DNA of 64,000 nucleotides, taken from positions 11,324,784 to 11,388,783 of the forward strand of contig CM121341.1 of assembly GCA_051530055.1 (NCBI GenBank), given 5' to 3'. Each line of letters starts with the position of its first letter. The first letter of the stretch is position 1. Under the pieces are notes generated by a model. It searched no databases. It saw nothing but the letters and a program-made list of their open reading frames with translations, and was not told the origin of the DNA. Shown piece after piece: positions 1 through 64,000 of this stretch. Made by a program: the position numbers and the translations under genes. The DNA is from Neoechinorhynchus agilis (taxonomy: Eukaryota; Animalia; Acanthocephala).

Positions 1-660
1 GTAAATCCCCAATTGGTGACAAACACAATCGATAATAAGCGAGTCTGAATAAGATAATATTCAACGTGACGTCACGAATGAATAAATCCTCAATTGGCGA
101 TGATCGTAAGCCGTAATGAACAAATCTGAATAGAATAATATTAAACGTGACGTCACGAATAAATCCCCAATTTGAGATAAACTCAAACGACAACAAACGA
201 GCCTGAATAGGATAATATTATACGTGACGTCACGAATGAATAAATACTAAATTGGCGATAAACTCAAACGGAAAAAACGAATCTGAATAGAATAATATTA
301 AACGTGACGTCACGAATGAATAAATCAGAAATTGGCGATGAACTCAAACCGTAATAAAAACATATTTGAATGGAATAATATTTAAAATGACGTAACGAAT
401 GAATAAATCCCATATTGGCAATGATCTTAAGCCGTATTGAACGAATCTGAATAGAATAATATTCAAGATGACGTTACGAACGAGTAAATCCCCAATTGGT
501 GACAAACACAATCGATAATAAGCGAGTCTGAATAAGATAATATTCAACGTGACGTCACGAATGAATAAATCCTCAATTGGCGATGATCGTAAGCCGTAAT
601 GAACAAATCTGAATAGAATAATATTTAAAATAACGTCACGAATGAATAAATCAGAAATTT
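1..660. repeat. Tandem array of diverged ~81-bp units (about 8 copies, truncated by the window edge) with a 483-bp six-unit higher-order repeat
   Basis: AATTGG-type anchors recur at 11, 92, 169, 250, 330, 413, 494, 575, 656. Positions 1-140 recur near-identically from 484. Most units carry the 12-bp palindrome CGTGACGTCACG (e.g. 65-76). Confidence 0.93.
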
Positions 661-1975
661 GCAATGGAGATTGTACACACACATTTGCGTAGACTTGAAC
701 AACAGTTTACAAAAAATTGGTGTCGTCCATACCAACAATAATTGGTGTCGTACTTTGGGTGTGGAAATTGCTGTGAAATTCAAAAAAATTTAATTGAAAA
801 AGTAACAATCTGAAACGAAGTACACTAATTTCCTTGTCGATCTCAGATTTCACAATATAAAGCGTTTAAATGTGCTTAATCCATTTGTTCTTTCATATAT
901 TCAAGATCGATGACGTAACATTACTCAAAAGTATACGTTAGCGACGTCATTATCCGTTTCTTTTTGTGAGTATTTATTCTGCACCAAATCTGCTTGTGTA
1001 CATGCTGCAAAAATCCTCTTCATCACCGAATGTTTAATCACTACTTGCTAATGGATCAGCTGATTGACTAAACTCATCGATGGCGCAATTCAGAATCATT
1101 TGTTTTGAATTCGGGAAGAATTCCAATATTGCGTCTGTTTACGTCGTCCACATATTGTATCGTTTTACCATTTCTGCGGGCAAGGATTATGAAGTTTCAG
1201 CGTGCTAACAATCCGGTGGGTCCATTAGTATAATCCTTTTTATGGCGAATTATAATAATTGATTTATTAAGGCCTACGCGAAGACCAAAAATTATCAAAT
1301 TAATCAACTATTATAATTCGTTATAGAAAAGTAAATGATGAACATCTTTACAATATTGGCATAACGACGCACTGATTACAAAATGTTTATCAATTTCCTA
1401 ATGTTAACTGCGTACACCGTGAAAAACAAGTTAATTGTTTATGAATAAAGCAATTAATGTGGTGATAATTGCTGTCGACAAGAAAGAACATTCTTATGAT
1501 TATAATGTTGATTGTCTTGCGAATTAGCACTAGGGAGCTATTTCTCTGCTTAATTTTGTGTGCAAGTTTCGACTCTCTTTTAATTCTCCTTCCACATAAA
1601 CGCGTATTTTTTGTTTTAGGAAAAAAATTTACAGAATATACCATAAATATCAAAATAATTCGTTTTTGAGAAGTGTCTAACACATTTTAAAGAAGCGCTA
1701 GATCTTTACTTTAGTCTTAAGATTTCACTCCATTTTTTAATCGACCGATATTTCTTATGATTATGCAATCGATTTAGGATTTTATAAGCAACTTAAAACC
1801 CCATAATTTTCAAAACAATTTATTTTGAAAAGTGTCGGACACATTTTAGAGAAGCGCTAAATCTTTACTTAAGTCTTAAAATTTAACTCCATTTTTTAAT
1901 CGACCGATATTTTTAATGATTAAGCAATCGATTTAGGATTTTTTAGGCAACTTAAAACCCCATAATTTTCAAAAC

Positions 1976-2399
1976 TCACAAACTGTTATATGCCTTGCCG
2001 TTTTCGTCCTCAATTGTCGCCCGAATACTTGCAGTGTTGCCTCTCAACACGGCGATGCTGATATTTTGAACCAGATGTGAACTTGATTTTTCATTAACGG
2101 TTGTAACCTGAAGGCGTCGCTTCAGATCCTTCAGAAGTTGAAGAGCCTCGCTACCAAGAGATCCGTAGGTCTAAATCCCCAAAGGTGCAAACAAATGGGT
2201 TAATCGAGGTATTTCGTCGTTTTCCGTCCTTCCGCCGCGCTCCCTGCACCTCATGCTTGAATCATCGAGAATTTGAGGTTGCTGGCCGCGAGTGTATCGA
2301 CACAAGTGGCGTCCCGGAGGAAACATTTACCTTCCCGTCACGGAAATACGATCACCCCATCAGGTCTACGCCCGTCGTCCCTACAGAGGTTGGCAGGTT
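1976..2399 (-). mobile_element. 3' fragment of a CRE-clade non-LTR retrotransposon (restriction-like endonuclease domain), pseudogenised, copy 1
   Basis: Minus-strand translation [32 protein letters not shown]...AAEGRKTTKYLD matches the RLE motif RPDG...[10 protein letters not shown]...AE..K..KY. In-frame stops present. Confidence 0.85.
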
Positions 2400-2717
2400 A
2401 AAAAATTCATTTTAAAAAGTGCCTGACACATTTTAGAGAAGCGCTAATTTTTTCTTGTCTTAAGATTTCACCCCATTTTTTAATCGACCGATATTTCTTA
2501 TGATTATGCAATCGATTTAGGATTTTATAAGCAACTTAAAACCCCATAATTTTCAAAACAATTTATTTTGAAAAGTGTCGGACACATTTTAGAGAAGCGC
2601 TAAATCTTTACTTAAGTCTTAAAATTTAACTCCATTTTTTAATCGACCGATATTTTTAATGATTAAGCAATCGATTTAGGATTTTTAGGCAACTTAAAAC
2701 CCCATAATTTTCAAAAC

Positions 2718-3141
2718 TCACAAACTGTTATATGCCTTGCCGTTTTCGTCCTCAATTGTCGCCCGAATACTTGCAGTGTTGCCTCTCAACACGGCGATGC
2801 TGATATTTTGAACCAGATGTGAACTTGATTTTTCATTAACGGTTGTAACCTGAAGGCGTCGCTTCAGATCCTTCAGAAGTTGAAGAGCCTCGCTACCAAG
2901 AGATCCTTAGGTCTCAATCCCAAAAGGTGCAAACAAATGGGCTAAATCGAGGTATTTCGCCGTTTTCCGCCCATCCGCAGCGCTCCCTGCACCTCATGCT
3001 TGTACTAACGCGAACTTTGGATTGCTGGTTGCGAGTGTATCGACACAAGTGGCGTCCCGGAGGAAACATTTACCTTCCCGTCACGGAAATACGATCACCC
3101 CATCAGGTCTACGCCCGTCGTCCCTACAGAGATTGGCAGGT
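2718..3141 (-). mobile_element. 3' fragment of a CRE-clade non-LTR retrotransposon (RLE domain), pseudogenised, copy 2
   Basis: Minus-strand [14 protein letters not shown] ... AKYLDLAHLFAPFGIET*GSLGSEALQLLKDLKRRL...SHLVQNISIAVLRGNTASIRATI...* matches the CRE C-terminus (PF.VETLG...QRISIAIQRGNAASI). Confidence 0.85.
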
Positions 3142-3567
3142 TAAAAATTCATTTTGAAAATGCCTGACACATTTTAGCGAAGCGCTAATTCTTTTCTTTA
3201 GTCTTAGGATTTCACTCCATTTTTTAATCGACCGATATTTCTTATGATTATGCAATCGCTTTAGGATTTTTTTAAGCAACTTAAAACCCCATAATTTTCA
3301 AAATAATTCGTTTTGAATAGTGTCTTACACATATTAGAGAGAAGCGCTAAGTCTTTTCCTTAATCTTAAGATTTCACTCCATAATAAAATCGACCGATAT
3401 TTCTTATGATTATGCAATCGATTTTGGATTTTTTGAGCAACTTAATGCTTTTTAAATACTACTGTAAGTCATTATTTAACGATCTAATTGAAGTTACATT
3501 GTCACGCATTTTCCTGATTCTGATTAGAAAAACGTAACCATTTCTTCGATTTTAGATTTGTTCGATA

Positions 3568-4638
3568 ATGTCGCTTTCACTTTCATCTAGTACGTACAAC
3601 CGTCAGAATTGGGAAGATTCTGATTTTCCGGTTTTATGCGAGACGTGCCTCGGCGACAACCCGTACGTACGAATGATCAAGGACAAGTACGGAAAGGAAT
3701 GTAAAGTTTGCGAACGTCCATTTACGACATTCCGATGGTGTCCAGGTCCGCGAATGCGTTACAAAAAGACCGAAATCTGTCAGTCCTGTAGTCGTCTTAA
3801 GAATGTATGCCAGACCTGTCTGCTCGACCTTGAATACGGTTTGCCGGTCCAAGTTCGAGACCACGCTCTTCAGATAAAATCAGATATTCCTTCCAATCCA
3901 GTGAATCGCGAATATTTCATGCAAGCGATTGAGAAAAAAATGGAAAACAGCGCAAAACCCTATGGGCCGCTGGCTCTTCCTCATGGAAACAACGACATTC
4001 TGACTAAATTAGCAAGGACATCTCCTTACTATAATCGGAATCGGCCCCATATCTGCTCATTTTGGGTCAAAGGTGAATGCCGTCGAGGAGAAGAATGTCC
4101 TTATCGTCATGAAAAACCCAATGATCCCGAAGATCCCATGTCTGATCAGAATATTAGAGATCGTTATTATGGCCGTGATGATCCTGTTGCCGATAAACTC
4201 CTAAAGCGTTATGCCGAAATTCCGAAGCTCATGCCGCCGGAAGATCGATCTATCACCACCTTGTTTGTTTCCAATCTCGAAGATGGGATATGCGAGCGAA
4301 ATATTCGTGATTATTTTTATCAGTTTGGAGAAATCGCTTCTATCAATATGACTAAACGCGCTAGTGCATTTGTTCAATTCACTACGAGAGACGCTGCTGA
4401 AAGAGCCGCCGCAGTTTCGTTCAATAGAGCTGTGATCAATGGAAAGAAAGCGACTGTATGTTGGGGTAGGTCGGCCGTTCAAATGGACGAAGATGTGAGT
4501 GTCGGTGGACTACCTCCTCCTCCTAGTAAAGTAAACGATTTCTTCAATCTCAGCGGATCAAAATCTTCTCGACTCATGTATCCATCGCAGGATCCAAGGA
4601 GACTTGGGAGCTTCGGACGCACTAGTAAACCATATTGA
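3568..4638 (+). CDS. RBM22: Pre-mRNA splicing factor RBM22/Cwc2-Slt11 (zinc-binding N-terminus, CCCH finger, RRM); CDS intronless
   Basis: [83 protein letters not shown], then [12 protein letters not shown]...[15 protein letters not shown]. Confidence 0.97.
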
Positions 4639-4980
4639 TTATAAAACGATTTGTATTCGATGTTGGCAGTCGCAGGTCGGTCTAATCATTTTTTGTCGAT
4701 TGATTCATGATTGGACAATAAGCTTATATTTCTTTAGTATTTGAACTCAGTTCAACAGGTCATTTTTGTCTTCCGCTCCCTAAAGGTTTCTCGAAAAAGA
4801 ACCAAAATAATTGAGGTCTTGATTTAATTGTTCTAGGAATGTTTTGAAAATACTTTTATCCTGGGATAGTTGTGATGTTTAGCTGCTCGTGAAGAAATTT
4901 ATGGGCACGATCATCAGCGATAAAAAATGATTTTGAGATTGAATGGTTTTGATCGTACCAAAGTTGGGCACTATTTTTTG

Positions 4981-5179
4981 TTTTGACTTGTGGTGAAGAT
5001 ACTCCCAGTTCAAAATCACTTTATTCTTCTGAAATATTTCGAAAGAGGAAACCTGACTTTCTCAATCATTGTTAAAGTGTTTCATTCGTATTTAAATAGA
5101 ACACTAACGATGATTGAGAAGGCGAGGTAAGAACAATAAAATGATTTTTAACCGAGAGTATCTTCACCACAAGTCAAAA
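4981..5179. repeat. ~200-bp foldback element (nested inverted repeats), related to the module in the 350-bp satellite
   Basis: TTTTGACTTGTGGTGAAGATACTC (4981) is the reverse complement of GAGTATCTTCACCACAAGTCAAAA (ending 5179). Inner arms TTCTCAATCATTGTTA / TAACGATGATTGAGAA also pair. Confidence 0.8.
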
Positions 5180-6123
5180 TTTAACATCCCGATGGATTTT
5201 CTCGATATGATTATTTTTTGTATTTAAAGGGAATCACTAGCAGATTTAAAAAAATTTAAGCTTAGGTGCCAAATAATAATGAATTGAACAGAAGTTAAAT
5301 ATGTTTCAAACTTGATTAATGAGAAGTACCATAAATATTTCATGCTTCCCAAATGCCTAAAGATGAATCACATGCATTCTCTTGGATTAAATCGTTAATC
5401 AAAAACGTTTTGACTGCTTTAGCATCGGGGAAAAGGTCGAATTTAAAGCAATGAGCCTTCTTTTTAAACGCTCGAGTCTCAACTTTTGACTCTAGTCAAC
5501 AAAGAATTATTCGAGATATCTTTTCAATGCATCTTACGCAATACACAAATAAATTTGGAGATTTAGTAATTTCATTTAATAAAACTTGTCTTTTTCTTAA
5601 GTGATCCTCTGTAGCTGTAGATGTAAACAATTACCGGTGATAGATTGATTCAATATGTATATTTATTCTTCTCTATAAAATAAATTTAGACTTTAACCTC
5701 GATGTAATGCATGTTTAAATCAAACTGTACTTTGTTTTTGGGCACCTCTCGAGACTTTGTTAGCGTAACAATCGATGGGTATCCAACGCAAACATTTTAA
5801 CCCATACGAAATTTACAAAGTCAAGATGAAAATTCTATTGACGACTATAATGGATCGCTTAAGTGTCTCACTTACGCTCAGAATTTATAACTTCCGTCGT
5901 TTAGGATCTACTCCTTGCCATATTGAATTACTTTATGCTTTTAAGTCCCCATTCTAAAGTTTTGAGTATGTCATGTCCTAGAGGTGCTCCTTATAAAAGC
6001 GATCGGAAACGCGCTATCAAAGTACTAAACCCCTTTCGGATCCACACGACAAGCAAACTGATCAAGCTTTTTTCGTGAGTACTCCAATATTAGACTTATA
6101 TTTCACACTTTGAACCCTTAGAA

Positions 6124-7051
6124 ATGCACGCTGGATCTATTGCTCTAATATGTTTTTCGATATTGGTCAGTAAATTCGATCATATTTTTATATAAAATTC
6201 TGCCCACCTCTTTCCAGAATAGCATTCAAATATATGGCGTATATTGCCGAAACTCGTGGAATTCGCGGTCACTCGTCAGATATCCATTTCTATATTCCGA
6301 TAATATAGGTAGACCCATCTCTTCTACTGCGCTTCGGAATTGGCGTAGTGATCCATACTATAAACGGGACGAACTGCTGTCTGGTGATGAAGGAACTAGC
6401 GAGATTGTAGATATCAGTCGCAAAATGACGACCCTTGAAAATGAAGAGAATGACTTAACCGAAAGCGCTATTAAGCGTAACAGTGAGCGTTCATCGGCCA
6501 AAAAATATAATCATTTCTCGAAGAATATTGTGGAAGACACAAAAACAGAAAAACAAGGAAAGATTAAGAATCGCCAACGTAAACATTCATTGCCGGCTGG
6601 GGAGGACCGTGAGTGGTCAAGTGAAATTGTGGATTTCGTACTCAACGGACCACTAATAACTAAAGACGGATATGAGTTTTCAAACAAGGCCGTTAGATAT
6701 AAGCGGCATAATATGCGTTCAATGATGCAAGATCCAAATGATCGGACGAAGAAGATTGTGGATTTCAGACGCAGTTACATTCCCGATGACAGCGAGGACC
6801 AAGCATTGGATAATGGCGAAGATAATTGGTCAAGCTCAGTGGTCAATACCGGTATTTATGAGCTTCCTGTGTTATCCCATAAGATCGCTGAACTGAATCA
6901 CGAAGCACCGTTAATAAATAGTGATGTTCAATGGCGGTCAAAACGGATTTATTGGCCGAGATTGGACGGTGTACATTCTCCTAGTAATTATGCAATGGAT
7001 TATTCTCAAATTCCTAGAGGAATAAATGATTTCAGAAAAAGATTTCTATAA
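6124..7051 (+). CDS. Two-exon orphan, ~291 aa, predicted secreted (exons 6124-6165 and 6218-7051)
   Basis: GT-AG intron 6166-6217 joins MHAGSIALICFSIL in frame to an open frame running through the listed ORF 6425-7051. Hydrophobic N-terminus looks like a signal peptide; many KR/RK/KK/RR pairs. No family recognised. Confidence 0.6.
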
Positions 7052-7813
7052 TGCAAAGACGAGAATACCAAATATAAAGCCGTTGTATTGTCTTTAAATT
7101 TTAAATACATCCACGTCGTTCAGTTAATAAGCTTCGTCGGTAGATTGCCGATTGACCTTTCAATCGCATGTTGTATTTTCGATTGTGTGACACTTAGTTA
7201 AGCTTGATTGCTGCATATTAATTAATTATTTAGCCCGTAGATATTCTTTAACTGGAAATGCTTTTAGCTAAAAGGGTTTTCTACTGGGAGAAGGCTAAAA
7301 CAAAAAATTTAATCACGCATCCCCGCCGGTACCTCTTCACATATCCGCAATGTTGTTTAACTTTATGGAAAGAAAGTATACAAATGGAATGAGTGTAAGA
7401 GATACAAGACAGATAATTTTAAGATCAAGCTATCAATTGAATTAGATCGGCGTTGAAAGGTTCGAGATCTTTTTGAGATCGACAGCGAGAGATGTACTTC
7501 GCATTAAAAGGGAGTTGGTATTTTCAAAATGAAAGTTTATTTAAGCTCATTGAAGGTTTAGGAAATGTATACCTTCAGAACTTCTATCTGTTTATAAGGA
7601 TTCATTGTTCGTAAATCCGAACGGCAAGCATTGAGTAAAAGAAAGAGTCAATATTTTAGAATTAATGAACATTTTGCTTCGAATCTTGGTCGAAGTATCG
7701 GTCTCTTTCGCTTCGGCAATCGCAATGGAAATCTTGAAACTGATAATCAAATAAGATAAAATCTAAAGCCCTAAGCAATACTCGCGTATTTTACAATTGC
7801 ACTTACTTAGAAA

Positions 7814-8510
7814 TTGTTTTTGTGACGTCGGTCACCCACACATTTATTTGATCGAATTTTCGAGACTCGCCGGTCTCCTCTTCAGGTGTTTTCAACATCT
7901 AAAACACAAACAAGCGCTAGGTCATGAGCGGATATCTGTGGTTGATAACTTCAGGGTCACATTCCCTTTGTTACCTTCCATATGTTTTTGTCGCTCGGCC
8001 TGTTCTATCATCATGGACTCCATTATGAGCCTTCGTTGTAGGTGATCCTCACTCATTAACATTGCTGCATTTTCAAATCCGATAGAGTGCGAGTTTTCGT
8101 GCGCATGGTTCAACATCGCTGACGTCGTGCCCCCGTCCGCATGACGTAACGGTGTTGTCTAATGCGCATGTCCAGCCGCTGCATTGTTTGACCGATGCAC
8201 ATGGTTTTGCAATCAAGACAGGGAATAACGTACACTCCTCGAACACCCTTTCGCATCGGTTTGCGTTTGAAAATGCCAGCCAATGTGGGATCACTTTTCG
8301 TGAAGATCTCTGCGTCTGGATCAATTCTTTTCACTTGCGCCTCTGCCAACGGGCATGACGGACCCGGGGTCCTGAGTCAAAACGTGAATTGATGTTGAGC
8401 GAGCGCTTGTTTGTGTTTTAGGTGTTGACAACACCTGAAGAGGAGACCGGCGAGTCGCGAAAATTCGATCAAATAAATAAATGTCCGGGTGAGAGACGTC
8501 ACAAAAACAA
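7814..8510 (-). mobile_element. 5'-truncated Penelope-like element: GIY-YIG endonuclease remnant flanked by ~105-bp inverted terminal repeats
   Basis: GVRGVYVIPCLDCKTMCIGQTMQRLDMRIRQHR (8110-8349) and HAHENSHSIGFENAAML...RRLIMESMMI (7922-8116) match Penelope GIY-YIG. 7814-7918 is the reverse complement of 8402-8510. Confidence 0.88.
8435..8470 (+). ncRNA. Hammerhead-ribozyme-like core in the Penelope inverted repeat (second copy on the minus strand at ~7850-7885)
   Basis: CTGAAGA-G-GAGAC-CGGCGA-GTC(T/G)C-GAAA-ATTCGATC. Stem II GAGAC/GTCTC is perfect in the left copy; stem I pairing is poor. Confidence 0.55.
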
Positions 8511-9446
8511 ATATACTATCCAATCAAAGAAACAACTTGACCTTTTACTTAGAAATCATATACGATAACATTTACTATGAATATTGGCTGATTATGTCAT
8601 CAACATAAACACAATGAATCATTTTCTAATTTTATTAAACTTATTTAATGAGTGCGAAAAGTAATTAAATCGAAACAGTATTTGTAACCAGTCGATATTA
8701 CGATGAACGTTTTTTCGGGGAATTAAACTTTGGACGTGTTTTTTACATGATAGGACAATTTTTTATTGAAGCCACGCACCTATGCAATTTTGTCAATTTC
8801 ATTTCAAAGTTCAAGCAAATAATTTTCGTTAACAAGTTTTATTACGATGAAACTAACTTCTGTTTGCATCTACGATAATTATAAATAAAGAAAATATAAA
8901 CTGTTTACACAAATTTTAGGGTAATAGTGTTTTTCCCGCGATTTAAGAGACATCGTAGCACAAAAACGATGAATTAAATTTCATCAAATATTTGGCTGCT
9001 CTAATAACCTATCGTCTCTTAGGTGTGCCCATAAATAATATACGTCTTTTCTAATTTTATATGAAAACTCGACATCCTGCTTGAGAGAATTTAATGCAGG
9101 AAAACCCTTCGGACCGGTGTTTTAAAATTATCAAAAATAAGTATTTAGCAGGCTGTCGTTCTTTTCGCCATAAAGGAAAAAAACAGGTCGGAACATAAAG
9201 AGTTATAGATTTGTTAGATTTTTAAAGCTAACGAAGATTTGGGTTATTAACTTCGTTTAATTTGAGTTTATCCTGCAAAGCGTTCAATAGACACGTCCTC
9301 CAATTGCAAATTTTTAGGATCTTGAATGTGCGTTATTATTTTAAGAGCAAACGGAAATTGCAGTTTATTTTTTGACGAAAATCTCAAAAAACGTCTTCGG
9401 ATCGCTCTATATAGCTCTACCTTTATAAAGAACCAGTCGTTGTTCA

Positions 9447-10948
9447 TTAATCCTTGCTAAGGATGTGATCCAAAGACCACGTTATCGTTGACTTTATACC
9501 TGTAGCACTTTTCCTTTCATGGCTACCAGTCTTCGTTTTGCCACTGAGGACACCGTTATTTACTACAGTTGTCAGACTTGAAAGATTGATGCCAGAATTC
9601 GAAGTTTCGTCAATGTTCAATTTTTTAGCGCCACTATTTTTGTTACCGTAAAAAAATGGTGCTCCTTTAAGATCACTTTTACAATTGAAAGTTGCGATTT
9701 GCGGCATAATTGGAAACCTGACAGTGTTCTGATTGGTCGCTGCTTGGAGCATATAGGCGTAAAGCATTGGATCGTACACGAACGCGAGTGTGGATCTTTG
9801 CCTTTTGTCTTTCATTCTTCGATTTTGAAACCATACCTATAATGGGAAGTACGCTATTCTCTTAAGTCCGGTGAACTTTCAATCGCGCATCATTTTAAAA
9901 ATTACAAAAAAAATTAATACTCAAAAATTCCATCAGCGTAGCTTAATGCGCTTCCTATTTTTACATTTAAATAAAGAAGGATTCTTGACGGAAATGGCTT
10001 TAAGTTCTAAAAGGATTGAGAGATTAATAGCCGGGAAACCACAAAAAATTTCAATATCAGCACGCTTCTTGTGTGACCTAAATTTGATGTATTTCATAAA
10101 TTCCAAACAACTTTTTATATTTAAAACCATGCTTTTTCATTTGCTGGATAAGCGCGTTATCAATAAAAGTCTATTATGTTTAGCATTATAAAAAAATAAA
10201 TTTTGTCTTTAATGAAGATACACGTACTAAGTTACTAATATCATCAGAGACCTAGAGAAAACTCGGCGTTGAATTCCGAGATCGCGGAATCAAATTTACA
10301 AACAGCAAATTAGATTTCCTGCTATTGGATGATTTCAGTTGACAGTTTAAAGCTGCTATTTTTATTAGTTATTGATGAACTGTAATGCCATCTAAAGTAT
10401 TAATCGTTTTTATACTGTGGAAAGTTTAGCCGGAAAAAGGCCTGCATTAAAATCAAACTACTAAGAAATCCTTAATTGTTATGAAATTTATAGTTTTAAA
10501 TTACGCAGCCTTACAATTGTATTACAAAATCTAGTTTGTTAAGTATCAAAAATATAAGCGTTGTATCTCCCGTCATAAAAGTTATTAAGTAGTGCACATA
10601 AATAAAAAACGCTTGCCAAGAACAGCTTCATTTAAAGAATTAAATATCCCCCATTTTTGCAACAAATGAAAATTTCAACTAACATCATTTCTATTAAAAA
10701 AAGATACATAAGATTAAACTGACCTTAATAGTACTTTCGGTAAGATTTAATTGCACAGCCAACTCACATCGCCGTTGCCTCGAAATATAATTGTCCTTAG
10801 CAAACTCCTTTTCGAGCAAATCAATTTGTCTTTTTGAGAAGGCAGTCCTATATCTTTTGGTACTTTCTGACGACATTTTGGCTAAGATTGGATTCACCGA
10901 ATTCCAGCCATATTCATTATTGGTGTCACGTTTAAATTGAGCGCACAT
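9447..10948 (-). CDS. eve: Even-skipped/Evx homeobox protein, two exons (10948-10724 and 9836-9447)
   Basis: [45 protein letters not shown]|[14 protein letters not shown], joined by a phase-0 GT-AG intron 10723-9837. Homeodomain is of the Evx type; true N-terminus uncertain. Confidence 0.92.
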
Positions 10949-12830
10949 ATTTCAGAAGCAACAGCACTGTCGCCGATGCTGACTTTAGATACTGATTCTC
11001 ATTTGCACGGATGCTCGGTGGATTGTGCAGCGTGTGTTTTGGTTTTCCTATTTATTGGCAATAAGTTCCTTTAGATGTAAGACAATTCCTTAGGTCTGAT
11101 GTACACGCTCCCGTGTGCTATTATTCCACTTCTCACCATTAGACGTATTAAACATATGATTGGCTACACGATATCTTACCAGATAACATCCCAAGGGATT
11201 TTTTGCGGGATATGCTGCGTGAGATCAGAGATGTCGACATGGACGAGAGATGAGGCATTTGCGATGTCATGGTTATTCCACATAAGTGGGCAAAGGTGCA
11301 TTTACGAAATTCTTGGATTATTCGTATTTTGTTGATTGCCGTTGATCAAATACGTCTCTAAAGATCGATGCTATGTGGCTAAAATGACCGTTATGGAACT
11401 AGATCTCGAGAACAAATGATCGATAAACAATTGTCTTTATAGGCAATTGTCTTTGTCTAGAATTTACCAGCCATTATGCTCCCCTCCTTACATGCGAAGA
11501 ATCCTTCGTTCCTGATGTGGATAATCGTAAATTGTCATACTGATTTATGCGGTGCTACAAGTGCAGATGATTCAGATTAGACTAATTCCATAAAAGATAG
11601 ATTCGTTTAGGAGTGACTGATAAGGTATCGGAGCAAATCGCATAGCTGAAACATGGATTTTTTCAGCGAAGTGACGAATGGATTGTTAAATAATCTAAAC
11701 GTTAAAAGTCATTCGCTCGAACTTATTCATTATTGACTTTTTTCATAATTAGGTTTGGTTCATGTTCAAATCGGTGAAGAAATTATCCTTAAACATTGGA
11801 ATCTAAATAAACGAAAAATATATCCGTGTTTATAGTCGTTAGTTTCATCCTAAGAAATTTGTTTGCGGAATACGGATTTCTACCTTTGGCGAGGGCAAGT
11901 TCCAGGATATTTATTCGTTACTTAACAATGATTTGAGATTCTCAAACGTGGCACTTGGTACTTTTTGCCCGTCCAGAAGTTGATGAATTTGATTAATGAA
12001 ATTATACTTGTAACGATGGTATGCTCATCGCTAAATTGCGTCGAAAGTGAAATATAATCTGGAAAAATGTAAAAATATAATTGAAAATATCGAAGTTAAA
12101 CCGTAACTTCGAATGTTGCGACTTTACAACCAAAACGATCATTATTAAAAAAATGTGGAAGCAGAGCTCTGCTATTCACCCATTGCTTATAAATAAAAAC
12201 CAATCAATTATCTCACCGTAATGATAGAGAAACATTATTTATTTTGAATGTTGTTGTTTTTCGTAACTTTATACAAAAATGGTTAATTAGTTTTTTTCCA
12301 GCCCGTTGCCATTTTTTTGAGTTAACTTTATCAAATTTGTCACTAAACGAGTATACTAAATATCAGAATTTTGTATTTTCTCCAATATAATGTTAGTAAC
12401 ACATAATTTTAGCTAAAATGTAAATTAAAATTCGGCTTTCTTACTAGAATTGAACGATTTCAAAACATTAAGAAGAGTTAATTGTCTAATGAGTACAAAA
12501 AGTAAAAACGCCCTAAAATTAATCTCTTTCTTATATGATTGATGATCGATAATGTCTTAATTTTCTATAAGTTAAATGAGGTCTCGAATGAACGATTAGA
12601 ATGTGAGTCATGTATCCACAATTACTATCCGGATTTTCCAGAGAGCGCCCATGTTGCTCAAACAAATTGCAGAAAGCTGCGTTCATTTCAAGCTTAAAGA
12701 TAGAATCATCAACAATCCATTCATTCGTTAAACAAAAACGCAAAATTTGAATGTTGCTAATAAAATTCAGAATAGATTTATTTTTGCATTTGACAAATTT
12801 CTTTTTATAAGTACACACATAATAAAAAGC

Positions 12831-13673
12831 TCATCTAACAGGAGTTGTTCGATGGTCGATGGAATTCAATACAGCAAGGAAATCATCGTACTTCTTCTGA
12901 TCATTCAAAATTTGCCTAACAAAGCTGATAGCAAAAATTAGTCGGTTTCTAAAGGTCTGCACATTAATCTTAAGTTCGTTTAGCTCGGATTGGGTGCAGA
13001 CTTCGCGGACTGATCGTTTAAGCCGCGATTTGCGTGCACTCTCGTTGTTGCGGGCACGTTTGGCAACGTATTCTTCATCTTTTTTCTCATCTGGAACGCG
13101 AGAAGGTGCCTTATAGCAAGCATCCTCAACAAAAAGCATTTTTGATATAAAAAGGTTGAGGTTGCATGCTCTACGCTTTCGAGAAGATTTTATAAAATTT
13201 AGTTTAGCAGACCATTCATCGTTATTTAAGATTGAACAAGGATCTTTGGTTGTTCCTGTTGATAGTAAATCAATCGAGGATTCCTGAACTGTACCAAGAT
13301 AAGCGACTGGGTCCGATGGAATGGTTGCTGTCGTTGGCATTAAGCTGTTAATATAAGATGGAACGTGTTGTTGAAAGGCTGCTGGATTTGTGGAAGATTG
13401 ATTGCAACCCATTTGAATGGTAGATGTTTGTTCAAATTGTATGTTGTAATGAAGATTACTAGTTAAAGGAGGATAATAATATGGCAGGGGGTAAATGTGC
13501 CTTGGATAAAAGTTTGATTCGGCTGTAATGTAAGATGGATTCTCAGGTTGATTAGTGTAGGATTGCTCGTTCAAGTTGGATTTACGTTCAATGCGTCGTC
13601 TTAATCAGGATTTAAAGACGGAGATGGCTAAATGAGAAACTTACCTCTTACATGGCTGCGGAGATGATTGCAT
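12831..13673 (-). CDS. PAR-family/giant-like bZIP transcription factor (exon 1 13673-13645, 45-nt intron, exon 2 from 13599)
   Basis: SRVPDEKKDEEYVAKRARNNESARKSRLKR resembles the PAR basic region (VP.E.KD.KY..RR.KNN.AAK.SR). ATG exon MQSSPQPCKR splices in frame via GTAAGT...TAAG. Confidence 0.75.
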
Positions 13674-15974
13674 ATCTTAACGATAAAATCAGCCAATACA
13701 CTGCATGCAGGTGTAGTCAGAATTATCCAACAAAGAAGCTCAGTTCAACGAGAACATTACTGAACAAATCGGAAATCACTCGTTGGTACGTGCAACAGAT
13801 AAAATTAAAATTCTATTTGACTGTTATGTGTGGTAGACGTAACTTAATGGTACCGAGGTACAGTCGTTGGGAATGAATTTGAACGGATTACAACAATTGA
13901 GAGGTTGATCTTTGAATACCTCAAGAAAAAAATGCTGAGAAATATACTAAGTATTTTCTTATTATCCTTGTGCATTTCTCATGATTTCAAATACTTAAGA
14001 CGAATTAAAATATGTACTTGGATATTGTCTTCTTATTTTACACAAAAAGTATAAATTAATTCTTCAAGTTACAAAGTGTTCACGGTTTTAATATCTCTTA
14101 AAATCGAATATTCTGCTTACCATAGTCGAATCTAAGAGAGATTAACGGATTTTTCTCATCGACGGTATTAGCGCAATGTTGATTCTTATATCTTTAATTT
14201 AAAATATGACAACGATGTCTTTCATAGGAACGCTTTAATCAATCAAACAAAAGTAAATTCATCAAGTACTAGTTCGTTTGTTTTCATAGAAATCTTTAAA
14301 GAAAAACTGAAGAGTCGCTACACTTATTTTTGCTGTTAAAGGTTACAAGAATTTCCTTTGAAGAAGCAATATTGCAGGGTGACCGTGTTTGATGGTGAAT
14401 TTGTAGAGAAAGGACTTTTATAGTCCGCAGATCATTTTTTTGTTGTATTTAGCAATTAAAGAAAAATGTCACGAAAAAAGTTTGAAGTTCCAAATTTTTA
14501 GTTATCCAGTGAGCTGGAATTTATGACGTAAAAATAAGCTCCCGGTTCCCTACAAATAGTCGATAAATGTTGGACTTTGTTAGTGTGTTCGAAAATGGAG
14601 AATCGCTTGTTTGAAGGCTAGAGGTAATCTAAGTTAAATGGTTGACGGCAAAAAGTGAACACAGGAAAAAGTCGCTTATCTTGCATATGAGACTCCCTAC
14701 AAATGAAATATAATAATAAATTCGAGAATATACTTAAAAATCCGAGATTTCCGTATGTCGAATTTTACGGCATCCAAAAACCTTTCCTAGTAATGACAAA
14801 TAGATGAAAGGAACTTTGAGGGTATAAACTTATGGCGGAACGTACTGTCGGGTATTCGGTTCTCAAGGTTATGGAGAAATAGTAACCGTTGTAGTTTGAG
14901 ATGAAGAGTAAAAGCAAAACCTTTATACCGGACAGAAACCAAAAGCGACTAAATAGCGAGATATTGTCTCAGGTACAATCGAGGAATTGCTGGTAAACCG
15001 ATGAATGCGGAATCATCATGATCATTGTAACTGATACTTTTCTGGACGGGTTTCAAATAAACAGAAATCTCTTCGGATTATGAATAAAGGAAAATTCGTT
15101 AGGAGGATATCGACGCATACTGATCGATTCCAAACCCGCCCAAGTTTATGATTTTTTACGAACATTGAAGAAGAGCGTTGGAACTTAAGGCGCTGTTCGG
15201 GCAAAGGATCTCGTGAGAAAACAAAGTCTGGGATCGCACTGGAATTCCCGACAATATTCATAGATTTGTAGCTTTTAATCCGAGGCTACATTTGGGACCA
15301 ATCAATAATAGCGATGTGGTAGGAAATATTTTAATGGTTTAATTATGATTTTCGTTAGTCCGCATTACCCATTGTAAGGTTCCCGATTGCATTTAAATCT
15401 TTCCACATCGAATCAGATATTGCTTCCATCTTCCCGATCGGAGGTATGCGCCCAAGTTTAAGAGAGTTTTTTACGAACATTAACAAGGAGCGTTGGAACT
15501 TAAAGCGATCTTCGGGCGGATGACCAAATAGCTTTAAGGGTGCGGATCCGTGGATTTGAACCGCGGTCATATTCTTTCTCTTCTAATGATGCATCATTGA
15601 GAGACAACCTTACGATTGCACTGAAACTCTTGATTTTGAAAGTGATTGATTTATGGAGAGGGAAGCATTAGTGGGCTAGTTTGGTGGTTTTTAAGGCTTT
15701 ATTGGATCGGTCGTTCATCAAATTTTTAACCTGGGAGTGCAAAGTTGGTTTTTAGGATTTTTTGAATAATTTGTCCACTTTTTGAACCAAGATTCCAAGC
15801 GGTTCTTATTGTGCGAGTTATTTAGATCGAATGTTCACGGTCACTTAAAAAGGTCTGCAAATCTCAATCTACCATTAAATTCGTAATCTAAAATGAACTG
15901 TAATTGGAGCCATAAAACTTAAAAATGTTGGTTGTTGGTAGGGTTTTTTCACTTGCGGCCTATCAAATGGGTAG

Positions 15975-18210
15975 ATGGACGACCACACGGATAATCCTCA
16001 TCAACAATGCGAGAAATGTACTCCGGATAGCTCGAATCCAATTCAAACCTTATCTCGATGTCCATGTCACCGAAATCGACGATCCGCAAGTTGGAGAAAG
16101 CGGCGGATAGCAGAAATTCCTGAGCTTGCTTTCTGTATAAGTGAGGATGAAAGCCTATCGAGGTTATCGGCCACTGAGGCGGAACGCCTTCATCGTTCCA
16201 ACGAGTCGGAAACTAGCTCTGAATTCAATGTGAAATACTTGGGATCAATAAAAGCGGCACTCGATATGGATGTTTTAAAGCATTTAGCGGCACAAATCGC
16301 TAACGAATGTTCACGGCAGTACATGATTGTTAGTGATAATGAACTTGATCCGATTGAACGAGCTTTGAAATGTGAGATACAACGCTCAACGCCAACGGGT
16401 CAACAAAATGATCTGAGAAATAATTTTAGTATGAAGGTTTACATGCAAGGAGATAGACCTGGAGATGCCAATAATGTTCCAATTACCATATCTGGGATGG
16501 AATTGGTAAAGTTTCTATTGGGCGATTGCCCTCAATTTTTTAGAACTTCGCTCTCATCACTAAGAACTGAAGAAGTTACTCATCTGGAGTTTCAGGCAAC
16601 AAGGAGAAAAGCTAAAGAAACATTGACTTCAGTAAAAGCAGCACGGGAAAGGAATAGTAAAAAAGCTCCATTTGATATAAAACGACATATAAAATATTTA
16701 CTTGAGAAGAGAAGACGACAAAAACAGAGACCTTTCTTAAAAAATCTGAGAGATCCAAAAGAGGGCTTGTTCCCGAAAATGTCTTCTTTACCAATAACTA
16801 CAATCAATGTTTTCAAAGGATTTCTTTACGCGTCTGACATATCTGGAAAGTTGATAACCTATAATATCGGGGTATTTTTAATTTTTAATGTCTTATATAA
16901 AAAAGAAACCATTTAAGACTCATAAAATTCATAATGCAAGCACTCGTCAAATATGTTCTGAAGGTCTTCAATCCGTCAGTATTGCTCCCTATAGTCGACA
17001 TGGAATTTGCATTTACGTGGCTGCTCTTGACGGTGTTCTTCGAATTTTGCGAGCAAGGGTAAGCCTTTTAGTGTGGATAGCTGTCCTAAATGTTATTTCT
17101 CCTTCTTTTAGACTGGATGCATGAAGGCCGAAATCAGAGTCAGCACGCCAATACATTCAATGTACACAAAATTCTCACATACTTTCCTCGGATTATCTTC
17201 AGGGGAAATCGTGATTTTCCATAAACGACAGGTAAAACGCTCGGTATACAAAATGTAACACGTTTTGCTAATTTTGAAGGTGACATTCAACATTTGATTC
17301 TTAAAAATGAATTTGGATTTAGGTTATTACATCTCTTCCTCGGTTCTTGGCATAAGGCCACGACATGAAGCCACACCGATCTCTTACACCAGAGAAGTGA
17401 TTGAATCACTTAGATTCTGATGCATACGGTAATGAGTTTCGTTCATCCCTCCGGATTCTCAGATATCTCCAGGATGCGAGACTCCCAGTTAGGGTAAAAA
17501 GGTTCGAATTCGTTACCATCGATGACGCACAATCAAAGGGGACGAAACACCGCTGAAAGGAACAAACTCAATGATCAGTTCCGCCTACTCGGAAGGTATC
17601 GGAGAATCCGGAGGAATGAACGAAACTCATTACCGTATGCATCAGAGTTTAAGTGATTTTATTCGCATGCCGTGGGTTCATGCTAAAAGCCGAGGAAGCG
17701 ATACCCGGCTTGCCAGTAACATTTAAGAAATGAATTTAACTTTCTCTGAGTAAGATTAGTCGAATAAATTTAGAAAGAAAATAATTGTGCCCTTGAGTTA
17801 TGATTTATAAAGAAGATTTGAAAAAGAAGATAAGCTCTGCTTTCGTTCATCAGAACTATTTAAATAAATTTAGGAAAAACATCCTTATACTTTTAAGCTG
17901 CGTCCTAAAATTCAATTGTGTTATTTACTCGCGATGCGATTGTTTTGCCATTACACAATTTGTGCTCGTAATTCAACTTTTCAAAACCGACCCTTAGGTT
18001 TGTTCTCGAATATTATTCTTAGATTTGGTCGACAATTATCTTTCAAGAACTATATCTAATTTAGATGACGATCGCGGGTGTTTTGAAAGTCTGTGATTCC
18101 ATAATTGCGTCGATCACTGGACGATTTCTGTATGGAATACAAAAACGTAGATTTCTATTTGTCGGTGCTTACGATGGAAAGATTTATAAAATTGATTTGG
18201 ATAAGAGATG
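15975..18210 (+). CDS. Divergent WD40/beta-propeller protein resembling the ZNF106 C-terminal WD40 region; exon structure after ~17231 unresolved
   Basis: Splicing at 16873-16916 and 17060-17112 (approximate) gives PITTINVFKGFLYASDISGKLITYNI...SVSIAPYSRHGICIYVAALDGVLRILRARTGCMKAEIRVSTPIHSMYTKFSHTFLGLSSGEIVIF. This aligns by eye to ZNF106 repeats (AVNAIQIFGNLLYTCSAD...LYTGSSDHTIRCY...LYAGLANGTVVTF). FLFVGAYDGKIYKIDL near 18160-18205 resembles MIYTGCYDGSIQAV. Confidence 0.5.
17331..17702. repeat. ~370-bp foldback element with long imperfect inverted arms
   Basis: TCTGATGCATACGGTAATGAGTTTCGTTCATCCCTCCGGATTCTC (~17415-17460) pairs with GAGAATCCGGAGGAATGAACGAAACTCATTACCGTATGCATCAGA (~17602-17646) with one mismatch. 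Pairing extends outward to ATCTCTTCCTCGG / CCGAGGAAGCGAT. Confidence 0.85.
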
Positions 18211-19227
18211 ATTTTGACAGAATATTACAATCGAGTATCTGTCAAAAACATTTTGTAACATATCGCCCAACTTCGGTTCATCGTCATCGATGTTGATCCA
18301 GTGCAAACCAGAGATTTTAAAGGGCCACAAGAAAGCTCCACGTAGTCTAACAGTAAGATTAATTTCCCCATTTTATTGTACATGGAATGTTTAATTAGAA
18401 TGAACAAGTAAGACCATATTTATACAGTTGTTCAGCCGATGGAATATTGCTAATTCATAACGTAGAGGTATGCGCTCAAAAAAAGGATAAGCGTGCGAAA
18501 TTGAATTTTTAGACAACTGAGATAGTTCATCGTATGATGTTCGACAGCCAGCTCACTTCGTTAAGTTTAAATTCAACGTATAAGCTCTTCGCTACCTCAA
18601 CTATGGATGGAGTAATTCGGATATTCAATATAGATGTAACATTGCTTATCTTTAATTTGATTCAGCTCGTTATCTTCTAGAATTTCATGCTGGATTCTGA
18701 AATCTATTCTGACAATTGCGAGATATTATGTGTGAGAATAAAAGACGGATTGGTATATTATGGAACCAGTCGCGGCGACGTCCGTGCCGTCAATTTCCTA
18801 AGTCGAAATATAGTTTGCAAAGTATGTACTAGAACATATTAAGATCTCTTTAAGTAGTTGTCAAAACGAAATTTAAAAAAAGGAAATCTCTAAATGTGTC
18901 TATTTTCGAAAGTCAATTTCGAATTTTTAGTTAATGTTCAGCCGTAGAGTTTACCCCATCTTTTAGTTCGCTCCATGCAAATGCAAGTTCGTCTCTGCTA
19001 ACAACCTCGAACATCATTTGACCCATGTTCACTTTCCTTCGACTCGACAAGTGGTTCGCTGTCTATGGGAAAACTGTCTTCAGTGGATAAAAGCAAAAGA
19101 CTTTAATGATCACGTGCACCATCATGCAAACGAATGACCTCCCTGCGCGTTTGGAAGAAATATTCTTTATATCGCTAGAAAAGGGGTTGTTCGAGTGCTT
19201 CTTAGGTTTTAACTTTGTTCTTTTGCT

Positions 19228-22200
19228 TTAATAATAGCTTTCTCGTTCGACCCATCCTCCTGGATCTCGTCTGATGATCAATTTTCGCATTTCGTCATAA
19301 AAGAATATTAACAATGCGAACGGAATCGCTGGTAACCAATATGAAAACCTCAAAGGATACATGTTCAGCCCGTGGTCGAGGCCTGGAGTATAGCAGAGCA
19401 CTACAGCTAACAGAGTTTCAAAAAATAGGCCAAAGTTCATCATCATGTTGCTCATGCCTTGTTTAAACAGAGAATTCCTTCTTGTCTTACAAATGATTAA
19501 ATCGGTCCATTGAGCGATGACTACGGATACGAAGAACGCAGTATGGCAAGTGTGTTCGAGACTTTTTCTTTGTTGGTACGTCCACTCCTGTCCATAACTA
19601 TCGCAAACGTCATTAACCGCCTTAGAATCCCATTCCGATCGAATACCGATTAGTCGCGATGGCCAGAATCCATTCTGAGCCATTATAATGAAATATGTGA
19701 AGAACCCAGCGGTCGCTTGGATGAATCCGATTTGACCGTAAGCGATGGAGATCAACCGTTCATTCACTAATTTGTCTCTTTGAGGATCTCGTGGTTTTCG
19801 TTTCATTATATCAGATTCAGCTTTCTCGTAAGCCAAAGATATGGCCGGTATGAGATCCGTTCCGAGATCAATACACAAAATCGTGATGGTTCCCAATGGA
19901 AGAGGAATTCCACTTAGAATAAACACAAGGAATGGTGCAATCTCGGGAATGTTAGACGTCAAAGTGTACGCGATTGATTTTTTAAGATTGTCGAATATCA
20001 GACGACCTTCTTCAACACCCGTCACGATTGAAGCGAAATTGTCGTCTAACAAAATCATATCAGCTGCTTGTTTACTCACATCAGATCCGGAAATACCCAT
20101 CGCTACTCCAATGTCTGCCTTCTTTAATGCAGGTGAATCATTAACTCCATCACCGGTCACAGCGACAATAGCGCCCAGCCGTTGGCATCCTTCAACGATT
20201 ATCAGTTTCTGAGCTGGAGACGTCCGAGCGAACACAATCTCCGGGAAATTTGTCAGCAGGTCGTCGATGTCATCGCTGTTCATTGTTTTAAGAGTGTTGC
20301 CGTGGACGACCATTGCGCTGGCCATGTCCTCCTTTACATCCTTTACGTCGATCCCGAGACGAGTTGCTACGTCGTCCGGGGTTTCTGACTCAGGAGAAAT
20401 TATTCCAACTGCACGGGCTATCGCTTTCGCTGTTATAGGATGATCTCCAGTAACCATGATCACTCGAATCCCAGCTGAACGACATTTTTTTACACTATCT
20501 GGCACAGCTGATCGTGGTGGATCCATTAAAGCAGCTAATCTCCTTTTATTCCTTCGAAGTTAAAGGTAAAAAATTGGTGACATAAATGAAAAGTCAAATC
20601 GACAGAATGATTTCCAATTGCTTCAAATGTAAAGGTACAAATACACGACGATGTGACCTTGTGTGTAAGGAATTATCTTTTCAAAAGGTCTAATCTCAAA
20701 GGATATTACAAAGTTATCAACTTCTACGACAAATCAGAAATATCCTATAAATTCCGGCGATAAATAAATCACATCTTGTTTGCTTCAATTTCGATGCCGA
20801 ACACAAAAGCCGCTGGATATATTTACAAATCGATTTAGCCGTTTTCAAACAGAAATGAGGTGTTTAATGCCAGTTTCGCCAAGTACACAAAACAGAATTT
20901 CGAGTATTTGCAGCATAGATTTGGTTTTTAAGGTTATCCACTTCAAAAAATGGAGTACATTTGAATTTATCGATTTATCACAAACCCAAAAACTTTTACG
21001 GCTGTAAATAAAGATAAAAAAGAACATCGATAATGCATATCTGAAGATTGGCTGCCATAGAGAAATCAGACCAAGGAAACGCAGGTTTTCAAGTCTAAGT
21101 TCCTTTTCGATATCATAAGAAGCCCAATCAAAACTTGATGGAAATTCCTCCAATGAAAGTCTTGCATCACAGAATCCAAGAACACGTTCGCCGAGGCCTC
21201 CCAGTTCAAGATAAGCCTGATTGTATCGTTGTTTCCAATATTGATTTAATTCTAGATCTGATCCATCTACGTAAATAGTTTGGCACTTTTCGAGAATTCG
21301 TTCAGGCGCTCCTTTCATTACCAACAAAAATCGGTTGTCTTCTGAAGGCGTTCGATGGATAGATACCTGATACTTGTTTGTAGAATTGAACGGAATTTCC
21401 GCGATCTTATCGTTGTCTTTTCTATAGGAAAGACAATTATTAACAGTGTTTACATCTGCGCTAAACACAATCTCAGCGAATTTCAGTAAAGCGCTCTCAC
21501 TTGCATCGCCATTGCATTCTCTTAGACTTATACTTTTAAGCATATTTTCACGGTCGCTTTTGAACTCAGCTCGATTGCATAAGCAAGCACATCGAAGAAG
21601 AGACTCAAACCCGGGAGATTGGTTCACTTTGACTACTTCGCCTTCTTTTATTATACTTGACGCTTCGTTCGTTCCGTTGTCGAACCAGAGATGAGCGACT
21701 GTCATTCTGTTTTGAGTAAGAGTTCCGGTCTTATCTGAACAAATGGTACTCGTTGAACCAAGAGTCTCGACCGCTTCGAGATTCTTAACCAGGCAATTTT
21801 TACGAGCCATTCGTTTGGCCGTAAGTGTCAAACATACAGTGACCGTCGCTAAAAGACCTTCAGGTACATTTGCAACAATTATTCCGATCAGGAACACGCA
21901 TGCTTCTAGCCATCCGTAGTTCATAATAAAGCAAATAATGAAAAATGAGACTCCTAAAATAACTGCGACCGAAGTGATAATCGAAATGAAATGCTTAATC
22001 TCCTTGGCGATGGGCGTCTCACCAGTACCGATCCCTGAAGCCAGATTAGCAATTCGACCCATCACGGTCCTATCTCCGGTCTTTATTACGATTCCCGTAC
22101 ATGTACCTTCAACCGCATGAGTGCTGAAGAACGCTAAGTTCTTTGTCTCAGAAAAGTCTTCATGAGTGCATTCTTCGCTTCGACTCTGCGGCTCACTTTC

Positions 22201-22851
22201 ACCGGTCAGAGAGGAATTATCTACTTTAAGACCACGAGATTGAAGAATTCGAATGTCCGCCGGGATTTTATCCCCGAACTTTACGTCGATAAGATCCCCA
22301 ATAACCAACTCCTCCGCTTTTAGGTTCAGTTTCTGACCTCCATCACGAATCGCAATCGCATGTTGAGGGACAAGTTTACTAAATGAATCCATTATCCGAG
22401 AACTCTTTGCTTCTTGATAATAACTGAAGCAGCCAGTTAAAACTACAACACCTAATAAAGCTAATCCTAGCCAGAGATTGTCATTGTTGGACTCTTCATA
22501 TGTTGTGGCTGTGATTAGATGTGCCACGATACAAAGACCTGCTCCAATCCAAAGAAGAGTTGAGAATCCGCCGAACATTGTTTTACAGAATTTTACCCAT
22601 TCTGGAGTTGTCTTTGGAGGCGTTAAAGCGTTTGGTCCATCACGGGCTAAGCGCTTTCTTGCTTCATCAGTCGTTAAACCCGTATCTGGATTAACATCAA
22701 ATCGTTTATAAAGCTCCTGAAGTGTAATCCGGTGCTCGTCAATCTCAACGTCCTTCTTTAGATCATCCAGATTTGCATTCTTTGATTTATCCTGAGCAGT
22801 AGGTTCACGGCCCAAGACGTGGACTCTTATCAGATCAACCAGGCGTTCCAT
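19228..22851 (-). CDS. ATP1A: Na+/K+-ATPase alpha subunit (P2C ATPase), two large exons with one ~0.5-kb interruption (about 21071-20535)
   Basis: [75 protein letters not shown]; C-terminal ERESYY. Confidence 0.96.
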
Positions 22852-25799
22852 TTTTGAGTGTTTACACCAAATTTACTATATATCCGCGCTCTATAGCTTT
22901 GTATAATTGTCTCTTTGCTCTCGAATGTTGCAACTATGCAACAGCGGCTATCATCAATCAAATTGTGTGGATAATGCTGGTGTTGAGGGCCGATCGTCTG
23001 AAATGGAAATCACATTGGAAGCCTAGGGTGCAATCGACTTTTAACACTCGCGCACATACAAAACAGTTGGGAGTAGGAGAAAAACTGGAGCCTAGAAACC
23101 TTTTTGGCACTTGCTTAAAAGGCAGCAAGATGCGTCAAGTGAGATAAAATGTCTCATTAAAAATCAAACTTGAGTAATGGAGAAAAGCCTTAAGAAGTGC
23201 GCATACCTATCTTCTGCCAGAAATGAAGAAAATCTCTAAATATGAAGATATTGAGTTTACTCAGTCGATGTCCTAGAAAAGTCCAAAACACTTAAAAGGA
23301 TTCTAATGTTGTGAGCAAATAGCGGCAATTAACTTCTTAAAGGTTCGTTCACTGATTTATGAAAGCAATGTTTGGGGTTGTATAGATTTGCTAAATGAAA
23401 TAAAAATAATCCAAGATGGCGTGAGTCCAAGGAAATGTTAAATAAAACAAAGATTCAGAAAAAACTCAACTGTGAATAAATTATCAATAAAAATGGTTTC
23501 TAAAGTTCAATTTATTTTATCGTTTTTATAAGCACCGAGATGCGTATCTGCAGGTTGCTATAGGTTTTTGCGAATTAATACATTTCTACCTTTTTGAAAT
23601 GCTCGGGTAAAACACTTCTGAATACAGTTGAAAAGCGAAAGTAGCCCGATAACTTAATAACTTTAACGGAATTCTGCAGCGCCAATGAAAAAATGGTTTT
23701 GATGACCTCAGAATCGTTAAATTTAAACACTAGAAATAAGCTATTTGATTGCACTTAATAAGATCTTGTTTGCCCCTATTATTATTTGCGCCAAGGCACC
23801 GAATTTCGATCTTACAAGAAAATCTCCAGTATAACTTCCACTTAATGTATTTAAAGCATCAGATAAACGTTTAAAGATTTCTGTACCCTTTCAGTTAACT
23901 AAAGCGAGCTTCTGGTTCTAAACTCATAACCAAGACTTCAAATTTTATCAACGCATGCATCCGTTTTACTTTCCGAGACAATGGAAGTGTGCATCATAAA
24001 ATTCGTTCTTAATGAGGAAGTTCCACGGGATCTCATTGATGACAAACTGTAAAATCTTAAACGAAACCCGACAAACCGTTAAAAGCACTTTAATAATTTC
24101 ACAAACGGATTGGTAGCAAAGGCATTGCGTTGTCTTAGACTCTATTATTTACCGTAAAAGCATAGAAGGAACCATGCTCAGAGTCTAGGGAATTTCATCA
24201 TTTCCTAAAACCATATTAACTCCACATTACTTATCGTTGTTTGGCTGAAAATCCGGGCGCAAATAACTGGGTTTTTCAAGACAAAAGTCATTGGATTCTC
24301 CGGTTGTTACTAAATGTGAAATCGGGCGACTTATAGAACTTTGCGGAGTAGATCACGCATTATGGTACTTGACGGAGCGCTTACCGGTATATTCCACGCT
24401 GTCTACATTGGGTAGCACTAAAAAATCTCTAGAAATAAAATTCAACGAACTTGTCGGCACATTTTTACGGTTAAAAACATCAGCGTAAAAAATACGGATT
24501 TATTTCGACTATATTGCGCTATAAACGCGCGATTTTATTGGAAATATTTGAAATTATTTGTTTAAAACCACGATCTCAGTTGACTACCTAATATAATTTC
24601 GGTTTAGCACGTCCTAATCGGATTGACTTTTCTGTGCATTAACCGTGTCACACGTTTCAACTATGGCACTTCTCATTAGCTGCTGTCTTCTAAGAAGCAG
24701 AATCTGCTCATTTGCTTATAGAGACATTACCGCAAGCAGAGAAGTATTGCCGTTCATGACTAAAGTCGACAGCAAACAACCTGGTTAGTTGTAAAATGTT
24801 CCTTACAGGATTATTCGTGTTCAACTTCAAACTCATGCAACGCCGCAAATTGCTCATTGATGCTAAAGCAGACAAAAAGGAACAGTCATAATAGTTGGAG
24901 AGAGAATACGAATCATTCGCAAACGAGAAAGTAAAAAGACAGAAATGGATCTTTTTTTTGGGCGTAGGGAAAATAATTAAATTCTGATTAGATTTCTGAC
25001 CGTAATAGATGGCTCGATTTAATACAAAAAAATAGGCGTACATAAACACTATAAATCATTAGAAAAAATAACCCGTGAATTGATCGCGAAGAAAGGAAAT
25101 TTTTTATACGAATTCAGCCCGTCTGGATTGTGGGTTTTAACTGGGTGCTACAGCGTTCGACGATCGTGCGTATTTGAAGCAGTGTTTGATGCAGTGTCTC
25201 AACCATTAGACGATTGATGGGAAAAGCTGCCTACGGTAAAGTGGGGAACCGGATCGATGCTGTTTTCCTAGAAAAGGAGAAGAAACATCATCAGCTCTAC
25301 ACACACAAAACCCCTAATGTATTTGGAAGGAGAAAGAGAGAAGCACGTCGATGCACATACACAATGAGAAAGAGCTAATTCGATGAAAGTCACGAGAAGG
25401 AGGACAGGAGATTGTAGCGGTTACGTGCTAGAAAACAATGTTTTCCGATAATCGCATTTAAAATTTTTTAGGACCTATTGACGATCAATAAAGGTGAGTG
25501 TTAGAAGATTGTTTACGCGGATTTCTCGTACTAAAATGAAGGTTTATTGGAGCGATAACAACAAAACTGTCATCGAAACAATTAGTAAGGCGAAAAAATA
25601 TTAGTTTTGGCGTTTGAAGCATTACTAAACGGAGAGGAAAAACAATAAAACATACACACTATTGAAGAAGATTCATGCTACAAATGCAAACCACATACAT
25701 TGAACACTAAAGATTGCTACTTTTTTGTAGTGGATTGCCAGCAGCGAAAAAAATAAGCGATCTACGGTGTCGTTCATTGTACACAAATGTTCCTCATTA

Positions 25800-27120
25800 A
25801 CATCGATCTCAGGGATTATCGAAAAAAGGGGCTTCTTCCTATATTGTGGATTTTACGTATGAAAGCAAGCGAACTATGGTGTTTTCGATTGAAATTAAAT
25901 TCTCCCATTGAACATTTCCTTGTAGTTTTTGTCAGGGATTATCGAAAAAAAGGGCTACTTCCTATATAGTGGATTGTAGGTACGAAAACTAGCGAACGGT
26001 GGCGTCTTCCAATATAAAGAAATGCTCCCATTGAACATTTCCTTGTTGTTTTTGTTAGGAATTATCGAAAAAGGGGCTTCTTCCTAAATTGTGGACTTTA
26101 GGTTCTAAGATAAGCGAACGATAGCGTCTTCCAATATAAAGAAATGCTCCCATTGAACATTTCCTTGTTGTTTTTGTTAGGAATTATCGAAAAAAGGGGC
26201 CTCCTCCTAAATTGTGGATTTTTGGGTTCTAAGATAAGCGAACGATGGCGTCTTTAAAAACAAAGAAATTCTCCCATTGAACATTTCTTTGTATTTATTG
26301 TTAGGAATTATCGAAAAAAAGGGGCCTCTTCCTAAATTGTGGATTTTTGGGTTCTAAGATAAGCGAACGATGGCGTCTTTAAAAACAACGAAATTCTCCC
26401 ATTGAACATTTCTTTGTAGTTATTGTTAGGAATTATCGAAAAAAGGGGCCTCCTTAAATTGTGGATTTTTGGGTTCTAAGATAAGCGAACGATGGCGTTT
26501 TCCAAAACAAACAAATTCTCCCATTGAACATTTCTTTGTAGTTATTGTTAGGAATTATCGAAAAAAGGGGCCTCCTCCTAAATTGTGGATTTTTGGTTCT
26601 AAGATAAGCGAACGATGGCGTCTTCCAAAACAAACAAATTCTCCCATTGAACATTTCTTTGTAGTTATTGTTAGGAATTATCGAAAAAAGGGGCCTCCTC
26701 CTAAATTGTGGATTTTAGGTTCTAAGATAAGCGAACGATAGCGTCTTCCAAAACAAAGAAATGCTTCCATTGAACATTTCCTTGTAATTTTTCTTGGGAA
26801 CTATCGAAAAAAGGGGCCTCCTCCTAAATTGTGGATTTTAGGTTCTAAGATAAGCGAACGATAGCGTCTTCCAAAACAAAAAAATGCTTCCATTGAACAT
26901 TTCCTTGTAATTTTTGTTAGGAATGACTTTTTCCTAAATCCCGAATTTTAGGTACTAAGATAAGCGAACGATAGCGTCTTCCAATATAAAGAAATGCTTC
27001 TAATGAACATTGAACATTTCCTTGTAGTTTTTGTCAGGGATTATCGAAAAAGGGGGCTTCTTCCTGAGTAGTATATTTTCAGGTTCTAAGATAAGCGAAC
27101 TACGGCGTCTTTTAATATAA
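25800..27120. repeat. ~123-bp satellite, about 10.5 copies, most homogeneous in the middle
   Basis: CATTGAAC anchors at 25906, 26029, 26151, 26275, 26400, 26522, 26645, 26768, 26891 (spacing 122-125). Confidence 0.95.
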
Positions 27121-27869
27121 ATAAAATAATGATTTTTTGTTGGGTTCTAGTGACTTAGAACTTATTATACCGTTTGCTTGTGCGGTTGTGCAATTGGATT
27201 TTTTGTCGATAATCTTAAAATGGATTGCTAATTTGCAAAACATTGATTTATGGAATTAGACTGTTAGAACGTCATTTGTTACATTTACAAAAGTCATTTC
27301 TGATTTCTAATATCGTTTTTTGGTTCATATAAATCATTGCTTTAGTTGACGATAGATTCGCGACTCGAATTTCCATATCTGATTAGAGTTTTTAATCTGC
27401 AAATCGTATTCTAACTCGGTCAAAGTCTTTGTTTTTATTATCATGTGAGATTTTTAGTGCATATTTTTGCGTATTTTGAAAAATTCTTGATTTTTTCAAG
27501 TATTCTCGATAGTTTTTTAAACAAAATGAATCAGCTCGAAAGTGCATTGAATTGAAGTCGCAGGATTCCGAGAGTTTCTGAGTATCAGCCACGATCTGTA
27601 CCAGTTTGAAGAAAAGTTTGGTACCTTTTAAATAGCGGATACCATTACGCCACTAATTCTGAGGCCGTAATATTCGCAGAAATTTGGCACGAAATCGATT
27701 CCGTTAATCATTATTTTGTCAGGTTGAATAGGTAGCCGTTTCTCGGATCGCGAATGGACCAGTAGATGCGAAACGCTTAAACTAAGCGGTGTAATTAGAT
27801 TGCATAGACCAAAAAGCCCATTCGTGCACTCGGAGCCTTATTTTCTTAATAGTTTATACTTATAGACAC

Positions 27870-30436
27870 TCATGGAATATACGATACGCCGTTAAGCTCT
27901 ATATCTCTTTGTAAAAAGCCTTGCTCGATCATAATATCGAGACGTTCACTAAAGGACATTTCAGTGAGATCAAAATAATTCTCAAGTTGTGATCCGACTA
28001 TCCCGAATAAAACATTTTCTTGTACAACCTTGGCTTTTTTACAAGTCCGCACAATAGCAGCGTCGATTGCGTCCGTGTTCTCTTGTCTAGTTAATTCTTG
28101 ATTCGGTAATCCCGGCACCAAGGACTCATCTACTTTCTCAACCTTTACGAAATCCCACATACTCGCTAAATCCATTGTGTACGTCGGAGCCGTAAGCTCA
28201 TTTAAAACATATCCATTTTTAGTTCTATGGATCACCTTGAACAATTCTAGGGTTGCAAGTGCACGCTGAACTACTTCCTCATTGATTCCTGTTGTGGAAA
28301 CAACGTTCATCGTCGTCAAATAAGTCTCGCTGCCGAGAGGAAAACACTGCAAGACTTTTAATTGATATCCATTTAGGATCATTAATGCAGCGTTTTTGCT
28401 GAACATACTACAATGAAATCTACTTTGTTCTGGAGAATAGCAAAGTTGAACATCCGGATCGTATGAAGTGCACTGACGAAACTTTGAAAGCTGTTGAATT
28501 GCGTCCATTGGCATTTCATCAATCGATTGATTTCCAAAGTTCAAGAACTCGGGTATAGGGAAAAACTCGGTTATAACTCCATCTTCGTCAATCGAGTCAG
28601 CATGCTCTTTCCATTTATGATCCGCTTCACGTAAAATCGATAATGCGTGGACTAATTTTATCTCATGTTCGGTTACTTCCTCACCGTAGTCTTTGAAAGA
28701 TCCGCGACGTTCTAAAAGCCCGTTCTCGTCATTCGTCATGAATTGATTTAGTGCATATTTATTGTAAGCAATACAAAATCGGTCAAAATTAGGGATATAC
28801 CTTATTGCTACCGAAAGACGGTCAATTGTTTCTTCACTTTTATCCAATCGCTGAATGAAATCGGCCAAAAATGTTTCATACCATCGATAGCAGAAATCTA
28901 GTTGATTCTTAACAACCATCGCAAAATCCTTGAGCCACTTTGGGTCACACATCATAAATAACTTTTTGAGCAGAGAGTAATATTCATATATCGTTGTAAT
29001 CAATTCGTCAAAATTTCGGTAGTTGTCCATTTTGCAGGAGTAGACATCCTCTGATATCTTGTCTACATCAGCGCTGGACAACATGTTTAAGACTGCCCAA
29101 TGCAAAAATTCGAATTGAAGAAATCTCACAATATTATACGCTCGTTAAAATCAATACTCGCGGACAAATTTACAATCACGATTAGTGCACGGGGAAAAAC
29201 GGTTCCGTTCTTTTTTGGGTGCAACTTTCTCGCCTTCGAAGGGTTCGAGAAAATTTTTCCAAGGTCTTAACACGTTCAATGGTTCTAACGGACTATTTTG
29301 CCCCGACTTTGCTTGCTGAGGAATTCGATAAATTATCAGCTACTATTAGAATTGTGAAAATTACAGTAAGGAACATAGCGATCAAGTTACAAGCTCTCAT
29401 GCAAACATTAGCCAGCAATCCCCACCACGGATATTCCCACCCGAACGGGCATCCTCCAACCTCACCAAATCCGTATTCCATAGATTCAATCCAATATTTT
29501 TTATCGTTAAAATAACGATTACACTATCTTCACCAAAAACAATGACAAATGAGAACCCAAAGGTACATGAGTCAATTCTTGTAATCTAAGAAACAAAATA
29601 AACGTGTTATTATTAAGTTAAAAATCAGTAGCTCTCAAGTAACTTTGAAAGCAATTAAATTTAGTATAATAGCACAAAATTGCCCAATGCTGATTTATGT
29701 GTACTCTGATTTGATCTTCCACTTCCTTCAAAACCTGTGCTCTTTTCTCGCCATCGTCGAATTCCCAATAATTGATGCCATATTCATGTTGAACATTTAT
29801 CAAAGATTTTAGTGGGTTGTTTAAAAGAAAGATATGTCTCAAGATTTCTGTTTTAATTAATTTCAAAGTTCCTTTCTTTATTGAACCATCCTCAAATTTT
29901 TTTAACTTACAGAACTTTAGGTTAGGTATACTTTGAAAGTAGGACAAAAATACGTTTTCAAATAATTTTTCGTAAAACCCATATCTAGATAGCATATCGA
30001 TGAAACTGTCCAGAACATAATCCATTGAACTATCGATGTTTTCAACTTCACTTTGGATTGACGACCTGATTTTGAGCACAATCCGTTCGTGTATAGGTCC
30101 AATAACAATCGTCCGAAACCATTGTCGCAATGATTCAGCTTTAAGTGAGAAAAGTTGTATGATTTGGCTGTACTCATGTTCAAGTTTTAGAACTTCTCGC
30201 AGTAGAATCTCCGAAGATGTTTTTATTAACTTCTTTGCATGATTTCGGAGATATCGCTTAGAGTGTAGATCCACAAATCGATTGAGCTTAGTTCGTTCAC
30301 TACTCGACAGATTATTAGGGTTAAGGTCATTGAAATGAGTCCAGTAGGAAACTGTGAATTTGCCTTTGTTAGATCTAAAGATCCTGTGGAGACCTACACA
30401 CCAATGATCGATTCGGTTATCGTTCATGCTTTTCAT
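27870..30436 (-). CDS. Highly divergent cullin-family protein (at least two exons: ~30436-29700 and ~29120-27870)
   Basis: C-terminal neddylation domain ENTDAIDAAIVRTCKKAK...SERLDIMIEQGFLQRD...VSYIP. Cullin-repeat-like WFRTIVIGPIHERIVLKIRSSI and VLDSFIDMLSRYGFYEKLFENVFL. Exact splice sites not resolved. Confidence 0.78.
29430..29615. repeat. Dispersed repeat inside the cullin intron; relatives at ~31270-31420, 44531-44900 and ~48990-49040
   Basis: GAGAACCCAAAGGTACATGAGTC...AATAAACGTGTTATTATT matches the arm of the 44531-44843 foldback. GATTTTGGAG(T/G)GGATTACG and GGTTATTGTT...CTTTCCTCAGGTTTATTTC are shared between 31290-31420 and 44700-44910. Confidence 0.6.
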
Positions 30437-30600
30437 CGTTCTCGTACACTTGTGAAATTGCTACGTTGCTGCCATGGAAACGATATGGAATTTAAAGACT
30501 ACGAATTCATTGTAGTTTATGAGGCATCAATTTACACTTTTAGATCAACTTTATTTTTACGCTCAAATTATTTAAAGAAAATTTCAAAGTTTAACCAGTA

Positions 30601-30939
30601 ATGTTATTGTTTAAGTCGCTTGTCGGCACCCGAGGGAGATCGTTAAAGACGAATATATTTCGAATGGTTGAATCGGTCATTGTAAATTCAATCTGAAATT
30701 ACAGAGGGATTCGTCACAGCACACAAGATTGTTCATTTTGACTAGGGACCCGGAATCGTCAACCCCGTAGGCAAAGACCAGCTTCCCTGAGTGTGTTTAG
30801 GCAAACTAAAGGTAGTTGGAGGGAAACTTTCTTTGTTCCCTTCCAATTTTAGATTGAATTGACAATGACCGATTCGATCGGTCGAAATGTATTTAACGAT
30901 CTCCCTCGGGTGCCGACAAGCGACCTAAACAATAACATA
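30601..30939. repeat. ~340-bp foldback element with ~95-bp inverted arms upstream of the cullin gene
   Basis: ATGTTATTGTTTAAGTCGCTTGTCGGCACCCGAGGGAGATCGTTAAA (30601) is the reverse complement, with one mismatch, of the sequence ending at 30939. Arms continue to GAAATT/AATTTT. Confidence 0.88.
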
Positions 30940-31560
30940 TCCCACCACTCGAATGCAATCCTCAATTTAACCAGTAAATTGGAAAAATCGTAAAAAAAGC
31001 TTGCAAAAATCTTCTTAGGTTGCGTTCGAGTACGCATAAATTTCACTCCGACAACAAGCGTTCAAAACAGCAAAACTCGCTGCATATTTCTGTCAATCCT
31101 AAAAAATCTGTGGCAGAAAATAAGTTCACACTGGAAAGTAATTAAAGAATCAACGATTAAGATTTCGTCACTTTTATCTTTTTTTAATGATGAGAATTTA
31201 ATAACAGGCAATGTCAAAGATAAGATCACCTTTTAGTAAATAATCAATGACGAGATTAAGCAACAATCGAGGGACGTTCAAATCGGAGATGAATGCGGTT
31301 GTTGATTTTGGAGTGGATTACGGGTTCGGTTGGGTGAGAAGCTTCGGTCGAGTGAAAAAGTGGATGGTTATTGTTTGTAGGAGCGCTTGTAAGGTTGGGT
31401 CTTTCCTCAGGTTTATTTCGGGAAATGATTTCCGAGAAAATTAGGCATTATGGAAAAAGGAGTGGCTTAGCGAAAGAGCCAAAGGGATCTCTTTTATTAC
31501 TAACAAAGCATGGGTTAATTTCTCGTTTATTAAAAAGGATACATTCCGATCAAACTCTCT

Positions 31561-32336
31561 TCACTTCTTTAGTAGTTTTTGTAAAGCAGCGCGTTGTCCG
31601 GTCATTCGAGATTCGACCATTTCTGAACTATTCTTGATATTTGAAATAACAGAATTCTGTCGGTCGATCTCCTCGCCCATATTAGTAGCCAAACCTTTTA
31701 GTCGCGACAAGTACGATGACATGTCATCTAAAAACAGCAAGTATTTCTAATTGTTAAATCGAGTCCTTCAGACACACTCACTTAGATTTTGTTCAACCTC
31801 TTTCTCTCGATCAGATCCGGTTAGTGAACGAAAGGCGTTACCGTGACTAGATTTCGTCTGCAGTTTAAGCCAATAGACAACAGAAATCAATCACACTTAT
31901 CACCGCCAGGCACTGAAGCCGCCGCCATCGCGGATGATCGATTCACGTCTACGTTACCGGCACTCGCATTCAAATATTTACTAAGATTCGAATCGTTGCT
32001 TTTCGATGGAGTTAGTTTATTTTTGGATGATGTTCCAAAGATCGATTTTGTAGAACCGAACACTTTAGCTCCAAATGCTCCGAACGGACTCTTTAACTTT
32101 GAAATGTTCTTTTGAGTGGCACTCAACCCGGTGTCGATATGGCCCAACTTCTTATCAATCCTTTCCAAAGCCTCACCTTGCAAAATCAATTCCTTTGCAC
32201 TCTCAACTCCGACATCCTCGCTTTCGGCTAACATATTTAAAGCTCGCCGTGTACTGTCTAGCATACTGTCTTCCAACTCATTTTTCTTTATCGATATCGA
32301 ATATTGCTTATTATCTTCGTCGAATGGATTGGCCAT
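31561..32336 (-). CDS. SNAP29: SNAP29-like Qbc SNARE, three exons
   Basis: N-terminal MANPFDED (NPF motif). Qb helix DSMLDSTRRALNMLAESEDVGVESAKELILQGEALERID. Spliced Qc helix SDREKEVEQNL|NDMSSYLSRLKGLATNMGEEIDRQNSVISNI...LLKK*. First donor site uncertain. Confidence 0.88.
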
Positions 32337-32709
32337 ATCTTTAAGAAAAGAAGGAAGCAAAAAAAGAAATGAGCGTACGCAGACGTCTTTTTATGCGCGA
32401 AAATGAGACGAGGTTGTAAAAAGGAAACGTGAATAGGAATTTGATAAGTGACAACAAGAAAATGTAGAAAATTGACGGACTTCAATTAAAACGCTTTGAA
32501 TTCGACCAACAAGAAAACGAGCATAACTGACTTCTTAAAAAGAACATTAACACTTTTGTGTCAATCTTCATTAATCAAAGGAAACAGGCGATTACTTAAG
32601 CATCTATCATCCCCGCACTTCCGTGCTATTAGCCGTGCACCTTGATGGAGATTTTCGCTAAAGAACTCTCACTGCGAAAAACAGCTTCTTTACTTTCTCT
32701 CTGATATCG

Positions 32710-34655
32710 AAACATTTTAACTACCTGAAGAAGTCCTACGAAACGGACGAAATATTGTAAAAAAGAATTAATAAATCTCTAAACTAGACGAAATGAAATA
32801 CATCCATGAACAAATTCTTTACAGCAACCAAACAGATCCTTGGTTTATCTGTTTACTAAAAAAATCAAAATTGTAAACTGAGATTTCAGTGCGAATTAAA
32901 CACTTTTACAACCTGAAGAAGTTCTACGAAACGGACGAAATATTGTAAAAAAAGAATTAATAAATCTCTAAATCAGACGAAATAAAATACATCCATGAAC
33001 AAATTCTTTACAACAACCAAACAGATCCTTGGTTTATCTCTTTATTAAAAAAATCAAAACTGTGGACTGAGATTTCCAGTGCGGATTAAACACTTTTACA
33101 ACCTGAAGAAGTCCTACGAAAAGGACGAAATATTGTAAAAAAAGAATTAATAAATCTCTAAACCAGACGAAATGAAATACATCCATGAACAAATTCTTTA
33201 CAACAAAAAACAGATCCTTGGTTTATCTGTTTACTAAAAAAATCAAAATTGTAAACTAAGATTCCAGTGCGAATTAAACACTTTTACAACCTGAAGAAGT
33301 CCTACGAAACGGACGAAATATTGTAAAAAAGAATTAATAAATCTCTAAATCAGACGAAATAAAATACATCCATGAACAAATTCTTTACAACAACCAAACA
33401 GATCCTTGGTTTATCTCTTTATTAAAAAAATCAAAACTGTGGACTGAGATTTCCAGTGCGGATTAAACACTTTTACAACCTGAAGAAGTCCTACGAAAAG
33501 GACGAAATATTGTAAAAAAAGAATTAATAAATCTCTAAATCAGACGAAATGAAATACATCCATGAACAAATTCTTTACAACAACAAACAGATCCTTGGTT
33601 TATCTGTTTACTAAAAAAATCAAAATTGTAAACTGAGATTCCAGTGCGAATTAAACACTTTTACAACCTGAAGAAGTCCTACGAAACGGACGAAATATTG
33701 TAAAAAAGAATTAATAAATCTCTAAATCAGACGAAATAAAATACATCCATGAACAAATTCTTTACAACAACAAACAGATCCTTGGTTTATCTCTTTATTA
33801 AAAAATCAAAACTGTGGACTGAGATTTCCAGTGCGGATTAAACACTTTTACAACCTGAAGAAGTCCTACGAAAAGGACGAAATATTGTAAAAGAATTAAT
33901 AAATCTCTAAACCAGACGAAATGAAATACATCCATGAACAAATTCTTTACAACAAAAAACAGATCCTTGGTTTATCTGTTTACTAAAAAAATCAAAATTG
34001 TAAACTAAGATTCCAGTGCGAATTAAACACTTTTACAACCTGAAGAAGTCCTACGAAAGGACGAAATATTGTAAAAAAGAATTAATAAATCTCTAAATCA
34101 GACGAAATAAAATACATCCATGAACAAATTCTTTACAACAACCAAACAGATCCTTGGTTTATCTCTTTATTAAAAAAATCAAAACTGTGGACTGAGATTT
34201 GCGGTTAAACACTTTTACAACCTGAAGAAGTCCTACGAAAGGACGAAATATTGTAAAAAAAGAATTAATAAATCTCTAAATCAGACGAAATAAAATACAT
34301 CCATGAACAAATTCTTTACAACAACAAACAGATCCTTGGTTTATCTCTTTATTAAAAAAATCAAAACTGTGGACTGAGATTTCCAGTGCGGATTAAACAC
34401 TTTTACAACCTGAAGAAGTCCTACGAAAAGGACGAAATATTGTTACAAAAGGAATTAATAAATCTCTAAATCAGACGAAATGAAATACATCCATGAACAA
34501 ATTCTTTACAACAGCCAAACAGATCCTTGGTTTATCTGTTTATTAAAAAATCAAAATTATGGACTGACGTTCCAGTGCGGATTAAACACCTTTACAACCT
34601 GAAGAAGTCTTACAAAACGGGCGAAATATTGTCAAAAAAGGAATTAATAAATTTC
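32710..34655 (+). repeat. ~188-bp tandem array with A/B dimeric higher-order pattern; each unit holds a minimal type I hammerhead ribozyme motif (retrozyme-like satellite)
   Basis: Eleven CTGAAGA cores at 32725, 32913, 33103, 33291, 33480, 33668, 33855, 34040, 34222, 34410, 34599, each followed by A-GTCC(T)-loop-(A)GGAC-GAAA-TATT-GT. Variants CTGTTTACT...TTGTAAACT and CTCTTTATT...CTGTGGACT alternate. Confidence 0.9.
33094..33140 (+). ncRNA. Representative minimal type I hammerhead ribozyme of the 188-bp array
   Basis: TTTTACAA(C) CTGAAGA A GTCCT ACGAAA AGGAC GAAA TATT GTAAAA: canonical core, 5-bp stem II, palindromic AUAU stem III, stem I TTTTAC(AA)/(TT)GTAAAA. Cleavage triplet (AUU or AUA) is non-optimal and the stem I register is ambiguous. 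Confidence 0.7.
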
Positions 34656-35719
34656 TATATTACAAAATATATTAGAAATTCTTCAACTGCGCTTCAAAAT
34701 CAGAGCGTCCTACATTCACTTTCAAATGAGCGATTTAACCTTTATCCTGGCAATGGAATTTCATTTCTAAAAATTTGCCTTTTAAACCTCAACCTTCCCT
34801 ATTTTATATTGATTCTTTAACATTGACCGAAATTGGCAGAAATCGCGTCACGTCGTAGTCTGCGAGAAAAAATACTGGCAAAAAATGACAAAAACGAAAC
34901 CCCGTTGAGCCTGAGGTTTAAAAAACGTATCTTAAGGAATGAAGTTAACTCACATTTCCGGCTGATCCTGCTTATAACCTTTATTGGTTTCTTATGCTTA
35001 AAACCCTTTATTCTAAGTGTTGAAGTGAGTCGTTTTTCAAGGCTGATAGTTTTCCCTGGGCACACAGCCCAGGAACAAATTATTCGTCATGGACTTCAGC
35101 ATTTAGAATAGTGAGAAGAACCCTCTAAATCAATGGAATTCTTGAAAACATAGTCCTTTGATACGCCTTTCCTCTTGTCTTAACCCCTAGCAATTTCCGG
35201 TGCCACTAAGCAGTCGGTAATTGCTTGGAGTGTGCTACAAATAGATTGAAAAATTTTCGCGGGCTCATTTTACACCCGTTACCTAGGACTTGTACGGCTA
35301 AACACGATTGCGTGACAAAAGATGACGTACCGATGAAATAATCAAGTTTTCGAAAATGGTCACTTGAGCTGTTCTAATCGAAGAAGAAAATATTTTTTTT
35401 CGAGAGTTTTCGCCGACTTACGGCGTAAGCTTAGAAGTTGTTTCGCAAAGAAAAAGATCTTGCTTTCAGCATTTCAACATCCCCATTTTCGAACACTTAG
35501 ACTCTTAAATATGAATAGCTCCGGGGCGCGCACACACTCACACAATCCACCTCGACCAAATGAACGAAGGAAATCAAAGTAGTGATTTTAAAGTAAAGTA
35601 ATTGCACGTTGCTTCGTACTCGATCCAGCGGTCGGCGATAAGGCATTATGAAAAGGTCGTTTGATGACCCCTTAAGTATCTAAACATTTGCAAAGTTTTT
35701 AGATATCTCGTACGCGTCA

Positions 35720-38700
35720 TCTTTCAAAATATCTCAATACGTTTTATCCGGGGAGGGGATTATGATCAACACAATGCTTTTATCAAAAAGGATTTCCTCT
35801 CTCGCTCTTGATGATTAAAGAATGCTTAACAAACTGGAAAATGAGTCAGAACTCCAAAATGTGGTTCAAATACCTTCGAGAAATATTGGCAAAATGCCAT
35901 TAGGTAAAAACGATAGATCGCATTTTGATATTGAAGCACAAAAAGATTTCGAATATCGTTAAAGTGCGCTTCTTTAATCGATGACAAAAGAGCTTGGCGA
36001 TATACGACCACTTTTTTTCTATTATAACGCTAAAAATCTTTTATTTTCGAAATAATTACTGATGAGATGAGACTTCTAAATATCTCAATATGTTTTATCC
36101 GGGGATGGGGATTATGATCAACACAACGCTATTATCCCAAAGGATTTCCTCTCTCGCTCTTGATGATTAAAGAATGCTTAACAAACTGGAAAATAAGTCA
36201 GAACCCCAGAATGTGGTTCAAATGCCTTCAAGAATTATTGGCACAATGCCATTAGGTAAAAACGATGGATCGCATTTTGATATTGAAGCACAAAAAGATT
36301 TCGAATATCGCTAAAGTGCGCTTCTTTAATCGATGACAAAAGAGCTTGGCGATATACGACCACTTTTTTCAATTATAACGCTAAAAATCTTTTATTTTCG
36401 AAATAATGACTGATGAGATGAGACTTCTAAATATCTCAATATGTTTTATCCGGGGAAGGGGATTATGATCAACACAACGCTATTATCCCAAAGGATTCCC
36501 CTCTCGGTCTTGATGATTAAAGAATGCTTAACAAACTGGAAAATAAGTCAGAACCCCAGAATGTGGTTCAAATGCCTTCAAGAATTATTGGCACAATGCC
36601 ATTAGGTAAAAACGATGGATCGCATTTTGATATTGAAGCACAAAAAGATTTCGAATATCGCTAAAGTGCGCTTCTTTAATCGATGACAAAAGAGCTTGGC
36701 GATATACGACCACTTTTTTCAATTATAACGCTAAAAATCTTTTATTTTCGAAATAATGACTGATGAGATGAGACTTCTAAATATCTCAATATGTTTTATC
36801 CGGGGAAGGGGATTATGATCAACACAACGCTATTATCCCAAAGGATTCCCCTCTCGGTCTTGATGATTAAAGAATGCTTAACAAACTGGAAAATCAGTGC
36901 GAACTCCAAAATGTGGTTCAAATACAATCGAGAAATTTTGGCAAAATGCCATTAGGTAAAAACGATGGATCGCATTTTGATATTGAAGCACAAAAGATTT
37001 CGAATATCGTTCAAGTGCGCTTCTTTAATCGATGACAAAAGAGCTTGGCGATATACGACCACTTTTTTCAATTATAACGCTAAAAATCTTTTATTTTCGA
37101 AATAATTACTGATGAGATGTGACTTCTAAATATCTCAATACGTTTTATCCGGGGATGGGGATTATGATCAACATAACGCTATTATCCCAAAGGATTCCCT
37201 TCTCGGTCTAGATGATTAAAGAATGCTTAACAAACTGGAAAATAAGTCAGAACCCCAGAATGTGGTTCAAATGCCTTCAAGAATTATTGGCACAATGCCA
37301 TTAGGTAAAAACGATGGATCGCATTTTGATATTGAAGCACAAAAAGATTTCGAATATCGTTAAAGTTCGCTTCTTTAATCGATGACCAAAGAGTTTGGCG
37401 ATATACGACTACTTTTTTCAATTAAAACGCTAAAAATCTTTTATTTTCGAAATAATTACTGATGAGATGTGACTTCTAAATATCTCAATACGTTTTATCC
37501 GGGGATGGGGATTATTATCAACACAACGCTATTATCCCAAAGGATTCCCTTCTCGGTCTTGATGATTAAAGAATGCTTAACAAACTGGACAATAAGTCAG
37601 AACCCCAGAATGTGGTTCAAATGCCTTCAAGAATTATTGGACAATGCCATTAGGTAAAAATGATGGGTCGCATTTTAATATTGAAGCACAAAAAGATTTC
37701 GAATATCGTTAAAGTTCGCTTCTTTAATCGATGACCAAAGAGTTTGGCGATATACGACTACTTTTTTCAATTAAAACGCTAAAAATCTTTTATTTTCGAA
37801 ATAATTACTGATGAGATGAGACTTCTAAATATCTCAATACGTTTTATCCGGAAAGGGCATTATGATCAACACAACGCTATTATCCCAAAGGATTTCCTCT
37901 CTCGCTCTCGATGATTAAAGAATGCTTAACAAACTGGAAAATCAGTGCGAACTCCAAAATGTGATTCAAATACCTTCGAGAATTATTGGCAAATGCCATT
38001 AGGTAAAAAGATGGATCGCATTTTAATATTGAAGCACAAAAAGATTTCGAATATCGTTAAAGTTCGCTTCTTTAATCGATGACAAAGATTTGGCGATATA
38101 CGACTACTTTTTTCAATTATAACGCTAAAAATCTTTTATTTTCGAAATAATGACTGATGAGATGAGACTTCTAAATATCTCAATACGTTTTATCCGGGGA
38201 TGGGATTATGATCAACACAACGCTATTATCCCAAAGGATTTCCCCTCTCGCTCTTGATGATTAAAGAATGCTTAACAAACTGGAAAATCAGTGCGAACTC
38301 CAAAATGTGATTCAAATACCTTCGAGAAATATTGGCAAAATGCCATTAGGTAAAAAAGATGGGTCGCATTTTAATATTGAAGCACAAAAAGATTTCGAAT
38401 ATCGTTAAAGTGCGCTTCTTTAATCGATGACAAAAGAGTTTGGCGATATACGACTACTTTTTTCAATTATAACGCTAAAAATCTTTTATTTTCGAAATAA
38501 TGACTGATGAGATGAGACTTCTAAATATCTCAATACGTTTTATCCGGGGAGGGGATTATGATCAACACAACGCTATTATCCCAAAGGATTTCCTCTCTCG
38601 CTCTTGATGATTAAAGAATGCTTAACAAACTGGAAAATAAGTGCGAACTCCAAAATGTGATTCAAATACCTTCGAGAAATATTGGCACAATGCCATTAGG

Positions 38701-41700
38701 TAAAAATGATGGGTCGCATTTTAATATTGAAGCACAAAAAGATTTCGAATATCGTTAAAGTGCGCTTCTTTAATCGATGACAAAAGAGCTTGGCGATATA
38801 CGACTACTTTTTTCAATTATAACGCTAAAAATCTTTTATTTTCGAAATAATGACTGATGAGATGAGACTTCTAAATATCTCAATACGTTTTATCCGGGGA
38901 TGGGAATTATGATCAACACAACGCTATTATCCCAAAGGATTTCCCCTCTCGCTCTCGATGATTAAGGAATGCTTAACAAACTGGAAAATCAGTGCGAACT
39001 CCAAAATGTGATTCAAATACCTTCGAGAAATATTGGCAAAATGCCATTAGGTAAAAATGATTGATCGCATTTTAATATTGAAGCACAAAAGATTTCGAAT
39101 ATCGTTAAAGTGCGCTTCTTTAATCGATGACAAAAGAGTTTCGCGATATACGACTACTTTAATCAATTATAACGCCAAAAATCTTTTATTTTCGAAATAA
39201 TTACCGATGAGATGAGACTTCTAAATATCTCAATACGTTTTATCCGGGAAGGGGATTATGATCAACAAAACGCTATTATCCCAGAGGATTTCCTCTCTCG
39301 CACTTGATGATTAAAGAATGCTTAACAAACTGGAAAATCAGTGCGAACTCCAAAATGTGGTTCAAATACCATCGAGAAATTTTGGCAAAATGCCATTAGG
39401 TAAAAACGACGGATCGCATTTACATATTGAAGCACAAAAAGATTTCGAATATCGCTAAAGTTCGCTTCATTAATCGATGACCAAGGAGTTTGGCGATATA
39501 CGACTACTTTTTTCAATTATAACGCTAAAAATCTTTTATTTTCGAAATAATTACTGATGAGATGAGACTTCTAAATATCTCAATACGTTTTATCCGGGGA
39601 AGGGGATTAAGATCAACACAACGCTATAATCCCAAAGGATTTCCCCAATCGCTCTCGATGATTAAAGAATGCTTAACAAACTGGAAAATCAGTGCGAACT
39701 CCAAAATGTGATTCAAATACCTTCGAGAAATATTGGCAAAATGCCATTAGGTAAAAACGATGGATCGCATTTTAATATTGAAGCACAAAAAGATTTCGAA
39801 TATCGTTAAAGTTCGCTTCTTTAATCGATGACCAAAGAGTTTGGCGATATACGACTACTTTTTTCAATTATAACGCTAAAAATCTTTTATTTTCGAAATA
39901 ATGACTGATGAGATGAGACTTCTAAAAATCTCAATACGTTTTATCCGGGGATGGGGATTATGATCAACACAACGCTATTATCCCAAAGGATTTCCTCTCG
40001 CTCTCGATGATTAAAGAATGCTTAACAAACTGGAAAATAAGTGCGAACTCCAAAATGTGGTTCAAATACCTTCGAGAAATATTGGCAAAATGCCATTAGG
40101 TAAAAAAGATGGGTCGCATTTTTATATTGAAGCACAAAAAGATTTCGAATATCGTTAAATTGCGCTTCTTTAATCGATAACAAAAGAGCTTGGCGATATA
40201 CGACTACTTTTTCAATTATAACGCTAAAAATCTTTTATTTTCGAAATAATTACCGATGAGATGAGACTTCTAAATATCTCAATACGTTTTATCCGGGAAG
40301 GGGATTATGATCAACACAACGCTATTATCCCAAAGGATTTCCTCTCTCGCTCTTGATGATTAAAGAATGCTTAACAAACTGGAAAATAAGTGCGAACTCC
40401 AAAATGTGATTCAAATACCTTCGAGAAATATTGGCAAAATGCCATTAGGTAAAAATGATGGGTCGCATTTTAATATTGAAGCACAAAAGATTTCGAATAT
40501 CGTTAAAGTGCGCTTCTTTAATCGATGACAAAGGAGCTTGGCGATATACGACTACTTTTTTCAATTATAACGCTAAAAATCTTTTATTTTCGAAATAATG
40601 ACTGATGAGACTTCTAAATATCTCAATACGTTTTATCCGGGGATGGGGATTATGATCAACACAACGCTATTATCCCAAAGGATTTCCTCTCTCGCTCTTG
40701 ATGATTAAAGAATGCTTAACAAACTGGAAAATAAGTTCGAACTCCAAAATGTGGTTCAAATACCTTCGAGAAATATTGGCAAAATGCCATTAGGTAAAAA
40801 TGATGGGTCGCATTTTAATATTGAAGCACAAAAGATTTCGAATATCGTTAAAGTGCGCTTCTTTAATCGATGACAAAAGAGTTTGGCGATATACGACTAC
40901 TTTTTTCAATTATAACGCTAAAAATCTTTTATTTTCGAAATAATGACTGATGAGATGAGACTTCTAAATATCTCAATACGTTTTATCCGGGGATGGGGAT
41001 TATGATCAACACAACGCTATTATCCCAAAGGATTTCCTCTCTCGCTCTTGATGATTAAAGAATGCTTAACAAACTGGAAAATAAGTGCGAACTCCAAAAT
41101 GTGGTTCAAATACCTTCGAGAAATATTGGCAAAATGCCATTAGGTAAAAATGATGGGTCGCATTTTAATATTGAAGCACAAAAGATTTCGAATATCGTTA
41201 AAGTGCGCTTCTTTAATCGATGACAAAAGAGTTTGGCGATATACGACTACTTTTTTCAATTATAACGCTAAAAATCTTTTATTTTCGAAATAATTACCGA
41301 TGAGATGAGACTTCTAAATATCTCAATACGTTTTATCCGGGGAAGCGGAATATGATCAACAAAACGCTATTATCCCAAAGGATTTCCTCTATCGCTCTTG
41401 ATGATTAAAGAATGCTTAACAAACTGGAAAATAAGTCAGAACCCCAGAATGTGATTCAAATACCTTCGAAAATTATTGGCAAAATGCCATTAGGTAAAAA
41501 AGATGGGTCGCATTTTAATATTGAAGCACAAAAAGATTTCGAATATCGTTAAAGTGCGCTTCATTAATCGATGACCAAAGAGTTTGGCGATATACGACTA
41601 CTATCTTCAATTATAACGCTATAAATTCTTTATTTTCGAAATAATGACTGATGAGATGAGACTTCTAAATATCTCAATACGTTTTACCCTGGGATGGGGA

Positions 41701-44010
41701 TTATGATCAACACAACGCTGTTATCCCAAAGGATTTGCTCTCTCGCTCTTGATGATTAAGGAATGCTTAACAAATTTTAAAAATCAGTTCGAACTCCAAA
41801 ATGTGGTTCAAATACCTTCGAGAAATATTGGCACAATGCCATTAGATAAAAATGATGGGTCGAATTTTAATATTGAAGCACAAAAAGATTTCGAATATCG
41901 TTAAAGTGCGCTTCTTTAATCGATGACAAAAGAGTTTGGCGATATACGACTACTTTTTTCAATTATAACGCTAAAAATCTTTTATTTTCGAAATAATTAC
42001 CGATGAGATGATACTTCTAAATATCTCAATACGTTTTATCCGGGGAGGGGATTATGATCAACACAACGCTATTATCCCAAAGGATTCCCCTCTCGCTCTC
42101 GATGATTAAAGAATGCTTAACAAACTGGAAAATAAGTGCGTACTCCAAAATGTGATTCAAATACCTTCGAGAAATATTGGAAAATGCCATTAGGTAAAAA
42201 AGATGGGTCGCATTTTAATATTGAAGCACAAAAAGATTTCGAATATCGTTAAAGTTCGCTTCTTTAATCGATGACCAAAGAGTTTGGCGATATACGACTA
42301 CTTTTTTCAATTATAACGCTAAAAATCTTTTATTTTCGAAATAATTACTGATGAGATGTGACTTCTAAATATCTCAATACGTTTTATCCGGGGATGGGAT
42401 TATGATCAACACAACGCTATTATCCCAAAGGATTCCTCTCGCTCTGATGATTAAAGAATGCTTAAAAACTGGAAAATAGTGAACCCAAATGTTTCAAATC
42501 CTTAGAATTTGGAAATGCATTAGGTAAAGAGTCGTTTTTATTGAAGCGATTCGAATTCGTATTTTTACGATAAGTTGGTTGTTTTTTGTTTTTGTTGGGC
42601 TTAAATCTCATAGTTTTATCCGGGGTTATGATCAACACAACGCTTTATCCCAAAGGATTTCTCTCTCGCTCTTGATGATTAAGAATGCTTAAATAAAATA
42701 GTGAACTCCAAATGTGTTCAAATACCTTCGAGAAATATTGGCAAATGCCATTAGTAAAAAGAGGGTCGTTTTATATTGAAGCACAAAAGATTTCGAATAT
42801 CGTTAATGCGCTTCTTTAATCGATACAAAGAGTTGGCGATATACGACTACTTTTTCAATTATAACGCTAAAATCTTTTATTTTCGAAATAATACGATGAG
42901 ATGAACTTCTAAAATCTCAATACGTTTTATCCGGAGGGATTATGATCAAACAACGCTATATCCCAAAGGATTTCCCCTCTCGCTTGATGATTAAGAATGC
43001 TTAACAAATGGAAAATAGTCGACTCCAAAATGTGATTCAATACCTTCGAGAATATTGGCAAAATGCTTAGGTAAAAAGATGGGTCGCATTTTATATTGAA
43101 CACAAAAAGATTTCGAATATCGTTAAATCGCTTTTTAATCGATGACAAAGAGTTTGGCGATATACGACTACTTTTTTCAATTATAACGCTAAAAATCTTT
43201 TATTTTCGAAATAATTACTGATGAGATGTGACTTCTAAATATCTCAATACGTTTTATCCGGGGATGGGATTATGATCAACACAACGCTATTATCCCAAAG
43301 GATTTCCTCTCTCGCTCTTGATGATTAAAGAATGCTTAAAAACCTGGAAAATCGGTCAGAACTCCAGAACGTGGTTCAAATACCTTTGAGAAATATTGGC
43401 AAAATGTCATTAGGTAAAAAAGATGGGTCGCATTTTAATATTGAAGCACAAAAAGATTTCGAATATCGTTAAAGTGCGCTTCTTTAATCGATGACCAAAG
43501 AGTTTGGCGATATACGACTACTTTTTTCAATTATAACGCTATAAATCCTTTATTTTCGAAATAATGAATGATGAGATGAGACTTCTAAATATCTCAATAC
43601 GTTTTATCCGGGGATGGGGTTTATGATCAACACAATGCTTTTATCAAAAAGGATTTCCTCTCTCGCTCTTGATGATTAAAGAATGCTTAACAAACTGGAA
43701 AATGAGTCAGAACTCCAAAATGTGGTTCAAATACCTTCAAGAAATATTGGCAAAATGCCATTAGGTAAAAACGATGGATCGCATTTTAATATTGAAGCAC
43801 AAAAAGATTTCGAATATCGTTAAAGTTCGCTTCATTAATCGATGACAAAAGAGCTTGGCGATATACGACTACTTTTTTCAATTATAACGCTAAGAATCTT
43901 TTATTTTCGAAACAATGACTGATGAGATGAATCGTCCTCTTTCGAAATATCTCGATACTTTTTATCCGGGGATGGAGATTATGATTACGACAACTCTTTC
44001 ATCTTGAAGG
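35720..44010 (+). repeat. ~350-bp satellite, about 24 copies, each with a degenerate hammerhead-like motif
   Basis: ATCTCAAT anchors at 35731, 36082, 36433, 36783, 37132, 37482 and onward (349-351 spacing). The array begins and ends with the same ~90-bp module (ATATCTCAATACGTTTTATCCGGGG...CCCAAAGGATTTCC). Confidence 0.96.
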
Positions 44011-44129
44011 AAAAGGAGAATTGATTTTCTAGAACTTTATTTTCTAGCTTTTTATTTTCAGTAAAAAAAGAGTGGGTTGCAAGAGTCGACAAGTGCTCAT
44101 AGATCGGCACCATTTAAACAACAAACTTC

Positions 44130-44230
44130 AATTGTTCTGTTTCGAAATACCTCAATGCGTTTTATCCGGGCGAGGGGATTATGATCACCACAACTCTATC
44201 ATCCCAAAGGATTTCCTGTCTCGATGAATA
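44130..44230 (+). repeat. Solo diverged copy of the ~90-bp module of the 350-bp satellite
   Basis: TTCGAAATACCTCAATGCGTTTTATCCGGGCGAGGGGATTATGATCACCACAACTCTATCATCCCAAAGGATTTCC. Confidence 0.85.
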
Positions 44231-44530
44231 ACGCTTGTTTCTTCAAAAACGTTTTGTTACGACATTTAACGTGTTATTTCTCTAGGGCAAAGTTAACAAA
44301 CCTCGTTGGTTTGGTGTACCTTAGAAAGGATGACGTAAATATTCTTATGCTGAAACTTGACGTCACATAATACCGAATTCGGTAATCAATTATTTGGTCG
44401 GTATTATGAGAGCCGAGCATCTGACCCTCACAGTGGTTTTCAAAAACACGTTGGGCGATATCTATGGAATGTGCGGCCAAGGAAAATTATCGGTATTGGA
44501 AAAGACCTCACCTGGACAATTAGAATAAAT

Positions 44531-44843
44531 AATAATAACACGTTTTATTGATTTTTGTGTTTAAGAAATTAGACCCATGTACCTTTGGGTCCTCATAAAC
44601 ACACAGATATTCCGTTTTTTGGTACGTCCGTTCGGATGGGAATGTTCGGTCTGAGGATGTCCGATTGGAAATATCGGGTCGGGGATGTCCGTTTCTGCCC
44701 TTCCAACCCGCCCGGACTCGTAATCCCCTCCAAAATCAAGAACTGCATTCATTGAACAAATCAGAACTCAAGTATTTATGAGGACCCAAACGGGGACATG
44801 GGTCCTGTTCTTTGTGCATTAACAAATAAAACGTGTGGTTATT
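44531..44843. repeat. ~310-bp foldback/MITE-like element with ~70-bp inverted arms
   Basis: AATAATAACACGTTTTATT...GACCCATGTACCTTTGGGTCCTCATAAA pairs with TTTATGAGGACCCAAACGGGGACATGGGTCC...AATAAAACGTGTGGTTATT. Confidence 0.8.
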
Positions 44844-47199
44844 ATAAAATCAGGTTATTGTTCGCAGGAGTGCTTGTAAGGTTGGTCTTTCCTCAGGTTT
44901 ATTTCAAGTTCTGATATCCTAGAAGATTGGGCAGCATGGAAAAGGGAGCGTATACATAGGGAGAAACGGCTAGCCAGTCTTAAAAAGACAAATTCGTTTA
45001 TATAGTGCACTGTCAAAATAAGTGACTTCACATTTATGTGGACCATATTTTCAAGCTAATAGCGAACAGAAATGTCTTTATTGTTTCACCTAAGGAATTA
45101 TTTCAGATCTACGCACAGTTAGAATGCATCAACCCTTATTTCCGGATTCTCTATTAAACATTGCTAAAAAAAGCCCGATTTTTGAGACTGTTGAAAGAAC
45201 ATTGAACTTCAAAATCAGAACGTATTTGGTCAGGTGAAATAAAAAATTTAATACGATATTTCGTTCTCTACGCGTGGGAACTTCTTAACAATATTGTTTG
45301 TTGAGAAAGACTACAGGTATTTCTTCTTCCAAAATCCGATCAATGTACATTAACAACAAAAATTATTGTTTGAAGATTGAATTGTTCATGTTTTTTTATG
45401 GTGGAAAATTCCTTGATATTTCCACCATAAACAAACACTAAAATTTTATTCCATTTCCACGATGAAATCTATCATCCCGAATTTGGGTTCTCATGAACAC
45501 TCGAGATTTGAAAGGATAGATGAATTGATTTTGGACGGTCATGCAAGAAGGTCCAATATTAAAGAAAATTATCAGTCATTGATTCAAGGAGAGTGGATTA
45601 TTTTTGAGCTCTAACTTCCACTCATTCCGTTCCACGTGTCCAGTGACGTCACAGCACTCAAATGAGTGCACCGCTCCTCCAATGGAAATTCTTCTCGCTT
45701 ACGTAATCAAACGCACGCGTGGTGGTTAAAAATCGATTAGCACGTATGGAGTTCGAGCTTTTCCTCTTGAACATGTGCAGCCTTTTAGCGTTTCATTCCG
45801 TTGTTTACACTCTGTTTGTAATAATGAGAGATTGGTCCAATTCTAACCGTCAGGTAAGTTTGAAAGAATGCTTAAAACTTTGCGTCAGAAATAAAATTAG
45901 ATCCATAAATGCGTATGCACTCAGTGCGGACGTTTCAGTGTCGCTACGGATTCCGGTGACGTCAATGAATATAACGTTTTATTAAGAGAAGAAGATTCAA
46001 ATGGACTGAAGGTAAGAACGGATTTATGCGCAAGGATACATCTTCGTTTTCCTAAAAAACAGGGCTATAGATTGAACGTGAGTTCATGCTCAAATCATGA
46101 TTACGCCAATGGAGGATCAATGGACGATTTGAAACAGCAAAAAGGAAAGGGCAGGCTCTCGAAGATTTGTTCCAAACTCAGAAGAGTCCCTTTCAATAGA
46201 CGGAGAGAGAATTGAAAACGTGATACGTTAACTTATCCTATAGGAAATCATTTTGGAAGAAAAAGAATATTGCTTAAGTTCTCGTGGATTCTTTCGTTTA
46301 AAAGTTTTTATTACGTAAAGATTTTCATGTCCGTCTCGTCGTTTTTTCCCCTTTAAGCGAGGATTTGAACTTCGCTGACCACTGGTCAAGATCGCTTAGA
46401 AATGTATCCGGTTTTCGATGGATTCTTCGTTCCTTTTGCTCATTTAGTAGTCGAACCAACATTGTTCCGATGGGTGACCGTGTACGGTACACTTTCGATT
46501 GAACCATTGAGTCAGATGATACTTCTGGCCGGGTTTCGTATGTCGTGGACTCTGTGAGTTTGATGTCCGCTTGTGACTCTAGCGAATTTGCCGTTGTGCT
46601 CACACTGATCGGATTTGGCGTTGTAGATTTGTTCAAATCAATAGTCAAAATAAAGGTTCAATCATCATTAGATGCAAAAAAACCAATGAAATTTATCCTT
46701 TCCCGATCAAAAGATTGAACCTTCATCGAGTATTTAGGACCTTTAGAATGGTATCGAGATCACCTTTACTTCCACATATAACTTTTCTCAAAATCTTGGC
46801 CTGTTTTACGAACGTCTCTTCATCTTCCATACAAACAGGATTTTCGGTGCCGGAAATTGTCACAAATATAAGTAAAAGATTAAACAAACTTTTTTTGCCG
46901 AACGAGTTCATCATCAAACATGAACGCGCTTTCACCACCATTTATATTCTGCTCTTTTTCGTACAGAACTCTATCAAGCAATTCGTAACGATAATCGTAG
47001 CTATTTTGGGGTCGATGACATTCCTCGATGACATAATTTGATGAATATAAGACTTGCTTAGACAGTTCGAAAGTACAAGATCTATATTTGGTAAATACTC
47101 ATGTACATAATAAGTTAGAATTGTTAATCAACGGTATTCGTCCAAAAAATATGAACCAATCACGTTGAACGTTAAGCGTAATGTGATCCTTCTTTCAAA

Positions 47200-47900
47200 G
47201 AAATCTCGTAAAATCAAATAATATTTCAATCGTTTTACGAACAGTTCTTCGAGCTGGACGTTCCGTGTCCTTCTTTTTCCAACCACCTTCTTTAAGCGTC
47301 TTCATTGGTCCGACTTCGTTGCCTCCTCGGATCCGCGTCTTCGTCCATTTGTTCTTGAATTGGAGATTAATTTGCTTTAAACGAACAGTACTTCGTTCTG
47401 GACGTTCTGTGTCCTTATCCAGAAGAGTTCGTATATTCCACGCGTTTCCAACCACCTTCTTTAACCGTCTTCGTTGGTCCGACTTCGTTGCCTCCTCGGA
47501 TCCGCGTCTTCGTCCATTTGTTCTTGAATTGGAGATTAATTTGCTTTAAACGAACAGTTCTTCGTCCTGGACGTTCTGTGCCCTTCTTGTCCAGAAGAGT
47601 CCGGATATTCCACGCTTTTCTACTCATCTTCTTTAGCTGTCTTCGTTTTATCCGACTTCTCCGTTAAGCCCTTTGGAGTGTTACCGAGATTTAATCGCGT
47701 GATCTTAGGTCTTGGCCGGAGATCCGCATGGTTGATTGGCAAAACTAGAAGTTGAGACCATAATGTAAGGATTGGGCTTTTACCATAGGCCCTTTTGCCC
47801 ATTAATGCCCAGGGTTTCTAACAGTCCGGCAACGATAGTTGTAGAGGGACCTCGAAGTCTTAGCCATACGGGCGAGCTGGGATGGATTTCTCATACCTGA
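47200..47900 (-). mobile_element. Probable 5' fragment of an RTE-clade LINE (start of AP endonuclease) with an internal ~169-bp tandem duplication
   Basis: AWNIRTLLDKDTERPERST / AWNIRTLLDKKGTERPGRRT matches the RTE N-terminal motif WNVRTLLD...RPERRT. CCAACCACCTTCTTTA recurs at 47279 and 47448. Confidence 0.5.
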
Positions 47901-49229
47901 AAACGATTGATATATCTCAAACGAAGAACTTTAAATATCCAAATGCTTTAAAACATTTCTTCCATTGAAATTTTCTGATTTGTACTCTTTTTCAGACAAT
48001 GTCGTTAGAAGAAGGTGACCGGTATTTTTCTGCGAGGGCTAATGGTTCCTATGAGTTTTCGAAGTCTCCCAGCCACTTTATCGTTTTCGGCGTCACATTC
48101 ATTTCGCCATAAATACCGCATTGGCGATACACGTCAACAGAAGGTAGGACCGAACACAGCGCTCCTAATGGTCGCAACCAAATGTCTACGCTGCTACATA
48201 AGAGAATGAGATGCTTTTGTGTTTGTCACACTCCATCTCGATGCCCAGATGCAGCGGCATGGACTCAGTGGAAGTCTTTTTTGTTGACTTTGCACAGAAG
48301 TGAGCGCTCAGTGAAAACTCACGACACACGGTGAGGAGGAAGAGGAGGAAAGTGTGAAGGAGCGCTGTGTGCGAACGCGTAAAATATCACTCCGTCGTGC
48401 ACGGAAGGCGAAAATGAAAGAATCCAATGTCGAATAAAGAATGGGCGCGATTTCAAATGACGAAGTTCATCGCGCTTGTCAAAGTCATTGGCGGTGAGTT
48501 CAAACGTAATTGAAAATCTTTCGACGTAAAAGTGATCGTCGTTTGTGTTTAATCGAGAGAGAGGCGACGCTTCCCACTTCGAAGGAACTTCAATTTTAAA
48601 TCAGAGATCTTGCAGTGCAACAAAACCAATAAAGAATTCAATAGAACAAAGAAAAGTGACCCCAATTTTAACTTTTTAACGAATTCCCCACAGCACGCTT
48701 ACCAATTTTACGTTTTTTAAATCACCTCTCATTGGGTTTTCGGTTATCTCAACAAAATCTCGTACCCGAATGGTGTCTGGATCCAATCAATTCGCGGAAA
48801 TGAACAATGTTCTACTGCAATTGAAAAAGATTTTACAGAAGGAATCTCGAAATCCCTGACATTCGCCGAAATAATCGGTCTGCATTTAATAAAAGACGCT
48901 GTTGTCAATGTCACCGTACCGACCGGCATAACAATAAAAGGTTTAATTAATGAACAAAAAGAGGAACCTTTACCTCTGGATCACCGTGAACCTTTGGAGT
49001 GGGGAAAGTTGGTGGTTATTGTTTGAAGGAGAGATTGGGTTCGAAGTTAAAGTTTAAATTTGAGAATGATACAAGCAGTGGTTCATTTCCCTTGCAGTGG
49101 CATTTAAACAGTTTTACTGCTCAACTTTACATCGAAGGAAATTATTAGCTCGAAAAATATTGATCGCACGAGTAGCCTTCGAGTTTTGGTTTGAAATCAT
49201 GTTCTGTTTGTTTACCTAAAAGATTACCA

Positions 49230-52200
49230 GAGATCCAACTTTGTTTTTATATATCTGATAAATAACGAAATTTATTGAATCAGATATTTCGGAAGCATAA
49301 TTATTGAAATACGAACAACCTTCTGGAATGGCACACGAGATTGTGCTTCTGAAATCAATTGAATTCAATAAATCACTTCATTTTAACCGCCATATAAAAA
49401 CATGAATAATTTGATCTTCAAAGAGATCCAACTTTGTTTTTATATATCTGATAAATGACGAAATTTATTGAATCAGATATTTCGGAAGCATAATTATTGA
49501 AATACGAACAATCTTCTGGAATGGCACACGAGATTGTGCTTCTGAAATCGATTGAATTCAATAAATCACTTCATTTTACCCGCCATATAAAAACATGAAT
49601 AATTTGATCTTCAAAGAGATCCAACTTTGTTTTTATATATCTGATAAATAACGAAATTTATTGAATCAGATATTTCGGAAGCATAATTATTGAAATACGA
49701 ACAACCTTCTAGAATGGCACACGAGATTGTGCTTCTGGAAATAAATTGAATTCAATAAATCACTTCGTTTTACCCGCCATATAAAAACATGAATAATTTG
49801 ATCTTCAAAGAGATCCAACTTTGTTTTTATATATCTGATAAATAACGAAATTTATTGAATCAGATATTTCGGAAGCATAATTATAGAAATACGAACAACC
49901 TTCTAGAATGGCACACGAGATTGTGCTTCTGAAATAAATTTAATTCAATAAATCACTTCATTTTACCCGCCATATAAAAACATGAATAATTTGATCTTCA
50001 AAGAGATGCAACTTTGCTTTTATATATCTGATAAATAACGAAATTTATTGAATCAGATATTTCGGAAGCATAATTATTGAAATACGAACAACCTTCTGGA
50101 ATGGCCCACGAGATTGTGCTTCTGAAACCAATCGAATTCAATAAATCACTTCATTTACCCGCCATATAAAAACATGAATTTGATCTTCAAAGAGATCCAA
50201 TTTTGTTTTTATATATCTGATAAATGTCGAAATTTATTGAATCAGATATTTCGGAAGCATAATTATTGAAATACGAACAACCTTCTGGAATGGCACACGA
50301 GATTGTGCTTCTGAAATCAATTGAATTCAATAAATCACTTCATTTTACCCCCATATAAAAACATGAATAATTTGATCTTCAAAGAGATCCAACTTTGTTT
50401 TTATATATATGATAAATGACGAAATTTATTGAATCAGATATTTCGGAAGCATAATTATTGAAATACGAACAACCTTCTGGAATGGCACACGAGATTGTGC
50501 TTCTGAAATCAATTGAATTCAATAAATCACTTAATTTTACCCGCCATATAAAAACATGAATAATTTGATCTTCAAAGAGATCCAACTTTGTTTTTATAAA
50601 TCGGATAAATGACGAAATTTATTGAATCAGATATTACGGAAGCATAATTATTGAAATACGAACAACCTTCTGGAATGGCACACGAGATTGTGCTTCTGAA
50701 CATTGAATTCACAATAAATCACTTCATTTACCCGCCATATAAAAACATGAATAATTTGATCTTCAAAGAGATCCAACTTTGTTTTTATATATCTGATAAA
50801 TGACGAAATTTATTGAATCAGATATTTCGGAAGCATAATTATTGAAATACGAACAACCTTCTGGAATGGCACACGAGATTGTGCTTCTGAAATAAATTGA
50901 ATTCAATAAATCACTTCGTTTTACCCGCCATATAAAAACATGAATAATTTGATCTTCAAAGAGATCCAACTTTGTTTTTATATATCTGATAAATAACGAA
51001 ATTTATTGAATCAGATATTTCGGAAGCATAATTATAGAAATACGAACAACCTTCTGGAATGGCACACGAGATTGTGCTTCTGAAATCGATTGAATTCAAT
51101 AAATCACTTCATTCTACCCGCCATATAAAAACATGAATAATTTAATCTTCAAAGAGATCCAACTTTGTTTTTATATATCTGATAAATAACGAAATTTATT
51201 GAATCAGATATTTCGGAAGCATAATTATTGAAATACGAACAACCTTCTGGAATGGCACACGAGATTGTGCTTCTGAAATCGATTGAATTCAATAAATCAC
51301 TTCATTTTACCCGCCATATAAAAACATGAATAATTTAATCTTCAAAGAGATCCAACTTTGTTTTTATATATCTGATAAATAACGAAATTTATTGAATCAG
51401 ATATTTCGGAAGCATAATTATTGAAATACGAACAACCTTCTGGAATGGCACACGAGATTGTGCTTCTGAAATCGATTGAATTCAATAAATCACTTCATTT
51501 TACCCGCCATATAAAAACATGAATAATTTGATCTTCAAAGAGATCCAACTTTATTTTTATATATCTGATAAATAACGAAATTTATTGAATCAGATATTTC
51601 GGAAGCATAATTATTGAAATACGAACAACCTTCTGGAATGGCACACGAGATTGTGCTTCTGAAATCAATTCGAATTCAATAAATCACTTCATTCTACCCG
51701 CCATATAAAAACATGAATAATTTAATCTTCAAAGAGATCCAACTTTGTTTTTATATAACAGATAAATGACGAAATTTATTGAATCAGATATTTCGGAAGC
51801 ATAATTATTGAAATACGAACAACCTTCTGGAATGGCACACGAGATTGTGCTTCTGAAATAAATTGAATTCAATAAATCACTTCATTTTACCCGCCATATA
51901 AAAACATGAATAATTTGATCTTCAAAGAGATCCAACTTTGTTTTTATATATCTGATAAATAACGAAATTTATTGAATCAGATATTTCGGAAGCATAATTA
52001 TTGAAATACGAAAAACCTTCTAGAATGGCACACGAGATTGTGCTTCTGAAATAAATTGAATTCAATAAATCACTTCGTTTTACCCGCCATATAAAAACAT
52101 GAATAATTTGATCTTCAAAGAGATCCAACTTTGTTTTTATATATCTGATAAATAACGAAATTTATTGAATCAGATATTTCGGAAGCATAATTATAGAAAT

Positions 52201-55200
52201 ACGAACAACCTTCTAGAATGGCACACGAGATTGTGCTTCTGAAATCGATTGAATTCAATAAATCACTTAATTTTACCCACCATATAAAAACATGAATAAT
52301 TTGATCTTCAAAGAGATCCAACTTTGTTTTTATAAATCGGATAAATGACGAAATTTATTGAATCAGATATTTCGGAAGCATAATTATTGAAATACGAACA
52401 ACCTTCTGGAATGGCACACGAGATTGTGCTTCTGAAATCAATTGAATTCAATAAATCACTTCATTTTACCCGCCATATAAAAACATGAATAATTTGATCT
52501 TCAAAGAGATCCAATTTTGTTTTTATATATCTGATAAATGTCGAAATTTATTGAATCAGATATTTCGGAAGCATAATTATTGAAATACGAACAACCTTCT
52601 GGAATGGCACACGAGATTGTGCTTCTGAAATCAATTGAATTCAATAAATCACTTCATTTTACCCCCCATATAAAAACATGAATAATTTGATCTTCAAAGA
52701 GATCCAACTTTGTTTTTATATATATGATAAATGACGAAATTTATTGAATCAGATATTTCGGAAGCATAATTATTGAAATACGAACAACCTTCTGGAATGG
52801 CACACGAGATTGTGCTTCTGACATCAATTGAATTCAATAATCACTTAATTTTACCCACCATATAAAAACATGAATAATTTGACTTTCAAAGAGATCCCAC
52901 AACTTTGTATTTTTTGCAAAGTCTGGATAAATGACGAAATTTATTGAATCAGATATTTCGGAAGCATAATTATTGAAATACGAACAACCTCTGGAATGGC
53001 ACACGAGATTGTGCCACCAGTTCTAATTGAATTCAATAAATCACTTCATTTTACCCCGCCATATAAAAACATGAATAATTTGATCTTCAAAGAGATCCAA
53101 CTTTGTTTTTATATATCTGATAAATGACGAAATTTATTGAATCAGATATTTCGGAAGCATAATTATTGAAATACGAACAACCTTCTGGAATGGCCCACGA
53201 GATTGTGCTTCTGAAACCAATCGAATTCAATAAATCACTTCATTTACCCGCCATATAAAAACATGAATAATTTGATCTTCAAAGAGATCCAACTTTGTTT
53301 TTATATATCTGATAAATGACGAAATATATTGAATCAGATATTTCGGAAGCATAATTATTGAAATACGAACAACCTTCTGGAATGGCACACGAGATTGTGC
53401 TTCTGAAATCAATTGAATTCAATAAATCACTTCATTTTACCCGCCATATAAAAACATGAATAATTTGATCTTCAAAGAGATCCAATTTTGTTTTTATATA
53501 TCCGATAAATGACGAAATTTATTGAATCAGATATTTCGGAAGCATAATTATTGAAATACGAACAACCTTCTGGAATGGCACACGAGATTGTGCTTCTGAA
53601 ATCGATTGAATTCAATAAATCACTTCATTTTACCCGCCATATAAAAACATGAATAATTTGATCTTCAAAGAGATCCAACTTTGTTTTTATATATCTGATA
53701 AATAACGAAATTTATTGAATCAGATATTTCGGAAGCATAATTATTGAAATACGAACAACCTTCTGGAATGGCACACGAGATTGTGCTTCTGAAATCAATT
53801 GAATTCAATAAATCACTTCATTCTACCCGCCATATAAAAACATGAATAATTTAATCTTCAAAGAGATCCAACTTTGTTTTTATATATCTGATAAATGACG
53901 AAATTTATTGAATCAGATATTTCGGAAGCATAATTATTGAAATACGAACAACCTTCTGAATGGCACACGAGATTGTGCTTCTGAAATCAATTGAATTCAA
54001 TAAATCACTTCATTTTACCCGCCATATAAAAACATGAATAATTTTATCTTCAAAGAGATCCAACTTTGTTTTTATATATCTGATAAATAACGAAATTTAT
54101 TGAATCAGATATTTCGGAAGCATAATTATAGAAATACGAACAACCTTCTAGAATGGCACACGAGATTGTGCTTCTGAAATCAATTGAATTCAATAAATCA
54201 CTTCATTCGCTATATAAAAACATGAATAATTTAATCTTCAAAGAGATCCAACTTTGTTTTTATATATCTGATAAATGACGAAATTTATTGAATCAGATAT
54301 GCCGGAAGCATAATTATTGGAAATACGAACAACCTTCTAGAATGGCACACGAGATTGTGCTCTGGAAATAAATTGAATTCAATAAATCACTTCGTTTTAC
54401 CCGCCATATAAAAACATGAATAATTTGATCTTCAAAGAGATCCAACTTTGTTTTTATATATCTGATAAATAACGAAATTTATTGAATCAGATATTTCGGA
54501 AGCATAATTATAGAAATACGAACAACCTTCTAGAATGGCACACGAGATTGTGCTTCTGAAATAAATTGAATTCAATAAATCACTTCATTTTACCCGCCAT
54601 ATAAAAACATGAATAATTTGATCTTCAAAGAGATCCAACTTTGTTTTTATATATCTGATAAAAAACGAAATTTATTGAATCAGATATTTCGGAAGCATAA
54701 TTATTGAAATACGAACAACCTTCTAGAATGGCACACGAGATTGTGCTTCTGAAATAAATTGAATTCAATAAATCACTTCGTTTTACCCGCCACATAAAAA
54801 CATGAATAATTTGATCTTCAAAGAGATCCAACTTTGTTTTTATATATCTGATAAATAACGAAATTTATTGAATCAGATATTTCGGAAGCATAATTATAGA
54901 AATACGAACAACCTTCTAGAATGGCACACGAGATTGTGCTTCTGAAATAATTGAATTCAATAAATCACTTCATTTTACCCGCCATATAAAAACATGAATA
55001 ATTTGATCTTCAAAGAGATCCAACTTTGTTTTTATATATCTGATAAATGACGAAATTTATTGAATCAGATATTTCGGAAGCATAATTATTGAAATACGAA
55101 CAACCTTCTGGAATGGCACACGAGATTGTGCTTCTGAAATCGATTGAATTCAATAAATCACTTCATTTTACCCGCCATATAAAAACATGAATAATTTGAT

Positions 55201-58200
55201 CTTCAAAGAGATCCAACTTTGTTTTTATATATCTGATAAATAACGAAATTTATTGAATCAGATATTTCGGAAGCATAATTACTGAAATACGAACAACCTT
55301 CTAGAATGGCACACGAGATTGTGCTTCTGAAATAAATTGAATTCAATAAATCACTTCGTTTTACCCGCCATATAAAAACATGAATAATTTGATCTTCAAA
55401 GAGATCCAACTTTGTTTTTATATATCTGATAAATAACGAAATTTATTGAATCAGATATTTCGGAAGCATAATTATTGAAATACGAACAACCTTCTGGAAT
55501 GGCACACGAGATTGTGCTTCTGAAATCAATTGAATTCAATAAATCACTTCATTTTACCCGCCATATAAAAACATGAATAATTTGATCTTCAAAGAGATCC
55601 AATTTTGTTTTTATATATCTGATAAATAACGAAATTTATTGAATCAGATATTTCGGAAGCATAATTATAGAAATACGAACAACCTTCTAGAATGGCACAC
55701 GAGATTGTGCTTCTGAAATCGATTGAACTCAATAAATCACATCGTTTTACCCGCCATATAAAAACATGAATAATTTGATCTTCAAAGAGATCCAATTTTG
55801 TTTTTATATATCTGATAAATGACGAAATTTATTGAATCAGATATTTCGGAAGCATAATTATTGAAATACGAAAAACCTTCTAGAATGGCACACGAGATTG
55901 TGCTTCTGAAATCGATTGAACTCAATAAATCACATCGTTTTACCCGCCATATAAAAACATGAATAATTTGATCTTCAAAGAGATCCCATTTTTGTTTTTA
56001 TATATCTGATAAATGACGAAATTTATTGAATCAGATATTTCGGAAGCATAATTATTGAAATACGAAAAACCTTCTAGAATGGCACACGAGATTGTGCTTC
56101 TGAAATAAATTGAATTCAATAAATCACTTCGTTTTACCCGCCATATAAAAACATGAATAATTTGATCTTCAAAGAGATCCAATTTTGTTTTTATATATAT
56201 GATAAATGACGAAATTTATTGAATCAGATATTTCGGAAGCATAATTATTGAAATACGAACAACCTTCTGGAATGGCCCACGAGATTGTGCTTCGAAAACA
56301 ATTGAATTCAATAAATCACTTAATTTGACCCACCATATAAAAACATGAATAATTTGATCTTCAAAGAGATCCAACTTTGTTTTTATAAATCGGATAAATG
56401 ACGAAATTTATTGAATCAGATATTTCGGAAGCATAATTATTGGAAATACGAACAACCTTCTGGAATGGCACACGAGATTGTGCTTCTGAAATCAATTGAA
56501 ATTCAATAAATCACTTCATTTTACCCGCCATATAAAAACATGAATAATTTGATCTTCAAAGAGATCCAACTTTGTTTTTATATATCTGATAAATGACGAA
56601 ATTTATTGAATCAGATATTTCGGAAGCATAATTATTGGAATACGAACAACCTTCTGGAATGGCACACGAGATTGTGCTTCTGAAATCAATTGAATTCAAT
56701 AAATCACTTCATTTTACCCGCCATATAAAAACATGAATAATTTGATCTTCAAAGAGATCCAACTTTGTTTTTATATATCTGATAAATGACGAAATTTATT
56801 GAATCAGATATTTCGGAAGCATAATTAGCTGGAAATACGAACAACCTTCTGGAATGGCACGAGATTGTGCTTCTGAAATCAATTGAATTCAATAAATCAC
56901 TTCATTTTACCCGCCATATAAAAACATGAATAATTTGATCTTCAAAGAGATCCAATTTTGTTTTTATATATCTGATAAATGACGAAATTTATTGAATCAG
57001 ATATTTCGGAAGCATAATTATTGAAATACGAATAACCTTCTGGAATGGCACACGAGATTGTGCTTCTGAAATCAATTGAATTCAATAAATCACTTCATTT
57101 TACACGCCACATAAAAACGTGAATAATTTGATCTTCAAAGAGATCCAACTTTGTTTTTATATATCTGATAAATAACGAAATTTATTGAATCAGATATTTC
57201 GGAAGCATAATTATTGAAATACGAACAACCTTCTAGAATGGCACACGAGATTGTGCTTCTGAAATAAATTGAATTCAATAAATCACTTTCTGGAATGGCA
57301 CACGAGATTGTGCTTCTGAAATCAATTGAATTCAATAAATCACTTCATTTTACCCGCCATATAAAAACATGAATAATTTGATCTTCAAAGAGATCCAACT
57401 TTGTTTTTATATATCTGATAAATGACGAAATTTATTGAATCAGATATTTCGGAAGCATAATTATTGAAATACGAACAACCTTCTGGAATGGCACACGAGA
57501 TTGTGCTTCTGAAATCAATTGAATTCAATAAATCACTTCATTTTACCCGCCATATAAAAACATGAATAATTTGATCTTCAAAGAGATCCAACTTTGTTTT
57601 TATATATCTGATAAATAACGAAATTTATTGAATCAGATATTTCGGAAGCATAATTATTGAAATACGAACAACCTTCTGGAATGGCACACGAGATTGTGCT
57701 TCTGAAATCAATTGAATTCAATAAATCACTTCATTTTACCCGCCATATAAAAACATGAATAATTTGATCTTCAAAGAGATCCAACTTTGTTTTTATATAT
57801 CTGATAAATGACGAAATTTATTGAATCAGATATTTCGGAAGCATAATTATTGAAATACGAACAACCTTCTGGAATGGCACACGAGATTGTGCTTCTGAAA
57901 TCAATTGAATTCAATAAATCACTTCATTTTACCCGCCATATAAAAACATGAATAATTTGATCTTCAAAGAGATCCAACTTTGTTTTTATATATCTGATAA
58001 ATGACGAAATTTATTGAATCAGATATTTCGGAAGCATAATTATTGAAATACGAACAACCTTCTGGAATGGCACACGAGATTGTGCTTCTGAAATCAATTG
58101 AATTCAATAAATCACTTCATTTTACCCGCCATATAAAAACATGAATAATTTGATCTTCAAAGAGATCCAACTTTGTTTTTATATATCTGATAAATAACGA

Positions 58201-59040
58201 AATTTATTGAATCAGATATTTCGGAAGCATAATTATTGAAATACGAACAACCTTCTGGAATGGCACACGAGATTGTGCTTCTGAAATCAATTGAATTCAA
58301 TAAATCACTTCATTTTACCCGCCATATAAAAACATGAATAATTTGATCTTCAAAGAGATCCAACTTTGTTTTTATATATCTGATAAATAACGAAATTTAT
58401 TGAATCAGATATTTCGGAAGCATAATTATTGAAATACGAACAACCTTCTGGAATGGCACACGAGATTGTGCTTCTGAAATCAATTGAATTCAATAAATCA
58501 CTTCATTTTACCCGCCATATAAAAACATGAATAATTGACTTATCCAACTTTGTTTTTATATATCTGATAAATACGAAATTTATTGAATCAGATATTTCGG
58601 AAGCATAATTATTGAAATACGAACAACCTTCTGGAATGGCACACGAGATTGTGCTTCTGAAATAATTGAATTCAATAAATCACTTCTTTTACCCGCCATA
58701 TAAAAACATGAATAATTTGATCTTCAAAGAGATCCAACTTTGTTTTTATATATCTGATAAATAACGAAATTTATTGAATCAGATATTTCGGAAGCATAAT
58801 TATTGAAATACGAACAACCTCTGGAATGGCACACGAGATTGTGCTTCTGAAATCAATTGAATTCAATAAATCACTTCATTTTACCCGCCATATAAAAACA
58901 TGAATAATTTGATCTTCAAAGAGATCCAACTTTGTTTTTATATATCTGATAAATGACGAAATTTATTGAATCAGATATTTCGGAAGCATAATTATTGAAA
59001 TACGAACAACCTTTCTAGAGTGGCACACGATATTGTGCTT
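49230..59040. repeat. 193-bp satellite, about 51 copies (9.8 kb), highly homogeneous, with nested inverted repeats in each monomer
   Basis: AGATCCAAC at 49231, 49424 and onward. Internal inverted pairs TGTTTTTATAT/ATATAAAAACA and ATATCTGAT/ATCAGATAT; palindrome ATTGAATTCAAT. Confidence 0.98.
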
Positions 59041-59340
59041 TCAACGGTATTTCGTCCGCTTTGGTCCTGCGTCGTCGGCGATAATGGATTCGAACCCTTT
59101 GACCCTTAAATGGGGATTCGTAGCCCAAGTTCACTGGACCACCTTTACGAAGCTACAAAATGTAGAAACTCAGCCGACGAATTCGCTTTGCTCAACCGCA
59201 TGTTTTATGGTTTATGCGATTGCCAGCCGAACTTCTGTGTTTTCCCTGAACCAGACCGGTGGGCTGTGTGCCCAAGGAAGATTTTCAGCCGTGGAAAAAG
59301 GCCGCACATTGATACTTATGTAAAGCTATTTGATTCAAGT
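59033..59340 (+). mobile_element. Possible degenerate 3' end of a CR1/L2/Jockey-type LINE ORF2
   Basis: QRYFVR...LDHLYEATKCRNSADEFALLNRMFYGLCDC loosely resembles LINE C-termini (VQR.FTR...LPSL..RR..ADL..LYKI..G..DC). Frameshifted. Confidence 0.3.
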
Positions 59341-59539
59341 TGGTGACGTGACTGAAGAAGATTTTCACGGAAGAAACGATTAGAAATCACTTACGTCAGC
59401 GCTTCCGATTTTTTCGGTTCCATCGGTGCTTGTAACCTTCGTTATTCCTGGCGTCTCATAAGTTTATGAGTATTCGCACAGAGGCGAAAGTTATCCGGTA
59501 GTTGGTAAGTTGAAATTATCCTGATGGGTATATTTATAA

Positions 59540-59725
59540 ATTGGAGTAGTGGGTATCATAATCCACCCCAGGATTAAACGTGTTTTATTGGATTGAGAGA
59601 TATTTCGAATGAGGAAACCTCATCAGGGCGTCCTTTTTGGTCATTGATTTGGCCCGGGTTCACCACAACGCTATCATCCCGAAGGTTATTTCACTCGCTC
59701 TCGATGATTAAAATTTAGAATGCTT
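59540..59725. repeat. Two diverged copies of the 350-bp-satellite module in opposite orientations
   Basis: Minus-strand copy CTGATGAGGTTTCCTCATTCGAAATATCTCTCAATCCAATAAAACACGTTTAATCCTGGGG (59626-59565) and plus-strand copy CACCACAACGCTATCATCCCGAAGG...CTCGCTCTCGATGATTAAA (59661-59712). Confidence 0.75.
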
Positions 59726-59789
59726 CATAAAAAAACAACCAAATGAATTTTTTAACCAATTTTACAAACATTTACGAATAGTCACGCCA

Positions 59790-61322
59790 CCGCTCTGGAT
59801 CATTCAGCTGCCTCCTGGTGTAGTGGTCGAAAGGACGGATGCAGCGTCTCCTCGCTGAAGGGCAGACTTATGTTTTGTAGGATAATGCTCCTGCCCTCGG
59901 ATCTTCGGCGATTCGTCTCAGTCTCTTAGACAACCAAACGACCAGAGCTTCTCGATGCCAAAGGAAGCAAAATAATGATTTCGACTCGTCGTTTTGCGAG
60001 CCTCGGCGACGGTAGCTGTTCCCCCTTCGGTTTAACAGTGGAGATTTTTATGTTGCTAACTGTGAGCATCCCAGAGATCTCGCCCGTGAACTGCGACCAT
60101 CGAGTCGGCAAAGATTGCTCGGCTTTAGGATGTTGGGGCGCATTCCCAATATTCAGGGCACGGCTAAGAATTGCATTCACTTCTGCGTGTCGTGAGTACC
60201 TTCCATCTGATTGCCGACAGACGAGACAATGGCGTCCCGATGGTTCCACAGTCGCTTGTTTGCGGCCATTGACTGATACCTGCTCGCACCAAAGATTATG
60301 CGCCTCCACGAAATCTTCCTCCAAAGTGTAATTCTCGCCAAGAACGGATTGAATTATTTTGCAGCTTGCTTCATAAGATCCCAAATAAGCTGGCAGAGAA
60401 ATATCGGCTGACCAAAACCGCAGGACGACACAGGCAAGGACGCTTGATGCCAGGCCTCGTCCGACAGCTGAGAATTTAAAATTTTCTCGAGATAGGCTTT
60501 CATCGTCTCGTCTAATTTTGCTAGCTTATCGTTATGTCTAAAAAATGTGCTGCGCGTAGCTTATTCAGCAGTTTTGGAATTTAGAAGTGTTCTTGATCTA
60601 TAACAGAGCCTCATGTGAAGACAATTCATCAACTCGTTCGCACAGCACCGAAAGTTGCGGTTGAAGATCTCGCATCGTCCAGGTACCAGCCGTTAAAACT
60701 GGACTGGAGAGACTGCGCGACGGGATTAACTGCTAGTGAGGAGGCTATTGAGCCTAAAGGATCCCCTCGTTGAACTCCTCTTTCTTACCACAAAACGTGG
60801 TTATTGAACAACAAGGGAGTTGAAGTCCCATTGGCATTAACGAAATAGCGAAATGCTTCTGGTGCGTGATCTCATTTTGAAATCACATTTTAAGATCACG
60901 CACGGCTGTAAGTTTCCAGTGATGAACGTACGGAGTGAATGAACAATCGCCTCTGCGCCACAAGGTGTACAGCAGCCCAACTGAGTAGGGCGAAGGTGTA
61001 TCCATACTTTTTATGCGATCTTTTTATTTAAATTTTTGCTGTTAAACGGCGCAGAGTTGTTCCAATTGCAATGAGACAAATCCCACCTTTCTCTTTCGCG
61101 GGGGCACACAAAGATGTGTCGAAAAATAACTCCATTGCTTTCGAAATCAACTCTTCCCCTGCAAATTGGTCGACTAAGCGTGCCAAAGCAACTTGAAGGG
61201 ACTGGGCAGCGTCGCCTACCGAAAAGGAAGTCATATCTTTTAGGTTTTGGGACCGGAGCCCGTCAAGCCCGTGAGCTGATACGTTAGCGACCGCCGTCAC
61301 TGGGATGTTTTATAACGAAGAG
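59790..61322 (-). mobile_element. Degenerate, internally deleted CRE-clade non-LTR retrotransposon (RT, zinc knuckle, RLE remnants)
   Basis: GLDGLRSQNLKDM...FFDTSLCAPAKEKGGICLIAIGTTLRRLTAK; LRPTQLG...GAEAIVHSLRTF...ILKCDF; GVQRGDPLGS...FNGWYLDD (YLDD at 60685-60674); HCLVC...GRYSRHAEVNAILSRAL; QNISL...LQRGDAASVL. Many stops and frameshifts. Confidence 0.88.
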
Positions 61323-61675
61323 TTCCCAAAGGATTTCCTCTCTCGCTCTCATTGATTAAAGAATGCTTAACAAACTGGAAAATCAGTGCGAACTCCAAAA
61401 TGTGGTTCAAATACCATCGAGAAATATTGGCAAAATGCCATTAGGTAAAAAGATGGATCGCATTTTAATATTGAAGCACAAAAAGATTTCGAATATAGTT
61501 AAAGTTCGCTTCATTAATCGATGACAAAAGAGCTTTTCGATATACGACTACTTGTTTCAATTATAACGCTAAGAATCTTTTATTTTCGAAACAATGACTG
61601 ATGAGATGAGACTTCTTCTAAATATCTCAATACGTTTTATCCGGGGATGTGGATTATGAGTACCACAACTCTTTC
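61323..61675 (+). repeat. Isolated single monomer of the 350-bp satellite directly upstream of SMU1
   Basis: TTCCCAAAGGATTTCCTCTCTCGCTCTC...GACTGATGAGATGAGACTTCTTCTAAATATCTCAATACGTTTTATCCGGGGATG is near-identical to array units. Confidence 0.93.
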
Positions 61676-61730
61676 ATTATCTACCAATTCGGATCTCATT
61701 TCTTTTGCAAGAACGCATTTTTTCAGATAA

Positions 61731-63994
61731 ATGGAAATTGAAGCAGCGGAGTATGTTTACTAGCAGATAATGAAAAATATTTATCCATCTCATTCATTTC
61801 TCGTAGCATCATCCGGCTCATCCAACAATACTTTAAGGAAAATAATTTACCCGAAAGTTTCCGTACTCTTGAGGTGCTCAAATAGCTTCTCGTTCGATAT
61901 TTTATTTTCCTAAAAATTTAGAAAGAAACGGGAGTTTATTTGAACACCGTTGATTCAATTGAAACTTTTGTTTCCGACATTGAGAATGGTCGTTGGGACG
62001 CTGTGTTATCTGAACTGAAAAACCTGAGACTTCCAAATGCAAAGCTTGTCGATTTATACGAACAGGTTTACATGGGGAATTGGTGTTAAACATCCGCTTA
62101 TTCTAAATAGCACAGATAGCTCTTGAACTTATCGAACTGCGGGAAATCGGGGCTGCTCGTCCGTTGATTCGACAGACCGAGCCGATGCAACTTCTAAAAT
62201 CCACTCAGCCTCAGAGGTATAATCACCTCGAAAATCTGTTGATTCGATCTCATTTCGATCCTAAGGAGGTATTCGAGAACCCTGATCTCTTTGACACGAT
62301 TGAGACAGCTCATTAGGCTTATCCGGATAATCAAACAAAGGAGACCCGAAGACACCAAATCGCAAATGATCTGGCGTCCAGTGTTTCTATCGCTCCGCCA
62401 TCTCGTCTACTTTGTCTGCTTGGTCAAGCCCTTAAGTTCCAGCAAAGCCATGGCATATTGCCTCCTGGATCTTCTCTTGATATCTTCCATGGAAAAACCA
62501 GCACCGCATTCAGTGACGAAGAGATTTACCCGTCAATGTTGAGCGCAACAATCAAAGTACGCCAAATCAAACTTATCGGCAAAAATGTTTTTGGCAGCCG
62601 AATAAATACGCAATTTAAAGAAGCTGTATTTATACGGGTTTTTTAACTTACTTCCATGATTATGGTGGAAATTTAGCAAATATGCTAATATTTTAGCAGC
62701 ACTCATTTTCGCATTTGTTAACACACAAATCTTATCAAAATTATGAGACTTAGTTTTAATTTTAAAAAAATTATGCGTTTTTAATCGTGCCCATAAAAGC
62801 CGATCTATTTATTTTTGCATGAAACTGCCATTGAACAAAATAGTTTTGTGAAATTAAATGCGATTGCAATAACTATTCATTATTTCTAGTTCGGATCAAA
62901 GTCAAACGCCGAGAGTGCAGAATTCTCCCCAGACGGTCAATACTTTGTCACTGGTTCTCTTGATGGATTTATTGAAGTTTGGAATTACACCACGGGAAAG
63001 CTAAGAAGAGACCTACAATATCAAGCGGATGAACGCTACATGCTAATGGATGCTGCTGTGCTTTGTTTGGCATTCAGTTTCGATTCGGAAATGTTGATTA
63101 GTGGATCCAGGAATGGGCACATCCGTGTTTGGCGCATAACCAGTGGGCAGTGCCTTCGAAAGTTTGACTGCGCTCACTCCAAAGGGGTGACTGCCGTGCA
63201 GTTTTCGAAAGATAATTCTCAAATCTTAAGTTCATCGTACGACGGGACTATCAGGTTTGTATTTGTAGTTTTTTGTAACCTAAAAGCGACCTTAAAAATC
63301 ATAGATTACACGGTATAAGATCTGGCAAACTGCTAAAGGAGTTTAAGGGCCATTCTTCTTTTGTAAATACCGTTTTGTTCAGTTCGGACGGATGTTCGAT
63401 CATTAGCGGGAGTGCTGATGGAACAGTTAAGATATGGAATGTCAGAGGCACTCAAGAATGCACAGCTACGTTTCGTCCCGTCGGTCTCCAATCGAGCACT
63501 AGTACAATTGTCGACGTAAGCGTCACTCAAATCCACCTTTATCCCAGGAGTACCAATGGATCAAGTGGTAGCGATCAGTTCGCCGTTTGTAATAAATCCA
63601 ACTCGATTATTATCATGAATTGGGAAGGACAGGTAACAACTAACTGTGTGGATCTAATATATTTGAAGTGTGAAAAATCGCGCTTATTTAGATTATCAAA
63701 AACCTTGTGAGTGGAAAACCAGAGAGCTCCGACTTTATATGCTGTTGCATCTCTCCACGCGGAGGATGGATATACTGCGCAGCTGAAGACATGATGATGT
63801 ATTGCTTCTCAATGGAGACTGGAAAACTCGAGAAAACATTAAGCGTAAATTTTAGTTGTGTTTTTCACGAATTCCTTACAACGAGCGGTGTTTAGGTTCA
63901 TTGTAAGCCGATCATCGGCATGGTTCATCATCCCCATCAGAATATTATTGCTACTTTCTCAGAAGATGGAACTGTAAAATTCTGGAAGTCGTAA
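61731..63994 (+). CDS. SMU1: WD40 spliceosomal protein SMU1, complete, nine exons
   Basis: MEIEAAD|[14 protein letters not shown]...[23 protein letters not shown]...DLYEQ|[15 protein letters not shown]...[17 protein letters not shown]...[35 protein letters not shown]...[22 protein letters not shown]. All introns GT-AG, mostly 48-59 nt, one ~334 nt. Confidence 0.96.
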
Positions 63995-64000
63995 TTAATG

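Follow-up and report, generated by a model that had tools for sequence, protein, structure and literature searches.

A 189-bp satellite of Neoechinorhynchus agilis with a Penelope-type minimal hammerhead motif in each unit

Introduction

The DNA analysed here, referred to as the window, is a 64,000-nt stretch of contig CM121341.1 (assembly GCA_051530055.1) of the acanthocephalan Neoechinorhynchus agilis, and it contains a tandem array of 189-bp units. The question raised by this locus is whether its units encode a ribozyme motif, to which kind the motif belongs, and whether RNA from the array is still cut. An earlier note, made from the sequence alone, had described a minimal type-I hammerhead with a palindromic stem III in every monomer, of a kind thought to act as dimers in tandem repeats, and this description is borne out. 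The array is very probably a repeat of the minimal hammerhead (min-HHR) type known from Penelope-like elements (PLEs). It is a genuine case of a known kind of element and not a new kind. The N. agilis genome paper (PMC12690905) mentions neither hammerheads, PLEs, satellites nor trans-splicing.

Anatomy of the array

Tandem Repeats Finder detects a period of 189 (10.4 copies, 92% matches) and a period of 377 (5.2 copies, 95%). The array is a low-GC tandem repeat (189-bp unit, GC about 0.33) with a type-I hammerhead motif per unit, and it has no ORF. The diverged tail of the last unit extends to about 34690; it is homologous to the 3′-terminal part of dispersed copies, all of which end in ..TTCTTTACAAC. 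Coordinates are in Table 1.

A regex scan places the CTGAAGA starts at 32725, 32913, 33103, 33291, 33480, 33668, 33855, 34040, 34222, 34410 and 34599. Each of the 11 is followed by A, then helix II, then GAAA, then TATTGT, as the earlier note had it. Helix II is 4-5 bp long, and the variants GTCC/GGAC, GTTC/GGAC and GTCT/GGGC are all found and all pairable. Changes in length are confined to loop II, whose segment is 27 nt in the units at 34040 and 34222 vs 28 nt in the others. The cut-site triplet is AUU, and the cut expected by the note at about 33133-33135 agrees with the one predicted here at 33134/33135. The downstream AATAAA that it reported begins 16 nt past the predicted cut site.

Table 1. 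Features of the array and its surroundings (window positions; scores are those of model R1)
Feature	Position	Strand	Predicted cut between	Remarks	Evidence
Tandem array	32710..34657	+		10.4 units x 189 bp, 377-bp A/B higher-order repeat	Tandem Repeats Finder, unit alignment
min-HHR 1	32713..32768	+	32756/32757		R1 70.3 bits, motif scan
min-HHR 2	32901..32956	+	32944/32945	helix II GUUC/GGAC, U-G wobble	R1 65.8 bits
min-HHR 3	33091..33146	+	33134/33135		R1 71.7 bits
min-HHR 4	33279..33334	+	33322/33323		R1 69.8 bits
min-HHR 5	33468..33523	+	33511/33512		R1 71.7 bits
min-HHR 6	33656..33711	+	33699/33700		R1 69.8 bits
min-HHR 7	33843..33898	+	33886/33887		R1 69.4 bits
min-HHR 8	34028..34082	+	34070/34071	loop II 1 nt shorter	R1 65.3 bits
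min-HHR 9	34210..34264	+	34252/34253	loop II 1 nt shorter	R1 65.8 bits
min-HHR 10	34398..34453	+	34441/34442		R1 64.8 bits
min-HHR 11	34587..34642	+	34630/34631	helix II GUCU/GGGC, two wobbles	R1 54.1 bits
Second PLE remnant	7842..8478			two inverted min-HHRs, 7842-7897 (-) and 8423-8478 (+)	R1 40.1, 30.5 bits
First exon, SNAP-25/29-family SNARE gene	31887..32338	-		context only, outside the element	ORF list

The motif across the genome

The pattern CTGANGA-N-GNCC-N(4-12)-GGNC-GAAA has 594 matches in the 46.2-Mb genome (298 + 296), vs none for the reversed pattern (0 + 0), and all 150 of the 150 scored genomic candidates match model R1. Multiple consensus families of the motif are found genome-wide, with covariation and compensatory changes, and several of the motifs have given rise to satellites (116, 189, about 280 and about 415-430 bp).

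Fifty distinct genomic copies were aligned (alignment A1). The pairing of helix II is partly imposed by the selection of these copies, whereas that of helix I and the palindrome is free of the selection criterion. The covariation score is 0.446, vs 0.139 +/- 0.013 in shuffles (0/500 as high) and 0.06-0.11 with slid partners. Across the 50 copies, covariation is seen in helix II, in pairs 1 and 2 of helix I and in a 4-base palindrome 3′ of GAA. Pair 1.1-2.1 is CG in 24, AU in 17 and UA in 4; pair 1.2-2.2 is AU in 18, GC in 16, CG in 3 and UA in 2; helix II position 2 is UA in 25, GC in 13 and AU in 8; and pair 15.2-16.2 is UA in 27 and AU in 18. The closing pair G10.1-C11.1 is GC in 47 of the 50 and GU in 3. 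The CUGANGA and GAAA boxes, in type-I order, are present in 11/11 array units and invariant in A1.

Other positions were tallied over 54 copies. In every copy an unpaired base separates A9 from G10.1 (A 44, G 5, C 4, U 1), and the predicted cut-site base H17 is U in 39, C in 10, A in 4 and G in 1, in keeping with the NUH rule. The tetramer 15.1-16.1 is palindromic in 85% (AUAU 27, AAUU 19). The motif tetramer A-U-A-U spans the distance from GAA to H17 without a loop; the monomer has no helix III hairpin. Another reading of the motif, with GUA/GUC as the triplet and a helix III of 2 bp (A15.1-U16.1, U-G, loop AUU), was rejected, as helix I fails in it and it misfits the subfamilies GAAA-AUUC, GAAA-AUUU and GAAA-AUUA; the register with the 4-nt palindrome and H17 suits all.

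Neither pairing nor a loop is conserved in helix I past the pairs 1.1-2.1 and 1.2-2.2 (pair frequencies 0.30-0.59 vs 0.27-0.49 shuffled), and AAAAG/CUUUU may pair distally, beyond an internal loop. The stem I proposed earlier, TTTTAC/GTAAAA, can indeed pair, but it leaves a 3-nt bulge beside the core, and covariation across the family favours G1.1-C2.1 and U1.2-A2.2, abutting the core, instead. RNAalifold on A1 recovers helix II only, because helix I is too short for energy-based prediction.

Rfam scans of 31000-36500 and of 33075-33165 (91 nt) at E<=10 returned no hammerhead family. The lack of a significant covariance-model hit had been listed in the earlier note among the outcomes that would refute it, and this outcome was formally obtained; it does not refute the hammerhead reading, since silence is expected for a PLE variant lacking helix III and is taken here as a limit of the models, not absence of the motif. 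Rfam-based screens therefore miss the whole class of PLE-type minimal hammerheads.

Association with Penelope-like elements

The "minimal hammerhead" of PLEs was described by Cervera & de la Peña 2014 (Mol Biol Evol 31:2941, PMC4209133). Its hallmarks are an extra base between A9 and G10.1 and pairing of G10.1 with C11.1; 15.x/16.x is palindromic, and loop 3 is lacking. Cleavage of its dimers or trimers in vitro was only low (PMC4209133).

In N. agilis the motif adjoins PLE reading frames. An 826-aa open frame with an RVT_1 match (E 4.6e-12) at locus L059 is flanked by direct-repeat hammerheads, and its GIY-YIG match of 22.0 bits is slightly under the Pfam cut-off of 22.6. At three further loci (L057, L033 and L053) GIY-YIG frames stop about 25-45 nt 5′ of a hammerhead, and GIY-YIG matches number at least 145 genome-wide. 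The homology between the array and copies such as L055 comprises the motif and a tail of about 55 nt; in L055 an open frame that matches GIY-YIG runs over the start of the motif. The window holds a second PLE remnant (Table 1), in which an open frame at 8110-8349 (-), of GIY-YIG look as judged by eye from ..GVYVIPCLDCKTMCIGQT.., lies between the two inverted min-HHRs. The array motif is a genome-wide PLE feature and is not specific to the 189-bp satellite.

Spliced leader junctions

At least 148 genomic copies have the 3′ part of the worm spliced leader (..AAAACUUACAAGCA) fused directly 5′ of helix I. Pseudo-LTRs (pLTRs) display a UUUUAG acceptor where helix I has its 5′ edge, 2-8 nt 5′ of CUGANGA, and the fusions sit exactly at this acceptor point. 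In the array the acceptor AG of related pLTRs is lost (AG to AC: ..CUUUUACAAC vs ..CUUUUAGAC). The 22 nt 5′ of the satellite core were also considered as a decayed spliced leader; this was rejected, the stretch being nearer to the unspliced pLTR form ..ACCUUUUACAAC of locus L016.

We are somewhat inclined to think that the PLE hammerhead is coupled to spliced leader (SL) trans-splicing; the retrotransposition intermediates would then be capped, SL-spliced RNAs with the hammerhead at their start. The array would then be a derivative without the splice acceptor. The intron of Drosophila virilis Penelope ends at helix I. SL-hammerhead coupling, if true, would be its trans-splicing counterpart and would give a new handle on why PLEs retain hammerheads.

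Proposed explanation

The array is probably an ORF-less tandem repeat that originated from the pseudo-LTR / 3′ region of a PLE and carries a PLE-type minimal type-I hammerhead in each 189-nt unit. The motif consists of helix I (G1.1-C2.1 and U1.2-A2.2), the CUGAAGA core, one unpaired base, a 4-5-bp helix II with G10.1-C11.1 as its closing pair, GAAA, the palindrome A15.1-U-A-U16.1 without loop 3, and the predicted cut-site base U17. In a plus-strand transcript of at least two units, the AUAU of adjacent motifs could pair into a 4-bp helix III, giving a double hammerhead in which each motif would cleave 3′ of U17, e.g., at 33134/33135. The products would be 188-189-nt monomers with 5′-OH and 2′,3′-cyclic phosphate ends, which could become circles by ligation and serve a PLE reverse transcriptase as templates in trans. 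The predicted helix III would have only four A-U pairs and the AUU triplet is suboptimal; self-cleavage of RNA from this array in vivo is conceivable, and we lean a little against it. The suggestion that the A/B alternation favours dimers between neighbours finds no footing, as both unit types have the identical AUAU palindrome.

RNA contigs and the neighbouring gene

The RNA data are Logan assembled contigs from four runs, for which the kind of RNA is only a guess and which carry neither strand nor ends. Low-depth contigs of this guessed kind cover array units, including a tandem joint. One long contig joins the exon of the adjacent SNAP29-like gene to unit 1 and could be an antisense outron.

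This gene has its ATG at 32336, an N-terminal NPF and a trans-splice acceptor AG at 32340-32339. A PDB sequence search matched SNAP-25 (E 4.6e-9) and SNAP-29 (E 9.9e-9), and a Pfam search put no name on it. RNA contigs stop at 32338 with a loose end of spliced leader. The gene is SL trans-spliced 2 nt 5′ of its ATG and its transcript therefore starts further upstream, perhaps within the array, on the strand antisense to the motif. The promoter shared by the gene and the array that had been suggested is not supported.

Alternative explanations

The array might instead be an inert relic, i.e., a true PLE hammerhead by descent that was amplified as satellite DNA by unequal exchange and is intact because it is young, with no plus-strand transcription or no cutting, and no RNA life cycle of its own. 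Within the array, 9/51 columns of the motif vary vs 27/140 of the rest (Fisher p = 1); conservation is equal within and outside the motif and gives no signal of selection, so that, as the earlier note had cautioned, it is weak evidence, and the covariation comes from about 50 genomic copies. Most motifs of older sister arrays have deletions or a broken helix II; genomic copies are therefore without lasting selection. With its 95-99% identity, the 377-bp higher-order repeat has the look typical of recent homogenisation at the DNA level, and the loss of the splice acceptor likewise fits an inert repeat. So does the weak fold of the monomer RNA, which is not unusually structured relative to shuffles (z -0.51), and neither strand gives a rod-like retrozyme fold. 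Contig depth (kind of RNA guessed) is 3-8 over array units vs 350-545 at the adjoining SNAP exon. However, roughly 15 strictly required core positions show zero variation across the 11 units, and related hammerhead loci reach a contig depth of up to 183 in the same runs (again of guessed kind). In addition, the same multimer is found at four or more loci whose flanks are unrelated and whose 3′ terminus is shared; this pattern suggests that copies were inserted, rather than slippage in place alone. The sister arrays at C1:11.09-11.31 Mb share the 3′ end and have unrelated flanks, and are therefore independent insertions; segmental duplication as their origin was rejected, since blastn finds no flank homology. 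An inert relic is on the whole unlikely.

Motif copies also occur as head-to-head inverted pairs and partial tandems. Many dispersed copies are inverted pairs 30-100 bp apart, which could be taken for the terminal inverted repeats of a DNA transposon or MITE, with the hairpin as a transposase site. However, the arms face outward from a common 5′ junction, as in the PLE insertions with inverted 5′-truncated copies described in PMC8557442, with which the inverted pairs and partial tandems of N. agilis agree. Copies also lie about 25-45 nt 3′ of GIY-YIG frames, and direct copies flank one frame with RT and GIY-YIG. Finally, at least 148 copies start with the spliced leader, for which an RNA intermediate is the sole explanation. 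On these three grounds the transposon reading of the inverted pairs was rejected, and we consider it very improbable. Chance resemblance, i.e., an AT-rich satellite monomer with CUGANGA...GAAA around a short hairpin, would accord with the lack of an Rfam match and with the uninformative conservation within the array, but is scarcely credible against the 594 matches vs none in the reversed control, compensatory changes in three helices across subfamilies, a non-G H17 in 53/54 copies and the adjoining PLE open frames.

Significance

On its own, the array confirms a known type. With it, an acanthocephalan joins the animals whose genomes are seeded by PLE-type minimal hammerheads; no fewer than 594 core motifs were counted in its 46 Mb. 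Being compact and rich in young, diverse copies, this genome would suit work on the cutting of minimal hammerheads in vivo, if it takes place, and on their role in PLEs, and the leader-to-hammerhead junctions make the question of minimal-hammerhead function more tractable.

Comparison with known systems

Newt satellite 2, Schistosoma Sm-alpha and Dolichopoda pDo500 are likewise tandem or SINE-like and type-I, with a weak helix III and thus activity as dimers. However, they have a true helix III hairpin (1-2 bp and a loop) and no base added after A9, the opposite of the array, and are recognised by Rfam Hammerhead_1 (RF00163), which the array motif is not. Of the features of a canonical type I hammerhead (RF00163), the motif has the core boxes and NUH, and lacks a helix II directly after A9, a helix III hairpin and a score that reaches the gathering threshold. 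De la Peña and Flores are said to have reported in 2001 that the CChMVd (+) hammerhead, proven active, has an extra A between A9 and G10.1. This nucleotide is at the same core position as in the array, but the viroid motif is type-III with full helices.

With the non-LTR retrozymes of animals (Cervera & de la Peña 2020, NAR 48:5054, PMC7229834) the array shares short (170-400 bp), AT-rich, non-coding tandem repeats with a type-I hammerhead per unit, multimers of variable length at several loci, and a proposed reliance on PLE machinery; derivation of retrozymes from PLEs has been proposed (bioRxiv 10.64898/2026.07.22.740005). Retrozymes, in contrast, have a canonical hammerhead, in which loops 1 and 2 are in contact and helix III is a short hairpin, and yield abundant, highly self-paired circular RNAs, whereas the array has the minimal variant, low-depth contigs and a monomer fold of z -0.5.

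Nearer than newt satellite 2, Sm-alpha or retrozymes, which the earlier note had cited, is the PLE min-HHR (PMC4209133), with its extra nucleotide after A9; it is the closest relative known. Besides this nucleotide, it shares the type-I order, the CUGANGA and GAAA boxes, G10.1-C11.1, a short helix I and the palindromic 15.x/16.x without loop 3, from which a dimeric helix III is expected. Likewise, many consensus families rich in compensatory changes occur per genome, and relatives of the array motif lie in the pseudo-LTRs of RT and GIY-YIG elements, in tandem and inverted; the array itself is ORF-less and linked to such elements by homology. There are differences in detail. Helix II in N. agilis is mostly 4-5 bp with a 6-8-nt loop (6 bp in the L059 family), vs 7-8 bp in Schistosoma PLE families; N7 is nearly always A, unlike in the PLE min-HHR; and many N. 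agilis relatives of the array bear a trans-spliced leader, of which there is no mention in PMC4209133.

Anatomy of the array

The repeat forms a single array at 32710-34657, with a GC content of about 0.33 around it in an AT-rich window. Tandem Repeats Finder gives a period of 189 bp (10.4 copies, 92% matches) and a better fit at 377 bp (5.2 copies, 95%); thus the array is an A/B higher-order repeat. A regex scan found CTGAAGA 11 times, once per unit, followed each time by one A, a helix II of 4-5 bp, GAAA and TATTGT. The hammerhead-like motif that the earlier note described for every unit was thus confirmed in 11 of 11, and its helix II variants are all present and pairable, including those of unit 2 (GTTC/GGAC) and unit 11 (GTCT/GGGC). 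Units 8 and 9 have a loop II shortened by one base, and AATAAA begins 16 nt 3′ of the predicted cut site.

The earlier note proposed a search with hammerhead models as a check; Rfam gave no hammerhead match at E<=10, either in 5.5 kb or in the 91 nt around one motif. Rfam models fail on the motif because the helix III hairpin is missing and an extra base is present. Within the array the motif is not better conserved than the remainder of the unit (9 of 51 variable columns vs 27 of 140). Thus the array by itself does not decide whether the motif is a hammerhead, and the evidence must come from the whole genome.

Genome-wide comparative evidence

The assembly that contains the window (46.2 Mb, three large contigs) was searched with the pattern CTGANGA-N-GNCC-N(4-12)-GGNC-GAAA. 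There are 298 and 296 matches, and 0 and 0 with a reversed control. Of the 100 matches listed, nearly all can pair at both free positions of helix II (GTCC/GGAC, GGCC/GGCC, GACC/GGTC).

About 50 loci were fetched, and 50 distinct motif copies were aligned. On a structure specified by the author, the covariation score is 0.446, as against 0.139 +/- 0.013 for shuffles (0/500 reach the observed value) and 0.06-0.11 for slid partners; copy selection partly imposed helix II pairing, and none was applied to the first two helix I pairs or to the tetramer after GAA. Pair 1.1-2.1 is CG in 24 copies, AU in 17 and UA in 4; pair 1.2-2.2 is AU in 18, GC in 16, CG in 3 and UA in 2. A15.1-U16.1 is retained in 48 of the 50, and pair 15.2-16.2 is UA (27) or AU (18). 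Among 54 copies, position 17 is U in 39, C in 10, A in 4 and G in 1, in keeping with the NUH rule. Covariation and the position 17 counts together fix the register as GAA, A-U-A-U, U17, cut, G1.1. In unit 3 the predicted cut falls at 33134|33135, in agreement with the earlier estimate of about 33133-33135. The stem I proposed at that time (UUUUAC/GUAAAA) is able to form, but is not favoured by the comparative data.

Relationship to Penelope-like elements

Minimal hammerheads (min-HHRs) were defined in the pseudo-LTRs of Penelope-like elements (PLEs) by Cervera & de la Peña 2014 (PMC4209133). Their recurrent traits are multiple consensus families in the same genome, accompanied by compensatory changes, an extra base between A9 and G10.1, a conserved G10.1-C11.1 pair, and a palindromic 15.2-16.2, with loop 3 also palindromic if present. 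All four are found in the N. agilis motifs. The array is thus very probably a PLE-type minimal hammerhead repeat, a known kind; the earlier interpretation was right in kind, but its nearest relatives are the PLE min-HHRs and not those that it named.

Within this genome, the motif is directly linked to PLEs. A six-frame search gave at least 145 GIY-YIG matches. At locus L059, an 826-aa open frame (RVT_1, E 4.6e-12) lies between two direct hammerhead copies; its GIY-YIG match of 22.0 bits is just under Pfam's cut-off of 22.6 bits. About 25-45 nt separate the end of a GIY-YIG frame from a downstream hammerhead on the same strand at loci L057, L033 and L053. The subfamily nearest the array (GTCC..GGAC, tail ..AATTAATAAAT..) includes locus L055, where the motif start overlaps a GIY-YIG match of the six-frame search; a Pfam scan of the 181-aa open frame immediately upstream gave no match.

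Other min-HHR tandem arrays have periods of about 116, 415-430 and 279 nt, and in each listed unit of the 415-430-nt array the first half of a GIY-YIG domain lies about 40-90 nt 3′ of the motif. In most subfamilies an AAUAAA-like hexamer (AATAAA; variants e.g. GATAAA, ATATAAA) is found 10-16 nt past the predicted cut, and its recurrence suggests that the pseudo-LTR may also direct 3′ end formation.

The window is rich in further satellites. One of 350 bp (35723-43999) shows weak matches to R1, the author's hammerhead model, at one per unit (17-19 bits, E 0.08-0.27). Neither hammerheads nor PLEs, satellites or trans-splicing are mentioned in the paper on the published N. agilis draft (46.2 Mb, three contigs making up 94.26%; PMC12690905).

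Coordinates of other repeats, PLE features and leader junctions (C1, contig 1 of the assembly; other positions refer to the window)
Feature	Position	Remarks
Satellite, 123 bp x 10.6	25811-27111	no hammerhead-model match
Satellite, 193 bp x ~51	49229-59040	no hammerhead-model match
Satellite, 81/162 bp	2-652	no hammerhead-model match
Small PLE remnant	7842-8478	two inverted min-HHRs (R1, 40 and 30 bits)
Open frame between the remnant's hammerheads	8110-8349	minus strand; GIY-YIG by appearance
Other min-HHR tandem array	C1:4362958-4363681	
Other min-HHR tandem array	C1:5368067-5371094	
Other min-HHR tandem array	C1:1453701-1458521	
Other min-HHR tandem array	C1:1856996-1858406	
Leader-hammerhead junction	C1:943116-943140	
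Leader-hammerhead junction	C1:6913739-6913766	
Leader-hammerhead junction	C1:972435-972457	

Origin of the array and predicted RNA processing

A DNA search of the assembly found three more arrays of the 189-bp repeat nearby on contig 1 (C1:11.09-11.31 Mb), and dozens of scattered fragments (about 110 nt) consisting of motif and tail only, many in head-to-head inverted pairs. The sister arrays have no flanking sequence in common with the window's array and all have a common 3′ terminus, ..TTCTTTACAAC, which rules out segmental duplication as their source. They are thus separate monomer-to-multimer insertions. The partial tandems and inverted 5′-truncated copies seen in this genome match insertion structures described for PLEs, among them PLEs in the acanthocephalan Pomphorhynchus laevis (PMC8557442).

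The sister-array motifs are mostly decayed, with deletions or a broken helix II, as expected for dead mobile-element copies. The window's array is younger and larger than its sister arrays, and its age alone may explain the 11 intact motifs. The evidence for selection, from about 15 strictly required positions that are all invariant, is marginal (author's estimate ~0.04 from column variability).

Dimeric hammerhead behaviour was reportedly established by Forster et al. in 1988. Beyond the established anatomy, covariation, PLE context and multiple insertions, a mechanism based on such behaviour (PMC4209133) may be proposed. In a plus-strand multimer, the AUAU tetramers of two neighbouring motifs would pair into a 4-bp helix III, and each paired motif would then cut after U17. 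The resulting 188-189-nt monomers could be circularised by a tRNA ligase and copied by a PLE reverse transcriptase. The all A-U helix III and the AUU triplet are points against vigorous activity, and low in vitro activity is reported for such motifs (PMC4209133). Self-cleavage in vivo of RNA from this array is a tentative prediction, somewhat on the doubtful side. The predicted fold of the 189-nt cut-to-cut RNA is no better than that of shuffles (z -0.51; minus strand, z -0.24), whereas retrozyme circles are self-paired (PMC7229834). The earlier proposals of a shared promoter, dimer formation through A/B alternation and circular RNA are judged to overreach.

Expression and the neighbouring SNARE gene

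The neighbouring gene encodes a SNARE of the SNAP-25/29 family, whose N-terminal NPF is shared with SNAP-29. Its ATG at 32336 is 374 bp from the array, in agreement with the roughly 370 bp of the earlier note. The sequence is found in Logan contigs from four small runs of one study, whose RNA nature is the tool's guess; contigs were compared over 32000-33090. The exon is covered at depths of 350-545, and in two runs its contigs end at 32338 and carry a 21-nt loose end there. A single contig continues without mismatch to 32880, inside unit 1. The units are covered at depths of 3-8, including a tandem joint that goes back 190, and contigs of other hammerhead loci reach a depth of 183. Thus, provided that these runs are RNA, they represent the array region at a low level.

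The SNARE mRNA is trans-spliced 2 nt 5′ of its ATG, so its primary transcript begins further right, possibly inside the array, which may give antisense RNA. A shared bidirectional promoter is thus unsupported.

Just left of the array, at 32650-32700, the same RNA-like runs contain short contigs of very high depth (up to 3457) that match with about 4 mismatches, probably an abundant RNA of related sequence from elsewhere; this segment has no match in Rfam.

Apparent spliced leader and leader-hammerhead junctions

The loose end of the SNARE mRNA reads ..ATATTTAAAAACTTACAAGCA in mRNA sense, and is joined at an AG acceptor (32338-32340, minus-strand gene). The last 18 nt of this leader, followed by GT, are found at 13 genomic sites. 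The three that were read (loci L064-L066, near position 1501) continue GTAAGTATTGG and have conserved flanks, like SL RNA genes. The worm thus appears to have a spliced leader.

At 148 genomic sites (control, 0) the 3′ part of the leader is followed by 2-8 nt and then CUGANGA. In at least six subfamilies the leader junction lies exactly at the UUUUAG position of unspliced pseudo-LTRs. This match to the acceptor points to repeated reverse transcription of trans-spliced hammerhead RNAs into the genome, and the 148 leader-bearing copies look like retro-copies of such RNAs. The window's array has no acceptor AG. Literature searches found no paper linking spliced leaders to PLEs or hammerheads and none on trans-splicing in acanthocephalans, which is not proof of novelty.

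The coupling of leader and hammerhead across the family is somewhat more interesting than the array itself. The 5′ edge of helix I carries the trans-splice acceptor and is also where the intron of Drosophila virilis Penelope ends (PMC4209133).
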